A stretch of 64,000 nt of DNA, from the IMG/VR virus record IMGVR_UViG_3300037067_001739, positions 32,001-96,000 of that record; one strand, written 5' to 3'. This DNA comes from a virus (taxonomy: Duplodnaviria; Caudoviricetes). Made by a program: the position numbers and the translations under genes. The notes beneath the pieces are model-generated. The model made no database searches. It had not been told where the DNA came from and saw only the letters and a program-made list of their open reading frames with translations. Positions 1-64,000 of this stretch are shown here, piece after piece (the stretch's first letter is position 1; each line of letters begins with the position of its first letter).

Positions 1-62
1 GGACAGTTTGCTAAACTGTTGGGCGTAATGTCCCGCAAGTTCGAATCTTGTCTGCTCCGCCA
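1..62 (+). tRNA. tRNA-Ser(GCT), 5' truncated by window edge
   Basis: ACAGT-TTGCTAA-ACTGT anticodon arm, long variable arm, GTTCGAATC T loop, ends GCCA. Confidence 0.9.
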
Positions 63-72
63 AATAAAGGGC

Positions 73-101
73 TTGACATTAAGTTTGGCTCGTGTTATAA
101 T
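73..101 (+). promoter_or_regulatory. sigma70-type promoter (element-specific family)
   Basis: TTGACA-17 bp-TATAAT with TG extended -10 and GGC in the spacer. Confidence 0.85.
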
Positions 102-110
102 GAAGATAAT

Positions 111-184
111 GGATGTGTAACTCGATTTGGCAGAGTAGCGGGCTTTTAACCCGAAAGGTGTGGGTTCGACTCCCATCACATCCA
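111..184 (+). tRNA. tRNA-Lys(TTT), no encoded CCA
   Basis: GGATGTG/CACATCC acceptor, loop CTTTTAA, GTTCGACTC. Confidence 0.95.
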
Positions 185-185
185 C

Positions 186-290
186 GTGGGGGATAGTTCA
201 ACTGGTAGAACAATAGGTTAAAGTTGAATGCGACTTTCCCTTGCTCCGTTTAGAGTGAAGATATAGGTTCAATTCCTATTCCCTCACCCA
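186..290 (+). ncRNA. tRNA-like RNA with expanded, non-canonical anticodon region
   Basis: TGGGGGA/TCCCTCA acceptor with G-1, C73 and CCA; normal D and T arms; about 50 nt between the D and T arms. Confidence 0.65.
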
Positions 291-291
291 T

Positions 292-369
292 GCTTGCGTA
301 ACTCAATTAGGCTAGAGTAAACGGCTCTTAACCGTGAGGTTGTGGGTTCGAGTCCCTCCGCAAGCACCA
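292..369 (+). tRNA. tRNA-Lys(CTT)
   Basis: cloverleaf, loop CTCTTAA, CCA end. Confidence 0.95.
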
Positions 370-394
370 CGCACCCCTTTTGTGCGTTTTGATT

Positions 395-599
395 TGTTAG
401 TCTGCTGAGATATGCAGTAATCAGGTCTAGGAGAACTTACTCAGTAGTTATGTTGTAAGGGCAACACAACGACACGATACGGTATGGGTAAGACTAGCCA
501 GATGAGTATGGTAAGCTGGTTGGGTAAGACGTAAAACGAGGCGTTACTAACGGCACGCCTATCCTAGCACCAGTGGGACACCCAAGTCCCATACTGACA
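395..599 (+). ncRNA. unclassified structured RNA candidate
   Basis: nested helices CTAGGA/TCCTAG, CTTACTCAGT/GTTGGGTAAG, AGGCGT/ACGCCT, TGGGAC/GTCCCA between two tRNAs. Confidence 0.5.
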
Positions 600-603
600 A
601 CAT

Positions 604-678
604 GGGGTTATCGTCTAAGGGTCAGGACGGCACTCCCTCGAAGTGCGAATATCGGTTCGAATCCGTTTAACCCTACCA
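604..678 (+). tRNA. tRNA-Glu(CTC)
   Basis: GCACT-CCCTCGA-AGTGC (C33), CCA end. Confidence 0.9.
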
Positions 679-680
679 AA

Positions 681-866
681 ATGGATAATGATAAACTTAT
701 AGAAGAAGTGTGCAAGGTTGAAAATCCTTATGAGTATTCTCAAGGAATGTGGTATGAACCACTACAAGGTTATTTGATGACTCATGAGACAGCAGAAGAG
801 AATTCGGCACATATTGCTTTTGAAGAGTGTCGAGATTTGATTTTGCTTTTGTTAGCGGGAGCGTAG
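681..866 (+). CDS. hypothetical protein (61 aa)
   Basis: ATG 2 nt after tRNA-Glu CCA; stop TAG lies inside tRNA-Ile. Confidence 0.6.
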   Translation: MDNDKLIEEVCKVENPYEYSQGMWYEPLQGYLMTHETAEENSAHIAFEECRDLILLLLAGA

Positions 867-952
867 CACAATTGGCAGTGCAACCGTCTTATAAGCGGTA
901 TTAGGGGCTGATTTCCCCAAGGTTATAGGTTCGAGTCCTATCGCTCCTACCA
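857..952 (+). tRNA. tRNA-Ile(TAT) with long variable arm
   Basis: ACCGT-CTTATAA-GCGGT, extra arm GGGG..CCCC, CCA end. Confidence 0.88.
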
Positions 953-953
953 G

Positions 954-1208
954 ATGAAAGTGACACTTGATTTTCCTGTAATGCACGACAGATGTAACAC
1001 TTGTGAGCACAGATTTGCGTGCTGGACAAGGAAAGTACATGTGGAATTGGATTTAACATATGGAGATGGAAGTTATCATACAATGATACAACCCTTCATC
1101 TTCGGTTTGGATTGCTTTAGACTAGAACCTTGGTCAAGGGTCAGAAATATAAAGCTTGACATCCTTCCAGACGGTACTTCGATGGTGTTAGATTTGTTTG
1201 CAGTATAA
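954..1208 (+). CDS. Cys-motif protein, unknown function
   Basis: CNTCEHRFACWT. Confidence 0.75.
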   Translation: MKVTLDFPVMHDRCNTCEHRFACWTRKVHVELDLTYGDGSYHTMIQPFIFGLDCFRLEPWSRVRNIKLDILPDGTSMVLDLFAV

Positions 1209-1286
1209 CTCCCTATAGCTCAATTGGACAAGAGCGTGTGGCTACGAACCACAAGGTTGCGGGTTCAAGTCCTGCTAGGGAGACCA
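1209..1286 (+). tRNA. tRNA-Arg(ACG)
   Basis: TGTGG-CTACGAA-CCACA, CCA end. Confidence 0.95.
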
Positions 1287-1738
1287 TGAGTGCTAAATCA
1301 AAAGCTAATGGTCATGATATAGTTTACAATGGCAAGGATTGGGTTTACTTGGATAACGGTGAAGTTGTTGACGTAAGACCGTGTGCTCGTTGTGGTGCTA
1401 AACCAGTAGCAGTTAAGGTCAAAATACCAGCCGATTTATCACACACTGGAAAAGAGTTTTGGAAGTACGCTCAAATAGACGCTTGTATTGCTCCCATCGT
1501 TAAAGCGTTACAAGATGCTGGTATAGATATGAGAGGTTCTTGTTGTGGACATGGTAGGGGAGTTGGTGATATAGAACTTCAAGATGGTCGTGCTGTTGTT
1601 ATCCTCAATCCAGAGCAAGCACATACTTTTTATGTTAAGAATGCCCTCGTAGCTGAATTGGAACAGCCGCTCGCTTCTAACGAGAAGAATGAGAGTTCGA
1701 GTCTCTCCGAGGGTGCCAGGGTGGAACTTCGTAGCTGA
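1286..1738 (+). CDS. hypothetical Cys-rich protein; reads through tRNA-Arg(TCT)
   Basis: ATG overlaps the A of the tRNA CCA; CARC and IDACIAPIVKAL..GSCCGHG motifs. Confidence 0.7.
   Translation: MSAKSKANGHDIVYNGKDWVYLDNGEVVDVRPCARCGAKPVAVKVKIPADLSHTGKEFWKYAQIDACIAPIVKALQDAGIDMRGSCCGHGRGVGDIELQDGRAVVILNPEQAHTFYVKNALVAELEQPLASNEKNESSSLSEGARVELRS
1643..1718 (+). tRNA. tRNA-Arg(TCT)
   Basis: loop CTTCTAA, GTTCGAGTC, GCCA end. Confidence 0.9.
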
Positions 1739-1836
1739 CCCGCAACGTGTTGTACGCACGTTTGTTTACGGCACGTGAACATAGTGAAAAAAGTATTAAC
1801 GAATGTGTTAATACGAGGTCAGAGCGTTAAGTACCC
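1719..1836 (+). ncRNA. unclassified multi-hairpin RNA candidate
   Basis: CTGACC/GGTCAG closing three hairpins (AACGTG/CACGTT, TGTTTACG/CGTGAACA, GTATTAAC/GTTAATAC). Confidence 0.45.
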
Positions 1837-1841
1837 TTTAT

Positions 1842-1921
1842 CTCGCTGTAGTCGGGGGAATTTCCTAAATTCTCATCCGTAAGTGGAACTGTAAATGCGA
1901 GTTCAAGCCTCGCCAGCGAGT
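1842..1921 (+). ncRNA. D-armless tRNA-like RNA, apparent anticodon CCT
   Basis: CTCGCTG/CAGCGAG acceptor, GGGAAT-TTCCTAA-ATTCTC arm, T arm GCGAG-TTCAAGC-CTCGC. Confidence 0.55.
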
Positions 1922-2032
1922 CGGGGGATGGGTACAGCCGATGAAAAGGTAAAAAACGGCAATTGATGAATGTCATGCAATACGGGTACGCCTCCACCAT
2001 CGGACTAAGTATGAAATTGGAATAGATTTTTT

Positions 2033-2109
2033 GCGGGTGTAGCCGAATTGGCATAGGCAACAGGTTTAGACCCTGAAATCTGGAAGTTCGAGTCTTCCCA
2101 CCCGCACCA
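2033..2109 (+). tRNA. tRNA-Leu(TAG), short variable loop
   Basis: loop TTTAGAC, A73, CCA end. Confidence 0.9.
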
Positions 2110-2115
2110 TATGAT

Positions 2116-2517
2116 ATGTTTCTGTACATTGCAGTTGATGACAGGACGATAAAAAGCACTTGGAATTGGGACTTTGAGGGTTGCAATTCTTGTCCGCATA
2201 GATTTGAGTGCTACACAGAAGACAGTGCTACTATAAAGCCTGTCAAAGTAGATGAGTGGGAAGCAGATAGCTACCTATATTCTCGCAATTATAAGGCTGA
2301 GTTTCATCTACCAAAATGTATACGAGCAGGGCTATTTAAGCAGATAGCGGATACTGGATATTGGAAAAGCAGTTATCCAACGGATTTCGGTGACGGCTTC
2401 AAGTTAGGTGGAGTGTTTAGTGATGAAGGTGAGCACGTTACAGTTGAGCGTGCGTGGGTAAAGTTTCCTAGCACTCTTTATGTCACTGGCTTAAAGAGAA
2501 AGGTGCGTTGGTGTTAA
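2116..2517 (+). CDS. Cys-motif protein, unknown function
   Basis: CNSCPHRFECYT; stop inside tRNA-Asp. Confidence 0.75.
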   Translation: MFLYIAVDDRTIKSTWNWDFEGCNSCPHRFECYTEDSATIKPVKVDEWEADSYLYSRNYKAEFHLPKCIRAGLFKQIADTGYWKSSYPTDFGDGFKLGGVFSDEGEHVTVERAWVKFPSTLYVTGLKRKVRWC

Positions 2518-2577
2518 TGGTGAGCATACTACCCTGTCAAGGTTGAGGGAGGGGTTCGTGTCCCCTACGCACCGCCA
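2502..2577 (+). tRNA. tRNA-Asp(GTC)
   Basis: loop CTGTCAA, GCCA end. Confidence 0.92.
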
Positions 2578-2870
2578 TGAAAAAGATAATAGCGTATACT
2601 GATGACGACAAACCCTTTGGTGATAGTCCAGAGGATTATCTAGACTATGAGCTACGTGTCATAGACAGAAGGGTAAGGATTGAAAACAAAGAGCGCAAAG
2701 ATAAAGCAACTACTACTATAGAAGGTGCTGTACAAGCGGCTCAGAGATACATGTTTTCGAGTCCTAAAGAATTCCCTATGACTGATACTCTGTTTATGGC
2801 GGAATGCAAACGAAGAAAGGTCGGTGATTGTAGTATCTGTAAACTCAGATTTAGGTGTTGGACAGAATGA
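2577..2870 (+). CDS. Cys-motif protein, unknown function
   Basis: C-terminal CSICKLRFRCWT; ATG overlaps tRNA CCA. Confidence 0.75.
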   Translation: MKKIIAYTDDDKPFGDSPEDYLDYELRVIDRRVRIENKERKDKATTTIEGAVQAAQRYMFSSPKEFPMTDTLFMAECKRRKVGDCSICKLRFRCWTE

Positions 2871-2953
2871 TTATTGATGTTCTTGTAGTGTCGTTATTTT
2901 TATTAATGCTTGGTGGTTCTGTTTGGTGTGCAACAAAATGGGATGTGCATTAA

Positions 2954-3026
2954 GGCATCGTGGTCGAGTGGCTAAGGCGAGCGTCTGCAAAACGCTTTTA
3001 CGTGGGTTCAATTCCCACCGATGCCT
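2954..3026 (+). tRNA. tRNA-Cys(GCA), no encoded CCA
   Basis: AGCGT-CTGCAAA-ACGCT, U73. Confidence 0.95.
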
Positions 3027-3027
3027 C

Positions 3028-3429
3028 ATGAATACAAAAGATATAGGTGATATTACTCAAGCTAAACTAGAACTAAAATTGTTGCTACAAGGTTACGTAG
3101 TATTGACCCCACGTGGTGATAATCTTAGATACGACTTTGTTATTGAGCGTAATGGTAACTTTGATAGAGTTCAGTGTAAGACTGGACGTTACAGAAAAGG
3201 ATGTGTGGTATTTGATACTCGTTCTTCTAGTTGGCACAGAGACGGTAAGAAAGAACCGTATAATAAATATCAGATAGATTTCTTTGGAGTATATTGTCCT
3301 CAGTTGGATAGTTATTACTTGATACCTGTTGAGGATATTGGTGATAAATACCAGTGTAACTTGCGGGTTGATGAACCGAGGAAGAAAAATAATCGTTATA
3401 TTTGGGCAAAAAATTATATTCTGGTGTAG
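3028..3429 (+). CDS. PD-(D/E)XK endonuclease, I-Ssp6803I / group I intron-associated type, free-standing
   Basis: GDITQ..PRGDNLRYDFVIE..RVQCKTG..IDFFGVY pattern. Confidence 0.8.
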   Translation: MNTKDIGDITQAKLELKLLLQGYVVLTPRGDNLRYDFVIERNGNFDRVQCKTGRYRKGCVVFDTRSSSWHRDGKKEPYNKYQIDFFGVYCPQLDSYYLIPVEDIGDKYQCNLRVDEPRKKNNRYIWAKNYILV

Positions 3430-3495
3430 TTCAATCGGTAGAGCAGGCGGCTGTTAACCGTCAAGTTGATGGTTCGAGACCATCCACCAGAGCCA
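3420..3495 (+). tRNA. tRNA-Asn(GTT)
   Basis: loop CTGTTAA, GCCA end. Confidence 0.95.
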
Positions 3496-3665
3496 TGCAG
3501 AGAATAAAGATTCCTGAGTCTAGCTACTTTGTCTATTGTAATGACAAGTGCGAGACGTGCGAGGTCAGATTCAGGTGTTTCACCAGTCGTGAAATGCTTG
3601 TTGTTGATTTACCTACAGCAAAAAGGATAGTCGAGTCTGAATATATGGATTGGTTAATTAGGTAG
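3495..3665 (+). CDS. Cys-motif protein (56 aa)
   Basis: CNDKCETCEVRFRCFT; ATG overlaps tRNA CCA. Confidence 0.72.
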   Translation: MQRIKIPESSYFVYCNDKCETCEVRFRCFTSREMLVVDLPTAKRIVESEYMDWLIR

Positions 3666-3668
3666 TAT

Positions 3669-3743
3669 GGCGGTATCTGCTAATGGTCAGGCAAGCAGGC
3701 TTTCAACCTGGAAACGGGGGTTCAATTCCCCCTACCGCTACCA
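3669..3743 (+). tRNA. tRNA-Glu(TTC)
   Basis: loop CTTTCAA, CCA end. Confidence 0.92.
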
Positions 3744-3744
3744 T

Positions 3745-3862
3745 GCTGTCGTTAATTGGGCAAAGCTAAAGATATTGACGTTACGCTCTTTGCATATGAG
3801 GCTGTACACTGATTATGTAAAGCTGAATATCTTGGTAATTGGGTTCGACTCCCAACGGCGGA
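3745..3862 (+). ncRNA. tRNA-like RNA with a long helix and insert replacing the anticodon arm
   Basis: T arm TTGGG-TTCGACT-CCCAA, CTGTCG/CGGCGG acceptor, AAGATATT/AATATCTT helix around about 50 nt. Confidence 0.55.
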
Positions 3863-3864
3863 AC

Positions 3865-3938
3865 AGCGGTGGAGAATCGGTATTCAAGATGCTCTCATAA
3901 GGCATCCTTCGAGGGTTCGACTCCCTTCCCCGCAACCA
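3865..3938 (+). tRNA. tRNA-Met(CAT), initiator-like
   Basis: loop CTCATAA, 1:72 mismatch, CCCGCAACCA end; lacks the three G-C anticodon-stem pairs. Confidence 0.8.
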
Positions 3939-3939
3939 T

Positions 3940-4013
3940 TTCCCTGTAGTGTAGTGGTAGCACGCAACGCTCTGAACGTTGTAATTCTGGTTCGAGTCCA
4001 GACAGGGGAGCCA
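3940..4013 (+). tRNA. tRNA-Gln(CTG)
   Basis: CAACG-CTCTGAA-CGTTG, GCCA end. Confidence 0.93.
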
Positions 4014-4015
4014 AG

Positions 4016-4333
4016 ATGATACCAAGAAGGATAATGCTAAAAGGCAAAACTGGACACAACGAATATATGTGTTCGGGGTCTTCTTGTGATACTTGTAAAC
4101 TCAGATTTGAATGCTTTACTGAGGATAGAGAACATATACTTTGGTTAGAGTGGGATGAGCTTCACGCAAAGTATAGAGGAATCAGTCCTTCAAGAGTATT
4201 GAGAGACATAATCGGTAGTAAAGTTTGGGTTGAGGGTAGCAGAAGGTTCAGAGAAAATATGGAAAAGGCAAGGAGCTTGCTTCCATCTGAACAGCGTGAT
4301 ATTAGAGTTCAACATTTATTAAGGGAGCTATAG
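4016..4333 (+). CDS. Cys-motif protein, unknown function
   Basis: CSGSSCDTCKLRFECFT; stop inside tRNA-Leu(AAG). Confidence 0.75.
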   Translation: MIPRRIMLKGKTGHNEYMCSGSSCDTCKLRFECFTEDREHILWLEWDELHAKYRGISPSRVLRDIIGSKVWVEGSRRFRENMEKARSLLPSEQRDIRVQHLLREL

Positions 4334-4397
4334 CCCAACTGGCAGAGGTAACTGGCTAAGAACCAGTACAGTAAGAGTTCGAATCTCTTTAGCTCCA
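4324..4397 (+). tRNA. tRNA-Leu(AAG), short variable loop, no CCA
   Basis: ACTGG-CTAAGAA-CCAGT. Confidence 0.9.
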
Positions 4398-4399
4398 CA

Positions 4400-4821
4400 A
4401 GCAAGCAGGACGAGTGAACGCTCTACGGAGAGGAAAGTCCGAACACCTTTGAGCAAGATGCAGGGTAACACCCTGGCAGAGTAATCTGACGATTAGAGCA
4501 ACAGAGACGAGTTGAGATGGACGAAAAAGAGTTAGAAGAAGAACTTCGTAAGCGTAGTGCGTTTTATGAATTGGGATACCAAATTGAACAGTTCAAAAAC
4601 ACACTTCGTAGCGAGTTTGAAAAACTCTTTAAGTTTATACTCAAGTGAAACGGGCAATCTCCATCTGGTGCAACACCAAACAGAAGGCGATGCTAGGTCG
4701 TAATGGACTAAGCGGGATGCGCTCAACGTAGTCTTCGGGTAGGTGGCAAGGAACTTAGCAGTAATGTTAAGTCAAGTCAAATGTTCACATAGACAGAATT
4801 CGGCTTACAGTCCAGCTTGCT
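4400..4821 (+). ncRNA. rnpB: RNase P RNA (bacterial type, lacking P13/P14, enlarged P12)
   Basis: GAGGAAAGTCCG and ACAGAATTCGGCTTA P4 signatures, P1 AGCAAGC/GCTTGCT, GCAACAGAGA, GTGAAACGG, P18 with GTAA loop. Confidence 0.95.
4517..4648 (+). CDS. putative 43-aa ORF embedded in RNase P RNA P12
   Basis: ATG..TGA, MDEKELEEELRKRSAFYELGYQIEQFKNTLRSEFEKLFKFILK, spans the P12 insert. Confidence 0.5.
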   Translation: MDEKELEEELRKRSAFYELGYQIEQFKNTLRSEFEKLFKFILK

Positions 4822-4825
4822 ACAT

Positions 4826-4900
4826 GGTGGTGTTGGTCTATAGGTATGACGGTTGGTTGTGACCCAGCCAAAATGGGTTCGATTCCCATACACCACCCCA
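4826..4900 (+). tRNA. tRNA-His(GTG)
   Basis: G-1, C73, loop TTGTGAC, CCA. Confidence 0.93.
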
Positions 4901-4902
4901 TA

Positions 4903-5346
4903 ATGATAAAAGAATTTCAGAGTGAGAATAGGTTTCTCTCCAATTTTTGGTTCTGCAATGGTGTAACTCTTGATGGTAAGAATTACCCATCTGTAGAGCA
5001 CGCATACCAAGCGGCAAAGACACTTGACGATAAGCAGAGAGAGGCAATTCGAACTGCGAAAACACCAGGAGAAGCCAAGAAGCTTGGCAAATCAGTAACG
5101 ATACGACCTGATTGGGAAGACGTAAAGATTGATGTAATGTACGGTTTGCTTAAACAGAAATTTAGCGAGAGCAACCCATTGTTACTGAAAAAGCTGAAGG
5201 ACACTGGCAATCAGGTGTTGCAAGAGGGTAATTATTGGTATGATACCTTTTGGGGAGTTGACCTAAGAACTGGTAAGGGACAAAATAACTTGGGTAAATT
5301 GCTCATGAAAGTAAGGGATTCATATGAGAATAATGCTCAAAAGTAA
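4903..5346 (+). CDS. NADAR (YbiA-like) family protein
   Basis: FLSNFW, SVEHAYQAAK, WEDVKIDVM, DTFWG, GQNNLGKLLMKVR. Confidence 0.92.
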   Translation: MIKEFQSENRFLSNFWFCNGVTLDGKNYPSVEHAYQAAKTLDDKQREAIRTAKTPGEAKKLGKSVTIRPDWEDVKIDVMYGLLKQKFSESNPLLLKKLKDTGNQVLQEGNYWYDTFWGVDLRTGKGQNNLGKLLMKVRDSYENNAQK

Positions 5347-5647
5347 AATTCACCATATCAAAGTTACTAACGTAGCACCGAATTACGAAGGTAGCATAGC
5401 TATTGACGGTGGGCTTCTTTCCAGAGCCGATATTCTTGAGTACGAACAGGTTCATGTTCTTGACCTGACTAATGGCAACCGCTTCATAACCTACGCTATT
5501 GAAGGTGATAAAGATGAGTGTAGCGTTAATGGTGCGGCGGCTCGATTGGTGAATGTTGGTGATGTTCTAATAATTATGGCATTCTCTATACTAAATGATG
5601 GGGCATCATACGAATTGAAACCCCGCATTGTGGTGTGCGATGGATAA
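5324..5647 (+). CDS. panD: aspartate 1-decarboxylase
   Basis: MLKSKIH..YEGSIAID..NGNRFITYAI..NGAAAR. Confidence 0.93.
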   Translation: MRIMLKSKIHHIKVTNVAPNYEGSIAIDGGLLSRADILEYEQVHVLDLTNGNRFITYAIEGDKDECSVNGAAARLVNVGDVLIIMAFSILNDGASYELKPRIVVCDG

Positions 5648-5819
5648 CCAACTACAGTCTCACCTGTTAAAAGCTTCTATTCAGATGGAAGTAGAAGAAC
5701 TTCTAGAGGGAAAATCAGAGGAATTTAAGGAAGCTTTCTACTTGGGGTTACAATACGGTGTAGAGATACAGAAGGCTTTTCTTGATTTATACTTCGGTAA
5801 AAGCGGGCGAAATTCATAA
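5640..5819 (+). CDS. hypothetical protein
   Basis: overlaps the panD stop; stop inside tRNA-Gly. Confidence 0.55.
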   Translation: MDNQLQSHLLKASIQMEVEELLEGKSEEFKEAFYLGLQYGVEIQKAFLDLYFGKSGRNS

Positions 5820-5878
5820 GGTTGAATGCTGGCTTGCCAAGTCAGACGTAGCGAGTTCAAATCTCGCCGCTCGCTCCA
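5803..5878 (+). tRNA. tRNA-Gly(GCC)
   Basis: CTGGC-TTGCCAA-GTCAG, TCCA end. Confidence 0.92.
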
Positions 5879-5897
5879 AATGGCAATTTACTTAGGC

Positions 5898-5926
5898 TTG
5901 ACTTTGTAAGTGGCATTGTGTATAAT
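5898..5926 (+). promoter_or_regulatory. sigma70-type promoter
   Basis: GGC-TTGACT-17 bp-TATAAT. Confidence 0.75.
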
Positions 5927-6299
5927 AAGGGTGACAGTGGATATAATTGTTGACCAGAATGATGTAGTTTATCGGTACAGGTGCAACGAACAATGTGACG
6001 CTTGTTCAATTAGATACATATGTTATACGAACAAGAATGTAAATGGTGTGGTGCATCTGAGAGGGCAATCCTATTCTGACCTGTTAATGCTTCGTACCAG
6101 ATTGGATTCTCTGATAACTTCACAAGAAGTGTTGTGCTCCTTGTGTTACAGACATGAGCATAAGATAGTGGCACGACCATTAGGTGAGAAGTGTCCAGAG
6201 TGTGGTCACTATATCACTTGTGAAAAGTGTGAAGCTAGTAATTGCAGTTTTCGTGGTGATGGATATAACACAAGCGGAGATTGCATAATGGAAAAGTAA
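5910..6299 (+). CDS. Cys-motif / zinc-finger protein (true start probably downstream of the promoter)
   Basis: CNEQCDACSIRYICYT plus CPEC and CEKC. Confidence 0.7.
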   Translation: MALCIIRVTVDIIVDQNDVVYRYRCNEQCDACSIRYICYTNKNVNGVVHLRGQSYSDLLMLRTRLDSLITSQEVLCSLCYRHEHKIVARPLGEKCPECGHYITCEKCEASNCSFRGDGYNTSGDCIMEK

Positions 6300-6301
6300 T
6301 T

Positions 6302-6378
6302 GCTGGTATAGCCCAATAGGCAGAGGTATCAAGCTCAAACCTTGATTAGTGCTAGTTCGAATCTAGCTACCAGCACCA
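6302..6378 (+). tRNA. tRNA-Leu(CAA), short variable loop
   Basis: TCAAG-CTCAAAC-CTTGA, CCA. Confidence 0.9.
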
Positions 6379-6400
6379 ATGAGATATATTACGGTATAAT

Positions 6401-6478
6401 GGGAGTGTAGCTTAACGGTATTAGAGCCTCCGTCTCCAAAACGGCAAGATGAGAGTTCGAATCTTTCCACTCCTGCCA
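6401..6478 (+). tRNA. tRNA-Trp(CCA)
   Basis: loop CTCCAAA, GCCA end. Confidence 0.93.
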
Positions 6479-6514
6479 AATCTCCAGTCTTCAAATATAA
6501 TTAGAGGGGATGTT

Positions 6515-6835
6515 ATGCGTGGTGCTAGACTTTGGCGAGCTATTAGAAAAGCGGAACGTGTTTTTAAGAAGTATGAAGGTTTTAATCCACGAAATGAAAA
6601 ACAAAGTGGATTTTATCGTAGCAATAGATGGACAAAGGACGAGATAAATAGAATCGTAGGAATCTACCGCAAAACAAAAGTTCCATGTTCTTGTTTTATG
6701 TGCGGTAATCCTAGAAGACATTGGGGATATTTACCAATAAGAGAGGTACGACAGCACTTGAACGCCGATTCGCAGTATGATGAAATCGGTTGGAATCATA
6801 GAAAACATAGATGGTTAAGAGGATGGTTAGAATAG
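6515..6835 (+). CDS. basic hypothetical protein
   Basis: SD GAGGGG upstream; CSCFMCGNPRR motif. Confidence 0.65.
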   Translation: MRGARLWRAIRKAERVFKKYEGFNPRNEKQSGFYRSNRWTKDEINRIVGIYRKTKVPCSCFMCGNPRRHWGYLPIREVRQHLNADSQYDEIGWNHRKHRWLRGWLE

Positions 6836-7179
6836 CAGAGGTTGATTTGAGTAAAGAGTATGCTCATAAGTATTATCTAGAACATAAAGAAAAGATAATA
6901 GCAAATGCACGTAAGAATGAAAGAATTTATGAGACAAGAGTGCGTGGGTTTATACGAGATTATTTATCAGCACATCCTTGTGTAGATTGCGGCGAGGCAG
7001 ACATAGTTGTCCTTGATTTTGACCACATTGATGGCACTAAAGAAATGTCTGTTTCTCAGATGATTAGATGGGGGTTTTCATTAGACAGGATAAAAGCTGA
7101 GATTGCTAAATGTGAGGTTCGTTGCTCTAACTGTCATAGAAAACGGCACGCAATTGAACGAGGTTTTTGGCGAGTATGA
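6811..7179 (+). CDS. HNH-type endonuclease
   Basis: CVDCGE..LDFDH..CEVRCSNCHRKRH. Confidence 0.8.
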   Translation: MVKRMVRIAEVDLSKEYAHKYYLEHKEKIIANARKNERIYETRVRGFIRDYLSAHPCVDCGEADIVVLDFDHIDGTKEMSVSQMIRWGFSLDRIKAEIAKCEVRCSNCHRKRHAIERGFWRV

Positions 7180-7245
7180 TGCAACATAGGCAGACATACC
7201 TCTCTTAAAAAGAGGTTTTTGGAAGTTCGAATCTTCTTGCTCGCA
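7170..7245 (+). tRNA. tRNA-Leu(TAA), short variable loop, no CCA
   Basis: CCTCT-CTTAAAA-AGAGG. Confidence 0.88.
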
Positions 7246-7267
7246 CAATTATAGCCATAGAAAAGGC

Positions 7268-7296
7268 TTGACATTAGGTTAGGCTCATGCTATAAT
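7268..7296 (+). promoter_or_regulatory. sigma70-type promoter
   Basis: TTGACA-17 bp (GGCTCATGC)-TATAAT. Confidence 0.85.
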
Positions 7297-7333
7297 AGGT
7301 ATAGTTAGAAACTATAGAAGGAAAGGAAAGGAC

Positions 7334-7708
7334 ATGACTGCTAAAAAATTCGGACTTGAGGAACTTGGGAAGTATGAAGCTGAGGTCGGGTTTAAGAAGA
7401 GTGATGTACGCACGATTAAAGGGGTCTGCGCTATTGTAGACCTTCCGATGACAGTCGTACCAGAAGCAAAGGAAATCATTTCTACGCTGAATGGTAACGT
7501 TGTTGCGGCACAGGGTAAGATTGCGGAAATCGAGACTGCTGAAGCAAAAGCGGAGCAAGTCCTGAAGGAGAGCATCGCAAAGATGAAGTCCGACAGAGAG
7601 ACTGCTAAAGCAACCAATAAGCTTGAAATCAACACGCAGAAGAAAGTACAAGGTAGCTTCAATAGCGAAGTAGCACGCTTGGAAAAACTTCTAAAGAATT
7701 TTTCCTAA
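7334..7708 (+). CDS. coiled-coil hypothetical protein
   Basis: SD AAGGA, own promoter, E/K/A-rich helical C-terminal half. Confidence 0.75.
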   Translation: MTAKKFGLEELGKYEAEVGFKKSDVRTIKGVCAIVDLPMTVVPEAKEIISTLNGNVVAAQGKIAEIETAEAKAEQVLKESIAKMKSDRETAKATNKLEINTQKKVQGSFNSEVARLEKLLKNFS

Positions 7709-7714
7709 CATCGG

Positions 7715-7874
7715 CTGAGTACGGTGGATTTGCCTAACTAGCCCTTGGGAGTATCCTTGAGGCTAAAGGGATAACTAGGCAGAAGGGGGAAAATCTAACC
7801 AGTTTGAGTGAACTGTGACCATCCCTTAGTGGCATGGTATCCGCTGTGGAAGGTAGACAGTCAACTGTACTCAG
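7715..7874 (+). ncRNA. unclassified structured RNA candidate (160 nt)
   Basis: terminal helix CTGAGTACGGT/ACTGTACTCAG, inner TAGCC/GGCTA and AAGGGAT/ATCCCTT. Confidence 0.55.
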
Positions 7875-7878
7875 AAAT

Positions 7879-7951
7879 GCCGAGGTAGCTCCAACGGTAG
7901 AGCGACAGATTGAAACTCTGTGCGTTAGAAGTTCAAATCTTCTTCTCGGCA
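7879..7951 (+). tRNA. tRNA-Phe(GAA), no full CCA
   Basis: ACAGA-TTGAAAC-TCTGT. Confidence 0.93.
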
Positions 7952-7952
7952 C

Positions 7953-8306
7953 ATGGAATGTAAACTCTGTGGAAGAGTATTAAAAGGTAGTAGAAGAAAA
8001 CGCTGTAATTCTTGTAACACTAAGATAAGAAGATACAGAGCAAAGAAAGCCGCCGTTGCTTACTTGGGTAGTAAATGTAACAGGTGCGGTTGGTGTGGTA
8101 ATATTGCGGGATTTGACTTTCATCACAGAGGTGATAAAGATTTTAATATCGGTAATGTAGCTAATAAGAGTTGGGAAATTATAAAACAAGAATTGGATAA
8201 GTGTGAGTTATTGTGTGCTAATTGCCATAGGATAGAACACTCAGACAATTCTTCTGAAGCATTTCTAATTGAGGTAAACAACTATAAAGGTAAACTATTA
8301 GTATAA
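7953..8306 (+). CDS. HNH-type endonuclease
   Basis: CNRCGW..FDFHH..CELLCANCHRIEH. Confidence 0.8.
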   Translation: MECKLCGRVLKGSRRKRCNSCNTKIRRYRAKKAAVAYLGSKCNRCGWCGNIAGFDFHHRGDKDFNIGNVANKSWEIIKQELDKCELLCANCHRIEHSDNSSEAFLIEVNNYKGKLLV

Positions 8307-8307
8307 T

Positions 8308-8396
8308 GGGTTAGCGGCAAAGTTGGAGAGTTGCCCTCGTCTGTAAAACGAGTGTCCTTAGCGGCTGAGTAGGTTCGACTCCTATCTAACCCACCA
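8308..8396 (+). tRNA. tRNA-Tyr(GTA)
   Basis: CTCGT-CTGTAAA-ACGAG, long variable arm, CCA. Confidence 0.95.
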
Positions 8397-8527
8397 TGAA
8401 ATGTAGCTGTGGTGAAGAAGCAAAATATGTAAAGAAACCGCTAATCGGCAAGAAGCAGTATCTATGTATTTATTGTGTGGTTGCTTCTTTGAATGGTTGT
8501 GCTTTAATAGAGCCAATAGATGATTGA
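8396..8527 (+). CDS. small zinc-finger-like protein (43 aa)
   Basis: ATG overlaps tRNA CCA; MKCSCG..LCIYC. Confidence 0.5.
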   Translation: MKCSCGEEAKYVKKPLIGKKQYLCIYCVVASLNGCALIEPIDD

Positions 8528-8795
8528 TAAACTAATACAACCGAAGCGACTATATTGTACCGTTTGTGACGTATTATTATTGCCAGACTTCAATTTGAGT
8601 TGTCCAGTGTGCGGCACAACATTGACTACTTGTTGGTGGGCTTTGTTGAATAGAAAAACCAAGGTCAAAGAGCATTGTAAGGATTGTCAGAATAGATTCT
8701 GGTGTTGGACACATAAAGCGGGTGACGAAAAGCGACTCCCGACAGTCACACAGGCACAGATAGTCCAGAATGCTAAATTTGGTGAAAAACAATGA
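8520..8795 (+). CDS. zinc ribbon + Cys-motif protein
   Basis: CTVC..CPVC, CKDCQNRFWCWT. Confidence 0.75.
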   Translation: MIDKLIQPKRLYCTVCDVLLLPDFNLSCPVCGTTLTTCWWALLNRKTKVKEHCKDCQNRFWCWTHKAGDEKRLPTVTQAQIVQNAKFGEKQ

Positions 8796-8965
8796 GCGAA
8801 GAAACAGTAGGCATGAAGAAAGTGAACGGAGAATGGATTAAGATTGTCCGTGTGTTTTGCCCCAAGTGTGGAAAAGAAAGACTAGAGATAACTGCCGATG
8901 GTAAATATAAATGTGTAGCTTGTGGTACTGAATTTACTAAAGGTAGAGAAAGACTAGAAAACTAA
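8792..8965 (+). CDS. small zinc-ribbon protein (57 aa)
   Basis: ATGA overlap; CPKCG..YKCVACG. Confidence 0.6.
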   Translation: MSEETVGMKKVNGEWIKIVRVFCPKCGKERLEITADGKYKCVACGTEFTKGRERLEN

Positions 8966-8967
8966 TT

Positions 8968-9041
8968 GGGGGCTTAGTTCAGTGGGAGAACAATTCCCCT
9001 GCAAGGAATAAAGACGAGTTCGAGTCTCGTAGCCTCCACCA
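8968..9041 (+). tRNA. tRNA-Ala(TGC)
   Basis: G3:U70, loop CCTGCAA, ACCA. Confidence 0.92.
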
Positions 9042-9081
9042 AGTGACAGAGTTCAGAGGTTTCTGAGTGATGCACAATTTT

Positions 9082-9154
9082 ACGGGAATAGCTCAGTGCA
9101 GAGCGTCAGATAGTGCTTCTGAAGGCAGTGGTTGAACTCCACTTTCCCGTACCA
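9082..9154 (+). tRNA. atypical tRNA (loop TAGTGCT, nominal anticodon GTG)
   Basis: all four stems intact plus ACCA, but A33 and T loop TTGAACT. Confidence 0.55.
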
Positions 9155-9226
9155 TGAAGAACGAGGCGTCATTACACGCCTACAAGTCACTTATACTTCC
9201 ACAGTCACCTTCGGGTGCTGTGCGGT

Positions 9227-9304
9227 GCAGTAAAGACGGTGGAATTCCGTATAGTAGACAAGCGCATCTACTGTGAGTTAGAGCTTCACATTCTCACATA
9301 CTGC
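9227..9304 (+). ncRNA. four-way-junction RNA candidate
   Basis: GCAGTA/TACTGC closing ACGG/CCGT, AGTAGA/TCTACT and GTGAG/CTCAC. Confidence 0.4.
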
Positions 9305-9309
9305 GTCAT

Positions 9310-9385
9310 CGGAGTGTAGCTCAGTTGGTTCTAGAGCACATCGTTTGGGGCGATGGGGTCGGTGGTTCAAGTCCACTCACTCCGA
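9310..9385 (+). tRNA. tRNA-Pro(TGG), no CCA
   Basis: CATCG-TTTGGGG-CGATG. Confidence 0.95.
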
Positions 9386-9387
9386 CA

Positions 9388-9472
9388 GGGTTGAGCGTGG
9401 TAAGTAGGAAAGCCCGAATAAGAGACCGAAAGGTTTCGGAATGCTGAAAACGGCATTCAACCATAGCAACCC
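9388..9472 (+). ncRNA. unclassified structured RNA candidate
   Basis: GGGTTG/CAACCC closing a GAAA-tetraloop hairpin and GAATGCTG/CGGCATTC. Confidence 0.45.
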
Positions 9473-9478
9473 ACTTCT

Positions 9479-9536
9479 TGGGCTGTACCTATGGTTAGGT
9501 GATGCGCATAACGGGTTCGAATCCCGTACAGTCCAC
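9479..9536 (+). ncRNA. anticodon-less mini tRNA-like RNA
   Basis: TGGGCTGT/ACAGTCCA stem, ACCT/AGGT D-like arm, ACGGG-TTCGAAT-CCCGT; only 10 nt where the anticodon arm should be. Confidence 0.6.
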
Positions 9537-9669
9537 ACACTTAGTAGGCTTTGGGGAAAAGTGTTGCGAAGATTGATGTATAGATAGAAGATATTTTTCT
9601 GTCTGAGTCTTCAATCGAATGTATTACGATTTTTAAGGGATAATACCCAAAGATATTACTCCCTTATTT

Positions 9670-9746
9670 CAGGGTGTATTGTCAATTGGTAGACGGCGTG
9701 CTTTGGAGGCATGAGGTTACGAGTTCGACTCTCGTCACCCTGACCA
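9670..9746 (+). tRNA. tRNA-Pro(TGG), second divergent copy
   Basis: CGTGC-TTTGGAG-GCATG, CCA. Confidence 0.9.
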
Positions 9747-9970
9747 TGAAATATTACTGCTTTGAATGCCAGACGGTATTCGCACATGGCAGTGAAACTA
9801 GGGTTGTTGGGTCTGGTGTCCAGACACGACACTATTGTCCCACTTGCGGCGCACTTGTTCGTAGTTGCGTAAACATCATACGAAGCATTGGTAAATTTCC
9901 ACCAGAATTTGATGCGGCAGATTGCGATAAGTGTCACTGGAGATTTAGGTGTTTCACTGGTGGATGGTAA
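9746..9970 (+). CDS. zinc ribbon + Cys-motif protein
   Basis: ATG overlaps CCA; CFEC..CPTC; C-terminal CDKCHWRFRCFT. Confidence 0.75.
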   Translation: MKYYCFECQTVFAHGSETRVVGSGVQTRHYCPTCGALVRSCVNIIRSIGKFPPEFDAADCDKCHWRFRCFTGGW

Positions 9971-10402
9971 ATTTGAGTATTGGGGGTTAACATGATTATT
10001 ATATGGGAACAGAATGACGCTGAAAAAATTACTCCTGGCGTAGTGCTCGGATTTGTTGAAACTGATGAAGAATTTAAGATAGCCGCTCTAGAGCTTATGA
10101 GTCAGGGCAAAAAGATACTAGCTGGTGACGTGACTCCTATTACTATAAAATACGTTCCCGCAGACGTAACGCTAGATAGACTTATAACGAAGGTTTAATA
10201 TGGAACGTTACGAGAGGCGTGAAAAGAAGCTTGAGTCCAAACGTAATAAGATGAAGAAACATGGCAGAAACATCGGAATCATTTACAAAAACGCTCTTGA
10301 CAAAAGAGCCACTAATTAGAAAAGCTTATCGTAGCCTTAATAAAAAGTACAAGATTATAAAGCGTGAAATTAGAGAACGTATTAAACATGACCACGCTAC
10401 AT

Positions 10403-10475
10403 GCCGCTGAAGCTCATCAGGATGAGCGATGGTTTTGTAAACCATAGGCAACGGGTTCGAATCCTGTCAGCGGCT
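10403..10475 (+). tRNA. tRNA-Thr(TGT), no CCA
   Basis: ATGGT-TTTGTAA-ACCAT. Confidence 0.92.
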
Positions 10476-10489
10476 CGTAAGGGGGATAA

Positions 10490-10693
10490 ATGGAAGAAGA
10501 TTACATGAATGTCTGCTGTCCTTTCCTTGACATAGCTGATTGTGAAGACACTGATGAGCATGGTCACCTTTATTGTACAACAAATGGTGACTTTATGAAT
10601 TTTGGTATGACACACAAGTATTGCGTTTCGGAAGATTGGGAGAAGTGTCCTCATTTCATGGCTTACCCCATTCAAATCCCCTTTACAGAATAG
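10490..10693 (+). CDS. small Cys-rich protein
   Basis: SD AAGGGGG; CCPF..YC..YC..KCPHF. Confidence 0.6.
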   Translation: MEEDYMNVCCPFLDIADCEDTDEHGHLYCTTNGDFMNFGMTHKYCVSEDWEKCPHFMAYPIQIPFTE

Positions 10694-10765
10694 CCACCAA
10701 AGCTTATGAGGATAAGCAGTTGTTTCGTAAACAACAGATAGTGAGTTCGAATCTCGCTGGTGGCT
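10693..10765 (+). tRNA. tRNA-Thr(CGT), no full CCA
   Basis: GTTGT-TTCGTAA-ACAAC. Confidence 0.9.
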
Positions 10766-10766
10766 C

Positions 10767-11234
10767 ATGAATAAAGGTTGGGTTGAACCAGAGAAGTATA
10801 ACGAAATTTGTAAACTGATTCCTATTGTTGCCGTAGATGTTGCGGTATTTCATGGCGACAGGTTGCTCTTACTAAAGAGACAGATGCCACCGATACAAGA
10901 TACTTGGTGTCTTCCAGGTGGCGGAATTAGGTTAGGTGAGAATCCGTACATGACGGCTTCACGTGAGCTTGAAGAAGAGACTGGCATCAAAACTCTTAAT
11001 TTCGTTCAGGTTGGCAGTGCAGTCACGTACCTATTTGACTTCAAACAGAATGTCGGACTTGGTATGATAACCAAGGTGGATAACCCAACTGAAGTTATCA
11101 TGGATGGTGAGCACAGTGATTATGGTTGGTTCAATATTTTCGACCTTCCAGAACCGATAGACGAGCAGATGATGGCTCAAATCAAGAGTTGTATTTGCGC
11201 ATATCATGAAAAAGGGTGGATGTTGGATGCTTGA
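10767..11234 (+). CDS. NUDIX hydrolase (GDP-mannose hydrolase-like N-terminus)
   Basis: PGGGIRLGENPYMTASRELEEETGI Nudix box. Confidence 0.9.
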   Translation: MNKGWVEPEKYNEICKLIPIVAVDVAVFHGDRLLLLKRQMPPIQDTWCLPGGGIRLGENPYMTASRELEEETGIKTLNFVQVGSAVTYLFDFKQNVGLGMITKVDNPTEVIMDGEHSDYGWFNIFDLPEPIDEQMMAQIKSCICAYHEKGWMLDA

Positions 11235-11459
11235 ATTTGTCGTGCTAGGCGTTAGTTTGAGTCTAGTTGAGATTCTGATACATATAGTAATTGACTTATG
11301 TATTTGCATTCCTATCTGTATGCACTTCTGTAAAAGAGCTTGCAGAGCAGATGCTAAAAAACATAGACACGAAAATTAACACAAGTTTAACGTGACTGTA
11401 ATCTGATTGTAATACGACTGTGCTATAATGTAACTGAGAGTATATTCTCAGGAGGCATT

Positions 11460-11549
11460 ATGGAAGTTGTATTAGCTGTAGTAGCTTTTATCGTTTTGTT
11501 TGGTGCTTGGGTAATTGTTCCTACCATCATAAAAAAGCGGAAGAAGTAA
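11460..11549 (+). CDS. 29-aa single-TM membrane peptide
   Basis: SD GGAGG; MEVVLAVVAFIVLFGAWVIVPTIIKKRKK. Confidence 0.65.
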   Translation: MEVVLAVVAFIVLFGAWVIVPTIIKKRKK

Positions 11550-11550
11550 T

Positions 11551-11636
11551 GGAGAGTTGGCAGAGCGGCTTATTGCGGTTGTCTAGAAAACAATTGAGCG
11601 AAAGCTCCAGAGGTTCAAATCCTCTACTCTCCGCCA
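11551..11636 (+). tRNA. tRNA-Ser(AGA)
   Basis: loop CTAGAAA, long variable arm, GCCA. Confidence 0.92.
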
Positions 11637-11729
11637 TAGTAGAGTTGCCTCAGTGATAAGGGCGAAGTCTGGAGACACGGTTTGTCATGTTGGTTCGAGT
11701 CCAACTCAGATGGTATCATAACTCTACTA
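11637..11729 (+). ncRNA. tRNA-like RNA with 10-bp closing stem
   Basis: TAGTAGAGTT/AACTCTACTA, GCCT/GGGC D-like arm, GTTGG-TTCGAGT-CCAAC. Confidence 0.5.
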
Positions 11730-11732
11730 CTT

Positions 11733-11819
11733 GGAAGGTTGGCTGAGTGGGTTAAAGCGGGCGTCTTGAAAACGTCAGGGTCAACAGCCCCGTGAGTTCG
11801 AATCTCACACCTTCCGCCA
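11733..11819 (+). tRNA. tRNA-Ser(TGA)
   Basis: loop CTTGAAA, long variable arm, GCCA. Confidence 0.95.
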
Positions 11820-11923
11820 CACCAGCACTTTTCGTAAGCAAGAGGCAGGGTAGTAAGCGAAAGCTGAAATCCCTGATGCTGGTGTATAAAGGTATGGTAT
11901 GGTTCAGATAGAGAGGTTGAATC

Positions 11924-12514
11924 ATGTCATACGAAGTTAGCAGAGACGAGATAAAAGAAGGCACGAATGTAGCGTTCCCACAGGATGGTTGCATTAGTCC
12001 ATTTTTGAGCACTATCCTCAGTTGGTTTGAGCCAGATTGGAAGAACGTAAATCCAAAGTTCTGGCACGTTGGTTTCATCGTTCACAAAGATACGATTGAG
12101 TCAGCTATAAAGAGAAACTACTTGGTTGAGGACTTTGTAGCACCTGACCCAAATGACGATGAATGGTGGGTATGTGAATCTATAACTAATGGTGTTTCAT
12201 TAACCCCTCTAAGCAAGTACGATGACACAGAGTTGAGGTTCTTTAATATCATACAGAATCAACCAACCAGAAGTAAAGTAGCGGATTATCTAGCATTCTT
12301 TGTTGGTAGACCATATGATGGTTTGGTCTATGTGTGGACGGTAGCCGCTGAGTTGCTAGAAAAAGTACGCATTCATTTAGGTAATTGGAATAACCTTTCC
12401 TTTACATGTTGGGAGAACCTAGAAGCATTCATGGACTTTATTGGTGAAGGAATGGTTAAAGATTACGACCACATTATGTGTACTGATTTCGCAAGAGCTT
12501 GGGGACTCGTTTAA
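11924..12514 (+). CDS. permuted papain-like (NlpC/P60 YiiX-like) protein
   Basis: FWHVGFI..GRPYD..FTCWE order (His before Cys). Confidence 0.55.
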   Translation: MSYEVSRDEIKEGTNVAFPQDGCISPFLSTILSWFEPDWKNVNPKFWHVGFIVHKDTIESAIKRNYLVEDFVAPDPNDDEWWVCESITNGVSLTPLSKYDDTELRFFNIIQNQPTRSKVADYLAFFVGRPYDGLVYVWTVAAELLEKVRIHLGNWNNLSFTCWENLEAFMDFIGEGMVKDYDHIMCTDFARAWGLV

Positions 12515-12524
12515 TCCCCACCAT

Positions 12525-12599
12525 TGCCGAGTCGTCTAAAGGTAGGACGGTGGTCTTTGAAGCCATCTACGAGAGGTTCGAGTCCTCCCTCGGCAGCCA
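12525..12599 (+). tRNA. tRNA-Gln(TTG)
   Basis: loop CTTTGAA, GCCA. Confidence 0.93.
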
Positions 12600-12613
12600 A
12601 TTTTGGCAATAGT

Positions 12614-12648
12614 AAACCCCACCTGTTAATTCAGATGGGGTTTCTTTG
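12614..12648 (+). terminator. intrinsic terminator ending the tRNA array
   Basis: AAACCCCACCTG/CAGATGGGGTTT hairpin plus T-rich tail at the convergent strand switch. Confidence 0.7.
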
Positions 12649-12734
12649 TGCCTAAAATTTGCGTCTTGGTTTCTTTAGACTAATTAAAAAAGCCAGAACT
12701 AGCACCGAAATTAACCAAATCCAAAACACTCACT

Positions 12735-13070
12735 TTACTCCTCCACGCAATACTTAGGTAACTTGGTCTTCTTGTTCTTGATACGTATGACTTCATCAAT
12801 CTCAGCATATATCTTGTCTACGTTTACAATCTTTTTTGGCATGTACTCGTCACAGGCAGTAGAAAATTTGTGGACAATTTGTCTGGTCTTTTCGCAATAA
12901 CCGACAGGACGTGCTGTAGTTGTGTAACCTTTCGCCCTAGTTCCGAATTCGACTTCCTTACAATTGCCACAAGTATTTGTTATTTTCCAGTTTACCTTCA
13001 CCCTCTTAGGTCTTTCAACATTAGCCAGGGTAAAACATACAAATCTATATTCACATTCTTCACATTTCAT
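12735..13070 (-). CDS. Cys-motif protein
   Basis: N-terminal CEECEYRFVCFT. Confidence 0.75.
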   Translation of the reverse strand: MKCEECEYRFVCFTLANVERPKRVKVNWKITNTCGNCKEVEFGTRAKGYTTTARPVGYCEKTRQIVHKFSTACDEYMPKKIVNVDKIYAEIDEVIRIKNKKTKLPKYCVEE

Positions 13071-13399
13071 GTCAACAAATCTAATTCAATATCATCTTCC
13101 CACTCAAAGCAAGCTGGATAGTCCTCTTTGTGTGGGCAGGTTTCTAATAGTTCCCCTTCAACATAGTGCTTACAGTGAGAACACATTACGTCTGGTGTTG
13201 CCTCGTGCCACACTGTTCTTATATCTGATTCACACACCTCACAGATAGCGCACATGATGTCGTAGTCGTTGGGGAAGCTGACATCCAATTCGGCTGTTTC
13301 GCCAAATTCTATAGAAGTGCTGGCGTACTGTAGTTCTACGTCAACTCTAAACTTCTCTGTGTTCCCGCACTTCGGGCAAATCAACCTTTTTGTTTTCAT
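13067..13399 (-). CDS. zinc-ribbon hypothetical protein
   Basis: CPKCGN..CEVC..CSHC. Confidence 0.65.
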   Translation of the reverse strand: MKTKRLICPKCGNTEKFRVDVELQYASTSIEFGETAELDVSFPNDYDIMCAICEVCESDIRTVWHEATPDVMCSHCKHYVEGELLETCPHKEDYPACFEWEDDIELDLLT

Positions 13400-13494
13400 G
13401 CTTTCCCTTTTTTGTTATCCTCGGTGCGTTCCGCTTTATCTTTTCTATCTGCTCTGGTGTTAATACAGGTTGTGGTTGAGGTACAGGAGCAGGT

Positions 13495-13740
13495 TTATTT
13501 AATGGTTGAGGTTTTATCCTCTGGGGGACTGCATCTTTCTTTCTCATCAACTTCCTCTTTTACTACACCGTAATAACGTTTAGCCCATGCTTGCTCTGTT
13601 GTCATAGCACGTTTGACCTCATCAAAGGAAGTCGCTTTCTTTATACTGTTCCTCAGTTCGAGTAACCTGTCTAAAGAAGAATCAACGTATCCCTTGATGA
13701 AGTCGTTCTTGAACTGCTCTAACGCCTTATCGTCTGCCAT
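13495..13740 (-). CDS. hypothetical protein
   Basis: ORF coupled to the CCA enzyme gene. Confidence 0.55.
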   Translation of the reverse strand: MADDKALEQFKNDFIKGYVDSSLDRLLELRNSIKKATSFDEVKRAMTTEQAWAKRYYGVVKEEVDEKERCSPPEDKTSTIK

Positions 13741-15076
13741 CTATGTACTCCCTTGCCTTAGCGAAAGCACCCTCTCTGTCATCCTTATCCAACTTGTCAT
13801 CAATGACCAGATTGGTCAGGTGATTCTTGATTTCACCAACAAACTTTCCAGGCTTTAGTGAGAATTCGTTCATGATTTCATTACCGTCAATAGGGGAAGC
13901 TAGAGACTCTGGTTCTTCCGCCAAGCACTCGCTCACCATCTTGGTTAGGATGGTCATGAACTTATAGCGTGGGTTCTTAGAAGAGCGAATATCACACTTT
14001 ACCAAGTCCATTAGTAGTCCGATATTATCTTCACCAACTCTACGTACTAGACGCATGATGATTCTCTTCTTAATCTTACCCCTGACAATTTCTCTCTGTA
14101 GAACGATAGGAGTCATGTGATACTTAATCAAATGACAAACGCTCTGAACAGTTTCATTATCGTAACGTAGTCTGCGTAGAAGCTTTCTAGCCTTTCTAGC
14201 ACCCACGTTGTGGTGGGAGTAGAAATGAACACCACTCTCATCTTCTATCTTGGTTTCAGGCTTACCGATGTCGTGCAAGATACAAGCTAGACGGAAGATT
14301 AGGTTTCTGTCACCCTGCTCAATCTTAGAACCCTTGTGTAGAACCAACAGAGAATGCTCGTAAGCATCCTTGATGTGATTCTTACCCTGCTGGATGTTCT
14401 TCAAGTCCATGAACTCAGGTACGATGTAGTAAATCAGTCCAGTCTGACACAACTTTCTCCAACCGTAAGAAGCTCTGCTAGACAACAGGATTCTGTTCAG
14501 TTCCTCACGGATTCTTTCCTTAGATACTATCTGTAGTCTCTCAGGATGTTCAATCTTTACGTCAAGAGTGAAGCCAAGCTCGCAGGCAAAACGTACTGCA
14601 CGAAGCATTCTTAGAGGGTCTTCGTCAAATCTTTCGTTTCCACCTACTACCTTAATCAATCTATTGTTCATATCAATCAAACCACCAAACGGGTCAACTA
14701 CAGTTCCAGTCAATGGGTCACGAGCGATGGCATTGATAGTGAAGTCTCTGCGAGACAAGTCCTCTACCAAGCTATCACCAAACACGACCTCTGGCTTACG
14801 AGAATTGGAAGGGTAAACTTCCTTTCTGTAAGAAGTCACTTCAACGGTGACACCCTTAACGTTAAGACCAATAGTACCAAATGCTTCACCCATTGCATAG
14901 ATAGCACCCAAGTCATTTAGAAGTTCCTTTATCTTAGTTGGGTGGGCATTAGTTGCTAGGTCAATATCGTGAGACTTTCTATTAAGGAAAGAATCACGGA
15001 CATGACCACCAACTTCGTACAGTTCAAGTCCTTCGTTCTTGAATCTTTCAGCTATAGTCTTTATCAATTCTTCCAT
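13727..15076 (-). CDS. cca: CCA tRNA nucleotidyltransferase with HD domain
   Basis: VGGHVRD, DIDLAT, DLSRRDFTINA, EDPLRMLRAVRF, LHDIGKP. Confidence 0.95.
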   Translation of the reverse strand: MEELIKTIAERFKNEGLELYEVGGHVRDSFLNRKSHDIDLATNAHPTKIKELLNDLGAIYAMGEAFGTIGLNVKGVTVEVTSYRKEVYPSNSRKPEVVFGDSLVEDLSRRDFTINAIARDPLTGTVVDPFGGLIDMNNRLIKVVGGNERFDEDPLRMLRAVRFACELGFTLDVKIEHPERLQIVSKERIREELNRILLSSRASYGWRKLCQTGLIYYIVPEFMDLKNIQQGKNHIKDAYEHSLLVLHKGSKIEQGDRNLIFRLACILHDIGKPETKIEDESGVHFYSHHNVGARKARKLLRRLRYDNETVQSVCHLIKYHMTPIVLQREIVRGKIKKRIIMRLVRRVGEDNIGLLMDLVKCDIRSSKNPRYKFMTILTKMVSECLAEEPESLASPIDGNEIMNEFSLKPGKFVGEIKNHLTNLVIDDKLDKDDREGAFAKAREYIDGRR

Positions 15077-15082
15077 ACCTCT

Positions 15083-15111
15083 ATATTAGCACATTTCCTT
15101 TCATTTGTCAA
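15083..15111 (-). promoter_or_regulatory. sigma70-type promoter, leaderless geometry for cca
   Basis: TTGACA-17-TAATAT, 6 nt to ATG. Confidence 0.7.
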
Positions 15112-15472
15112 GTCTGCCATAGTCAATTATTTCGTATTTATCAGGCTGAGGTAGTCGTGTGAAAGTCACCACAGCGATTTCATTGGGATTAAAATTACAA
15201 TAGATACGGCTCAAGGTTTCGCTCAAGCACTTCATTGTTTTTGTGGTGAGAAAGCACGCCAGATTGTCTATTTCCTTTTGAGTCACACCACTTAGTTTGG
15301 TATGACGAATCTTCTGTATGATGCCGAAACCTAATATGTTACTATCCATGTCACAAAGACAAATTGGGTCACTAACTTTAGCTACGGCTAACCATTTACC
15401 TCTACGTATTGTGGTATTTATGCCCTTGTGGAGATTGGGTGCTACGAATTTCATTCTATAGAACTTTTGCAT
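15101..15472 (-). CDS. ASCH/PUA-like protein (start uncertain)
   Basis: GINTTIRRG motif. Confidence 0.5.
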   Translation of the reverse strand: MQKFYRMKFVAPNLHKGINTTIRRGKWLAVAKVSDPICLCDMDSNILGFGIIQKIRHTKLSGVTQKEIDNLACFLTTKTMKCLSETLSRIYCNFNPNEIAVVTFTRLPQPDKYEIIDYGRLDK

Positions 15473-15959
15473 CTTCCCAATTATACCACGAACTAGAGTG
15501 TGTTTTGCTATCTCTAGCACCACCAACTCCGCAGATAATCTCGCAACCAATCTCTTTGCACACGTCAAGTTCTTCTTGAGGAATGTTGGTCATGTCTCTG
15601 TCGCCACCTTTAGCAAATATGTGCGGCTTTATAGCCCTAATAGTTGCAGATATGCTTTGGTCACAGTCTACACTACCAGCCACAACATTGACCGTCTTGA
15701 ACTCATTAACGATAAAAGCCCTGTCTAGGAAAGGATAACGAATCCTGCCCTCAAGCGGAGTCCCTCTGCGTTTCATGAGTAGTTGCTCGTCAGTATTCAG
15801 CATGACGACTAAGAAGTCTCCTAAGTCTTTTGCCGCTCTGAAATAAATAAGGTGTGTCGGTGTAGGTGGGTCAAAGTAACCAGACACCGCAACGACCTTA
15901 CCCTGTTGTTTTAAGCTTTCGAAAAATTGGGTATATTCATTTGTGTGTAGTATTATCAT
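15456..15959 (-). CDS. cytidylyl/adenylyltransferase family (TagD/RfaE-like)
   Basis: VSGYFDPPTPTH, LVVMLNTD, KPHIFAKGGDR. Confidence 0.85.
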   Translation of the reverse strand: MIILHTNEYTQFFESLKQQGKVVAVSGYFDPPTPTHLIYFRAAKDLGDFLVVMLNTDEQLLMKRRGTPLEGRIRYPFLDRAFIVNEFKTVNVVAGSVDCDQSISATIRAIKPHIFAKGGDRDMTNIPQEELDVCKEIGCEIICGVGGARDSKTHSSSWYNWEDAKVL

Positions 15960-16287
15960 ATTTACCTACCACTTCAAAATCTAGTAGATATACTGGTGAT
16001 ATGTACCACATACCTACCTTGTAATCTGCATAGTCTACTTTTTTAATCTGATGGTAAACTTTGACACCATCCTCAGTTTCCCACCATCCATAGTAAGGGG
16101 TATAAGAAGATTCTAGTCTCCATTTCTGTGCCTCTGGTACGTGCAGTTTATCAAGGTATAAATCTTCCTCGTCAAACTCTACGTATGCACCACGTCCACC
16201 ATGTACAATACGAGTAAACTTATCAGCTACAAGAATGCCACTTTTGGTAAATACTGGTAGGACTCCTGTAAAGTCATACTTATTCAT
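15937..16287 (-). CDS. hypothetical protein
   Basis: RIVHGGRGAYVEF..VDYADYKVG; operonic overlap. Confidence 0.65.
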   Translation of the reverse strand: MNKYDFTGVLPVFTKSGILVADKFTRIVHGGRGAYVEFDEEDLYLDKLHVPEAQKWRLESSYTPYYGWWETEDGVKVYHQIKKVDYADYKVGMWYISPVYLLDFEVVGKYDNTTHK

Positions 16288-16681
16288 AGTGGCAAACCGT
16301 TTACTATCTTCCTAACTTTCATAATTTCTGAGTCATGGATGTGAATTCCTAATTCATAAAGTGAAACAAAGACTGGCAGAAATTCCTCAATGCACTCTCG
16401 TCTGGTGTTATTCAGTATAGGACTATTGCTGTAAAAGTCCATGAACGCATCCACGTACTCGTCAAGTTGCTCGTCTGTATAGACGATATGGTGCATTAAC
16501 TCATGTACTCGTTCTCTATTCAGCATTCTCATTCTCCAAGCAACCGTCATTTTCCTCAGCCCATTGAGCGAGTTTCTTCTCGCTGTCAAAAGTGCCGATG
16601 GTGCAGACATCAATAAACATTGTCACCTTGGAATCCTTGGAATCAGCGTAGTGCTCGGTTCTTTCTTCTACCATTGTAAGC

Positions 16682-17095
16682 TTATACTTTACAGTCATCT
16701 GCATTCCTCCATCCGTCAGGAAATAATTTTATCTGCTTCTTATAGCATTCGAGACATAATACTTTGTCTTGTAGTGGTGGGATTACGTACTTTTCCCAAT
16801 CTTCATCTATAAACATATCAGGAAATACTTCGCCACAAAGAGCACACAACACAGGTATCTGAACCCAAGGAATTCTGCCCTTACGTTCTAGCATTTCTTC
16901 CCATTGTTCCTCTTGTCTCTCAGTTAAGCCATGCTCGTATGCCCAAGTTCCCTCGGACACATCAACATTTAGTAGTTCGTAGCAACAACCACAGCTTATG
17001 AGTTGCCCACCACAGAAGGGACAACGTTCCATATCACAGCCTAGAGCATGATACTCACCCTCTTTTGCACCACAATCATGACATGTCTTATCCAA
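16682..17095 (-). CDS. Cys-rich hypothetical protein
   Basis: [27 protein letters not shown]. Confidence 0.7.
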
Positions 17096-17564
17096 AGGCT
17101 AAGTTCCCCTTTTCTGACGCTGTGCTTACTTTAGGACTTACAAGTATCCCTTTCTTATCAATAAGGATACCGTCAAGGTGGTCTACTTCATGCTCTGCCA
17201 CGCTAGATTCCTCTGGTGTTTTGCACTTTAATTTGACAGGTCTACCATGAGAGTCAGTTCCAAAGAGCGTTAATGTCTGCGGTCTGGTTACTTGATAAAC
17301 ACCATCTACACTCAGACAACCCTCGAACATCTTTACTGCACCTTTCTTGTGCTGGATGTAGGGATTGAATATTGTATACTCTTTGCCACGATATACGATG
17401 TTTATAATCCTCACAGACTGACCTATCTGTGGTGCGGCAAGACCGATACCACCATTCTCCTGTCTGACCCTTGACATTTCCTCAGTAATATTGGTCAGGT
17501 CAAGTTTGGTGGTGGCGGGTACTGCTTTCTGTCTTAATCTTTTATCTGGTAATTTAATTAACAT
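17088..17564 (-). CDS. def: peptide deformylase
   Basis: [23 protein letters not shown]. Confidence 0.95.
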
Positions 17565-17808
17565 CTAATATCTTCCCCAATTTTATAGAATAAAGAGCCT
17601 CTCCCTTGTCCATCCCTAACCACTCCACTCTCATAGTAGGAGAGGTCTTTGAATACCCATTCTTGAATACGATTACATCGAAAGTCTTACCTTCCAATCT
17701 CTTTGTCCAGTAGGGTTTTATCTCACGAAACTCTACTTTTTTAGTGCCATCTAGTATCGCATCAAAGTAGCATTTCTTTAGTGTCAAGTATAAGACTTTT
17801 ATCCCCAT
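17554..17808 (-). CDS. ASCH domain protein
   Basis: YFDAILDGTKKVEFREIKPYW. Confidence 0.85.
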   Translation of the reverse strand: MGIKVLYLTLKKCYFDAILDGTKKVEFREIKPYWTKRLEGKTFDVIVFKNGYSKTSPTMRVEWLGMDKGEALYSIKLGKILDVN

Positions 17809-18347
17809 TGTTCCGCCATTGCCTCAGCTATTCCAGTGTAAGTCGTACTTCTTAACTTCCACCTATCAGGTGATGGTGGTAAATGATGTACTCTTGGTGT
17901 CCGACCCTCGACAATGTTTGTCGGTTTCAACAGTGGTAGATTCTTTAACCACAAACATGTAGCTTTAGTTTCACCGTGTCCAAACTGCCAAGGTTGGATT
18001 ATCTGGTCTGGTTTACGAATCTTGGACGATATTATACTGATAGGATTCTCCAAAGCTATCTTTGGTATGTCAGCATTAAGCAAAAGCCATACAAAGTCTA
18101 GAGCTTCCTGTTGTTCCTGTTGCTTATTTTTGAACCATCGAGCACCAGAAACCGCAAGATGTGTACAAGGTGGGTGGGCTATCATTAAGTCCCACTTGAA
18201 CCCCAATATGTCTCTCACATCACCTTGGTAATGATACTCACTGCCATCATCAGCAGGAAGTAAGTCACAGGATAACGCATCGTGACCTCTAAGTCTGAAA
18301 GCTTCTCTGACTACCCCGCTATATTCGCAAGCTACTAATATCTTCAT
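17799..18347 (-). CDS. phage-type DNA cytosine methyltransferase-like protein
   Basis: ILVACEYSG, DLMIAHPPCT, ENP motifs. Confidence 0.75.
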   Translation of the reverse strand: MKILVACEYSGVVREAFRLRGHDALSCDLLPADDGSEYHYQGDVRDILGFKWDLMIAHPPCTHLAVSGARWFKNKQQEQQEALDFVWLLLNADIPKIALENPISIISSKIRKPDQIIQPWQFGHGETKATCLWLKNLPLLKPTNIVEGRTPRVHHLPPSPDRWKLRSTTYTGIAEAMAEQWG

Positions 18348-19654
18348 TTTCCGTTTATTGCGTCCGCCGCAATTATACCACTTGCTACTGCTTGGATGAT
18401 GCCTCTTGATACACCACTTCCATCACCCACACAATACAAATTAGGTATTGATGTCTGCATATTTTTTAGTTCAATGACGTTAGAGTAGAACTTGACTTCG
18501 ATGCCATAGAGCAAGTTGCTTCCAGCCATCATGCCAGGAGCTATCTTATCCATCGTCTGTATCATTTCCGTTAAGTCACACAGGTAACGATATGGAAGTA
18601 CGAGGCTCAAGTCCCCTGGAAACGCATCCAGTGTTGGCTTCACATTACTCTTTACTATTCGTTCCTTGGTTGAGCGTCTACCGTCCAGCAGGTCACCAAG
18701 TCTCTGTACTATCACTCCACCCTCAGCGATGTTGTTTGCTAAGGAGACGATTGACCTCCCGAACTCATTAGGACGAATAGGAGAACCGAATGGGATGCTT
18801 ACAAGGAGAGCAAAGTTGGTATTAGTTGTCACTCCCTGTTTGAAGCTATGCCCGTTGCAGGTGGTCAGGTCATCAAATTGTTCCCGTACCACTTCACCAT
18901 GTGGACATACGCAGAATGTTCTTACCATGTCATCAAAACACTTGGTATAGTAGTGTATCTTGAAGTCATGACTAAACTTTACTAACTCTGCGGCAACAGC
19001 ATCAGGTACTTCCATTCTGACACCCAAATCTACTTTGTTACCACCAACCTTAACATTCAAAACAGATAGCTGGTCAGCTAACCATTTAGAACCCTCTCGA
19101 CCAGTGGCGAGCACTACGGTCTTTGCTCGGTATGTCTCGCTGTCAAGACCGAACTCACCAGCACTTAGATGGAACTCGTCTCCCACAATCTCGATGTCAT
19201 GGATGTCTGTGCAGAGTCTTACCTCACACTTCTTGTCCAATTCCTTGTACATCTTCTCGGTAAAAATTCGGCTACCATCAGTCCCAAGATGAATGGTGTT
19301 CGTTGCGAGTAACTCCATTCCCTCTCTAGATGCCCTGTCAGCAAGTGATTGTTGAGCATCGTCAAGGTGAGGTTGTAAAGTCGTTAAATCGGCATCAGCA
19401 CCGAACATCTTAGCGGCTCGGCACAGGTAATAGCTAGGTTGATATGTATGTTCCTTGATGTTTCCACCAACGACATCAGACATAACTAGCTTGCCATCAG
19501 AGAATAAACCAGCACCACCGAAGCCAGAGGTGATTGAGGTGCGTTCCATTACTCCCTTACCTTTGTCTATTAAAACGACTTTTAATTTTGGGTCGAGTGT
19601 CTTGGCTACTGCCATTCCAGCAGGTCCAGCACCAACTATTGCCACATCATACAT
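18344..19654 (-). CDS. FAD/NAD(P)-dependent oxidoreductase
   Basis: GAGPAG, GFGGAGLFSDGKL, RTFCVCPHG, VGDGSGVSRG. Confidence 0.88.
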   Translation of the reverse strand: MYDVAIVGAGPAGMAVAKTLDPKLKVVLIDKGKGVMERTSITSGFGGAGLFSDGKLVMSDVVGGNIKEHTYQPSYYLCRAAKMFGADADLTTLQPHLDDAQQSLADRASREGMELLATNTIHLGTDGSRIFTEKMYKELDKKCEVRLCTDIHDIEIVGDEFHLSAGEFGLDSETYRAKTVVLATGREGSKWLADQLSVLNVKVGGNKVDLGVRMEVPDAVAAELVKFSHDFKIHYYTKCFDDMVRTFCVCPHGEVVREQFDDLTTCNGHSFKQGVTTNTNFALLVSIPFGSPIRPNEFGRSIVSLANNIAEGGVIVQRLGDLLDGRRSTKERIVKSNVKPTLDAFPGDLSLVLPYRYLCDLTEMIQTMDKIAPGMMAGSNLLYGIEVKFYSNVIELKNMQTSIPNLYCVGDGSGVSRGIIQAVASGIIAADAINGK

Positions 19655-20163
19655 TACTTTGTCTCCAACAGTTGCAATACCATTTTCCTGAAATACTCTT
19701 GACCATCTGGATATAAATACCCATCTGTAGTCTCATCTTCACAACTCTTTATATTTTGTCTATAATCTTCTGCATGTTTGACTTCCATCAGTACCTTGTT
19801 CATACGAGCCTGTATCTGCTTGTAGTCCATTTCTACTGCTATCCATTCGGCATCAGGTTGAGGATTACCAGCAGTCCAGCATTTGAACCTTTGGTTACAC
19901 TTATCACAGTTCTTAAACTCGACTTCCTTTTCCTTTATTCGGCACTGCTCAAATTTCCATTCGTCAGTATTCTTTTTTATAAAGTAATCTCTAGCTGTAC
20001 CTTTTGGTACATTAGAGATATTCGGATGCTTGCCAGAAAGTCTACCAGTTACCGTTCCTACGTGAGTATCGGACAGTACAAGTATAGTATTTTCTGGAAT
20101 GTCCTCACTTACCAATATCGGTAAATTTTTTATCACAAGAGCGTTCTCCGAATGACTCAACAA
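19654..20163 (-). CDS. Cys-motif protein
   Basis: CDKCNQRFKCWT; start uncertain. Confidence 0.65.
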   Translation of the reverse strand: MLSHSENALVIKNLPILVSEDIPENTILVLSDTHVGTVTGRLSGKHPNISNVPKGTARDYFIKKNTDEWKFEQCRIKEKEVEFKNCDKCNQRFKCWTAGNPQPDAEWIAVEMDYKQIQARMNKVLMEVKHAEDYRQNIKSCEDETTDGYLYPDGQEYFRKMVLQLLETK

Positions 20164-21319
20164 TTACAGGTAAGCACAACCTTTCACTAACCTCTTGAAC
20201 AAGGTTATCACTTACCACGACATGTGGTTTACATTTGAACAGTGTATCAGTTAATTTTGATTGTTCATCAAGACCAAATGGAGTTCTAAGTTCAGTAACA
20301 AACCCACGTGTAGGTGGTAGATGGTAGCTGTCACACAGCTTCGAGCAGTTTTCGTCAATATGCGTGACCGCTAAAGCATTCACCCCACCGTTCACCTTGA
20401 GTGCATACTTAGTTGCCACAAGGTCAAGTACACCAGTTCTAAAACCACCCTGCCACTCGTTAGTCACGTTATATTTATCAACAAACGGCAAATCAGTTTC
20501 GGTCACAAATGGTCCGTTGCCATGACGAGTCGAGTACGTTCTGATAACACCAATCTCGGTTGCTTCCTGATACCACAATTTCCAGGCATTCTTTGTAGTG
20601 GTTGTAGTCCACATAGTGTGCGGATGGAAACCATAGTTCTCGTCAAGCAAAACGCCACCAGCACCCTCAAATATTACTTGGTCGAATCCATGAGTATCAA
20701 GGTTCTCTACTATCTTAATGTTCTGAGCTAGTAGGAACTCATAAATACCCATACAGAGTTCTGGTGCTTTGGGGTCGTCCAGAATTGCATCTGCTACTCC
20801 CACTTCTGCTCGTTTCTTCTCTTGTATGGTCTTTAGCTTTGTCATAGCAGTCTCATGGTCTAGCAAGTCTCTTACTCTTAAAACCAGACCATCTAACGAG
20901 TCTGCGACAGCGTTGCCCATACCCATCCCACAGCTACCATGCCTGTTCTTTGTCTCAAGTACCCTATTTGCTACCTTGTGGAAAGGTGTTACAATCGGTG
21001 TTTCGACATTGATAGACAGTCTAGATAGTGCATCATTCACATCAATATTGCACAGCCCCTCATTCTCACGTAGCATGGAAAGAGGGTCTATCCACACATA
21101 TTCAGACAGATATGTTTTAACTGTAGGAACGAGTGTGCCACTACCAAACTGAGCAAACGTGTGGTGGACTCCCTTTGCAGTCACAACATTGTGTGCGGCT
21201 TGAGGTCCACCATTGTACCTTACAATCAAGGTGTTTGGGGTGAGACAGGAAAGATAATCAATGACTGTTCCCTTTCCTGCGTCACCAAAGCCTAAGTCTA
21301 CGACTATATAAGCTTTCAT
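20105..21319 (-). CDS. adenylosuccinate synthetase-like protein (divergent PurA family)
   Basis: DLGFGDAGKG, RYNGGPQAAH, FEGAGGVLLD, TRHGNGPF. Confidence 0.85.
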   Translation of the reverse strand: MKAYIVVDLGFGDAGKGTVIDYLSCLTPNTLIVRYNGGPQAAHNVVTAKGVHHTFAQFGSGTLVPTVKTYLSEYVWIDPLSMLRENEGLCNIDVNDALSRLSINVETPIVTPFHKVANRVLETKNRHGSCGMGMGNAVADSLDGLVLRVRDLLDHETAMTKLKTIQEKKRAEVGVADAILDDPKAPELCMGIYEFLLAQNIKIVENLDTHGFDQVIFEGAGGVLLDENYGFHPHTMWTTTTTKNAWKLWYQEATEIGVIRTYSTRHGNGPFVTETDLPFVDKYNVTNEWQGGFRTGVLDLVATKYALKVNGGVNALAVTHIDENCSKLCDSYHLPPTRGFVTELRTPFGLDEQSKLTDTLFKCKPHVVVSDNLVQEVSERLCLPVIVESFGERSCDKKFTDIGK

Positions 21320-21630
21320 TAGTTGTCCTCGGCTTCCGTAAAACATTTGAACCTAGTTCTACATTTATCACATATGGCTAGTCGCTTATCCAAAGGAAGC
21401 TTTTTGCTACAACAAAAATGCAGGTCAACCCTATCACGAGAGTTGATTGTACCATACTTTGTCCTGTATGCGCTATATCCGTAACTACCATCTTTGTTAC
21501 GTTTAGCCCTTGGTGTACAGTCTATACACCATGTAAAGTGTCTACCGTACTTCCTGAAACACTTAGGACATATTTTGTAGTAACCATTACTTGCCATAAT
21601 ATTATTCGGTGGCGTGACCAAGCATTTCAC
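21319..21630 (-). CDS. Cys-motif protein
   Basis: CPKC..CIDC; C-terminal CDKCRTRFKCFT. Confidence 0.7.
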   Translation of the reverse strand: MKCLVTPPNNIMASNGYYKICPKCFRKYGRHFTWCIDCTPRAKRNKDGSYGYSAYRTKYGTINSRDRVDLHFCCSKKLPLDKRLAICDKCRTRFKCFTEAEDN

Positions 21631-21727
21631 TTGGGAGGTTATTTTCCCATCTACTTCACGGTAACGTTAACTCCGCTATCTACTGGTATCTTCACCCTTT
21701 ACTATTTGTTACGCACGCCATGTAAAC

Positions 21728-22657
21728 TTATTTTACTGCCGCTAACGTTTTCTCTACGGATTTCCTAGCTTTAGCTGTCGTTCCAGCTTTCGTCAGGTTC
21801 TCCATGATTTCCTTGAGTTCGATACCTTCCTCAGCGGCTACCGTTGAAGCTATCAACTCACAGACTGCGCTCTCATCGTCAAGACGAAGAACGTTCTGAC
21901 CAAGCAACTCGTTCCAGCGTTTCTGTAGTCTAGGGTCGCTTGCGTGGTAAGTATGTTCAGGTATAATGAAGTACACTTCCCACTTCTCACGGACTTCTTT
22001 GATGATGTCCTCAATGAGAATGTCTGCTTCCTCGCCAGCACCAAATATCCTGTTCACTTCGGATTTCTTGACCACAGGATAAGGCATCTCGTCACCACTC
22101 AGGAACAGGTAACCTTTCTGCCCTCTCTTGTTGTAGCAGTCAAGGTCGGTAAAACGTGCCATAGCGTATAACGCTAATTCGTAGGACTCTGTGAACTGTC
22201 CGCCGCCGCCACCTTCAAGGACAATCTTGCGAATGTGCTCGTCAATCAGATTGTTGCTTTCAAACTGAGAAATCTGTAACGGAATCGCATCGCAGGTAGC
22301 GTCACCGACTGCACCGACAAGAATTTGAGGGTGCTCGATTTTACCTTTGAGAACGACTAGAGACATCAGTTTATTCAGGTTTTTCTGGAACACCTGCGGT
22401 ACAGTCTCCATCGAACCCGTAACATCGAAAAATACGGCGATTGCTCTGGATTCAGGATGGTCGTCAGAATCATGGCACTCCCTGACGTGGTTCACCGAAT
22501 CTTTAATTGATTTCGGTTCAAGGTCTGCGTGAGCCTTTCTCTCACTTTTTGCTCTGGACATTACATCATCACTGTGTGCAAAGTCCCTGATACCACTCTT
22601 AGCTCTGTAAGTGGCTGAGGATGAATAAAGTTTGCTATCCCAATGTCCGCCGCCCAT
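21728..22657 (-). CDS. vWA-domain protein
   Basis: MIDAS-like FDVTGSM, EGGGGGQFTESYELA, SGDE. Confidence 0.82.
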   Translation of the reverse strand: MGGGHWDSKLYSSSATYRAKSGIRDFAHSDDVMSRAKSERKAHADLEPKSIKDSVNHVRECHDSDDHPESRAIAVFFDVTGSMETVPQVFQKNLNKLMSLVVLKGKIEHPQILVGAVGDATCDAIPLQISQFESNNLIDEHIRKIVLEGGGGGQFTESYELALYAMARFTDLDCYNKRGQKGYLFLSGDEMPYPVVKKSEVNRIFGAGEEADILIEDIIKEVREKWEVYFIIPEHTYHASDPRLQKRWNELLGQNVLRLDDESAVCELIASTVAAEEGIELKEIMENLTKAGTTAKARKSVEKTLAAVK

Positions 22658-22740
22658 TATTTAGTCTCCTTTTCTTCTGATTTTTCTTTTTCCTCGATTG
22701 GTTCATCTGTTAATGGTGTATCCCATTTATTGCCACCCAT
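22657..22740 (-). CDS. 27-aa peptide resembling the vWA N-terminus
   Basis: MGGNKWDTPLTDEPIEEKEKSEEKETK; GGAG SD; TAATG coupling. Confidence 0.5.
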   Translation of the reverse strand: MGGNKWDTPLTDEPIEEKEKSEEKETK

Positions 22741-22923
22741 TTATTTTATCTCCTTTTTTGTTTCTTTCAAGTATTCAACCACTAATCTTGGTACTACAAA
22801 GTAGTGCTTAGGGTTGGTTATGCACTTATATACAACACCCTCTATAAAGTTCTGGCTTTCGGGTGTCTGCTCTGCTTTATTACCGCAGAAAGGACAATCT
22901 AATGTAAACATATAGCTTAACTC

Positions 22924-23709
22924 CTATACCTTAAATGGTCTAAAGACTGAACCGTAAAGTTTCTTGACAACCTTATCCAGTTGTTCGTGCAATTCTCGTG
23001 CATCTGTCATGCCCATAGAACCAGCACGCATAATGATACGAATGTCTTTACTAACATTATCAATACCACCCATCAACTTCGTCATGAGAATAGTTGCCAT
23101 ATGAATATCAAGAGCAGTTCCATTCTCTACTGTCAAAGCATATTCAGGGTAATAGTCTTTAATGTGTACCTCAAACTTTGGTTTTTTACCAACCTGATTC
23201 ACGTGCATCCAGTCTATCAACCAGATGCCGTGAGTTTTCAGGTTCAGTAACACGTGCTCTGGAAGCACAGCCGAGTGTATGTAACCAAGTGAATGAGCAG
23301 TCCAAATTGCCGCAAGCAATCTCTTATACATCCAAACCATATCTCGCTCGTCTATACCATTCGGATATACTTTTAACACCTTCTCCAAGCTTGGCATATC
23401 CTTGTCGTATCTGTATGCTACGGCATTATTCTTCATGCTACAATTAAAGTTCTTTGCTGACGTGAAACACTTGAACCTCTCAGGACAACTATCACATACT
23501 TTAAGTCCTGCTGTTTCGTCAAGAATGTCTGGAAACAGGTCAGCTAAGTTGGTTTTCTTCAACTTGCTAACAATCTCTACCTCTTTCTTGAGTCGGGGTT
23601 CATCCTTTGGGTCTCTTACAACCTTGAGTAATGTAACCCCATCGTCACAGAGTAGAGCATCTGTGTACGTTCCAGTTGCTATCTTTTTTGCGTTATCGTA
23701 TACACTCAT
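22924..23709 (-). CDS. protein kinase-like (pseudokinase) protein with inserted Cys motif
   Basis: IATGTY..LLKVV..IHSAVLPEHVLL..LIDW; CDSCPERFKCFT. Confidence 0.75.
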   Translation of the reverse strand: MSVYDNAKKIATGTYTDALLCDDGVTLLKVVRDPKDEPRLKKEVEIVSKLKKTNLADLFPDILDETAGLKVCDSCPERFKCFTSAKNFNCSMKNNAVAYRYDKDMPSLEKVLKVYPNGIDERDMVWMYKRLLAAIWTAHSLGYIHSAVLPEHVLLNLKTHGIWLIDWMHVNQVGKKPKFEVHIKDYYPEYALTVENGTALDIHMATILMTKLMGGIDNVSKDIRIIMRAGSMGMTDARELHEQLDKVVKKLYGSVFRPFKV

Positions 23710-23960
23710 ATCTTTGCCAGTATCTCACCGATTTCGTGTGCTACTTCGGGTTTGATTATGATGTTCTGACCCTTAGCCGCAAACTTCTTCTCATTCTCAT
23801 TCTTCCATACCTGTAGCTGGATAAACTCTGCACCCCAACACTTCACCTTTGCTACACGTACAGTAGAGAATTTATTTTTCGTGACCTCACCAAGAACTTC
23901 AAGAAGCTGAAACTTCCCATTCTTCTTGTCATATTTAGTATCTACTTCTGAAAAAGACAT
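23706..23960 (-). CDS. possible PC4/YdbC-like ssDNA-binding protein
   Basis: VRVAKV..FIQLQVW..KG pattern. Confidence 0.45.
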   Translation of the reverse strand: MSFSEVDTKYDKKNGKFQLLEVLGEVTKNKFSTVRVAKVKCWGAEFIQLQVWKNENEKKFAAKGQNIIIKPEVAHEIGEILAKI

Positions 23961-23978
23961 TTCTCACTCTCCACTTAC

Positions 23979-24007
23979 ATTATAACACATTCGCTTCTCA
24001 AAGTCAA
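23979..24007 (-). promoter_or_regulatory. sigma70-type promoter
   Basis: TTGACT-17-TATAAT, TG extension. Confidence 0.8.
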
Positions 24008-24024
24008 GCCTAGCTGTGGCGATG

Positions 24025-25035
24025 CTAATTGTGTGCTCCATCACCAATCGTTTGCCCACCTGAGTTGTCGGAGAAGCGGTGAGCACCATATATCTTATCT
24101 GACTCTATGCCAAGGGTTAGTTCAAAGTAATCACCCTCAACAATTCCCCAAGCACCTTTGTTATCTGTAGTTTCAAACGTGTACTTGTAATCAGTAAGGT
24201 CGTAGTCTTTTATTGTCGTGCGGTTGATGTAATCAGTGTGCGGTACAGTTATAGTTGTAGTTGTCTTACCTGTGCTGATTACCCTCGTTTCTACCCAATG
24301 GTGCGTGTCATGTTGAGTAGATGTAACCACACCATATCCACTATAGGTTGTTGCCTCCATGTTAGCACTTGCCGCACTTATCCCCACAAAGATTCCCAAA
24401 AGCACTATTAGGACTATAGGTACAATTAAATCATGTTTCTGGAAACCGTCACGCTGTTGCCACAGGAACACAGCAAGAGATAGAACCAATACCCATAGCA
24501 ATATAGGTACAATCATCGGTTGGAATTTGTCCCAAAATGGGACTTTGTATTCTTCGCTGACAGCACCATCAATCTGTGTCTTTAGTGCCTCAATGTAGCG
24601 TATTAGAGTTAGAGATAGGTCGCTGTCCATGTTCTCTTTAGTAAGGATTTTGTCACCGTATGTTTTAGAGAATGGAACTGAAACCACATCGTTACCACTA
24701 CCGATTGAAACAAACCAAGAGTTATCGGGGAAGATGAAAATTGCCGCACCATTATTTCTCTCAGCTTTACCGATACCCATGTCATTGAATGTGGTTATTA
24801 TTTCATCTTCTTCAAGGGTAGCATCAGGAAGTACAACGACTATCTCATAATGAGACTTTGTATCTACTTGCCACAGTCTTGACGCTAGTGCAAGTTCACT
24901 TTCCAGGCTTAACCTATCGGCTGTATCGTAGACATATTTGCCACGAATGTCCTCTTTTGGTGCTCCACCACATGCTGACAATACGAGGACACCTAACAGT
25001 AATACCGCAAGAGCGATTCTCTTAATCATTTTCAC
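24025..25035 (-). CDS. TPM-domain lipoprotein / membrane protein
   Basis: lipobox LSAC, VYDTADRLS..GIGKAERNNGA, two TM helices; adjacent to LemA. Confidence 0.8.
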   Translation of the reverse strand: MKMIKRIALAVLLLGVLVLSACGGAPKEDIRGKYVYDTADRLSLESELALASRLWQVDTKSHYEIVVVLPDATLEEDEIITTFNDMGIGKAERNNGAAIFIFPDNSWFVSIGSGNDVVSVPFSKTYGDKILTKENMDSDLSLTLIRYIEALKTQIDGAVSEEYKVPFWDKFQPMIVPILLWVLVLSLAVFLWQQRDGFQKHDLIVPIVLIVLLGIFVGISAASANMEATTYSGYGVVTSTQHDTHHWVETRVISTGKTTTTITVPHTDYINRTTIKDYDLTDYKYTFETTDNKGAWGIVEGDYFELTLGIESDKIYGAHRFSDNSGGQTIGDGAHN

Positions 25036-25783
25036 CCCCGAACCACTTGTTTACAAGTTCCTCGTATTCGTCTGTACCCATCAAGCTGTTTACAAGTGGT
25101 AACAATCCCTTTGGGTCACCCTTTTGTACAGCTACTCCATATACTTCACCAGTCTCGATGTTACCAATTACAATTATGTCAACGTCACGACTGGCGAAGG
25201 CATCTGCTACAGGTTTGTCCACAAGGATAACGTCAACATTACCAAGCTTTAGGTACTGGATACCCAAGCTAAGTTCACCAAACGTCACGCTATCAGATAC
25301 GGCGAGGTTTGCTTTCACCCATTCCTCGCTTGTAGTCCCCTCTTGATACCCCACGATTAGCCCATTCAGGTTGTTAGCGTCAATAGTAGTTCCAACTTTT
25401 GCTAATATGGCTTGTGACGTGGAGAAGTATGGTTGGGAGAAGCTGACAATTTCCTCACGTTCTGGCGTGATGCTCACAGCAGAGATTACCATGTCCAGCT
25501 TACCCGCCACCAACGCTGGTAGCAAAGCATAGAAGTCTTGGAAGTCCTTGATTACGAGAGTTTTTCCAGCCTCTCGTGCAACCAACTTCACCACATCTAT
25601 ATCAAACCCCACCACTTCTTCACCTTTTCTGTCCTCAAAGGGTGGGAATGGAGTATTGACACCAACAACTATGGTACTTTCGTCTCTCGGTGTTGCCACT
25701 AAATCTTTCGTGGTTAGAATACCAAAGATTGTAGCAGTCACCAGAGCTACTGCGGCTATGATTACTGCTATTTTATTGACCAT
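25022..25783 (-). CDS. amino-acid ABC transporter substrate-binding protein (family 3)
   Basis: PFPPFE, VGFDID, ITPEREEIVSFSQPYF. Confidence 0.9.
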   Translation of the reverse strand: MVNKIAVIIAAVALVTATIFGILTTKDLVATPRDESTIVVGVNTPFPPFEDRKGEEVVGFDIDVVKLVAREAGKTLVIKDFQDFYALLPALVAGKLDMVISAVSITPEREEIVSFSQPYFSTSQAILAKVGTTIDANNLNGLIVGYQEGTTSEEWVKANLAVSDSVTFGELSLGIQYLKLGNVDVILVDKPVADAFASRDVDIIVIGNIETGEVYGVAVQKGDPKGLLPLVNSLMGTDEYEELVNKWFGGEND

Positions 25784-26353
25784 TTACTTCTCCAAACCTA
25801 AGTTAATGTCAGGTGCTTTTTCTGCGCCAGCCTCAGCTTGGAAACCTTCACGTGGCTCAAAGTTGAACCAACCAGCTATGAGACTGCCAGGGAACGTCTT
25901 AACCTTGTTGTTATAGGTAAGAACGGCTGTATTGAATGCTTTACGTTCATTGTTAATGACACGTTCCACGTTGTCAATAGACGCATTCAACTCGGTAAGT
26001 TGCGCTGTATCAAGAACTGGAACAGCCTCAGCCCTAACATTAGCATAAATACCAGTTACTTCTTGGTTTACGTTGTCAAGTTCATCAGGTGTAGTTGCCT
26101 TATCGTAACCCTCACGAAGTCGGGCTACCTCTGTGTTCAGTTCTATCTGAGCGTCCACAGAAAATTGAGCGACTTCTGCAATACGTGGTATCACATCGAG
26201 TCGTCTCTGGTAAGCGGCTTGAACATCTTCCCATGTCTTGTCAATTGTGTTCCCTGCTGTTACCATGCCGTTGTACGTTACCCACACTGGAAGAACGAAG
26301 AATAGGATTACTGCCACAACGACACCGATTAAAATTCCCCACACTTTATTCAT
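25784..26353 (-). CDS. lemA: LemA family protein
   Basis: N-terminal TM, YQRRLDVIP, FNTAVLTYNNKVKTFPG. Confidence 0.9.
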   Translation of the reverse strand: MNKVWGILIGVVVAVILFFVLPVWVTYNGMVTAGNTIDKTWEDVQAAYQRRLDVIPRIAEVAQFSVDAQIELNTEVARLREGYDKATTPDELDNVNQEVTGIYANVRAEAVPVLDTAQLTELNASIDNVERVINNERKAFNTAVLTYNNKVKTFPGSLIAGWFNFEPREGFQAEAGAEKAPDINLGLEK

Positions 26354-27393
26354 TGTTTCCCCTTTCCATTAAAATTTCAGCCACTATGTCTTGCGTTTCT
26401 AGGAGATAAGCCTCCCCGTTCTTGAACTCAAGAACTAATCCCGTTCCATCCGTAAGCAGGGACATGACAAATACCGTTCCATCACTTCCCTCACCACGAG
26501 CCATAGGAATTCGTAGCTGTCCATTGTCCTCAAATTTACTGATTCGCACGTATTGCCTCCAATAGAGCACACCTTTCTTTCTCTACTTTATTCAAGTCAA
26601 TGTTGAAATACTTGGCGAACAATTTCTCATAAGGTTCACGGTGCGGAATGAATTGCTCTTTTGGGTATCCATCCGTTTCCTCAAGAGTACAGATAGTATA
26701 TCCATTCTCATTGAGCCAGTCCACGAAAGCTGATAAGGTATTACTCTGGTCTTGAACCTCAATCATCTTGTCACATTCAGGACACGCTGGCATCTCTTTT
26801 TCCATTGATTTCCTCCTGTTTTTTCGTTGCTTCCTCACAAGTTAAGCCAACTGGAAAGCGTTCATTTGGTGACTTGAACTTAATCCACATATCAACTCGT
26901 TTGTAACAATGCGGACACCAATTCCAGCACACTACTGTATCGTTTCTGCCATCGTCACAGAACACTTCGAAATCTTCGTTACAGTTGGGACACATCCATA
27001 TGATGCCTGTGCGCCTCATTCTTTCAGCCACTCTCGGATACGCTTGATAGCGTCTGGATTATACCCCTTCTTCTCAACTTCATCTAGCTGTGCTGGCAAA
27101 CAATCCACACAGCATCCCTCGCTTAAACCTGTGTTATGCGGAACACCGAAGTAACAAAGGCTCACAACACCCATCTTCTTTCCGCACTTACTACACTTGA
27201 TTGTGTAATCAATTACGTTCATCTTTTGCTTCCTCGATAAACATTAAGATTGCCTCGTACAGACTACCGAAATCCATTTCCTCTACCTTGGTAGCTACCG
27301 CTTCGACAAGTTCATCGGTTAGTTCTATATTCTCAGCTTCGGCTACGTCATAGATGTCTTGGATGTTTAATTCATAGATTCGTCTATTCTTTA

Positions 27394-27930
27394 TCAAATC
27401 TCACCCCTTTTGCTTCTGCCGTAGTAGCAGTACCAGACTTTATTCTCCACATCGTATTTCATGTAAGAGCAACGTCTGTAGGGAGAACCTTTGTAGTTTT
27501 GCCGCATCCAGCTATGATTACAGTCGTCTCGCTCTTTGTATGCACAATAGACTTCATCCATTTCCAATTTGTTGTTATAGATGCCAGTATAGGAGCGCAC
27601 TCCATCAATATGCCTAGTATCAATAACGTTAGGAACACTCTTAATTTCGTGTGCCTTTACGTTCAGTAATTCTCGTTCAATTATTGCGTCTGCTCTAGTG
27701 ATGCACCTGAATCTATCTGAACAAGTGTCACAATACTGGTAACCATGCAGTCTTGCCGCATGATTGACAAGAAAACAATCTACGACCTCAGTCATACAGT
27801 CAGTGCAAACAACTGTCATGAAACGGTCACGGACTACCTTGACCACTCCGATTTTGTCCACGTCTTTGTGGGATTCACAAGTGGGACAATACCATCCATA
27901 ACCTCTAACTTTTGTGAGTAGCTTTTTCAT
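27394..27930 (-). CDS. Cys-motif protein
   Basis: CDTCSDRFRCIT plus zinc ribbon. Confidence 0.7.
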   Translation of the reverse strand: MKKLLTKVRGYGWYCPTCESHKDVDKIGVVKVVRDRFMTVVCTDCMTEVVDCFLVNHAARLHGYQYCDTCSDRFRCITRADAIIERELLNVKAHEIKSVPNVIDTRHIDGVRSYTGIYNNKLEMDEVYCAYKERDDCNHSWMRQNYKGSPYRRCSYMKYDVENKVWYCYYGRSKRGEI

Positions 27931-28090
27931 TTGCTAACTTGTCCTTAGCCCAATCATAGAGAAGGAACACATGCCACAGTTCACCACGCCCTGACGCATT
28001 CCAAAGTGCCTCTGGTGTTACTGGTGTGTCAGGATTATCAAGCTTCATTGCTTTGACAATAATCTCGCACATTTCTTTTCCAGTTGGCAT

Positions 28091-28309
28091 TTATTTCTCC
28101 TTTGGTTTTCTTCCCCTGCCTTCCCACTTACCGCTTGTTTCATGTTCTTTTATCCATTTTAGAACACTATCTGCAAGAAATACACAACTGTTCCCAAGAC
28201 GGATTACAGGAAAATTCTTCTCTCTAACCAATCTTGCTAATTGACTTTTATCAATTTTTAAGAGTTCAAGGATACGTTCCTCGCTCCATACTTCTTGTTC
28301 TAAGACCAT
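28091..28309 (-). CDS. excisionase-like helix-turn-helix protein
   Basis: LLKIDKSQLARLVREKNFPVIRLG..LKWI. Confidence 0.7.
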   Translation of the reverse strand: MVLEQEVWSEERILELLKIDKSQLARLVREKNFPVIRLGNSCVFLADSVLKWIKEHETSGKWEGRGRKPKEK

Positions 28310-28654
28310 TTATATAGCCTTTAGTAATTTCTGGCAGGATTTTGACTTGAGACAATTTCCACCAGATTTTTGAAGCTGAACTATCAGCTTTTGTAACGAT
28401 ATTTTTACTTCTTTGGGGAAGTAGAGGTCCACTGCCACCCTCTTTGCTTTGGCTGGGTCGCAGTCTTTCCAGATTTCGTAGAAGACTTTTTGGTCGGCTT
28501 TGTCTTTGAGAGCTTGGTAGATTTCGTTTTCCGTTGTGTAGAGGACGATGGTTTTTCTGTCACCGTACTCTCGGATTTCTGTTCTACCTTTTCTTTCTGG
28601 TTTAACAGTCCCTCTATTCCTGACTTTATTGGGTGCTTTTTGTATTCTTCCCAT
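28310..28654 (-). CDS. hypothetical protein (overlaps the upstream ORF)
   Basis: 114-aa ORF abutting the HTH gene. Confidence 0.55.
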   Translation of the reverse strand: MGRIQKAPNKVRNRGTVKPERKGRTEIREYGDRKTIVLYTTENEIYQALKDKADQKVFYEIWKDCDPAKAKRVAVDLYFPKEVKISLQKLIVQLQKSGGNCLKSKSCQKLLKAI

Positions 28655-28923
28655 TGTTTCTCATCCAATCCTATAGGATATGCGTCAAGAGTGCCAGGTT
28701 CACGACCTTGCTTGAACATCGTAAGCCAGTAAATCTTACCATCAAAAAACACTTCACCTTGATTCCCCCACTCATCTGTTATCCACCTTGTAGATGAACG
28801 GTCTTTGGTTTCACCGTCATGGGTAACCTTGCGTCTCTTTTTGGATTGCTTTTTGAAAGCTTCCTTACGGGCTACCTTCTCAGCTTTTTCAATTTCCTTT
28901 TTGACTTTTTTGCTGTATCGCAT
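28405..28923 (-). CDS. hypothetical basic protein
   Basis: 172-aa ORF; low-complexity K/S/T tail in the overlap. Confidence 0.5.
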   Translation of the reverse strand: MRYSKKVKKEIEKAEKVARKEAFKKQSKKRRKVTHDGETKDRSSTRWITDEWGNQGEVFFDGKIYWLTMFKQGREPGTLDAYPIGLDEKQWEEYKKHPIKSGIEGLLNQKEKVEQKSESTVTEKPSSSTQRKTKSTKLSKTKPTKKSSTKSGKTATQPKQRGWQWTSTSPKK

Positions 28924-29179
28924 ATTCTTCTACCAACCTATCAGCTATTCTCGCAAGAAGTGATTCATCGAATTTGCCCAAGTTTTTATTGATTTCTACT
29001 CGTGTCCCAAAGCACTTCATGAACAGATGATTGTCACCCATTTCTTCACGCATTATCCGTACTGCATGTAGCGGGCAACAACTACTCTGTGATGTATAAC
29101 AACCGAATCGGAAGTCACAAGCACTACAGGGTGGGGCTTTGAATGTAAAGATGTCCTCGGTAACTTGAGTTATCTCCAT
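28889..29179 (-). CDS. Cys-motif protein
   Basis: CSACDFRFGCYT. Confidence 0.72.
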   Translation of the reverse strand: MEITQVTEDIFTFKAPPCSACDFRFGCYTSQSSCCPLHAVRIMREEMGDNHLFMKCFGTRVEINKNLGKFDESLLARIADRLVEEYAIQQKSQKGN

Positions 29180-29550
29180 GACACACCCTCTATCCATTCA
29201 ACGCCCTTTATCTTTAGTCGCATCGGTTCGTTACCCTCAGCAGACAAAAACTGAGCCAAGATAACTCCATGAAAGATGTGAAACATACCATCATGCTCGG
29301 CATGTATTGTAACCTTGCTACCTACCATATTTCCACACTTAAAACACTTCGGGCAGACAGCATCAAGTTCAAATCCATCCTGTCCAGCCAACTGTCGGTT
29401 CATACTTAAATGAACTATCTGGAATGTGGAACGTCTGCTTGTCCAGCATTTGAATCGTTCATCGCATACTTGGCATTTGCTTTCATCTTTCTCGACACAC
29501 TCGTACTCAAGTTCTGCGTACATGAGCATTTCCTCAGTCGGTATTGCCAA
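29170..29550 (-). CDS. Cys-motif protein
   Basis: CQVCDERFKCWT. Confidence 0.72.
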   Translation of the reverse strand: MAIPTEEMLMYAELEYECVEKDESKCQVCDERFKCWTSRRSTFQIVHLSMNRQLAGQDGFELDAVCPKCFKCGNMVGSKVTIHAEHDGMFHIFHGVILAQFLSAEGNEPMRLKIKGVEWIEGVSWR

Positions 29551-29749
29551 TGTCGTCTACCACCTTGAGCAAGTCACTCAGTCTAGGGATTTCCCCCGAC
29601 TTGACTTTTACAGGATTGTGTTTTACACGTTCTGTAAAGCACTGAAACCTATTTTTACATGCGTTACAACAAGTGGGGTCAGTTTTCATTTTGTCACATT
29701 GACTTATTACTAGCTGACCCTCGACCCATTCAAAATGCACTTTTCCCAT
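29534..29749 (-). CDS. Cys-motif protein
   Basis: CNACKNRFQCFT. Confidence 0.72.
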   Translation of the reverse strand: MGKVHFEWVEGQLVISQCDKMKTDPTCCNACKNRFQCFTERVKHNPVKVKSGEIPRLSDLLKVVDDIGNTD

Positions 29750-29758
29750 TACACTTAC

Positions 29759-29787
29759 ACTATAGCACAAGCCACGTGCATAGTCAA
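29759..29787 (-). promoter_or_regulatory. sigma70-type promoter
   Basis: TTGACT-17 (GGCTTGTGC)-TATAGT. Confidence 0.75.
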
Positions 29788-29800
29788 GCCTGGACGTTGG

Positions 29801-30181
29801 CTATTGCTTTATGTAATCTCGAAAGTCCTTATATGTCGGGAATTTCTCCCGCATAAGCTTTGCCACACCTTCACGGTCAAGACCTTGCTCTTTCATGAGG
29901 TAATTCACAATGTCACTTTCTGACGCTCTTTGGAAGGTGCAACAAGGGCAGTATTTTGCATCCAGTTCGTAGTAATCAAATTCCTCATCTTCTTCCATCT
30001 TGTCCTCAACCGCTTCCCTACCACCTACTGTGTGGTCACGGCAGAATGTGTGTCCGTTTTCGCACTGGAACATATCAGCATCATCAAGACCCATGTCCCA
30101 TCCACTGGCATCCTCTCCGCACACATCGCAGATGAATGACGTGGAACTACTGTTACTTATAAAACCATGTCTTACTTTCAT
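29801..30181 (-). CDS. SNSSS-family protein 11
   Basis: MKVRHGFISNSSSTSF. Confidence 0.8.
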   Translation of the reverse strand: MKVRHGFISNSSSTSFICDVCGEDASGWDMGLDDADMFQCENGHTFCRDHTVGGREAVEDKMEEDEEFDYYELDAKYCPCCTFQRASESDIVNYLMKEQGLDREGVAKLMREKFPTYKDFRDYIKQ

Positions 30182-30194
30182 TATAAACTCTCCA

Positions 30195-30524
30195 TTATTT
30201 TCTTAAAGTTTCCCACAAAGATACAATTATCACATGTGAGGCATCATCTGGATGAATCACGAAATCATCAGTCTCTAATGGGGTAAGCTTCATTCCCCTC
30301 TCTATGGCTACTCGTTTGCAGTCAACAAGTAGCTCGGTTTTCTTATCCCACAACTTATAGTAATTCCGTATATGAGTGCCAAAACCATGATGATACAAGT
30401 ACAATTCATGCTCTCTTAGGACACTCTTTATATTGTTTTTAGATGATTCCTCAAGTCTGGATATGATGTCCTTGACCGCCGCATCAACGGTTAGTATCCT
30501 GTCCTCAACGATGAAATCTTCCAT
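30195..30524 (-). CDS. hypothetical protein (possibly DUF6794-like)
   Basis: HHGFGTHIRNYYKLW..HPDDASHVII. Confidence 0.6.
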   Translation of the reverse strand: MEDFIVEDRILTVDAAVKDIISRLEESSKNNIKSVLREHELYLYHHGFGTHIRNYYKLWDKKTELLVDCKRVAIERGMKLTPLETDDFVIHPDDASHVIIVSLWETLRK

Positions 30525-30525
30525 G

Positions 30526-30915
30526 CTACTCTGAGCTTACTTCGCCATAGTGCAGGTCTACTTCATTTTCCGTGTACGTTACCCCAAGTTTCTTTGCCGC
30601 CTCGATGAATTCTTTCTTCAATTCGAGAACGGTCTTACCAGCTTTCAACGCTTCCTCAGCGTAGATGCCGACATAATAAGGTTCGTAGCTGTCACGCATA
30701 ACCTCTGCATCCTCGGTGTCCCAATCAAATTCTCCACCTAAGAATACCAAAGATTTGCCATTGTACTCACCACCAAACCCATCTTCAAGACTAACCTTGT
30801 CAGCAACAGCTAACTGGTTGCCACGTCTGTCTGACGACCTGTAGCTACAGGATGCACCGACAATAAGGAAACTGGAAGAACTGGAGTTACTTACAAACCC
30901 AAACCTTAACTTCAT
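30526..30915 (-). CDS. SNSSS-family protein 10
   Basis: MKLRFGFVSNSSSSSF. Confidence 0.8.
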   Translation of the reverse strand: MKLRFGFVSNSSSSSFLIVGASCSYRSSDRRGNQLAVADKVSLEDGFGGEYNGKSLVFLGGEFDWDTEDAEVMRDSYEPYYVGIYAEEALKAGKTVLELKKEFIEAAKKLGVTYTENEVDLHYGEVSSE

Positions 30916-30930
30916 TTGCCTCTCCTTTAC

Positions 30931-31314
30931 TTAGCAGGACTCAGTGCCACCGACTAATTTTACTTCAACGTCAGGTTCACCTATCCCTGCAAAAAGTTCC
31001 TTTAATTTCTTGACATATTCTGCAACTTCATCCATAGATAATGAGAACGTGTCCATATAGGAATCTTCGACAGATGCAAGCCGATACCCGAAGTATCTTC
31101 CTTCGTCAGCATCGTCAAGAGGTTCATCTGCATCTTCTACGATTTCGCTCAGACACACATCCTCAAAACCATCTGCCCACTCAGGTAACTCAAAGCTGAA
31201 CCTCTCTGCCAGCTTTTTCTTGAGTGCTTCCTCGTCTATCTGGCTGACATCTACGGCAACCATGACGAAGCTTTGCGAACTGCTGTTTGAAACAAACCCA
31301 ATTCTTACTTTCAT
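30931..31314 (-). CDS. SNSSS-family protein 9
   Basis: MKVRIGFVSNSSSQSF. Confidence 0.8.
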   Translation of the reverse strand: MKVRIGFVSNSSSQSFVMVAVDVSQIDEEALKKKLAERFSFELPEWADGFEDVCLSEIVEDADEPLDDADEGRYFGYRLASVEDSYMDTFSLSMDEVAEYVKKLKELFAGIGEPDVEVKLVGGTESC

Positions 31315-31323
31315 TTTTATCTC

Positions 31324-31878
31324 CTAATGATAACTTATTTGCTCGTGTGGCAATTTATTGAATATTCCACCATGTTCAAGTGTAGAATAGTAAGCACCAC
31401 TTTCATCACCATAATGGAATACATAGATAACCCTATCTTTCCACTTCTCAAGCAAAGCATCTACGACCTTCTCAGCCGTCTCTGCATGTGCTTTCTCATA
31501 AGCCTTCCAGTCATAATCCTCTTTTAATTCGGCTTTAAGAATAGTGCTTCCTTTGAATTCCAAGGTAGTTATCTGCTTTGGGATTATCTTGAAATCTTCG
31601 TATTCAGGTTTGCCATCAAACCAACCATTGGCGATTGTATCAAAGACTTTCTGGTTACGGTATTTTTTCGTCCAGCGTCTTTGACCCCTCAAGTCGTTCC
31701 ACACTGTCTTAGCAATGTCCTTGGTGCTGGTAACACCCTCGTCATAAGGGTTACCCATTTCGAGGGCATCACCGAACAGCATCTTCTGGACTTCCCTATA
31801 ACCCTTTGGTACGCTAGGAAAAGCCACCACGAACATTGAGCTAGAACTATTGCTTACAAAACCTGCTCTGATTTTCAT
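31324..31878 (-). CDS. SNSSS-family protein 8
   Basis: MKIRAGFVSNSSSSMF. Confidence 0.8.
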   Translation of the reverse strand: MKIRAGFVSNSSSSMFVVAFPSVPKGYREVQKMLFGDALEMGNPYDEGVTSTKDIAKTVWNDLRGQRRWTKKYRNQKVFDTIANGWFDGKPEYEDFKIIPKQITTLEFKGSTILKAELKEDYDWKAYEKAHAETAEKVVDALLEKWKDRVIYVFHYGDESGAYYSTLEHGGIFNKLPHEQISYH

Positions 31879-32447
31879 TAAGTTGTCTCCTGCTTCAATA
31901 CGATGGCATCTCCTGTTTTAACCAAGTCATTAACCATCTGCTTGAGAGTTCCCCACATCGCATCTTCCTCAAAGGACACAAAGACCCAATCCTTGTTGCC
32001 AGCAATCTTTAGGATTTCCTGCTCACATTTGGCTCGGTCTTCCTGTAAGTCTTCCTTGAGTCTGCGTATATCTCCAAGAAAATCCCCCTTATCCCTCGCA
32101 CCACGCATTTTGGCAGGAAGTGGATACTTTCTATCTGACCTTATTGCCTCTTTACGTAGCATATGAAACGTGGAATACTTTTGTAGGAGTTCGTGGTCTA
32201 TAAAGGACTGGTTTGGTATCACATCTATTCTAGCATAAATGCCATCCAGATACACAATATCCTTGTCAATATCCTTTATCTCGGTCTTGAGTTCCTTTAT
32301 GCGCTCAGGCACAGTAGGACATGGGTTATCCATAGGGTGTTTCAGATGTTTCAGGATAAACTCCACCGACTGAACTTTGTCAGGTTTTACAAGAATGACA
32401 AAGCTTGTGCTCGAACTGTTACTTACAAATCCACTTCTCGTTTTCAT
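31878..32447 (-). CDS. SNSSS-family protein 7
   Basis: MKTRSGFVSNSSSTSF; SD GAGGT before the ATG at 32447. Confidence 0.8.
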   Translation of the reverse strand: MKTRSGFVSNSSSTSFVILVKPDKVQSVEFILKHLKHPMDNPCPTVPERIKELKTEIKDIDKDIVYLDGIYARIDVIPNQSFIDHELLQKYSTFHMLRKEAIRSDRKYPLPAKMRGARDKGDFLGDIRRLKEDLQEDRAKCEQEILKIAGNKDWVFVSFEEDAMWGTLKQMVNDLVKTGDAIVLKQETT

Positions 32448-32618
32448 AATTACCTCGTATAGCAGACAAATCTGATTCTGCACCTAGCACATTTGCTATT
32501 CCCCAATCCTCTACCACATCTTCTCGGTTTAAGTGGGCAATTTTCAGGGTCAAATGAACTACCTGGCTTAATACAGTAGTCTCTGCATAGAAGCCAACAA
32601 TATTTCTTAGCACCCACC

Positions 32619-32987
32619 TTAGTAATCTACGTTTTGTATGATTTCGATACCATCAGTTTCAGGGATACCTTTTTCATACAAGACGTATTCTTCTGGTGTA
32701 TCCTCGTTAGATACAGTACCAAAGAGAATAACTTTGCCCGCTTTGATAGCCGCAAGTGCTTTGTGGTACTTTTCAGCTATATCTGAATCTTCTTCAAGTT
32801 CCTCGTCTCCCCAATAGTCCTTGAAAGCTTTGACTAAGGCTTCCTCTGTGCTGATAACCTCATCACAGAAGTCTGCCAAGTTTACTTTGACGGCGACCTC
32901 GGTTATACCATTTGACTTATTCTTGTCAACGGCAACGATGAAACTACTGGAGCTTGAGTTGCTTACGAAGCCTATTCTAGCTTTCAT
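32619..32987 (-). CDS. SNSSS-family protein 6 (paralog of 5)
   Basis: MKARIGFVSNSSSSSF. Confidence 0.8.
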   Translation of the reverse strand: MKARIGFVSNSSSSSFIVAVDKNKSNGITEVAVKVNLADFCDEVISTEEALVKAFKDYWGDEELEEDSDIAEKYHKALAAIKAGKVILFGTVSNEDTPEEYVLYEKGIPETDGIEIIQNVDY

Positions 32988-33346
32988 TAGTAACCACCAT
33001 CACCTTGAATGACTTCAATATCGGGTGAGTCGGGAATACCTGTCTCGCAAAGGAACTGTTCAAGTGCCTCACCATCGGAGTCACAGCTACCGAAGATAAC
33101 TTTATTACCTGCTTCAATGGCTCTCAGACAATCCTTGAACTTATCTGCCGCCCAACTATCCTCCAGATAGTCGTCACCATATTCGTACTCAAAGTAGTCC
33201 TTGAGTTCCTGCTCTGTGGCGATTATCTTGTCTGCGTAGTCCGCAAGGTCAACGTCAATCTCTAACTTGATTTTTGTCGTGTCTTTGACGGCAACCACGA
33301 AGCTACTTGAACTTGAATTGCTAACAAAACCGTTTCTTATTTTCAT
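32987..33346 (-). CDS. SNSSS-family protein 5
   Basis: MKIRNGFVSNSSSSSF. Confidence 0.8.
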   Translation of the reverse strand: MKIRNGFVSNSSSSSFVVAVKDTTKIKLEIDVDLADYADKIIATEQELKDYFEYEYGDDYLEDSWAADKFKDCLRAIEAGNKVIFGSCDSDGEALEQFLCETGIPDSPDIEVIQGDGGY

Positions 33347-33712
33347 TTTCTACCTCATTCTACCGCAAGTAGGACACCTTTTCAGTGACCAATATTTATC
33401 TTGCCATTCTTTTAAGATTTCAGGATGCCCGTTGTTCATGAATTTAACACAAGCCCAACGTAAATCATCCATTTCATTGACACAGCTTGCGTCTGCTATC
33501 AGTTGCCGCATCTTGTCAACTGTCTCGACTTCAACGTTCTTATACTGTTTCATTTTAATCCTCGAAGTGGCGAATGTTTCCTGTGTCGGTAAATGCTGGT
33601 TTAATCGTGTCCCTTATATGTTTCAAATCTGACGTGGGAAGATTATTATACTCAGCATCTTTTATCTCGGCATCCAGAGCTTCTGTTAATCTCTGACGTG
33701 CCTGTTCATCTG

Positions 33713-33928
33713 CTATTTCTTCTCTAAAGCCCATTCTCCCTCTCCATGTAGCGGACAGTCTCCGCTAATCCAGAACATCTTTTCGCTGTTCGGTTTATCA
33801 TGTGTACCCCAAGCACCTCTGCCGTGTGCGTTGTCCAATACAGGACATGTACAGCCAGCTTTAATAGCCTTGTCGCTTCCTGGCGGTGCTTGTATTGTTA
33901 ATCGTTTTACTACGCTCTTACTTGGCAT
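33713..33928 (-). CDS. small Cys/His protein
   Basis: PGSDKAIKAGCTCPVLDNAHGRG..CPLHG. Confidence 0.65.
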   Translation of the reverse strand: MPSKSVVKRLTIQAPPGSDKAIKAGCTCPVLDNAHGRGAWGTHDKPNSEKMFWISGDCPLHGEGEWALEKK

Positions 33929-34210
33929 TTAGTAATCCACCACGATATATTTCGGGTCAACCCCGATACGCTCAAGAAATTCCCTGACCTGTGATTCGTG
34001 TTGGCTCATTTCACCAATGAAGTAGTAGTCATACTCATTGATATAAGTCTCATAGAGAGGTTTAACATTGGTGCCAGGAATTTCCACCACGTCACGCATC
34101 TTTGATAGCCAGTCACTAAATGCTTCTATCTGTTCGTCTGTCATGTAGCATTTAGCTATGCAAAAAGAACATGACGAAGAGTTGCTGACGAAACCTGTTC
34201 TTAGTTTCAT
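33929..34210 (-). CDS. SNSSS-family protein 4
   Basis: MKLRTGFVSNSSSCSF. Confidence 0.8.
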   Translation of the reverse strand: MKLRTGFVSNSSSCSFCIAKCYMTDEQIEAFSDWLSKMRDVVEIPGTNVKPLYETYINEYDYYFIGEMSQHESQVREFLERIGVDPKYIVVDY

Positions 34211-34527
34211 TTCTTCCTCTTCCCCAATGTTATTCTGCCCTCACCATCGTTACCATGCAGTTCTGCAACAACATAGTCACCGAGGATTTCTACGAGCCTG
34301 TAGTAAGCGTCATTGTAAGGTTCTTCCTCGGAATCCTGATGGCTGTCCCAATAATCCTCATCTTTCTGACCCATTTCTTCCTGCCACAGTTCACCCTCAG
34401 TCAACAGGATATGAAATACCTCTTTCACTTGGTCAGTCTCGGCTTCAGGTACGTTGTACCCTTCGGGAAGCATTACGACAAAAGAACTGCTGGAACTGTT
34501 GCTTACGAATCCTTGCCTGATTTTCAT
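34207..34527 (-). CDS. SNSSS-family protein 3
   Basis: MKIRQGFVSNSSSSSF. Confidence 0.8.
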   Translation of the reverse strand: MKIRQGFVSNSSSSSFVVMLPEGYNVPEAETDQVKEVFHILLTEGELWQEEMGQKDEDYWDSHQDSEEEPYNDAYYRLVEILGDYVVAELHGNDGEGRITLGKRKK

Positions 34528-34902
34528 TTAGTCCTCCGTTAGACCGAAAGCACTAGCAATATCTCTGCTGTGTTCAGTATCGAAAACGACCTTTACTTCA
34601 GCTATTCTGCCCTCTTTGTTGCGCTTGATTAGCACAGGATACGTGCCATCACCCCAACCTGTGGAGACTGTGACACCAAGTCCTGCGTGACCAAGCTTGT
34701 ACTCCCATTGAGCGTAATCCTTTTTCGTGTTGCCGTTTTTGTCGAGTCCTTCTTTTTCCCACAGCTTGTCACAAAACTCAGACCACGTTTTCGCTGGCTT
34801 TTCGCTTGCATCATCACCGATTATATAGCAAGGGTCACCGAGCCAGCATAGACCTGCGTCTACTCCGATTACTCCGATTTCTTCCCATTTTTCTTTATTC
34901 AT
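34528..34902 (-). CDS. DUF4241-like protein
   Basis: GVDAGLCWLGDPCY..STGWGDGTYPV. Confidence 0.6.
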   Translation of the reverse strand: MNKEKWEEIGVIGVDAGLCWLGDPCYIIGDDASEKPAKTWSEFCDKLWEKEGLDKNGNTKKDYAQWEYKLGHAGLGVTVSTGWGDGTYPVLIKRNKEGRIAEVKVVFDTEHSRDIASAFGLTED

Positions 34903-35282
34903 TCTATTGTCTCCCTATTCGTATAACATATAAATCTCATGTGACAATCATCGCAGTCAGGGTCACATGAGTCTGGTTTCTCATCTGTAATACCCTCATC
35001 GTCATATCCGCCACGTTCACCCCACATTATAGCATCTGGATTGACACCAATCTTCTCCATGAGTTTACCCATATCGAAGTTATCCATAAAAGTTTCGCCA
35101 TAGAGAACACCCTTGCGAACCTCAATATCCCAAGCTTCTTGGTCATAGTATTCTATACCAAGCTTCTTGCCCCACTTACGGTAGTTTATGATTTTGCAAA
35201 GCTGTTCAAGTGATAGTCTCCGTAGCGATATGGCAAATGAAGCACTACTACTATTACTAACGAAACCAATCCGTATCTTCAT
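34899..35282 (-). CDS. SNSSS-family protein 2 with Cys motif
   Basis: MKIRIGFVSNSSSASF; CDDCHMRFICYT. Confidence 0.8.
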   Translation of the reverse strand: MKIRIGFVSNSSSASFAISLRRLSLEQLCKIINYRKWGKKLGIEYYDQEAWDIEVRKGVLYGETFMDNFDMGKLMEKIGVNPDAIMWGERGGYDDEGITDEKPDSCDPDCDDCHMRFICYTNRETIE

Positions 35283-35761
35283 TCCCATACCTCGACTGGA
35301 AGCCTACCACACCATTCACCCTTACGCATATCTGCTTCTGTCTGACAACTGCAACCCTCTCCCCAATCGGCTATGCGAAAGCAATATGCTACCATTCCTT
35401 TGTTAGCTTTGAGGAATTTCTCCGCCATTTCCAGTGACCACGTAGTGTATTCATCATCCTCGTATTCTTCCATATCATCATCGCTTCTCCAGCCACCACT
35501 ACGTATCAACCTTGCAAGTTCCTCTAAAGCACCCCCACCTGTGTAACAACGAAAACGTTCCTTACACTCTGCACAATTAGTGTGCGGCGGGACACACAGA
35601 TAAAGACCTTTCTGCTCTTTCATCCATTCGAGTAGTAGTTTAGCTTGGTCTCTATTGCCTATGAACTTCTGCACATCGGCAAGCCTTTCTGGTCGCTTAT
35701 CCCACGCAACGAGAAAGCTGGTCGAACTGCTGTTGCTCACAAAACCATTTCGTATCTTCAT
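35279..35761 (-). CDS. SNSSS-family protein 1 with Cys motif
   Basis: MKIRNGFVSNSSSTSF; CAECKERFRCYT. Confidence 0.8.
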   Translation of the reverse strand: MKIRNGFVSNSSSTSFLVAWDKRPERLADVQKFIGNRDQAKLLLEWMKEQKGLYLCVPPHTNCAECKERFRCYTGGGALEELARLIRSGGWRSDDDMEEYEDDEYTTWSLEMAEKFLKANKGMVAYCFRIADWGEGCSCQTEADMRKGEWCGRLPVEVWE

Positions 35762-35930
35762 TAACGCAACCTGTGTGATTCCACCACTTTACTACAGTTG
35801 GGGCAGATGTAAGTCACCACATCTGCACCACGCCAATCTTCCTCTATCCCTAATTCCTCTACTTCTAATTCGTCAACTCGTGTAGAGCAGTTGGGGCATT
35901 CAAGGTAGACTGGAAATTCATAATCTGTTT

Positions 35931-36986
35931 TCATTTTGCTATTACTTCTACAGAATGTTCACTTACTGGTTCATCAAGTTTAAGATTGTAAATCGGGCAC
36001 ATCCTGCAATCGTTACAATCCTTATTTCCCATGACACGAGTGCGGAATTTTTTTGTCTCCTCTGCATTCCACACGTCACGAAGGAAATCATCGCATCCAA
36101 CTACATCCACTCCTCTATATTCTGGAGTTCCTTCCGAAAAACTGCAAGGAAACCCTATACCATCAACATTGATGTAGTAAGAAAACAGCGTTGATTCGCA
36201 AGGTTCTGACATAGTTTTGTAAAGCTTAAAGTTCTTGTCACCCTCAACCGCTTTAAGAAAGTTGGAAGCGGTACAGCTATCGAACCCAAACTTGCCACCA
36301 GTTTCCATTGCAGTCTCAATGAGGTCTTTGAATTTACCCATAGACCCAAGCTGGTGTAGTTCGTTACGTTCCCCCTTTGGTTTCAGCCACAGGAAAACAA
36401 TAGCGTTCAGATTTGCGAGACGAGGGTCAATCACTCTATCCAGATTCGCTGTATAGCACTTCATGTACGTCTCTTTTGAAAGGAGAGAGTGTATGTTTAC
36501 CTGCTTCATTCCTCTATCTGTTAATTCTTTAACAGCATTGTAACAGGTGTCCTTATCATACAAGGAGACGGCGACTGCACCACAGGTTTTTACCAATCTG
36601 TCATACAGCGCATCCGTCATACGTTCACCATTGATGGTGACATTGGGGATTACTCCGTTCTCACGGCAGTAGTCCATGATTTTCCACATATCAGGATTGC
36701 CGTCAATATCACCGATACCGAAAGCAATCTGAGTTAAATGCTTGGGAAACTTATCGAACATGGTCTTAAATGTATCGAAACTCATGTTCTTGCCACACCG
36801 TCTGTTAGATTTATAACACCAAGGGCATTCCCTTGAACAGACAGTGCTGATTTCAATGTCCAGAATCTCAGGTCCGAATGGAGAGTATTCGGGGTCGTCA
36901 TTTTCATCCTTACCCCAACGGGCAAAGAATCCATTCCTCATGTCAAATACGAAATTGTAATTTGGTGACCTAAATTCTTTATACAT
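35931..36986 (-). CDS. radical SAM enzyme with SPASM/twitch-like C-terminus
   Basis: CSRECPWC (CxxxCxxC); CESTLFSYYINVDGIGFPCSF..CNDCRMC. Confidence 0.9.
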   Translation of the reverse strand: MYKEFRSPNYNFVFDMRNGFFARWGKDENDDPEYSPFGPEILDIEISTVCSRECPWCYKSNRRCGKNMSFDTFKTMFDKFPKHLTQIAFGIGDIDGNPDMWKIMDYCRENGVIPNVTINGERMTDALYDRLVKTCGAVAVSLYDKDTCYNAVKELTDRGMKQVNIHSLLSKETYMKCYTANLDRVIDPRLANLNAIVFLWLKPKGERNELHQLGSMGKFKDLIETAMETGGKFGFDSCTASNFLKAVEGDKNFKLYKTMSEPCESTLFSYYINVDGIGFPCSFSEGTPEYRGVDVVGCDDFLRDVWNAEETKKFRTRVMGNKDCNDCRMCPIYNLKLDEPVSEHSVEVIAK

Positions 36987-36988
36987 TC

Positions 36989-37303
36989 TTACCTCTGCGT
37001 ATAGCAATAAAATCTATAATTACAGGACACACAATATTGTTCCCGCAACGTTCCTAATTTCCTTGTGCATCTACCAAAATGACAACGAGAACACCACAGC
37101 TTACCAAACTTGCCGAAGTCAATCAGGTACTTGTGGACTTTTCCCTTTGTTACATGTTTCTCAAGAACCCCAATCGTATCTGACGGTACTCCTACCAAGG
37201 CTCTACCATAAAAACTTTTTGGTACTTTAATGGAGTAGAAAACTCTTACAGCATCACCAGCGACTACGCCATAGTGATACGAGTGTTCTCTAAGCCTAGT
37301 CAT
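36989..37303 (-). CDS. Cys-motif protein
   Basis: C-terminal CVSCNYRFYCYT. Confidence 0.72.
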   Translation of the reverse strand: MTRLREHSYHYGVVAGDAVRVFYSIKVPKSFYGRALVGVPSDTIGVLEKHVTKGKVHKYLIDFGKFGKLWCSRCHFGRCTRKLGTLREQYCVSCNYRFYCYTQR

Positions 37304-37544
37304 AGTGAAATGCTCTGTACTCGCTTAACTGCTTCTCGATGTCCATGTTAAGGGAGTAGACTTCCATGACTCTCTGCATATTCGTACCATCGAATTTGGA
37401 TTCGACTTCACGGACATTCTCACTCTCGGAAACAAAGACAGGGTAATCTTCGTAGTCAAACGTATCGCACACAACAAGCATGTGCGTGGCATTTTCTTGT
37501 TTCGCTCTTTCTAACCAGCTTCTAATCTTGTCTTTTGTAGTCAT
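37296..37544 (-). CDS. hypothetical protein
   Basis: ATHMLVVCDTFDYEDYPVFV..MQRVMEVYSL; SD GAGG. Confidence 0.7.
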   Translation of the reverse strand: MTTKDKIRSWLERAKQENATHMLVVCDTFDYEDYPVFVSESENVREVESKFDGTNMQRVMEVYSLNMDIEKQLSEYRAFHYD

Positions 37545-37563
37545 ACTTCCTCACTCTCATACT

Positions 37564-37592
37564 ATTCTAGCACATGCCTTGATGAGAGTCAA
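37564..37592 (-). promoter_or_regulatory. sigma70-type promoter heading the radical SAM / SNSSS unit
   Basis: TTGACT-17 (GGCATGTGC)-TAGAAT. Confidence 0.78.
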
Positions 37593-37605
37593 GCCTGGAT
37601 TCAGG

Positions 37606-37983
37606 CTATGTGTGACGGAACTTCTTTTCCGTGTAACACTGGAATCTATCATAACAATCATCGCATGACTTTACCTTGAAAGTAGCTTTCAAGAACTCAA
37701 AACACTCATCATCCCCATTCTCTGCCCTTTTTGCAATGAACTCAAGCATTCTTGGGGAAGCACAGATAACGTCAGCATTGGCTTGGTCTTCCACTTCGCA
37801 ATTCAGACCATGCGTGTAACCTATGCTATTACCCTCTGTATGGAGGGTGGCTATGGACAAGTCCTCATCTTCATCGTGCGTCTTAGACCCACGAATACAA
37901 ATGTCTTTACAGCCATTATCATCTGATGGATACCAGTCACCTTGTGTGTACCTCGGTAACCTGATTATCTTTCTGTCAGACAT
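37606..37983 (-). CDS. Cys-motif protein
   Basis: CDDCYDRFQCYT. Confidence 0.72.
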   Translation of the reverse strand: MSDRKIIRLPRYTQGDWYPSDDNGCKDICIRGSKTHDEDEDLSIATLHTEGNSIGYTHGLNCEVEDQANADVICASPRMLEFIAKRAENGDDECFEFLKATFKVKSCDDCYDRFQCYTEKKFRHT

Positions 37984-38249
37984 AGAAACCTATCCTTACA
38001 ATGGTTACATAACTCACGGAAGCCGAAACTTTTACAAGTTTGCATGAACGTCTCGATTCTGTAGTCGTCCATAAGAGCCATTATCTTCTCTACCTGAGCG
38101 TCAATCATTTTGACGCTAGTGTCAATTTCAATGGTATGATTATGCCCAACGCTCAAGTCTACTTTCTGACAGGCATCTTCAATAACCTCGTATATCTTGT
38201 CAGAATACTTGTCGTAGCATTCTTCTGGTGTTTTTAACTGCCTGTCCAA
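37965..38249 (-). CDS. Cys-motif protein
   Basis: CNHCKDRFLCLT. Confidence 0.72.
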   Translation of the reverse strand: MDRQLKTPEECYDKYSDKIYEVIEDACQKVDLSVGHNHTIEIDTSVKMIDAQVEKIMALMDDYRIETFMQTCKSFGFRELCNHCKDRFLCLTER

Positions 38250-38962
38250 CTTCTTACACCCTCGATGTAAGTCCTACCCTCAACAATAAAGTCCTCAAGG
38301 TCGTGGTCATTGAGCCACTTCTTGATACGGTCAACTCTACCTTTTCTGGTAGTCTCACGTACCACCGTTATCTGGTCACTGAGTTGTGGATTGGTAGCAA
38401 GTTCCTCAAAACTCTGCCGCACCACTCCAAGGTAGTTGAAGTTTTTCTCGCACCACTTTGCAGGAATACCCTCTCTCCAACGTTCCTCAATTCGCTCTAT
38501 ATTCCAATCCATAGGCGGAAGAAGAACAATGAACCTTTCTGGTTTTGGTGTCAAGGACATGGTGTACTGGTATTCCGCATTGTCAAAAATGCCCTTACGA
38601 TATTCAGGTGCTAACCAACCCATTTCAACACACGTATTCACGTATGCCATATCATCAAGGAAACACCTGTCACCAATGACAACAGATTTAGGTGATTGGG
38701 TCATTGCGTATGCCAAGTTCTCTCTGTGCTCTACGCAATGCAGAGCGTTTCGCCAGACCTGACGGCTGACGTTATCGGTAAGACCTTCCATGTGGGCAAT
38801 CTGCTCCTTGACTCTCCCCATATCGAACTGCTTCAAGTCCTCAATCAGAGTAGATTTTCCCACGCCATGAGGTCCACACAGATACACGACCTGCTTGTTG
38901 GCTTCTTTCGCTTTCTCAGTTGTAAAGTCAAATACTACTGGCGGGTTGTATTCACATGTCAT
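38234..38962 (-). CDS. P-loop nucleotide kinase (dNMP/thymidylate kinase-like)
   Basis: GPHGVGKST, VIGDRCFLD. Confidence 0.78.
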   Translation of the reverse strand: MTCEYNPPVVFDFTTEKAKEANKQVVYLCGPHGVGKSTLIEDLKQFDMGRVKEQIAHMEGLTDNVSRQVWRNALHCVEHRENLAYAMTQSPKSVVIGDRCFLDDMAYVNTCVEMGWLAPEYRKGIFDNAEYQYTMSLTPKPERFIVLLPPMDWNIERIEERWREGIPAKWCEKNFNYLGVVRQSFEELATNPQLSDQITVVRETTRKGRVDRIKKWLNDHDLEDFIVEGRTYIEGVRSWTGS

Positions 38963-39297
38963 TTTTCTACCACCTCACTAAAGTTAAGTTTGGCGTGCCC
39001 TCTCCCATCTTTATCCTTAGAGTAGACAACACCACTTGCGAGTATATCCTCTGCAAGCTTCTTAACAATATCTTTTACGGTAACATTCCTAAGAGTACGT
39101 TTACGTAATTCGGAAATAGGAATTTCAATGTACTCTCGGTCAGTAAAGCACCTAAACCTTAGCTTACAATTGCCGCAGACATCATCTATGTTTGTCCTAC
39201 CAAAGCAATGAAAGTCTTTATAGTGCTCAATTTCACGGTCTCGCTCTTTACCACTGCCGAGAACTCGTATTATTCTTTCGTTATCGTTATTTTCCAT
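38959..39297 (-). CDS. Cys-motif protein
   Basis: CGNCKLRFRCFT. Confidence 0.72.
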   Translation of the reverse strand: MENNDNERIIRVLGSGKERDREIEHYKDFHCFGRTNIDDVCGNCKLRFRCFTDREYIEIPISELRKRTLRNVTVKDIVKKLAEDILASGVVYSKDKDGRGHAKLNFSEVVEK

Positions 39298-39298
39298 C

Positions 39299-40042
39299 TT
39301 ATTCTTCGTAACAATAAAATTTTTGTTTGCAATTCTTACACTTGCTATCGTCTTTCCACCATGCTTCACAGACAGCTTTGAAGCTATTCATTTCTGCCAG
39401 TATGGGTTGGATATTGGCATCTTTCTTTACAGGAGTTGCGATAGCCAAGGTCAACTGCTTGTCAACATGCTTATGGGACAAAGCTTTGGTGACCACTTCT
39501 TTGATTTTATCCCGAATCTCTTTGCCTCTCGGAGTATTTTTTCCTCCGCTATGAGCAATTGCCGCTGGATGATAGGTGATGATTACGTCATATTTGCCCC
39601 TGAAAGTAAAGCCAGTTCCAACAATATCTTTCATTGCAACTGACTTCTCACCCCCAAGAGCTATGTACGGAACTTTGCCCATACAGACAATAATGCTTGG
39701 GTCAAGATTCTCAATCTCGGTTATCAATCTCTCATTACACCATTTGATTTCTGCGTCTGTCGGTGTACGATTGTATGTCTTGCCTTCGACCACCTTAGTA
39801 GGTCTACAAGTAACAGCGTTGATGTAATTCCCATCGTCTCTAGTGCCACCACATTCCTCAACGATTTCGTTAAAGTCCTGCCCTGCAACACCAACCAACG
39901 GTTTGCCATCCTGAGCTTCATGATAGCCTGGAGCTTCGGCAAGATAGAGAATCTTGGAACTTTCGTGCAACTCCGATGGAACAAATACCGCTTTGACTAG
40001 CGTACACTCGTCACATTTTCCATTAGGTGCTTTACTTGTCAT
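39299..40042 (-). CDS. uracil-DNA glycosylase family 4, with C-terminal Cys motif
   Basis: AEAPGYHE..GKPLVG, NAVTCRP..NRTPT, TYHPAA; CKNCKQKFYCY. Confidence 0.88.
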   Translation of the reverse strand: MTSKAPNGKCDECTLVKAVFVPSELHESSKILYLAEAPGYHEAQDGKPLVGVAGQDFNEIVEECGGTRDDGNYINAVTCRPTKVVEGKTYNRTPTDAEIKWCNERLITEIENLDPSIIVCMGKVPYIALGGEKSVAMKDIVGTGFTFRGKYDVIITYHPAAIAHSGGKNTPRGKEIRDKIKEVVTKALSHKHVDKQLTLAIATPVKKDANIQPILAEMNSFKAVCEAWWKDDSKCKNCKQKFYCYEE

Positions 40043-40470
40043 TTCTTACCCTTGATTATATCTTGGAAGTATTTCTGTAGGTCTTTTATACCTTTCTGAG
40101 CCTCGTCAAGACCAACCTGCTTCCATTCAGGTGTGTGGCTGTCCCATTTTATTATCTTGGGGATAGACTTGTCGTAATATTCATCGTTCCAATCTCTGCG
40201 TTTCTTATAAATATCTCGTTCCAAGTCCCACTGGTGTTTTTCCATCTGGTCACGCATAGCCGCTTGCATGATAGCACGTTCAAGAATTTCCTTAACCTCT
40301 TGAATTGCTTCCTTGTGTGGCAATCCCTCAGCTACGTAAGCTTCGTATAAAGCTTGCTGTGTCGGGTCACTAAAGACACGTTTAGTTGTCCAGCAAACAA
40401 AACGCCGCTCGCAACCGTCACAGATACACTCCCCTTTATGACATTTTTCGAGTATCTCGTTATCCTTCAT
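40039..40470 (-). CDS. Cys-motif protein
   Basis: CDGCERRFVCWT. Confidence 0.72.
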   Translation of the reverse strand: MKDNEILEKCHKGECICDGCERRFVCWTTKRVFSDPTQQALYEAYVAEGLPHKEAIQEVKEILERAIMQAAMRDQMEKHQWDLERDIYKKRRDWNDEYYDKSIPKIIKWDSHTPEWKQVGLDEAQKGIKDLQKYFQDIIKGKK

Positions 40471-40741
40471 TTTTCACCCGCATAACTAATTTAGTAGTGC
40501 CGAAGGAAGGATGTTCATTGACTTCGTAATTGACCCTTCCCTCTCCGAACATGTACAGTGCCAAACTCTTTAGGTCACCTATTTTGTGCTTCTTGATAAC
40601 GTCAAGAGGAATCATTATCTCATTTCTTTCAGATAAACACATAAAGCGTAATCTGCAACCATCGCACAGATGCTTGTGGCGACCTCGACAATCGAATCCT
40701 CTAAAGTCACTCTTGCCCTCTAATCTAATCGTGACTACCAT
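40460..40741 (-). CDS. Cys-motif protein
   Basis: CDGCRLRFMCLS. Confidence 0.72.
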   Translation of the reverse strand: MVVTIRLEGKSDFRGFDCRGRHKHLCDGCRLRFMCLSERNEIMIPLDVIKKHKIGDLKSLALYMFGEGRVNYEVNEHPSFGTTKLVMRVKNEG

Positions 40742-40900
40742 TTGATGATTCCCTTACCACGTAGGAAATTACTATCGGGGGAATGTGTCTCAAGATGGCA
40801 TGGAAAATGAGGAACGTCTACAGCATAGATGCACTTCCTCTTAAAGATTCCTAGTATTCTCGGCATTGCAGAGCAACGCTCTTTATGACAATGAATGCAC

Positions 40901-41896
40901 TTATTTTCCATTCTCCCAAATTCCTATCGGTTTTCTGTCTCCTAATATTCTACCCCTTGGCGTCCTCTTGATGAAACCGTGTGTTAATAAATAGGGTTCT
41001 ATAGTTTCTTCAAGTGTAATTCTATCTAAACCAGTCATGGCTGAAAGATTCTGCACACCAACTGGTTTATCTGACAGACAGCTTAGATACGCTCTATCTG
41101 CGTTATCCAAACCGTCAGGGTCAATCTTCATTTCTGCGAACCATTGCTCAAGTAACTCAGGAGTCACTTTGCCATCGTTCAAAATTAACCTATCGTAAAC
41201 TCTCTTGAATAAGAACAATCCAATTCTGGCAACTGTCTTACCACGTCTCGCTACTGCGTAACTTACATAGTCAGGACAATCGTACTTCAGATTCTTAGCC
41301 GCACTCTTAACCATAACCTGTAGTTCATCCACAGTGTAGGGTTGTAGTACCAGCGAAACGAAACGGGAACGAAGAGGTCCACTCAGACTACCTGCCGTTG
41401 TAGTAGCTCCAAGTATTGTTTGCGTGCCTCTATCCATTATAGTAAGCAACCATTCTTCATCCCGAATTGTATGGATTTCATCTACGACCACAACTTGAGA
41501 TTTCGGGAAATCTTTCTCATCCCGAATGTTTACGGCAGTAGTGTACTGGTTGTCTCCAATCATACCCGCAAAAATGCGAGCAAGAGTTGTCTTACCTAAA
41601 CCAAAACTACCACTGAAAAGCACGTGCTGTACTGGAATTCCGTGTACCTTGGTGGCTTTCAGGATAGTGTTTAATTCCTGTTTAATGGGTTCTTGCCCGA
41701 TAAAACTCTTGAAGTCATGCGGGCTAATGAGGTCATTCCAACCTCTTTTGCCACGTTTATTTTCGTTGCGCTTCTCTTTTCTTTCCTGCTTTTTTATACA
41801 TTCCTCACAAATGAAATGGTCTACGTCTATCTGACGTAGTTTTCCGCCGCTACCACACAGGTAGCACTTATCGAATATATCAAACCAATTCTTCAT
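40901..41896 (-). CDS. ruvB: RuvB-like branch migration ATPase with N-terminal zinc finger
   Basis: GLGKTTLA, VDEIH, GATT..LSGPLRSRF, IEPYLL..RTPRGR. Confidence 0.85.
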   Translation of the reverse strand: MKNWFDIFDKCYLCGSGGKLRQIDVDHFICEECIKKQERKEKRNENKRGKRGWNDLISPHDFKSFIGQEPIKQELNTILKATKVHGIPVQHVLFSGSFGLGKTTLARIFAGMIGDNQYTTAVNIRDEKDFPKSQVVVVDEIHTIRDEEWLLTIMDRGTQTILGATTTAGSLSGPLRSRFVSLVLQPYTVDELQVMVKSAAKNLKYDCPDYVSYAVARRGKTVARIGLFLFKRVYDRLILNDGKVTPELLEQWFAEMKIDPDGLDNADRAYLSCLSDKPVGVQNLSAMTGLDRITLEETIEPYLLTHGFIKRTPRGRILGDRKPIGIWENGK

Positions 41897-42227
41897 ATCT
41901 TCCTCAAATGTGGGGGGCTACCAAGGGGAGAATGACCTGACCAACTCTTAGTAGCCCCCATCCAATACTAGCGTTTGCTGATTCTACAGCGTCTATAGAG
42001 GAAACTTTCTTTTCACCATTTCCACCTACTCAAGTTTAGTAACAATTTAACAACTAATCCTATTAAGTTCTTGGTGACCATTCACCAAATGTGTAACCAA
42101 CTCATAATCTTAATTAAAAAATAATTAAGGTATCTTTGCGTGACATTCACCAAAGACTGCATCTAAGTAACAATAAAAAATTTTATACTTTACGTTTTCA
42201 GGTCATTCTTTCACCCCTTTCAAGAGA

Positions 42228-42256
42228 ATTATAGCACGAGCCAATGTTATAGTCAA
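42228..42256 (-). promoter_or_regulatory. sigma70-type promoter
   Basis: TTGACT-17 (GGCTCGTGC)-TATAAT. Confidence 0.82.
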
Positions 42257-42270
42257 GCCTAGTAATCGGC

Positions 42271-42651
42271 TTATTTTTCCTTATGCCACCCCAAATCTTT
42301 TAGACCAAACTCATCAATGACTTTATTAGCCTCTGGTTTACCCCACCCTCTAGCTATTGCGCCGAGTGCTAGAGATATTATGTTATGGGAATATGGTTTT
42401 ATGTCAACATATGCAATCTCTTTTAAGATAGACTGCTTCCACCCACCAAGACACTTTCCAGTATCTTTAGTTACCTCTTTACTTTTATGCCCTTTGCGTG
42501 TCGTAAAGCATACGAATCTTTCAGGACAATCCTCACACTCAGGGTATGCCATAGGTTTCGGTACAGAGGTCTGGTTTTCAGCCTCCATCATGAGGTATTC
42601 GTCTCTAGCTTCTAGTGCCGCTTCTGCACGTGGGTCTATTCTTTTGGTCAT
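42271..42651 (-). CDS. Cys-motif protein
   Basis: CEDCPERFVCFT. Confidence 0.72.
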   Translation of the reverse strand: MTKRIDPRAEAALEARDEYLMMEAENQTSVPKPMAYPECEDCPERFVCFTTRKGHKSKEVTKDTGKCLGGWKQSILKEIAYVDIKPYSHNIISLALGAIARGWGKPEANKVIDEFGLKDLGWHKEK

Positions 42652-43019
42652 TGTCTTACACTCGGTACTTTCAATGGAACATACCTCATATACTTTGGCA
42701 TCTCATAATTAGGGAGCACCCGTGTTCTGTCCTCAACAGTAATGAAGTGTTCCTCTTTGGTTATCTCTCGGAAAGTCATTTCAATCAAATCCGCCCTGCA
42801 AACCTTCTTTGTCCATTCCGAATGCCAGAGGTCAAGCAGTTTATTTCCAGCAATCTGCGTTAGAGACGCATCATAAATTTCCTCGGCTGTCAGAACGAAC
42901 AAGTCTCCCTCAGTAAAACATTTGAAGCGGAAGATGCACAAACGGCAAGACTTGGCGAGACAATAGATTGTCTTGATACCTGTTCCATTTGTCTCAACTA
43001 ATGTTACCTGTCTTACCAT
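42648..43019 (-). CDS. Cys-motif protein
   Basis: CRLCIFRFKCFT. Confidence 0.72.
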   Translation of the reverse strand: MVRQVTLVETNGTGIKTIYCLAKSCRLCIFRFKCFTEGDLFVLTAEEIYDASLTQIAGNKLLDLWHSEWTKKVCRADLIEMTFREITKEEHFITVEDRTRVLPNYEMPKYMRYVPLKVPSVRQ

Positions 43020-43719
43020 TTTTATCCAGCCACCTTGCAAAGATTAACTTTTGGTTTCCCTTGCCCCACTCTTTGTTCAACCACTTAGCATGGTCACCAG
43101 AGCGTCTACAAGTAATTCCCTGTGTCATTCCAAGGTAATCCCAATTATCTGCCTTGTAAATCGCACCGTCTCTAGGTGGTTCGACAAAAGTGACCAACCC
43201 GACCAACGGTAAATCATATTTAGTTTCATAGTCCTTCTTCACAGTCTGGCGAAACAATTTCAACGTTTTCGTTCCTAGATTTTTAATGTCATGCTTTATG
43301 AGATTGTAAACGTTGTTATTCATCCAGTTATCTTCTGTAAAGCCAGGAAAATACTCGGTGAATTTTTTGTAGTGAATCGGTGGAGAGTTAGCTCCCACAA
43401 TTCCTGCCACTTCTCCCTTGTACCAAACCAAGTAATGACATTGCCGACCAAGCACTCCCTTACTCTTAGGATAGTGCGTGAGAAACAGGTTTGCGTATAC
43501 TGGATTGCTTTTCTTGACAAGTTCTAACTCCAAATCCGCATCCCAAGTCTCATGTACTGGCATTACAAGATTCGGGGTCATTGTCATTCCACCATGTCCA
43601 TGACTACGATGTGGTTTGGCATCCCAACAAGAACGGCAGTAATACTTTCCCCAAGTCTCGATTACTGTGCCTTGAACACCGCAGACCGAACAGATTTTAT
43701 CTTTATAAACTTTTCCCAT
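42994..43719 (-). CDS. Mom/DUF4338-like GNAT-fold putative DNA-modification protein
   Basis: THY..GRQCHYLVW, LVTFVE..GAIYKADNWDYLGMTQG. Confidence 0.6.
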   Translation of the reverse strand: MGKVYKDKICSVCGVQGTVIETWGKYYCRSCWDAKPHRSHGHGGMTMTPNLVMPVHETWDADLELELVKKSNPVYANLFLTHYPKSKGVLGRQCHYLVWYKGEVAGIVGANSPPIHYKKFTEYFPGFTEDNWMNNNVYNLIKHDIKNLGTKTLKLFRQTVKKDYETKYDLPLVGLVTFVEPPRDGAIYKADNWDYLGMTQGITCRRSGDHAKWLNKEWGKGNQKLIFARWLDKNGKTGNIS

Positions 43720-43960
43720 GAGTTATATACCTAAAAAGTTCCTTGTAATATCGAAATCCTCGCCAGTTTCCATGTCTTACGTGCAGTTCTGCTACAGTAT
43801 TATCTGGAATGTAAAACAAGGACAAGTCCTCAAGTTCGGCTGGACTTACCTCTGGTTCTCTGTCTGTAAAACACCTAAACCTGAAATGACAGTCAGTACA
43901 ATGCTCTGCCTCGCACTCAAGAGGTGCATACATTGTATCTTTTAGCTTAATGCTTACCAC
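43703..43960 (-). CDS. Cys-motif protein
   Basis: CTDCHFRFRCFT. Confidence 0.72.
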   Translation of the reverse strand: MVSIKLKDTMYAPLECEAEHCTDCHFRFRCFTDREPEVSPAELEDLSLFYIPDNTVAELHVRHGNWRGFRYYKELFRYITHGKSL

Positions 43961-44524
43961 TCTACTGCAACTTTGGCTTTCTTTAAGACTGCCATGACTC
44001 GTTCCATTTCGGGTGCAACGGACTTTTCATCCCAAACAGGATAATCTTCGCCGTCACCCCGTTCCGTGTAACGAGATGTGGAGATGATTGTGTTGACGAT
44101 GGTGTCCAAATCTCCCGCCATATATGCTTTCTTATCTCCGTAACCCTTGTTGCTTTCATTCTCCAAGCACAGTCTCCACACGATGTGCCTGACAAATGCT
44201 GTCATGTTATAACGGAGGGCGGAATCGTGAGCATCTAACACATTCTCCAATTTGTCCAGTAAATCTTTACTTGCTTCTGACAGACTTACGAGTTCGCTTC
44301 TTTTCACCATCTGGTTTGCCATCCTTATCTGTGCGTGGTAGATTCCATATACTCCCGAATGGTTTATTTACTTCAAGATAGCGGATGAAATGCCCCCAAT
44401 CGGTAGTATCTTCTCCCCAACCCATGAATTTCTTGAGGTCATTCTTTGCCTTGGTATAATCGTCATAGATACCAAGGATTTCGCCACCCTGAGACATTGT
44501 TATGTTATGTGCTACGTACATTTT

Positions 44525-45547
44525 TTACCCAAAAGAGTTACAAAATATTTGCATCACTTTATCTGAATAGGTATAATGTGGTATGGTTATCTTATCAAAT
44601 GTACCAATATTGTGCTTGCTTACAACAACCAGTGCTTCTTCTTCGGAATTGCCATATGGTACTACCTTACAAGGATACTTACAAGTTCCCACAAAATCGT
44701 CAATTTTTGTTGCCAGTGAGATTGAAGTTCTGGTATGTTTCGGTTTGGTTATGGTAACTACCAAGTCAGAGTTTGGGTTATACCGCTTAAACCTATTGAC
44801 AAAATCAGCAGTTTGAAATCGTATGCTGTAACCGTCTACTATGGCAACACTTTTGTCAGTTGACCCAAATTTTGTCTTTGCACCATCTTCTAACCATTCT
44901 AGCACTTTGATACCCAAGCTTTTACCATACTCTGAGACCTGTTTAAGCTGTGCATCATCAATAGTGTTTGCTTCAACAAACTCTATATCAGCTTTTTTGC
45001 AGTAGTCTAGAAATACCTTAGTATTTAAGTCTTTCAGTTCGTTCCCTAGCAATCCTATGATTGCCCCGATTGATATAAGGTATCCCTTATTTGCCCTTGG
45101 AAGTCTGGTCAATATCTCGGATAACCTGACAGCTTTCTCCACTTCTCCTTTGCCACATATAAATGGGTGACTCAATCTGTTTGGTGTCTTTGTATACGTG
45201 GACATATGAAAATCTGTGAGCCTACTAACTATCTGGTAATCCTTTAATTCACTTGGAAAATGATTCCTGACGATGAAGTATTCATCCACTATACGCTCTA
45301 ATAGTGGTATAATTTGTGTCCACTTTGTTGCGTATTGAGTACCATTCGTCTTATATTGCCGCTTTTCGGTTTCAATACCATCAATGAGCAGTATAAAAGA
45401 TGTAATCACTGGTGTTTGCAATTCTACAGGAACAATATCCTCTAATCGAGCAAGCCGATTGAGGTCATGCTTCGACACTGCCTCACCTGTCAATGGTACT
45501 GACTTTTTATTGTATAGGTCTGAAATAAATGTTGAAAAATAAGCCAT
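44525..45547 (-). CDS. hypothetical protein (340 aa)
   Basis: long ORF in the operon, no motif recognised. Confidence 0.7.
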   Translation of the reverse strand: MAYFSTFISDLYNKKSVPLTGEAVSKHDLNRLARLEDIVPVELQTPVITSFILLIDGIETEKRQYKTNGTQYATKWTQIIPLLERIVDEYFIVRNHFPSELKDYQIVSRLTDFHMSTYTKTPNRLSHPFICGKGEVEKAVRLSEILTRLPRANKGYLISIGAIIGLLGNELKDLNTKVFLDYCKKADIEFVEANTIDDAQLKQVSEYGKSLGIKVLEWLEDGAKTKFGSTDKSVAIVDGYSIRFQTADFVNRFKRYNPNSDLVVTITKPKHTRTSISLATKIDDFVGTCKYPCKVVPYGNSEEEALVVVSKHNIGTFDKITIPHYTYSDKVMQIFCNSFG

Positions 45548-46429
45548 TTAATCCTCGAATTGCTGGTATAGGTCTTTTGACACTTCCTCACATTCCCCAA
45601 TATACCTACTATCATCAGCTATGTGCCGTATCGTGCGTTTTCGTTCATTATTCCTGTCGAATACATACATAGCTTGAGCAAACAATTCTCTTTTTGATTG
45701 ACGACCACTTGGAGCACGTTGCCCGCAACCATAGTCCTCAACGAACACGTCCTGTATAAAAGCCCTTGCTATGGGTGGTAGGTTTCTCAAGTCAACGTTG
45801 TTACTGTTCTTTGCGTACATTACCAGAGCCTCGTAAAGCTCAATAATATACTCTTTATTTTTGGGGTCTTTCAGCATCGAAAGAAGTGCCGCTTTTTTAA
45901 TATAAGCATTACCCATAATAGGTGGTTGCTTGCCTTTCAAGATAAGTAAATCAACATCTTCTCCCAATGTTGCTTCCATTTTCCTAATAATGGTGGGACT
46001 TACTCTGAACCTTGATTTCAAATCATTATAGATACTGTTATAAACTTCACAATGTTGGCGGTTAATTCGTGTTCTAACACTAGGACTTCTAGGAATGCCA
46101 CTATCAACATAGTCGAATGCGTCTAATGGAACATTCCTTTGTACCAAGCACCGCACCTTAATGCGTGGATTTGTTTTTGACGCAATAACCACACCTTTCA
46201 TTCTATGCTGTCCGTCTTGAAGTCTGCCGTTTACATCAAACATTATGGGGTCTGCGACATATGGATTCCACCGACCCTTTACCATATCCTCGGCAAGAGA
46301 CTTCGCAAGACTATCATTCTTCCTTCGGCAATTTACGCTTTTGCCGTTTTCACCGATAGCTGACGCTAGATACCTAGAAGCCAACTCTGCGTCAATGTCC
46401 TCTACTGAAAAATTATCTATGTTAAGCAT
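45548..46429 (-). CDS. ParB/sulfiredoxin-like N-terminal domain protein
   Basis: DMVKGRW..PIMFDVNGRLQDGQHRM. Confidence 0.7.
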   Translation of the reverse strand: MLNIDNFSVEDIDAELASRYLASAIGENGKSVNCRRKNDSLAKSLAEDMVKGRWNPYVADPIMFDVNGRLQDGQHRMKGVVIASKTNPRIKVRCLVQRNVPLDAFDYVDSGIPRSPSVRTRINRQHCEVYNSIYNDLKSRFRVSPTIIRKMEATLGEDVDLLILKGKQPPIMGNAYIKKAALLSMLKDPKNKEYIIELYEALVMYAKNSNNVDLRNLPPIARAFIQDVFVEDYGCGQRAPSGRQSKRELFAQAMYVFDRNNERKRTIRHIADDSRYIGECEEVSKDLYQQFED

Positions 46430-46434
46430 TCTTC

Positions 46435-46884
46435 CTACCTTTCTGTAAAACAACGAAATCTTAATTCACAAGTATCGCAATGCTTTCCGATTACCAACTG
46501 AGCCTTTCCACCAGCTTCGTTAATGTTCTTTACGAGCTTGGACAATGTTGGTTTGGAAAGTCCGTCTTTCGGCGTTAAAGTGTGCGGTATAGCTTCCACC
46601 CAATCTTTGCTCTCTTTCAAACCCCATGCGGTGGCATCTCTTACCGCTTTGATAACGTTTATTTTGTTCACACCCATGTCGAGAATCCTAGCGAGGCAAA
46701 CTTGCTGTTCTGCTACTTCAGTGTTCTGAAGAATCATGACCTCTAGAATCTTCGGATACTCGCCATCGGATTTGATAAGCACAGCCTCAAGCCCTTCTAC
46801 TTTGTTACCCACGACATCGTAGGAGTGCCAACCATTACCTACTGTGGTTTCGGTATGTGCTAACGTAAGCTTGAGTAAATCCAT
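46435..46884 (-). CDS. ribosomal L7/L12 C-terminal-domain protein with Cys motif
   Basis: NKINVIKAVRDATAWGLKESKDWVEA..EAGGKA; CDTCELRFRCFT. Confidence 0.8.
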   Translation of the reverse strand: MDLLKLTLAHTETTVGNGWHSYDVVGNKVEGLEAVLIKSDGEYPKILEVMILQNTEVAEQQVCLARILDMGVNKINVIKAVRDATAWGLKESKDWVEAIPHTLTPKDGLSKPTLSKLVKNINEAGGKAQLVIGKHCDTCELRFRCFTER

Positions 46885-47065
46885 AAAAGTCCAACCTTTT
46901 CTAAAACTCAAAAACGGTTCGGGCAAAATTTGGGGAAACAAATTTTTGAAACTTCATTCTCCCCTGCGGAAGCAACCAAACTCGGTGTACTTTGACGTTG
47001 ATGCCATTCACCAACATCCCACCTGACCAAATTTTGGTTGCCCAATCTTTGGAGTGACCGTAATG

Positions 47066-47479
47066 CTAGGCAGACATTTCGGTGTCAGTTGCTTCCGCTT
47101 TCTCAGTCCAACGCTTTGCAAGCTTGTCCACTAGAGCCTTATCCATGCAGATAAAGTATTTGTCTCTACAGTCAAGAATGTCATAATAGCGTCTGGTTTT
47201 CCACTCGCTCATTGAACCAACTATCTTGACGGCGGGGCATTTCCTGCAAGCGTAGAAAACACCACTTATTCTATCCCGATACGTGTCGCTATCTTTGGTA
47301 TAACATTCGAATCTGGTTAAACATGTAGCGCACCCCTCTGGATGATATTTGCAAGGATGCCTACCTAGTGCGTCTTTGCACTTACCGACCTCGTACCAAT
47401 CATGCTCGTCCTCGTGGCATAACTTGACTTCTTTCGGTTTCTGCTCTTTCTCTTTCTTTTTACCGAACATGAATCTCAC
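47066..47479 (-). CDS. Cys-motif protein
   Basis: CATCLTRFECYT. Confidence 0.7.
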   Translation of the reverse strand: MRFMFGKKKEKEQKPKEVKLCHEDEHDWYEVGKCKDALGRHPCKYHPEGCATCLTRFECYTKDSDTYRDRISGVFYACRKCPAVKIVGSMSEWKTRRYYDILDCRDKYFICMDKALVDKLAKRWTEKAEATDTEMSA

Positions 47480-47490
47480 CCATCATACTC

Positions 47491-47519
47491 ATTATAGCAT
47501 GAGCCTCACTCAGAGTCAA
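47491..47519 (-). promoter_or_regulatory. sigma70-type promoter
   Basis: TTGACT-17 (GGCTCATGC)-TATAAT. Confidence 0.82.
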
Positions 47520-47913
47520 GCCCGTTTATTGCGCCCTTTCTTTCCGTGAAGCACTTAAATCTGTCATCACAAGAATCACAAAAAGTGGGTTTTTCACACT
47601 TATTTGTAATGCGTGGGTCATCCTTTGTTGCCTTGGTAAACCCCATGCAGTTATCTAACCACACAGGGTCAAAGTTGAAGGGATAGTTAAACCACCCACT
47701 CCTAATCCCATGTTCGTTTGCCTCTATTTTGAGTCGCTTGTCGAACATAATTGGTAGTGCTTCTTTTCTTCCACCAGCCAGCATACCAATTAGACTCAAC
47801 ATTGGATTGTTGAGTAACGGTGCGTTATAGGGGTGGCAACATTTGCTGTGAGCGTCTCCTGGCACTTCCCCTCTCCATCTACATTCATAGCAATTCGGTT
47901 TATTCTTCTTCAT
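47506..47913 (-). CDS. Cys-motif protein
   Basis: CDSCDDRFKCFT after a CYEC..GWFNYPFNFDPVWL domain. Confidence 0.72.
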   Translation of the reverse strand: MKKNKPNCYECRWRGEVPGDAHSKCCHPYNAPLLNNPMLSLIGMLAGGRKEALPIMFDKRLKIEANEHGIRSGWFNYPFNFDPVWLDNCMGFTKATKDDPRITNKCEKPTFCDSCDDRFKCFTERKGAINGLDSE

Positions 47914-48219
47914 CGAAAAAATTTCTCCATACAGCATTACTCGGAGTCACTGGTTCGCCACACATACATGGTTTACCAGCACTAATTTCATAGTCAACAA
48001 TAGAATCACATCTAGGACAATAGGGAACGTACTGCTCACAATCTGCCACACAGACACGTAACTCATCATTTGTGACGTATCTCCATTTGCATGTTCCATG
48101 TCCAGTATTGTCAAGGATACCATCATATCGCCACAAGTCTACGTACTCTTGACAATCCTCACAGAATATGAAGTCTTTACAAGTCATACCTCGAACTTCA
48201 ATTTCTGTGTTGCCCTCAA

Positions 48220-48765
48220 TTAAGAAATCAGCACCCAATCGTCACCTTTGCCAATCTTAATACCACGAACAACAGGAACTTCCTCGATAACAGCGTCTTT
48301 GCCAAGTGGAAGTGCGACTCCCCACTGTTCAAATTCGTACCAGCTTGCGAGACCATAGCTGTCAAAATTGCCCTGCATCTTTTCGTAGATTTCCATGCCA
48401 GAATCTTCGCTGTTATCAGGGTCTTTGAGTACGATTAAGTTGATTGCTGATTCATCATTTGCCCACGCTCTTATTTCCATGTTATGCTCACGAGCGTAGT
48501 CTATGAGAATCTTTGCCTTGTCTGCTGTCCAGTTTCCTCTTAGATTTCCGAAAGCATGGTATGTGTATTGTGCAGGTGGATAGGTGCGAAACTGGTGCAT
48601 CCTAGCCATAAATTTTTCGATACAATCCTTACCAGTATCAATCTCGACCATTCCCATATCTGCTCTGCCATCCTTTTCGATGGTGGGTTCGAGTTCGGGC
48701 GGAATTGGTTTCTCTGCAAGGACTATATCGTCATTATGGAGTATTTTAACTTTTTCAACTGACAT
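48220..48765 (-). CDS. hypothetical protein
   Basis: 181-aa ORF. Confidence 0.65.
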   Translation of the reverse strand: MSVEKVKILHNDDIVLAEKPIPPELEPTIEKDGRADMGMVEIDTGKDCIEKFMARMHQFRTYPPAQYTYHAFGNLRGNWTADKAKILIDYAREHNMEIRAWANDESAINLIVLKDPDNSEDSGMEIYEKMQGNFDSYGLASWYEFEQWGVALPLGKDAVIEEVPVVRGIKIGKGDDWVLIS

Positions 48766-49307
48766 TTTTTACTTCCTATAGGTCGTCTCTCATAGAGATA
48801 CACGCACCAAACTGTCTTGCACATGACAAGACAAATTCCTCAAAGGAGATTCCGTCTTTTATTTTATCAGTGTAACCAGTAGGCATTAGCTATAAGCCTT
48901 TCCCTCTTGGTCAACTAACCAGCCACAATCAGGACATTTGACATATCCCATTTTAACTTCTGGTTCTTCGACCCAATCGAACCTCATACCACAGTTTGAA
49001 CAGGTGACAGTGTTGTCGGATTCCTCTATTAGAGTTCCTTTGCCTTCTTTGTCCACCATGTAACCCATGTTGAAGTTTCGCTGTTTCATGTAAGGCAATA
49101 ATTCTGTATCATCGTCATAAGAAACAACTTCAAGTAATGTGTCACTGTCAAGCAAAGCCAGTTTCTTGTCGGAGTATCCCATTGCATACATAGCCCTGCA
49201 CAAAGTCATACCCAAGAAAAGTGACTCTGTGAGCACAGGAACTATTCCGTACTCTCGGCAGATAAATAGCATTTCAGGTATGTTAGTAGCACATTTAAGT
49301 GTCGTTA

Positions 49308-49607
49308 TCATCTTATTCGAACAAACTCCGCTTTCATTATATTATCCATCAATTGCCAATTTTTCATAGCAAACTTTGCAAATTTTGCAGGTGGTACTTC
49401 CCCAAAGTCATATGTTAAGAGGTTGGGACAAGTCAACTCAAAGGTAGCCTCTACCAGAACTATGCTATTGTAAACATTTGAGATGTACCGAGATGTTACC
49501 CTAAAAACCTTACTGGTTATGCACTGAAACCTCTTTGGGCATTCATTACAATTATCATTTATAAGATTTTTTATGGGTATTTGAATTACAATTCTCATGT
49601 ATCTCAA
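49308..49607 (-). CDS. Cys-motif protein
   Basis: CNECPKRFQCIT. Confidence 0.7.
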   Translation of the reverse strand: MRYMRIVIQIPIKNLINDNCNECPKRFQCITSKVFRVTSRYISNVYNSIVLVEATFELTCPNLLTYDFGEVPPAKFAKFAMKNWQLMDNIMKAEFVRIR

Positions 49608-49803
49608 CCAGTTCTCTTTGTATCTGTCTATGGGCTAACTCAGTGTTGACGCTACGCTCTAGGGCGGGATAGTCCTCTTTCCATCTGCGGAGAACATCAT
49701 CAGAATATGGAGCGGCACATTTGTAATGTCTATCTGTCCAGCAAATGAATCGCTGTTCACAGGTGTTGCATACTTCTGGTGTGCCAACTAATTGCCTATC
49801 TAT
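49555..49803 (-). CDS. Cys-motif ORF without a canonical start (possible ATA start)
   Basis: open frame IDRQLVGTPEVCNTCEQRFICWTDRH..; absent from the ORF track. Confidence 0.5.
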   Translation of the reverse strand: MDRQLVGTPEVCNTCEQRFICWTDRHYKCAAPYSDDVLRRWKEDYPALERSVNTELAHRQIQRELVEIHENCNSNTHKKSYK

Positions 49804-50164
49804 CTTTGTAAATCCCCGCTTGTCTTAACTGGTTCAGGTCAAACTCTGCCTCACGATTAGTCCAGCAGATAAACCGCATATTGCAAGCATCGCACTGTGT
49901 TGGATAATTCTTGCACAGGATGGGGACTTTATTACCCCATTCTTTACTGCCGTCTACACCTGTAATAAGCCGACCCACACCGTCAACGGTTAGTCCCTCT
50001 CTCCGCAGAGCGTCAATATGCTTACATGTTCTATTGCCACGCTGGTTGAATATCCAACTTGGACAGTTACAGGAGAATAAGCCCTTCTCATCAACCTTTA
50101 TCTTGTAGGTTCTCCTGCCATTGGAAGATGGGACTTCTGCAAAGAAATTGTATGTTTTGCTCAT
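49796..50164 (-). CDS. SWIM zinc-finger protein with Cys motif
   Basis: SCNCPSW..CKHI; CDACNMRFICWT. Confidence 0.78.
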   Translation of the reverse strand: MSKTYNFFAEVPSSNGRRTYKIKVDEKGLFSCNCPSWIFNQRGNRTCKHIDALRREGLTVDGVGRLITGVDGSKEWGNKVPILCKNYPTQCDACNMRFICWTNREAEFDLNQLRQAGIYKDR

Positions 50165-50165
50165 T

Positions 50166-50528
50166 TTAGTGCCTCACCAAATTATCGAATGGGCATCCAA
50201 TCAGGACTCCCCAATCATCTGCCTCGTGTGACCCATAGTTATACTTGCCACAAGCTTTACATCTGAACTTCTCATTGAATGACACCTGTTGCCACTTCAC
50301 CATAAAGACCTCTTTACAGTGCGGACAAAGCATAAGTTGGGTCTTATCTCGTTTGTAAAGTTCATCAACTACGAAATGTCGCCCCAACTCGCTAGGGTTC
50401 ATCGTTACTTGTAGTGTGTCCTCTCTGACAGTATAACAAGCGTAACGCCACCTACACGTACCGCATTGTTCGTCACAATACGTGCTGGTGGCGTACTGTC
50501 CTGCTAGATAAACCTCTAGTTTCTTCAT
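50166..50528 (-). CDS. Cys-motif / zinc-ribbon protein
   Basis: CGTCRWRYACYT; CPHC..CKAC. Confidence 0.72.
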   Translation of the reverse strand: MKKLEVYLAGQYATSTYCDEQCGTCRWRYACYTVREDTLQVTMNPSELGRHFVVDELYKRDKTQLMLCPHCKEVFMVKWQQVSFNEKFRCKACGKYNYGSHEADDWGVLIGCPFDNLVRH

Positions 50529-50537
50529 TCTGCTATA

Positions 50538-50566
50538 ATTATAGCACGTGCCGCTTATGTTGTCAA
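50538..50566 (-). promoter_or_regulatory. sigma70-type promoter
   Basis: TTGACA-17 (GGCACGTGC)-TATAAT. Confidence 0.85.
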
Positions 50567-50569
50567 GGT

Positions 50570-50866
50570 TTACTTTCTGTCGGTAAAACACTTAAAGCGA
50601 TTGGAGCAGTAGTCACAAGCGGAGTCAAGTTTGTTGTGGTAGGCTTCATTACAGAATTGAGCAATCAACTCGGTGTTGCCACTACCATTGCTTCCATGTG
50701 TCTTGTAGACTTTGACAATATCCTTGCCAGTCTCATCATCGTAGTAGCACTCAACCCTTGCACCCACACTCCATCCCCGAATGTGACCTGAGATGCCGCT
50801 GTCTTTACTACCACCCCTAGTTGCCGCACCACGATTACCCTGAATTTCCGCATAAAAGTGTGACAT
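50570..50866 (-). CDS. Cys-motif protein
   Basis: MSHFYAEIQGNRGAATRGG..; C-terminal CDYCSNRFKCFT. Confidence 0.72.
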   Translation of the reverse strand: MSHFYAEIQGNRGAATRGGSKDSGISGHIRGWSVGARVECYYDDETGKDIVKVYKTHGSNGSGNTELIAQFCNEAYHNKLDSACDYCSNRFKCFTDRK

Positions 50867-51033
50867 TAAATGTTTTTACCTCGCTTCAAAGTTTGGTGCG
50901 GCAGGAAGTTTTAATTCCAGTTCCGCTAACCGTTGCTTGTCTTGCGGCGACATGGTAAGAGTACCCATTGTCTCTACGACTTTGAAATACTTCTTGTATA
51001 TCGCCACCATTTCGAGCAAAATTTCTTCCTTTG

Positions 51034-51543
51034 TCATCGCCAGAACCTCTTTGTTATTTTAGGATTTCTGTGGAACTTCTGAGGGTCTTGCTCGTACACT
51101 CGGCTTTCCTCTGGTTTGCCATGTTGGGAAGTGTAACACTTAAACCTATCAGGACAAGTGCCACAGATTTTCTCAACCTCTGCGTTGAGCTTTTCCCTGA
51201 TTTCTGAATGGGGCTTACTCCTACAATCTTTACACAGGGGAATGATGAAATTGCAGGTATTCACTCCTTCGAATGTAAGCCGTTCAATGGTGGTAGCATA
51301 GAGATTATCTCCCTTTACTAACCCACAAATAGCACACACTACCATACGTGACCGTTCACGTTCTTTCTTTCGGCATGACTCACATATCGGTTTGATAACG
51401 GTATAGCCATTCTCTACCATCGTGTATGGTCTGACATTCTCGTGTACGAATCCGCAGGTAGAACACCAACCGATACGATGCTTGATAGCTTTCTTGCCGT
51501 CACGCAGGGGTTGTCCGCTGTTCCTTGACCAGTTGTTCATCAT
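51034..51543 (-). CDS. multi zinc-finger Cys-motif protein
   Basis: CGTCPDRFKCYT. Confidence 0.72.
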   Translation of the reverse strand: MMNNWSRNSGQPLRDGKKAIKHRIGWCSTCGFVHENVRPYTMVENGYTVIKPICESCRKKERERSRMVVCAICGLVKGDNLYATTIERLTFEGVNTCNFIIPLCKDCRSKPHSEIREKLNAEVEKICGTCPDRFKCYTSQHGKPEESRVYEQDPQKFHRNPKITKRFWR

Positions 51544-52037
51544 GCTATCACCTTCGTTGTTAAGCACTTGAATCTGTTGTCACAATTGCCGCAATGGTTT
51601 CCCTCCCCAAGCGGCACTTCCTCGATACTGACTTTGATAAATTTGCCTGCGTGCATTTTGAAAATCTCCGTCAAGTCCTTGAATTTATCGTACTGAACCA
51701 CACCATAATGGCGGTTGTGTTCAGTCGGGAATACAGGACAACCAAGATAGTGAAACACTTCCATTATCCTGCCATGTTCATCATGGTCAACCTCTTCTTC
51801 GTCCTCGCCAACATAACCTTCGAGTGTAAGAGGTAATCCAGTTGCAAGCTGACTCTCAACGCCAAGCTTGGTACGCTTTACTAACTGGATATGCTTCCTA
51901 ATCTCATCAATAGGTGGTTTTGAGTTGGTAAAATCACGCTGATACCCATAGGTAGTCAGCCACTTTTCAACCTTACTGATGGTTTCTTGCAATTCCGCAA
52001 GCTTGGTGATGAAGTATTCCCGTTCTGTTCCGTTCAT
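51540..52037 (-). CDS. Cys-motif protein
   Basis: C-terminal CGNCDNRFKCLT. Confidence 0.72.
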   Translation of the reverse strand: MNGTEREYFITKLAELQETISKVEKWLTTYGYQRDFTNSKPPIDEIRKHIQLVKRTKLGVESQLATGLPLTLEGYVGEDEEEVDHDEHGRIMEVFHYLGCPVFPTEHNRHYGVVQYDKFKDLTEIFKMHAGKFIKVSIEEVPLGEGNHCGNCDNRFKCLTTKVIA

Positions 52038-52429
52038 GTTATTCACTCTTTTTGACGTAGTTAAACCCTTTGAGGACGCCACTGACAATCCATAGACCGA
52101 GTTCAACGGAGAGTGCCTGAGCGTAAGTGATGGTCATGAAGCCGAAGATACTCGCAATTCCACCCCAAGCGAGCATAACCAACCATGCACCGAAAGCAAA
52201 GCAAGCCGCCACCAGTATAGCTACTAGCAGGACAATGCCCACCCATCCGAAGAAGCCTATGTCGTTCTTCCTCATTCCGTACATTTTGTTCTCCCTTCTT
52301 AGAGAAGTAATAGCAGTAAGAGCCACCAAGGACTGTACTGCACCGCAAGGTACACGGACAATCCTACGATGAACACGCACCACAGAAATGCCACCCATAT
52401 GTACTGCTTGAACAGTTTTTCAATCGTCA

Positions 52430-54373
52430 TTAGTCATTCTCCATAACAATTACTTTACCCAACTTGGGACTCCAGCCGTTGGTGTAATGCTCAGGTGTCA
52501 TAACCCAAATCGTAGGACAAGGAATCTTCTTGGGATAGTCGCCAGCTCCATCGGTCAGATAGATGATACCGTCAATCTTACCCTTGAGCTTGAACTTTTC
52601 GCCATTGCTATTCTTGTATATCTTTTTCTCTACGAATTTGAACACAGGTACGAAGCTTGTACCACCGTAACCGTACCTCTTGATGCCCTGACCCTTGGGT
52701 GGTTTCTTCTTGTACTCTTGAACATGGGTTATATCCATATCGCACTCAACGTGCGTGATACCTACCCCTGCGGAGAACATAGCCCCGATTTCTTTCCAGA
52801 ACATCGCAAATTCTTTGTCGTCAACGCTACCAGAGCTATCAGTCGCCACCACGAAATGTGCTTTCCTCTTGACCTTATAGCCAGGGAATGTGACAGGGAA
52901 TCTTCGATTTAGCCTCTTTCGAGTGCTCTCGAATTTGGCGAACTCACGGAATCCATAGAACCTGCGGAGTTCGGATTTCCACGTGATAGTCTTGTGCTCA
53001 AGGCATTCATCCACAAGACCTTTCAACCATCCAGGCATATTTCCTTGAGACTTCTCACTAGCTTTATGGACAGCTTTCTTGACCATTTCCTTGATTTTCT
53101 CGTGAGCCATTTCACGATTATCACTACCTGCCGCCCACACTTCGTGATTGTCCATCGGCATCGGGATGTCAATTCCATTTACCCGAACATTGCAACCGCT
53201 ACCAGTCTGCGGCGATTCTTTCTGTTCCTGCTCACCCTGACCATCGCCAGAACCTTGACCCTCGTCTTGTTTCTGCTCGTACTCTCCGTGACCGCTTCCA
53301 CCTTTGCCCAATGACTGCTCATTAGCTTGTCCTTGAGAGCCAAGACTACCTTGGTCTTTAGCTTGACCTTTACCATTCTGACCATTGCCAGAGTCCTGTC
53401 CACCACCCTGCTGACTGCCATCAGCACCTTGTCCAGTCTGCTGACCTTGACCACCACCAGAGCCGCTCTGCTGTTGACCCTGTTGGTCGCCACCTTGTCC
53501 CTGTCCCTGTCCCTGTTGGTTTCCAGACTGACCTTGCTGACCACCCTGTCCGCCACCTTGCTGAGACTGCTGACCCTGTTTACCAGCCTGACCACTTTGT
53601 CCTTGTGACTGCCCCTGCCCCTGCTGGTTTTGCTGTCCCTGTTGCTGTTGTCCTTGCTGACCATTGCCATTCTGGTCAGACTTACCCTGACCCATCTGTT
53701 GCTTCGCCGCACTCTCTTGCTTACCAGTGATAGAGCTACCGATTTCAATGACCATCTTCGGAACTTTCGCCCAAAGAACATCATAGTATAACTCGGAAGC
53801 TTTTTCCTTGTCGAGAGTTATCTTGTTATTGCCGACTCGGAAGTTATTGTAGTCCAACGTCTCGAATTTATGAGCCTTCGGGTCAAGGTCTTTATTACAA
53901 AGCGGGCAATTCTTACGGAACTGTCCCGTTGCGGTTTTACGTACAAAGACGTTACAGTCTGGACACATTAGCCCACTCGGTAACCCCTTAATGTACTGGT
54001 TGATTGCAATATCATTAGCCAGATTCCAGACATAGTGATTACGCCCCTCAACCCTAAGCAAGTGTTTGTTAAGAATGTGAAGAATCTCATGCTCAAGGCA
54101 CGCAATCTTTTCCTCTTGGGTCAGTCCCCAAGAATGTGCGGAGGGGTTTGCTTTGTCGTAGTCGCCAGAATTGTAGAAGTCAGTATTGATAAACAAATGA
54201 GGTTGTAACTCATTGCTTACCATAACTGCCATTGTGCGGACAATCTTACCAGCACCATCTACGCAATTTTTTCCGCTTACGCTGTGCCTGCGGAACTGCT
54301 GGAGAAGATGCCCATAAAAATGCTTATGTTGTAGAAGCAATTCAATTACTTCGGGTTCGATAAGTTCAGCCAT
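52430..54373 (-). CDS. DUF2201-type metallopeptidase + vWA protein with long Q/G-rich linker
   Basis: HEILH (HExxH), DSSGS MIDAS, GGTSF, YLTDG. Confidence 0.85.
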   Translation of the reverse strand: MAELIEPEVIELLLQHKHFYGHLLQQFRRHSVSGKNCVDGAGKIVRTMAVMVSNELQPHLFINTDFYNSGDYDKANPSAHSWGLTQEEKIACLEHEILHILNKHLLRVEGRNHYVWNLANDIAINQYIKGLPSGLMCPDCNVFVRKTATGQFRKNCPLCNKDLDPKAHKFETLDYNNFRVGNNKITLDKEKASELYYDVLWAKVPKMVIEIGSSITGKQESAAKQQMGQGKSDQNGNGQQGQQQQGQQNQQGQGQSQGQSGQAGKQGQQSQQGGGQGGQQGQSGNQQGQGQGQGGDQQGQQQSGSGGGQGQQTGQGADGSQQGGGQDSGNGQNGKGQAKDQGSLGSQGQANEQSLGKGGSGHGEYEQKQDEGQGSGDGQGEQEQKESPQTGSGCNVRVNGIDIPMPMDNHEVWAAGSDNREMAHEKIKEMVKKAVHKASEKSQGNMPGWLKGLVDECLEHKTITWKSELRRFYGFREFAKFESTRKRLNRRFPVTFPGYKVKRKAHFVVATDSSGSVDDKEFAMFWKEIGAMFSAGVGITHVECDMDITHVQEYKKKPPKGQGIKRYGYGGTSFVPVFKFVEKKIYKNSNGEKFKLKGKIDGIIYLTDGAGDYPKKIPCPTIWVMTPEHYTNGWSPKLGKVIVMEND

Positions 54374-54433
54374 AACACTCCTTATTTGATGGGTGCAGGA
54401 ATGACGTTTGCCACTCCCGCACCCTGATAAATT

Positions 54434-55609
54434 CTAGCCGATGTCACCCTTGCGTGCATGTTTGAGGATTGCGAACAGGTCGTCACGGTGGAGTAAAAGC
54501 CTGTCATTAACCGCAGGATTTAACGCAAGGTCTTTCAGAACGGAGAAAGCCAAGTCCTCTGGAAGCATGATGAAGAAGTCACCGACATTGTTTAACTGCT
54601 TATCCGTGTACTTCTCCGCCTTTGTGCCAGAGAGACAATCGTTGATTTCATCGAGCGTAATCCTGAGCAGGTCAAATCTGGTATTGCCCTCGCCAGCTTC
54701 GATTTGAGAGACAACCCTGTCACGCACCTTAGCGAAGTTGTTGAAGATTTCCTGTGCCTTTATCGGTTTGTCAAGGTCGGTCTTGAGGGAATTGACGAAG
54801 CTGATTGCCGCAGTCGCACCAATTACCGTCTCCGCAACCTCTGCCCAATATTTGCGAGGTATGGTGTCACCGCTTAACAGTTTGTGCAGGAACTCGTATG
54901 CACGAGGCGTTGGTGCGATTTCAATAGGAATGTCAATCGCATCATTGCCGAGGAATTTTTCTTCCATTGAAATAAAGTCTATAATATCCTGCATGACTTT
55001 CTTTTCACGTGCCCACTTTAACCAGTTGCTCGTGGTCATAGCAAACTTGATATGCACGAACCTGTTCATCAAAGCGGGGTCAATTTCCTCGACATTGTAT
55101 TCCTGTCCAGTGCCAGCATCGGAACTTGGGGGATTACAAGCGCAGACAATCGGACAGTTATCGGGAATTTTGTGCGTGTGTATTCTACGGTCAAGCACAA
55201 TCTGGAATGCCGCTTGCTGTACGTCAAGTCTCCCACGATTAAACTCGTCAAAGAACAGAGCACGTTTCTCGCCGTCAGTCGGAAACCATGATGGGGGTAA
55301 CCACACCATTTTACCGACTATAGGAATCTTTGCCCCCTCTTGCTCACACATCGGACAGTGAGTGAAGCGAGCCGAGAACCCATACTCCGTATGACATTTT
55401 GGACAATAGAAGCTTGACGCAGGATGCCCGATTAAGTCACCGACTTCCATCTGACCGAGACGAAGGTCTATGACTTCGTAGCCAAGTTTCTCGTACACAT
55501 CACGGACAACTTGACTTTTACCGATACCATGCTTGCCCCATAGCATCGGTGTGAGTCCAACTTCGCCACAACGCTTTAAGATAAGCTGGACAAGTTCAAG
55601 ATTTTCCAT
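54434..55609 (-). CDS. MoxR-like AAA+ ATPase
   Basis: GKHGIGKS, FFDEFNRG, DPALMNRF, TPRAYE; zinc-ribbon insert CPKC..CPMC. Confidence 0.88.
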   Translation of the reverse strand: MENLELVQLILKRCGEVGLTPMLWGKHGIGKSQVVRDVYEKLGYEVIDLRLGQMEVGDLIGHPASSFYCPKCHTEYGFSARFTHCPMCEQEGAKIPIVGKMVWLPPSWFPTDGEKRALFFDEFNRGRLDVQQAAFQIVLDRRIHTHKIPDNCPIVCACNPPSSDAGTGQEYNVEEIDPALMNRFVHIKFAMTTSNWLKWAREKKVMQDIIDFISMEEKFLGNDAIDIPIEIAPTPRAYEFLHKLLSGDTIPRKYWAEVAETVIGATAAISFVNSLKTDLDKPIKAQEIFNNFAKVRDRVVSQIEAGEGNTRFDLLRITLDEINDCLSGTKAEKYTDKQLNNVGDFFIMLPEDLAFSVLKDLALNPAVNDRLLLHRDDLFAILKHARKGDIG

Positions 55610-55637
55610 ATAAACCTCTCTTTATCATGATACTATA

Positions 55638-55666
55638 ATTCTATCACAAGCCGCCATTATTGTCAA
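55638..55666 (-). promoter_or_regulatory. sigma70-type promoter
   Basis: TTGACA-17 (GGCTTGTGA)-TAGAAT. Confidence 0.78.
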
Positions 55667-56201
55667 CCTGTGCATCTGGCGTAATTTTGAACCACCCATC
55701 AAAAGTCTCACCATCAATGAGTTTGGGGACTTTCATTAGGTTGAGTCTTTGCCTCTTTGCGATGTTTTGAAACGCTCTGATTTGTGCCAGGGTAAATGCT
55801 CTTGAGTCTGTACGATACATAATATCTGACACAAGCTGTTGAACCCTGCCGAGATTTAACTCCATCAGACGGTAGCCAAGTTTCCTAGCTTCTCTCTGCT
55901 CGAAAATTTTATCATCGGTAGTAATACAAGCATCGAGATATAGGCTCGTTGCAAGTGACCTCTGCTTATCACTTAACATTCCCTTATGGATGATTTGACT
56001 TTGCAGGCTTTCAACAAGATACCGCACCCAAGGTAAACGCTCTTTTGTTTCGTTTAGTCTGTTCCACAGGGTGGCATTTTCAGGTTTAGACTTGAACTCA
56101 TTTATTGCCGTGTCCCTGTCCTTACCTGTGAAGCTATTTGCAGGTGCGGTCTGTTGCCACTGAACTTTTCTGGATACCGCACCCCAATATCTACTTTTCA
56201 T
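55644..56201 (-). CDS. hypothetical protein
   Basis: 185-aa ORF. Confidence 0.65.
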   Translation of the reverse strand: MKSRYWGAVSRKVQWQQTAPANSFTGKDRDTAINEFKSKPENATLWNRLNETKERLPWVRYLVESLQSQIIHKGMLSDKQRSLATSLYLDACITTDDKIFEQREARKLGYRLMELNLGRVQQLVSDIMYRTDSRAFTLAQIRAFQNIAKRQRLNLMKVPKLIDGETFDGWFKITPDAQVDNNGGL

Positions 56202-56562
56202 TGCCGAGTCCGTTTAGTCCTTTAAGTTCGTCATTGCCAAACCAGTTGGTCATCATATCAGTAAATTTTCCTAAGCCGAGCATATCCCCTATGCTGGTGT
56301 TGAGAATCTTGAGCAAAATAAGGTATTCTAATGCCATTGAGATTGCAACTGCTTGAGGGTCACCAGACATTAAAGCCCCCATCGCAAATTTATTTGCCCT
56401 CTCTGTGACGAAGTGGTACAGAACAGGGTTACTGTCATGGAGACTTTGAAGCTCGGTATCCAGCCATTTCTGGACTTCACCAGCAACAATGTGCTTATTA
56501 AGAGCCTTGAATTGCTCTTTTATATGGTTTTCGGCTACCTTTGGTAGATTATCCATCATCAT
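56191..56562 (-). CDS. hypothetical protein
   Basis: 123-aa ORF, coupled overlap. Confidence 0.6.
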   Translation of the reverse strand: MMMDNLPKVAENHIKEQFKALNKHIVAGEVQKWLDTELQSLHDSNPVLYHFVTERANKFAMGALMSGDPQAVAISMALEYLILLKILNTSIGDMLGLGKFTDMMTNWFGNDELKGLNGLGNEK

Positions 56563-56774
56563 GAGACAAACCTCATAATTGCCATCATCACAGCAAACTG
56601 GATATTCGGGTCAAATGGTAGCCATAATGGTACATGTTTGAGTAAAAATTCGTACATAACACTCCTAATTAAAACAGAGTCGGGCAGGTGAAGGAAACGG
56701 TACTTACACTAATCTTGTCGAAATTCGACTGTGCCCTCGCCTAGTTTCCAATCACCTGCGCCGCAACCCCCAAA

Positions 56775-57143
56775 TTAAGACTTATTGCGGAAGTGCCGAA
56801 GAATATCGGGTGGTTCTTTTGGTTGACCTTGGTCTGCCGCTTTCTCCATCGCTTCTGCCATGTCCTTCATCGCTTTCATAGCGACTACCATCTGCATCTT
56901 TTGTGTATAGGCTTTAATCGCTGTGGTAACCAAGTTTATCGAGGTCAATAGCGCAAGAAGGATGCCGACACCCTTGAGCATTGTCAAGAATGTTACTGAC
57001 GTTGCAACGGACAGCATAGCCACTCCGACTACATTCCATCCGAGAGTGAGCAATCCTGCCGCAATGCACGCAAGACCACCCAAGATTACGAGTGCCAGAA
57101 GCACTCCGAGGAATACGGAAAGCACTTTTGATTTAATGTTCAT
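56775..57143 (-). CDS. membrane protein
   Basis: 2-3 hydrophobic segments. Confidence 0.65.
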   Translation of the reverse strand: MNIKSKVLSVFLGVLLALVILGGLACIAAGLLTLGWNVVGVAMLSVATSVTFLTMLKGVGILLALLTSINLVTTAIKAYTQKMQMVVAMKAMKDMAEAMEKAADQGQPKEPPDILRHFRNKS

Positions 57144-57905
57144 TTACTTCTCCACCAGAGCCTTTAACGCATCCTCAAGGTTCTGTTGCGGTTGAGCCGC
57201 AGGTGTCGCAACGGTAACCGTCTTACCAGACAGTTTGTCCTGAGCCATCTGGTTGAGCGCATCGAGGTATTTGTCGGAATAGTCCTCATGGGTGAACGGT
57301 TTGGAGAACTTGCCGATAACCTGCGTAATCAGGTCAAGCTGAACGCTGGAAACCTCGGATTTCGGCACTTGCGGTGCGTCTTTCATTTCGTTTGACCAGT
57401 ACAAGGTGGACATAACCAGTCCCCCGTTGAGAGGGCGAATAACGCAGAGACTTTCTCTCTGACGAACTGCCACCTTTCCGATTGCTACCTTGTTCAGTTT
57501 CTTCAGACCTTCAGCAAAGAGATTGAAAGCCTGAACACCGACTTCATCAGGTGCAACGTAATAGGTAGTCTCGAAAAGCAGGGGATTGATTTCCTGTGCC
57601 TGTACGAAGCGGTCAACCTCGATGTTTTTTGTAGTAGCCAACGGTAGACTGGCAAGTTCATCGTTGGAGAACGTGACCACCTGTCCCTTGCTAACCTCAA
57701 GCCCTTTCACGATGTCGTCTTTGGAAAGTTCTTTATTGCAGGTCTTACAATAAGCTTTCCTGCCACCCGCACCCATATCATCTTTATGGTATTCGTGCAG
57801 GTTGCTCTTGGCTTCTCTCGCTATCCCATCCAGTCGAACAGGAATGAGAAAAGCACCGCCGATGGAGATTGCCATTTTCCATCCACGACTTTGACCCTTA
57901 GCCAT
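57144..57905 (-). CDS. ku: Ku DNA end-binding protein
   Basis: WKMAISIG..IPVRL, DIVKGLEV, IEVDRFV..ETTYYVAPD, RQRE, TLYWSNE. Confidence 0.92.
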   Translation of the reverse strand: MAKGQSRGWKMAISIGGAFLIPVRLDGIAREAKSNLHEYHKDDMGAGGRKAYCKTCNKELSKDDIVKGLEVSKGQVVTFSNDELASLPLATTKNIEVDRFVQAQEINPLLFETTYYVAPDEVGVQAFNLFAEGLKKLNKVAIGKVAVRQRESLCVIRPLNGGLVMSTLYWSNEMKDAPQVPKSEVSSVQLDLITQVIGKFSKPFTHEDYSDKYLDALNQMAQDKLSGKTVTVATPAAQPQQNLEDALKALVEK

Positions 57906-58239
57906 TTTTCACCTCGCATAAAGCTATTGTATTTATAGGTATCTTTTGTAACACTGACCAACACAAGAACCTGTCCAAACATTCGCCACAGCTCCGAGTA
58001 CAGGTGATGAAAGCTTCGGCAAATTCTTCGGACTGTCCACATTCGGGACAAAAGTCCATAGGTTCGCAGTCATAGTTGCCACCGATGTTGAAGTGCTGGT
58101 AGTCGTGCTTCATTTGTGCCGACCAACCTTCCCATCCGCACTTGCCGCACTTCACGTAGTGCTCGTAGTCTGTATGTCTGCTAAACACTATAGAATTCCC
58201 CACATTTATAATTGTACCACGTGCCACCGTCATTGTCAA
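57898..58239 (-). CDS. Cys-motif / zinc-ribbon protein
   Basis: CGECLDRFLCWS. Confidence 0.7.
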   Translation of the reverse strand: MTMTVARGTIINVGNSIVFSRHTDYEHYVKCGKCGWEGWSAQMKHDYQHFNIGGNYDCEPMDFCPECGQSEEFAEAFITCTRSCGECLDRFLCWSVLQKIPINTIALCEVKNG

Positions 58240-58907
58240 GTACCCTTAGAGAGTGCAAGTTCAGCATGGAGTAGAATACGTGCCAAAGCTGGATTGACTC
58301 CCCTCTTTCTAAATGTACGGTATATCACGATTGTCTGCGCCCCATCCCAAGTATTCTTGAGAATTGACTCAACATCTTTTTCACTTAGTACCCAAACAGT
58401 ACCACCATAGCGAGCATACACTCCCTTTGGCTTGAACTCGTACCCGAAACCGATTTTGCCCAACCTTGCTCGGAGATTTTCGAGTGCCTTTTGAGCATCA
58501 TCCTTCCGCTTCTTTTCCATGTAAGCCTTAGCATCTTTGACTTGCTCTTCTCGGCTCTTTTCTATGGGTACTTGGTAATCTCCATCATCTACGTTGCCTG
58601 TCCAGCAGTTGAAGAAACTCTTGCAGGCTTTCGTGCAATTACAGGAGATTCCTTCTGGACTTAGAAGATTACCACCAATGAAGGGGCGGCACTGAGGGTG
58701 AACGATAATAGCAGGCTCATTAACATCGCTCATTTCTCGGCTAAACGGATTCCACTTACCACCACTTCGGTAACCCCAATTAGACGCACCGCAATGGGGG
58801 CATTTCATCTTGTCGAGAATAAGGTGATGAATGCCAAACTTCCTGTCCTTGTCTCTTTCAGACAGGGTAGTGAAGTCTTTGCCGCATCTGTTACAATGGA
58901 GTTTCAT
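58236..58907 (-). CDS. zinc-ribbon protein with variant Cys motif
   Basis: CNRC..CPHC; CTKACKSFFNCWT. Confidence 0.68.
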   Translation of the reverse strand: MKLHCNRCGKDFTTLSERDKDRKFGIHHLILDKMKCPHCGASNWGYRSGGKWNPFSREMSDVNEPAIIVHPQCRPFIGGNLLSPEGISCNCTKACKSFFNCWTGNVDDGDYQVPIEKSREEQVKDAKAYMEKKRKDDAQKALENLRARLGKIGFGYEFKPKGVYARYGGTVWVLSEKDVESILKNTWDGAQTIVIYRTFRKRGVNPALARILLHAELALSKGT

Positions 58908-59290
58908 TTATCGGCTCTTTTTTCCTCACGCTTTCGCTCATTCTCTATTATTTTAGCACGAGCCGCACATTTAGTCAAGTCCACACCACTACGAGCCAAG
59001 AACGCTTCCAGCAGTTCAGTGATGGTGGGTTCTTGGTCAAACGGTATCTTTGCCAAATCATCTTCCAAGTTTACCCTCAAGCCGTCACTCGTAAAGCAAC
59101 GGAACTTGAGTTTACAGGATTTACAGATGTTTTCTTCGTCAGTGTTGCCGAGACACCGCTTATCCATTAGGAGCTGGTATGGTTTATCCTTGAAGGTCAG
59201 GTAAATGGGCTTTCCAGGCTCTTCCTTGACCTCTCGGATTTTAACTGTGATGATAGCATCATCCTCAAGATTCACAGCCACTCGCTTCAT
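58904..59290 (-). CDS. Cys-motif protein
   Basis: CKSCKLKFRCFT. Confidence 0.72.
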   Translation of the reverse strand: MKRVAVNLEDDAIITVKIREVKEEPGKPIYLTFKDKPYQLLMDKRCLGNTDEENICKSCKLKFRCFTSDGLRVNLEDDLAKIPFDQEPTITELLEAFLARSGVDLTKCAARAKIIENERKREEKRADK

Positions 59291-59636
59291 AATCGCTTCT
59301 CCCTTTCTTGTTTAGATATATTACAAACCACTCGGCATCTTTCATTTTTATGTCTCTACAATGGTTTCCGTATGGTAAGTCCTTACGATTCGTATTCCTG
59401 CCACGTGGATGTATACTCCACATGGTTTTGTTGAGGAACTTTTTGCACAACTCCAGAAACAGTTGCCCTTCTTCGTTGTTGGGTACATCAAAAGCATATC
59501 TGAATCTACCAGTCTGTACTTTCCTCAGCTTGCCAGTAGTAAAGCATTCGAACTTATATTTACACTTGCCGCAGACACCGCTAGTTATATCTGGTGTCAT
59601 TGTCAATCTACACTTTGCTATTAAATGCTGATTCAT
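59265..59636 (-). CDS. Cys-motif protein
   Basis: CGKCKYKFECFT. Confidence 0.72.
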   Translation of the reverse strand: MNQHLIAKCRLTMTPDITSGVCGKCKYKFECFTTGKLRKVQTGRFRYAFDVPNNEEGQLFLELCKKFLNKTMWSIHPRGRNTNRKDLPYGNHCRDIKMKDAEWFVIYLNKKGRSDYEASGCES

Positions 59637-59854
59637 TTTTCTTTATGTCGAATTGTAAAGCAACGGAAACGATACGCACACGTGAGACAAGCCTTTCTTG
59701 AGTGGGTAAATCTTGGTGGGTGAACCTGCTCTTTTACTTTACCCCAAATCAAGTTCCAGCATTGCCCCATTATCTTATCCACAAAATCTTGTGGTGGTGT
59801 CTCTCCATTTGCTTTCCATATACTTTCAGTACGTTGAATCTTGGTGGGCTTCAT
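59633..59854 (-). CDS. Cys-motif protein
   Basis: CLTCAYRFRCFT. Confidence 0.72.
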   Translation of the reverse strand: MKPTKIQRTESIWKANGETPPQDFVDKIMGQCWNLIWGKVKEQVHPPRFTHSRKACLTCAYRFRCFTIRHKEK

Positions 59855-60129
59855 TTCTTTATCGTATAGCAGAGGAATCTATCTTCGCAGTCTCCGCACA
59901 TGTCCAGTGCCTTGAACATCTTACAGTTACGAATATCTGCTAATTCTCTTAATTCATCCTCATGTAATGCCCAAAACTGACCATTTTCAAATTGAAGATG
60001 ATATTTCCTCACCTTGTAGTCAATGGCGAACACCCAACCGAACAACCCTAAGAATGTTTCCTCGCCAATTCTACCAGTTTCTTTTATCTTAATCCTGTCG
60101 CCAAGATTGATAGCGTTTTCTAACTTCAT
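59851..60129 (-). CDS. Cys-motif protein
   Basis: CGDCEDRFLCYT. Confidence 0.72.
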   Translation of the reverse strand: MKLENAINLGDRIKIKETGRIGEETFLGLFGWVFAIDYKVRKYHLQFENGQFWALHEDELRELADIRNCKMFKALDMCGDCEDRFLCYTIKK

Positions 60130-61046
60130 ACGATTGTGTCAATCTGATGTACTGCCTTGTCGAAGCGGATACACTTGAACTGAGGATGCCTCAATGAATT
60201 GACAGTACCATCTGCATTCCGAATCGCACCATAATGCTTTACAGTGACCACAATTTTTGGTGTAACGTAGAACTCATCGCCCTTGTTCCCTGTGGTTATT
60301 GATTGCAGGATTGGAAGCAATGTTTCCTTGGGTACGGTATTTGCACCGAAGCCACCACCCACGTATGTCAAGCGTTGAAGCTTGTTATCAACCCTGTGTC
60401 CAACAAGGATTGAGAGGGTCTTTGCCCTGCGAGAGCCTGACTGATAACCCATGATTACAAAGTCATTGTCAGCCATGAACTTCCGCTTCGCCCACCGACC
60501 AGTTTGCCCATCAATATACTTGGACAGTGGGTCTTTAATTACGATGCCCTCGAATCCCATGCTGACTACACGGTTAAAAAACGCATCCAACTCCTGCTGA
60601 TTCCGACAAATTGCCTTGGGTACAAGACTGACTTTCTTGTTGTAGAACGTCAGACTTTCCAGAAGCTTTCGGGTGGCAATGTGGTCGTTGTCCTTCCAGA
60701 CTTCTTGACCATCGTACTTGAGACACCCAAAGATTGCCAAATTCAAATCGGGGTCAAGTTTGTGAGCGAGGAAGTCATAGAAATTAGTGCCAGCTCCATA
60801 GACTAACTCCCCCAAGAACACGCTATCATCGGGAATATCTATCTTGGTCACTGGCATGTCAGTCCTTATACGACCATGTTCGGGTTTGTTGGCAAGAAAG
60901 ATGTCACCATGTTTCTTGATTACGTACTGGAACTCTCCATCCATCTTGACCTCGGCAAGACAAGGGAAGGGAATGTGCTCTCCCTCAATTTCCATGAAAG
61001 GGAGTCCGTTGTAAAGCGGGCTTGTCTTATCCTGATATGTCCTCAT
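60126..61046 (-). CDS. ATP-dependent DNA ligase
   Basis: EVKMDGE, LGELV, FEGIVIKD, WAKRK, VGGGF, SLRHPQF..RFDK. Confidence 0.9.
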   Translation of the reverse strand: MRTYQDKTSPLYNGLPFMEIEGEHIPFPCLAEVKMDGEFQYVIKKHGDIFLANKPEHGRIRTDMPVTKIDIPDDSVFLGELVYGAGTNFYDFLAHKLDPDLNLAIFGCLKYDGQEVWKDNDHIATRKLLESLTFYNKKVSLVPKAICRNQQELDAFFNRVVSMGFEGIVIKDPLSKYIDGQTGRWAKRKFMADNDFVIMGYQSGSRRAKTLSILVGHRVDNKLQRLTYVGGGFGANTVPKETLLPILQSITTGNKGDEFYVTPKIVVTVKHYGAIRNADGTVNSLRHPQFKCIRFDKAVHQIDTIV

Positions 61047-61278
61047 AGTCTACCTTCCTATTTGGGTCTGTCAACCAGTGCCAGAACGAATGACATTCCC
61101 TACAAAAGATTACAATATCAAACAACCAACTGTCGCCGCAATGGTGAACAGTCAGGTTTGTTGTTGTATCGCAATTCTCGCAATGACCTACCCATTCCCT
61201 TACTGCCCTGAGTATTTGGGTTTTTATTTTGCCAGTACGAGCTTTCTCGTCTGCCCAAACTATCAGTGCTGTTGTCAT
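61027..61278 (-). CDS. small HNH-like protein
   Basis: CENC..LTVHH..FCRECHSFWH. Confidence 0.55.
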   Translation of the reverse strand: MTTALIVWADEKARTGKIKTQILRAVREWVGHCENCDTTTNLTVHHCGDSWLFDIVIFCRECHSFWHWLTDPNRKVDYEDISG

Positions 61279-61593
61279 GCTGGTAGCTTTGCCCTAACCT
61301 CAAGCTTCGTGTCGCAACGTGGACAGGTTATCCTGTGCCATTCTCGGTCTATGGACATTATGACATTAAACATCTTGACACCATCCACGTGAATGCCAAG
61401 CTTCGCATTGCATTTGGGACATTTACCTTTGACTAGAATTTCGGATGGCATATCCACATTTCCCCACAATTCGGGCAGAGTACAGGAATTTCACTATCGT
61501 ATTCTATGATTATCAGCCACTTTCTATGGTAGTTTACTGGTATTCTAAGTAACTGACCGCAATCTGGACAGTTGGCTTCATATATCTGTTGGG

Positions 61594-62751
61594 TCATTCT
61601 CCACCTGCCTTAAAGTTGTACACAGGTTTCATCATGAAGTCAATTTCCACTGTCTCCCCGATTGCCTCTACGATTACGTCTTTGTCCTTATATGCCATCG
61701 GAGATTCGTCTATTGTGTCAATCGTTGCGGTTGTGGTATAGATACCTTCCATTTCGGATTTGAATTCATCCATCGAGAGTGTCTCTTTGGCTTTCCTTCT
61801 GGACAGTATCCTACCTGCACCATGCGGTGCGGATTCGTTCCACTTAGTATTTCCCTTGCCAGTACAGACTGCAACACCGTCTCGCATATTGAACGGAATC
61901 ACTAACCGTTCTCCATAGTGTGCCGATACCGCACCTTTCCTGACAATTTTATCCTCAAAATTGATGTAGTTATGGACTGTTTCAATGGCGTTGGAATCCC
62001 AGGCAGACTGTCCGAAGTAACTCAGGATAACTTCTGCCATGACTCCCCTGTTCATCTTTGCGTAAAGCTGTGCTATCTTCATTGCCTCAAGATAACTTTC
62101 AGCTCCGAAGCCAATCGGTAGATACTCAAGGTTCTTGTAAGCGTCAGCCCCAACGAACATGGTCTTGAGCAATTCTTTAGCTTTGCTTTGGTAGTGGTTT
62201 GCTACCCGCAACCCGAAATTCCTGCTACCCGAATGGATGAGAAGCCAGTATTCTCCCTCATCCGTCTGGTCTATTTCGATGAAATGATTACCACCACCGA
62301 GTGTCCCGATTGAGCCAACAACCTTGGACTGGTCTTGACCTGTGACTCCTGCCAATCCGATAACATCGGACATTCCTTTGCCAAAGTAATCCTTGGGTTT
62401 CTTACCAGTCACCATTTTTTCATCGGTGCTTCTAATGTTGAAGCCACTCGGAACATTCTTCTTGATAAAAGTATCCAGTGCCTTGAAGTCAATGCTCTCT
62501 GCTTTCAATGGGTAAGCAAGCACTCCACAGCCAATGTCTACCCCCACAACGTTAGGGATAACGTACTCATTCATCTTGGCAGTAAAACCTATTACCGCAC
62601 CAGCACCAGCATGACAATCTGGCATGATAGCGATGTAGGTATGAGCAAACGCTGGATGATTGAGGAACGAGTAGATTTGGCTAATTGTTTCTTGGTCTAG
62701 TTCGTCAATCATGACGTTTGCCGAATTGTATTTTCCTCTAAATGTCTGCAA
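61594..62751 (-). CDS. rtcB: RtcB RNA ligase
   Basis: MPDCHAG, VGVDIGCG, GTLGGGNHFIE, HSGSR, HNY, SAPHGAGR, DESPMAYK. Confidence 0.95.
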   Translation of the reverse strand: MQTFRGKYNSANVMIDELDQETISQIYSFLNHPAFAHTYIAIMPDCHAGAGAVIGFTAKMNEYVIPNVVGVDIGCGVLAYPLKAESIDFKALDTFIKKNVPSGFNIRSTDEKMVTGKKPKDYFGKGMSDVIGLAGVTGQDQSKVVGSIGTLGGGNHFIEIDQTDEGEYWLLIHSGSRNFGLRVANHYQSKAKELLKTMFVGADAYKNLEYLPIGFGAESYLEAMKIAQLYAKMNRGVMAEVILSYFGQSAWDSNAIETVHNYINFEDKIVRKGAVSAHYGERLVIPFNMRDGVAVCTGKGNTKWNESAPHGAGRILSRRKAKETLSMDEFKSEMEGIYTTTATIDTIDESPMAYKDKDVIVEAIGETVEIDFMMKPVYNFKAGGE

Positions 62752-63873
62752 TTTTTATTTCCTTTTTGAAGCTAAATAAAATGCCAGAAAATGCACTTTT
62801 ATGCACTATTGAGCGTGGGAAAAACGCCATTTATAATCTTTTTTAACGGGTTTTTCCTCGGTCTGAACGGGTGGTTTAGCTTCAGATTCATTGGTTTTTC
62901 TGGACTTTTTCGGCTTATTTTCTGAAATTTTATTTTGTCGTATCTCTTTACCGCAGAGAATACACTTCAAATAATGAGGCTCTTCCTGTTTACCCTTCTC
63001 CCATGCCATCGTTCCATTGATGCACCGAGGACAGGTATAAGCCCAATAATTTACCGCAACTGTTCTTGTCTTTATTTCCATTCTTCTTCCAGTGCGGCTA
63101 ACTCCGCCGCCCTCTCCTTTGCTTCACGACATTGAGGGCAACAACCTTCGAGAATGTTGGTATGAGTCTCTGATTGAATGTCTGTATATATCTCAACCAG
63201 CCCACCCTCAACCATTTCCTCAAAGGGCTTACCACAATCGAGACAGGTGAACTTGAAGTTTCGCCTCATACCGAACTCTTCGAGGACGGCATTGTGGATG
63301 CTTTGCTTTACATCGGGAGGTAGATTAGCGAAGTCCATCTTGTATTCCTTGCGAGCCAGTTCATCTTCTCGCTTGTCCTGTTGTGATTGACTGACTTTAG
63401 CCATGTTTTTCTCCGTCTTTTTGTCCCATAGCTTTGAGTTGCATCTCTGCATACTCCGAAGCCATGCGGTACAGATTATCATTGTTATAAATTTCTTCCA
63501 GTGTCCATTGAGGATGGAGTCTTTGCCATTCCTCAATCTTGTCCATCAGGAAGCGTTTCATCATTCCCATTATTTGTGCCGTCCTACATCATTGATTGGT
63601 GCTTCGGTTGTTATCTCTGGTTTGGGTCTTTTAGGGCGCCCGTTAGCTTCAAGCTGTTCTAGCGCACGTTTAGCCGTTTCATCTATCTTATCTATCCTGT
63701 CTTTAGCATTCTTTTTGATATACTTGATTTCAGATGCCACAGCCTTGCAGGATTCCTTTTCGGGATAGTGACAATAAAACACGTGCGGACACCTGCCACC
63801 CAACCAGCGTTTCGGTGACCAGCAGTTGTTGCCGACTTGACTTGAACTTACTGCAATACTATTCATTATCTTT

Positions 63874-63902
63874 ATTCTACCACAAGCCGCTTTCGATGTC
63901 AA
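63874..63902 (-). promoter_or_regulatory. sigma70-type promoter, leaderless geometry
   Basis: TTGACA-17 (GGCTTGTGG)-TAGAAT, 7 nt to the ATG at 63866. Confidence 0.78.
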
Positions 63903-64000
63903 GCTTGCTCATTCCAGTCATCAAGTACGATGACCTGACCATTGGGGCAGTGAAGATAGTATCCCCACCCATGCTCAACACGGTAACCATCTTTGACAAG

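Follow-up and report, generated by a model that had tools for sequence, protein, structure and literature searches.

A phage radical SAM enzyme accompanies a shared N-terminal tag on many unrelated small proteins and may modify it

A 64,000-nucleotide stretch of a Caudoviricetes virus genome (IMG/VR record IMGVR_UViG_3300037067_001739, positions 32,001 to 96,000; hereafter the window) carries a radical SAM enzyme gene and 11 open reading frames (ORFs) whose products share their first 16 residues and little else, which raises the question of what a single enzyme has to do with so many different proteins. The 11 ORFs all lie on the minus strand between positions 29801 and 35761 and encode 93-189 aa, confirming the array described in an earlier sequence-only reading. 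The shared N-terminus (the tag) has the consensus MK-x-R-x-G-F-[VI]-S-N-S-S-S-x-[SM]-F, in which M1, K2, R4, G6, F7, S9, N10, S11, S12, S13 and F16 are invariant. The earlier reading had found the motif nowhere else in the window; this is correct, and there is no further copy in the whole 134,397-bp phage genome either. Across the first 16 codons of the 11 ORFs, identity is 82% at the amino-acid level and 43% at third positions. Serine is encoded by both AGY and TCN codons, a mixture that indicates protein-level selection on the tag, as had been claimed. A GGAG/GAGG-like site is located 5′ of every tagged ORF (11/11). The predicted pI is 4.1-5.1 in nine of the 11 proteins, with values of 7.0 and 7.7 for the two longest, and two of the proteins have no cysteine in their bodies.

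Numbered from the enzyme-proximal end, and all on the minus strand, tagged proteins 1 (160 aa, 35279-35761) and 2 (127 aa, 34899-35282, body cluster 2) each also contain the Cys motif C-x2-C-x2-RF-x-CYT; protein 1 matches the PHROGs family phrog_7397 over its N-terminus only. An in-frame ATG 6 nt upstream of protein 2 would extend it to 129 aa. These are followed by protein 3 (106 aa, 34207-34527, a singleton body), protein 4 (93 aa, 33929-34210), the paralogous proteins 5 (119 aa, 32987-33346) and 6 (122 aa, 32619-32987), both of body cluster 3, protein 7 (189 aa, 31878-32447), protein 8 (184 aa, 31324-31878, body cluster 0, the core of phrog_7397), protein 9 (127 aa, 30931-31314), protein 10 (129 aa, 30526-30915) and protein 11 (126 aa, 29801-30181), which has a Cys-rich body of cluster 5.

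The sequence-only reading had placed the enzyme and the array in one transcription unit, which is partly borne out. A promoter-like site predicted on the minus strand at 37564-37592 (TTGACT, 17 nt, TAGAAT, with TG before the -10; 10 of 12 consensus matches) falls between ORFs 37606-37983 and 37296-37544, where the apparent unit begins, and the next site predicted by consensus, at 29759-29787 on the same strand, marks the end of the unit. Within 29000-38500 no other promoter-like site on the minus strand is as good as these two, and no minus-strand terminator-like site separates them, but promoter-like sites in total show no excess over shuffled sequence. The content of the unit is also broader than the enzyme and 11 tagged ORFs that had been described (all further ORFs are on the minus strand). 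Two ORFs lie upstream of the enzyme, one of 82 aa (37296-37544; first in the unit, with a relative in only one other locus) and one of 104 aa (36989-37303; ending in the separate Cys motif of tagged proteins 1 and 2), and neither matched an NCBIfam family. Directly after the enzyme is a lineage-specific, zinc-ribbon-like ORF of 57 aa (35761-35934) with two CxxC pairs and relatives in only two other loci. Six untagged ORFs are interspersed in the array: one of 124 aa (34528-34902; no family and no relatives in other loci), three of 71, 59 and 67 aa (33350-33928; no relatives in other loci), one of 55 aa with this Cys motif at its end (32450-32617), and one of 109 aa (30195-30524; no family matched).

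The enzyme gene (35931-37007, minus strand) probably starts at the ATG at 36986, giving 351 aa, and not at the TTG at 37007, since a GAGG sequence lies upstream of the ATG and the previous stop codon is 2 nt before it. The protein belongs to phrog_7293 (E 5e-89) and matches the Pfam Radical_SAM family (PF04055) at 31.5 bits against a cut-off of 29.5. Its CxxxCxxC motif for the SAM-cleaving [4Fe-4S] cluster, C57-x3-C61-x2-C64, is invariant in 35 homologues. The radical SAM part of the earlier label is thus secure, whereas the SPASM part is borderline: the Pfam SPASM score (PF13186) is 22.0 bits against a cut-off of 21.5, and the TIGR04085 score of 17 is below its cut-off of 27. SPASM domains bind two auxiliary clusters through a seven-cysteine motif (C-x9-15-G-x4-C, gap, C-x2-C-x5-C-x3-C, gap, C). 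The window enzyme has C270-x12-G-x4-C288 and seven C-terminal cysteines, but only C245, C270, C288 and C337 are invariant among the 35 homologues, a pattern consistent with a single auxiliary cluster of the twitch-domain type.

An AlphaFold2 (AF2) model of the enzyme (pLDDT 92.1) has a partial TIM-barrel fold and gave Z >15 in alignments with many solved members of the superfamily. The nearest solved structure is SuiB (Z 24.4, 324 residues aligned, rmsd 4.1), followed by SkfB (Z 21.9), CteB (Z 20.0) and the anaerobic sulfatase-maturing enzyme anSME (Z 19.8); SkfB is also the best sequence-profile match among solved radical SAM enzymes (E 3e-7). About 45 highly conserved residues precede the cluster motif and form three strands in the model, a sheet that is covered by the SuiB and SkfB alignments. 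Two observations count against a role in modifying the tag: viperin-like and other small-molecule radical SAM enzymes are close behind in the structural ranking (Z 19.1), and no Pfam match to an RRE/PqqD domain was found in the enzyme.

Enzyme and tag were found together in approximately 100 different virus sequences from metagenomes. With the enzyme as anchor, 74 of 80 IMG/VR loci had tagged ORFs within 10 kb, at a median distance of 528 bp, and the other six had no tag within their flanks. The 330 tags at these loci all shared the strand of the enzyme; 284 lay downstream of it and 46 upstream. Conversely, 63 of 78 loci anchored on the tag had the enzyme on the same contig (50 within 10 kb and 13 elsewhere). 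The 13 contigs with a distant enzyme include seven of the eight records that are at least 90% complete, and the loci without an enzyme on the contig were mostly fragments. The association between the tag family and this radical SAM clade therefore holds in both directions, and the tag was not commonly present without the enzyme. Three observations run the other way: one complete 225-kb phage has a tagged ORF and no radical SAM gene, about 19 kb separates the enzyme from its two tagged genes in T4-like Pseudotevenvirus phages, and there are the six tagless loci.

The early regions of phages are mosaic, and genes that have nothing to do with one another can move together; enzyme and tagged genes might simply share such a variable region with no functional link. 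We regard this as very improbable. Up to 6 kb from the enzyme, the sole recurrent families are the enzyme itself (80/80) and tagged ORFs (73/80); the next-commonest neighbour family occurs in 8 of the 80 loci, so the genome backgrounds differ. Adjacency is nevertheless maintained down to approximately 30% enzyme identity while the other neighbours change, and a shared region alone would account neither for the common strand of all 330 tags nor for the perfect partition of enzyme clades and tag variants described below.

The proteins that bear the tag are otherwise diverse. A set of 437 tagged proteins fell into 120 body clusters with no detectable homology between clusters, and hhalign comparison of 14 of these clusters gave a highest between-cluster probability of 24%. 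The commonest body is present in only 28 of the 80 enzyme-anchored loci; together with the 120 clusters, this shows that the pairing follows the tag and no particular body. A tag profile matched 28,818 representative proteins (clusters at 50% identity), and the few matches with taxon labels are nearly all viral. Of 340 locus matches, 332 have the tag starting at residue 1, as do 142 of the 150 best database matches.

Cluster 0, represented by tagged protein 8, is the most widespread body family. Protein 8 aligns to phrog_7397 over profile positions 1-170 of 170 (E 5e-15), whereas the other window ORFs match only the first 18-36 positions; phrog_7397 thus covers just one of at least 120 tag-bearing body clusters. 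Both phrog_7293 and phrog_7397 are present in 173-175 records of T4-like Klebsiella, Enterobacter, Citrobacter and Escherichia phages; the two families are listed as 'unknown function', without link to each other. The AF2 model of protein 8 (pLDDT 91.8) matched no solved fold. Its residues 1-10, the most conserved part of the protein, have a mean pLDDT of 47 and the rest is above 85, and the later half of the tag (S-S-F with hydrophobic residues) forms the first beta strand of the core.

A tag that is built into the core in a confident model could indicate that the tagged proteins are a single fast-evolving superfamily, with the tag as their own binding or catalytic site, and that they are partners of the enzyme and not its substrates; binding the enzyme's product, carrying and regulation are roles that can be imagined for them. 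In several enzyme families, a serine-rich loop that follows the first strand is a phosphate-binding element. Members of the 184-aa subfamily also share four more invariant residues that resemble a site (D158, E168, H169 and H184), and clusters 0 and 3 look alike by eye in a C-terminal strand and an acidic loop. The likeness of these two clusters scored only 24% in hhalign, however, and none of the 14 clusters compared exceeded this value. The four additional residues are missing from the other window paralogues, the model shows the invariant first ~11 residues loose instead of packed into a site, a constant spacing from Met1 in hundreds of proteins would be unusual for an internal site, and the fold has no solved relative to back an enzymatic function. 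This explanation is considered unlikely.

Variation in the tag follows the enzyme. A divergent enzyme clade (clade B, approximately 30% identity) is accompanied by the variant MKIKxDFVTNSSS: clade A enzymes occur with R/K/H4-G6-S9 tags only (371/371) and clade B enzymes with D6-T9 tags only (16/16). Body clusters 0, 1, 2 and 23 occur with both variants, and a database relative of the body of tagged protein 11 bears the other variant. This match between clade and variant could arise from co-inheritance of the module alone. It also bears on the possibility that machinery other than the enzyme reads the tag, as a signal for sorting, assembly or stability, and that the enzyme is linked for some other reason; options include capsid packaging, timed proteolysis and co-assembly by strand pairing. 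The loci of T4 internal proteins are a precedent, being likewise arrays of unrelated, fast-changing small proteins with a short common N-terminal sequence, and the non-adjacent genes of T4-like phages and the complete phage with a tag and no enzyme would fit a signal of this kind. Such a signal would, however, leave unexplained both the enzyme as sole recurrent neighbour and the switch of tag variant with enzyme clade over four body families. T4 internal proteins, which are substrates of the prohead protease, are basic, and the mostly acidic tagged proteins are unlike these DNA-binding proteins. We judge a pure signal function to be improbable.

The sequence-only reading had proposed a maturase that acts on the shared tag and installs a crosslink or cofactor there, which is partly supported. 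Co-occurrence, a link to the tag and not the body, the tracking of tag variant by enzyme clade, and the class of the enzyme all point to action on the tag, and we estimate a probability of roughly 55% that many proteins are recognised by one radical SAM maturase through their N-terminal tag and modified there. Binding of the tag by the enzyme, the role of the tag as substrate and any crosslink, cofactor or other product are inferred. In the proposed two-component, virus-specific 'tag and modify' module, the enzyme would recognise the exposed N-terminal arm, from M1 to about S11 of MK-x-R-x-G-F-V-S-N-S-S-S-S-S-F, and a 5′-deoxyadenosyl radical would lead to modification of a residue in or beside this arm, while the second half of the tag would serve as the first beta strand of each body. 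As recognition would need the tag alone, one enzyme could act on many unrelated, mostly acidic small proteins. By analogy with the closest solved enzymes, the chemistry could be a carbon-carbon crosslink via the invariant K2 or F7, conversion of serine to formylglycine, or an epimerisation. Among small acidic phage proteins made early, roles in host takeover or anti-defence are frequent. More tentatively, a 16-residue tag on tens of thousands of unrelated viral families might license radical SAM modification virus-wide. Under such virus-wide tagging, an N-terminal crosslink or reactive group may activate or protect a shifting set of effectors directed at the host; this would amount to a new class of post-translational modification on folded proteins and would let phage effectors be found from sequence alone.

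The enzyme's closest solved relatives produce small modified peptides, and each genome has many copies of one nearly invariant peptide. The tag could accordingly be imagined as a core peptide that is modified, cut off and released as in RiPP biosynthesis, with copies raising the yield and bodies acting as carriers. No protease or exporter is recurrent in the module, however, a core peptide at the extreme N-terminus without a leader is atypical, and the bodies are confidently folded and conserved within clusters across many phages, which argues that they are selected for themselves. There is little likelihood that this scheme is correct.

No published description of the enzyme-tag system was found in the literature searched, and the pairing suggests an undescribed, virus-specific protein-modification system. 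If the enzyme does modify the tag, a large modification system has gone uncharacterised in Pfam and PHROGs as well as in that literature. A Ser/Asn/Phe/Lys motif would then be the site of new radical chemistry; the tag would be a simple sequence flag for fast-changing early phage proteins, and the compact enzyme-tag pair could be reused in protein engineering. The system is also represented in T4-like phages in culture that infect Escherichia coli, Klebsiella and Citrobacter, making direct bench testing possible.

Several known radical SAM systems were considered as models. The tag lacks the (C/S)-x-P-x-R sulfatase motif of anSME substrates and there was no match to a sulfatase family among 129 representative bodies, so an anSME-type substrate was rejected. 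A sactipeptide- or ranthipeptide-type thioether, as made by SkfB and CteB, was rejected because the tag has no conserved donor cysteine (Cys at position 14 in only 9 of 265 proteins). Glycyl-radical systems pair a small PflA-type activase with a loop, R-[IVT]-[CSA]-G-[YF], near the C-terminus of a large barrel; the R-x-G-F of the tag has a different spacing and is N-terminal, and the PFL-activating enzyme is far below the peptide maturases in the structural ranking (Z 13.6).

The best structural match, the streptide maturase SuiB (PDB 5v1t), forms a Lys-Trp crosslink in a ribosomal peptide and shares 13-14% sequence identity with the phage enzyme. RiPP maturases carry an N-terminal, PqqD-like recognition element (RRE) of about 90 residues; SuiB possesses such an element in full, together with two auxiliary clusters, against ~45 N-terminal residues and four invariant auxiliary cysteines in the phage enzyme. 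The substrate of SuiB is a peptide, and the candidate substrates here are folded proteins of 90-280 aa, many per genome. In working on whole proteins without an RRE, anSME does what is proposed for the phage enzyme. One radical SAM enzyme with many substrates is familiar from RiPP chemistry but, to our knowledge, not for folded viral proteins. We likewise know of no enzyme partner for the T4 capsid-targeting sequence, in contrast to the phage tag, which co-varies with a radical SAM enzyme. The prochlorosins, in which the lanthipeptide synthetase ProcM acts on ~30 precursors that have their leader in common but hypervariable cores, resemble the phage system in combining one enzyme with many diversified products, a conserved N-terminal part and multi-copy sets per genome. 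They differ in enzyme class, in the removal of a long leader and in having short peptides as the variable parts, whereas in the phage system 16 conserved residues stand at the very N-terminus, the whole protein varies, and the pairing is apparently restricted to viruses.

Closely packed ORFs run along the minus strand of the window between 29801 and 37592, and eleven of them, downstream of a radical SAM enzyme gene, encode proteins of 93-189 aa that all start MK-x-R-x-G-F-[VI]-S-N-S-S-S-x-[SM]-F (the tag; the remainder of each protein is termed its body). The sequence-only reading had described one transcription unit made up of the radical SAM gene and these eleven ORFs. ORF calls confirmed the array, and all of its members are present, but the same apparent unit also holds two ORFs ahead of the enzyme gene, a 57-aa zinc-ribbon ORF and six small untagged ORFs, all on the minus strand. 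A six-frame scan of the window and of the whole 134,397-bp phage genome revealed no further copy of the tag. The two strongest promoter-like sites on the minus strand (37592-37564 and 29787-29759) coincide with the promoters proposed earlier, as consensus matches only. The description of the bodies as mostly acidic holds for nine of the eleven tagged proteins (pI 4.1-5.1), and none of the eleven was matched by Pfam, NCBIfam or PADLOC.

Across the first 16 codons of the copies, protein identity is 82% and third-position identity 43%, and the tag serines are encoded by both AGY and TCN codons. This scrambling of synonymous codons bears out the proposal that selection works at the peptide level rather than on the DNA, and was the ground for rejecting a repeat or promoter function of the tag DNA. 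Sec, Tat and lipoprotein signals were rejected by inspection, as the tag contains no hydrophobic core, twin arginine or lipobox cysteine. In the collected loci, 332 of 340 tag matches begin at residue 1; that the tag serves there as a sorting or assembly signal is doubtful, this reading being a poorer fit to the data than enzymatic modification.

The enzyme gene (35931-37007, minus strand) scored 31.5 bits against Pfam Radical_SAM (cut-off 29.5) and 22.0 bits against SPASM (cut-off 21.5), and its product matched phrog_7293, a family of unknown function, with an E-value of 5e-89. Translation likely starts at the ATG at 36986, judging from a preceding GAGG and from the stop codon of the preceding ORF two bases before it. 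The predicted structure (pLDDT 92.1) aligned best with SuiB (Z 24.4; 324 residues, rmsd 4.1), followed by SkfB (Z 21.9), CteB (Z 20.0), anSME (Z 19.8) and viperin-like enzymes (Z 19.1), the first four of which are peptide or protein modifiers. Residues 1-45 form a three-strand sheet in the model; this sheet is one of the best-conserved regions of the family and is covered by the structural alignments to both SuiB and SkfB. Seven C-terminal cysteines are present in the window enzyme itself, and only four auxiliary cysteines (C245, C270, C288 and C337) are invariant across its clade, for which reason a single auxiliary cluster may be bound in this clade, in the manner of twitch domains. The radical SAM gene was found in two or three pieces, 0.8-3 kb apart, in several related phages (L035:2445-7433; L071:2918-4999; L031:6513-9122; L057:9063-12147), probably owing to introns or homing-endonuclease insertions, and the same split has been described for Klebsiella phage Kpn35c1 compared with Raoultella phage Rpl1 (PMC9960720).

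Co-occurrence of the tag with this radical SAM clade, which the sequence-only reading had named as its check, was upheld by searches from either side. IMG/VR was searched with the family of the 184-aa tagged protein (31324-31878, minus strand) as anchor, yielding 78 loci. An enzyme homologue of 30-80% identity lies no more than 10 kb away in 50 of them, and two or more tagged ORFs, at most 13, are present in 58. Thirteen of the 28 loci without a nearby enzyme encode it elsewhere on the contig, as is the case for seven of the eight records among the 28 that are at least 90% complete, and the remaining loci without an enzyme are mostly small fragments. One clear exception is the complete IMG/VR genome L041 (224,826 bases, direct terminal repeats), whose only tagged ORF belongs to the 184-aa type and which lacks radical SAM genes altogether. 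Anchoring on the enzyme gave 80 loci (enzyme identity 41-80%), and tagged ORFs lie within 10 kb in 74 of them, at a median distance of 528 bp and on the enzyme strand in 330/330 cases (284 downstream, 46 upstream). The only recurrent families within 6 kb of the enzyme are the enzyme itself (80/80) and the tagged ORFs (73/80), with the third-ranking family found in 8 of the 80 loci; the genome surroundings therefore vary while the enzyme-tag pair is kept. Mere hitch-hiking of the two kinds of gene, a poorer fit to the data than modification of the tag, is very improbable. Both components also occur in essentially the same 173-175 records of T4-like Pseudotevenvirus and related phages, including the Citrobacter phage Miller, RB16, Lw1 and many Klebsiella phages; in Miller they are approximately 19 kb apart.

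The bodies to which the tag is joined are highly diverse. After removal of the first 20 residues, the 437 distinct tagged proteins gathered from all loci fell into 120 BLAST clusters, and profile-profile comparison of the 14 largest gave probabilities of at most 24% throughout. A Pfam search of 129 representative tagged proteins returned a single match, the STAS-like DUF4325. Even the commonest body, that of the 184-aa protein, occurs in just 28 of the 80 enzyme-anchored loci; since no constant body accompanies the enzyme, it is the tag that travels with it. When 1.84 billion representative proteins were searched with a profile built from residues 1-36, 28,818 matched at E-values up to 0.001, an upper estimate of which the best-scoring part was inspected. 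Of the 150 best matches, 142 begin at residue 1, and the exceptions inspected are pairs of tagged ORFs read as a single ORF, in which the inner tag again starts MK. Double-tag database proteins (P0104-P0110) resemble adjacent tagged ORFs read through a stop codon, as if genes had been called under another genetic code or a stop had been lost.

A second portable motif, C-x2-C-x2-[RK]-[FY]-x-C-[YFWL]-[TSE], was observed in 42 ORFs of the window (993-59898) and 48 of the genome (17074-111426), in every case on the coding strand, with its codons scrambled. The proteins to which it is attached are unrelated; a family-4 UDG (39299-40042) and the products of two tagged ORFs are among them. The motif occurs only in close relatives of the phage (L002, L003, L006-L008 and L058) and is missing from all other enzyme-bearing loci, and was rejected on these grounds as the real substrate of the enzyme. 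The minus strand of the window also encodes a tRNA nucleotidyltransferase (13727-15076), an RtcB-type RNA ligase (61594-62751), an ATP-dependent DNA ligase (60126-61046) and an adenylosuccinate-synthetase-like protein of the PurZ type (20105-21346; phrog_1211, E 3.5e-68), a homology by which the phage DNA may contain 2-aminoadenine in place of adenine.

The tag variant goes with the enzyme rather than with the body. A divergent enzyme clade, approximately 30% identical to the window enzyme, likewise directly precedes arrays, in which the tag reads MK-I-K-x-D-F-V-T-N-S-S-S-S-S-F. Assessed on 98 distinct enzyme genes, the clade that includes the window enzyme is paired with G6/S9 tags in 371/371 cases and the divergent clade with D6/T9 tags in 16/16, and four body clusters (0, 1, 2 and 23) each hold members of both variants; it is this complete partition, together with the mixed clusters, that assigns the variant to the enzyme. 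Such a match is expected under enzyme-substrate or enzyme-partner co-evolution, and modular inheritance as a unit could contribute to it.

The 184-aa protein, the core of phrog_7397, has approximately 100 full-length metagenome relatives, none with a name or Pfam domain. The phage collection gave no match to the region at the DNA level or to the window's 184-aa protein by tblastn, and 175 records for the Miller homologue. The model of the window's protein has a pLDDT of 91.8, with a mean of only 47 for residues 1-10, the most conserved part, and a core strand at residues 13-20, which gives the tag the look of a loose arm at the N-terminus that leads into the first strand of the body. No significant fold match to the model was found in the PDB (Foldseek, best E 0.53), among 48,161 chains (VIA-align, best Z 3.8) or in BFVD (best E 0.04), and the family profile matched no PDB sequence; the modelled fold thus appears to have no significant counterpart among solved or predicted viral structures, which is not proof of a new fold. 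An SGNH or HAD-like N-terminal catalytic motif is not supported, as the fold searches returned no such relatives. In this subfamily D158, E168 and H184 are invariant and H169, Q66 and G85 nearly so (alignment A2), and the C-terminal block in which they lie (S-D-N-D-G, then T-L-E-H-G-G-I-F, then I-S-x-H), missing from the other paralogues, may form a metal or catalytic site. As the main rival to modification of the tag, all tagged proteins would belong to one superfamily that has diverged to an extreme degree, the N-terminal strand and loop would be a functional site of their own, and the proteins would be the enzyme's partners instead of its substrates; the modelled core strand is compatible with it, the profile comparisons of the bodies speak against it, and we consider it unlikely. 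A RiPP-like released peptide is less likely than either this or a sorting signal and is likewise a poorer fit to the data than modification. The best supported reading, to which we give a probability of roughly 55%, is the one first proposed from the sequence, that one radical SAM maturase would act on many unrelated proteins through a common N-terminal tag. Candidate chemistries, by analogy to solved relatives and not as results, would be a crosslink with the invariant K2 or F7, serine oxidation or epimerisation.

The enzyme-tag system appears to be restricted to viruses. A search of 185,579 prokaryote species genomes gave only 10 loci, nine of them on metagenome-bin contigs, and the clusters retrieved from the ESM Atlas were all dominated by viruses and labelled 'hypothetical protein', the nearest being viral. 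The contigs of these loci (L164-L173) were binned with Patescibacteria, Bacilli, Heimdallarchaeota, Nanoarchaeota and Gammaproteobacteria, and one belongs to a Flagellimonas marina genome assembly; they are probably phage contigs in bins, and the host range of phages with the system may be very wide.

PHROGs lists the enzyme and tagged families both as 'unknown', with no link between them, and literature searches on the tag motif and on radical SAM/SPASM systems of phages turned up no paper describing the tag or its pairing with the enzyme. A similar one-enzyme-many-substrates logic is known from prochlorosins, where a single enzyme processes numerous precursors with a common leader, and the phage enzyme resembles SuiB, SkfB and anSME. 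The phage system differs in that its candidate substrates are folded proteins, that conservation is limited to the 16 N-terminal residues, that up to 13 tagged copies occur per phage, and that it is apparently restricted to viruses.
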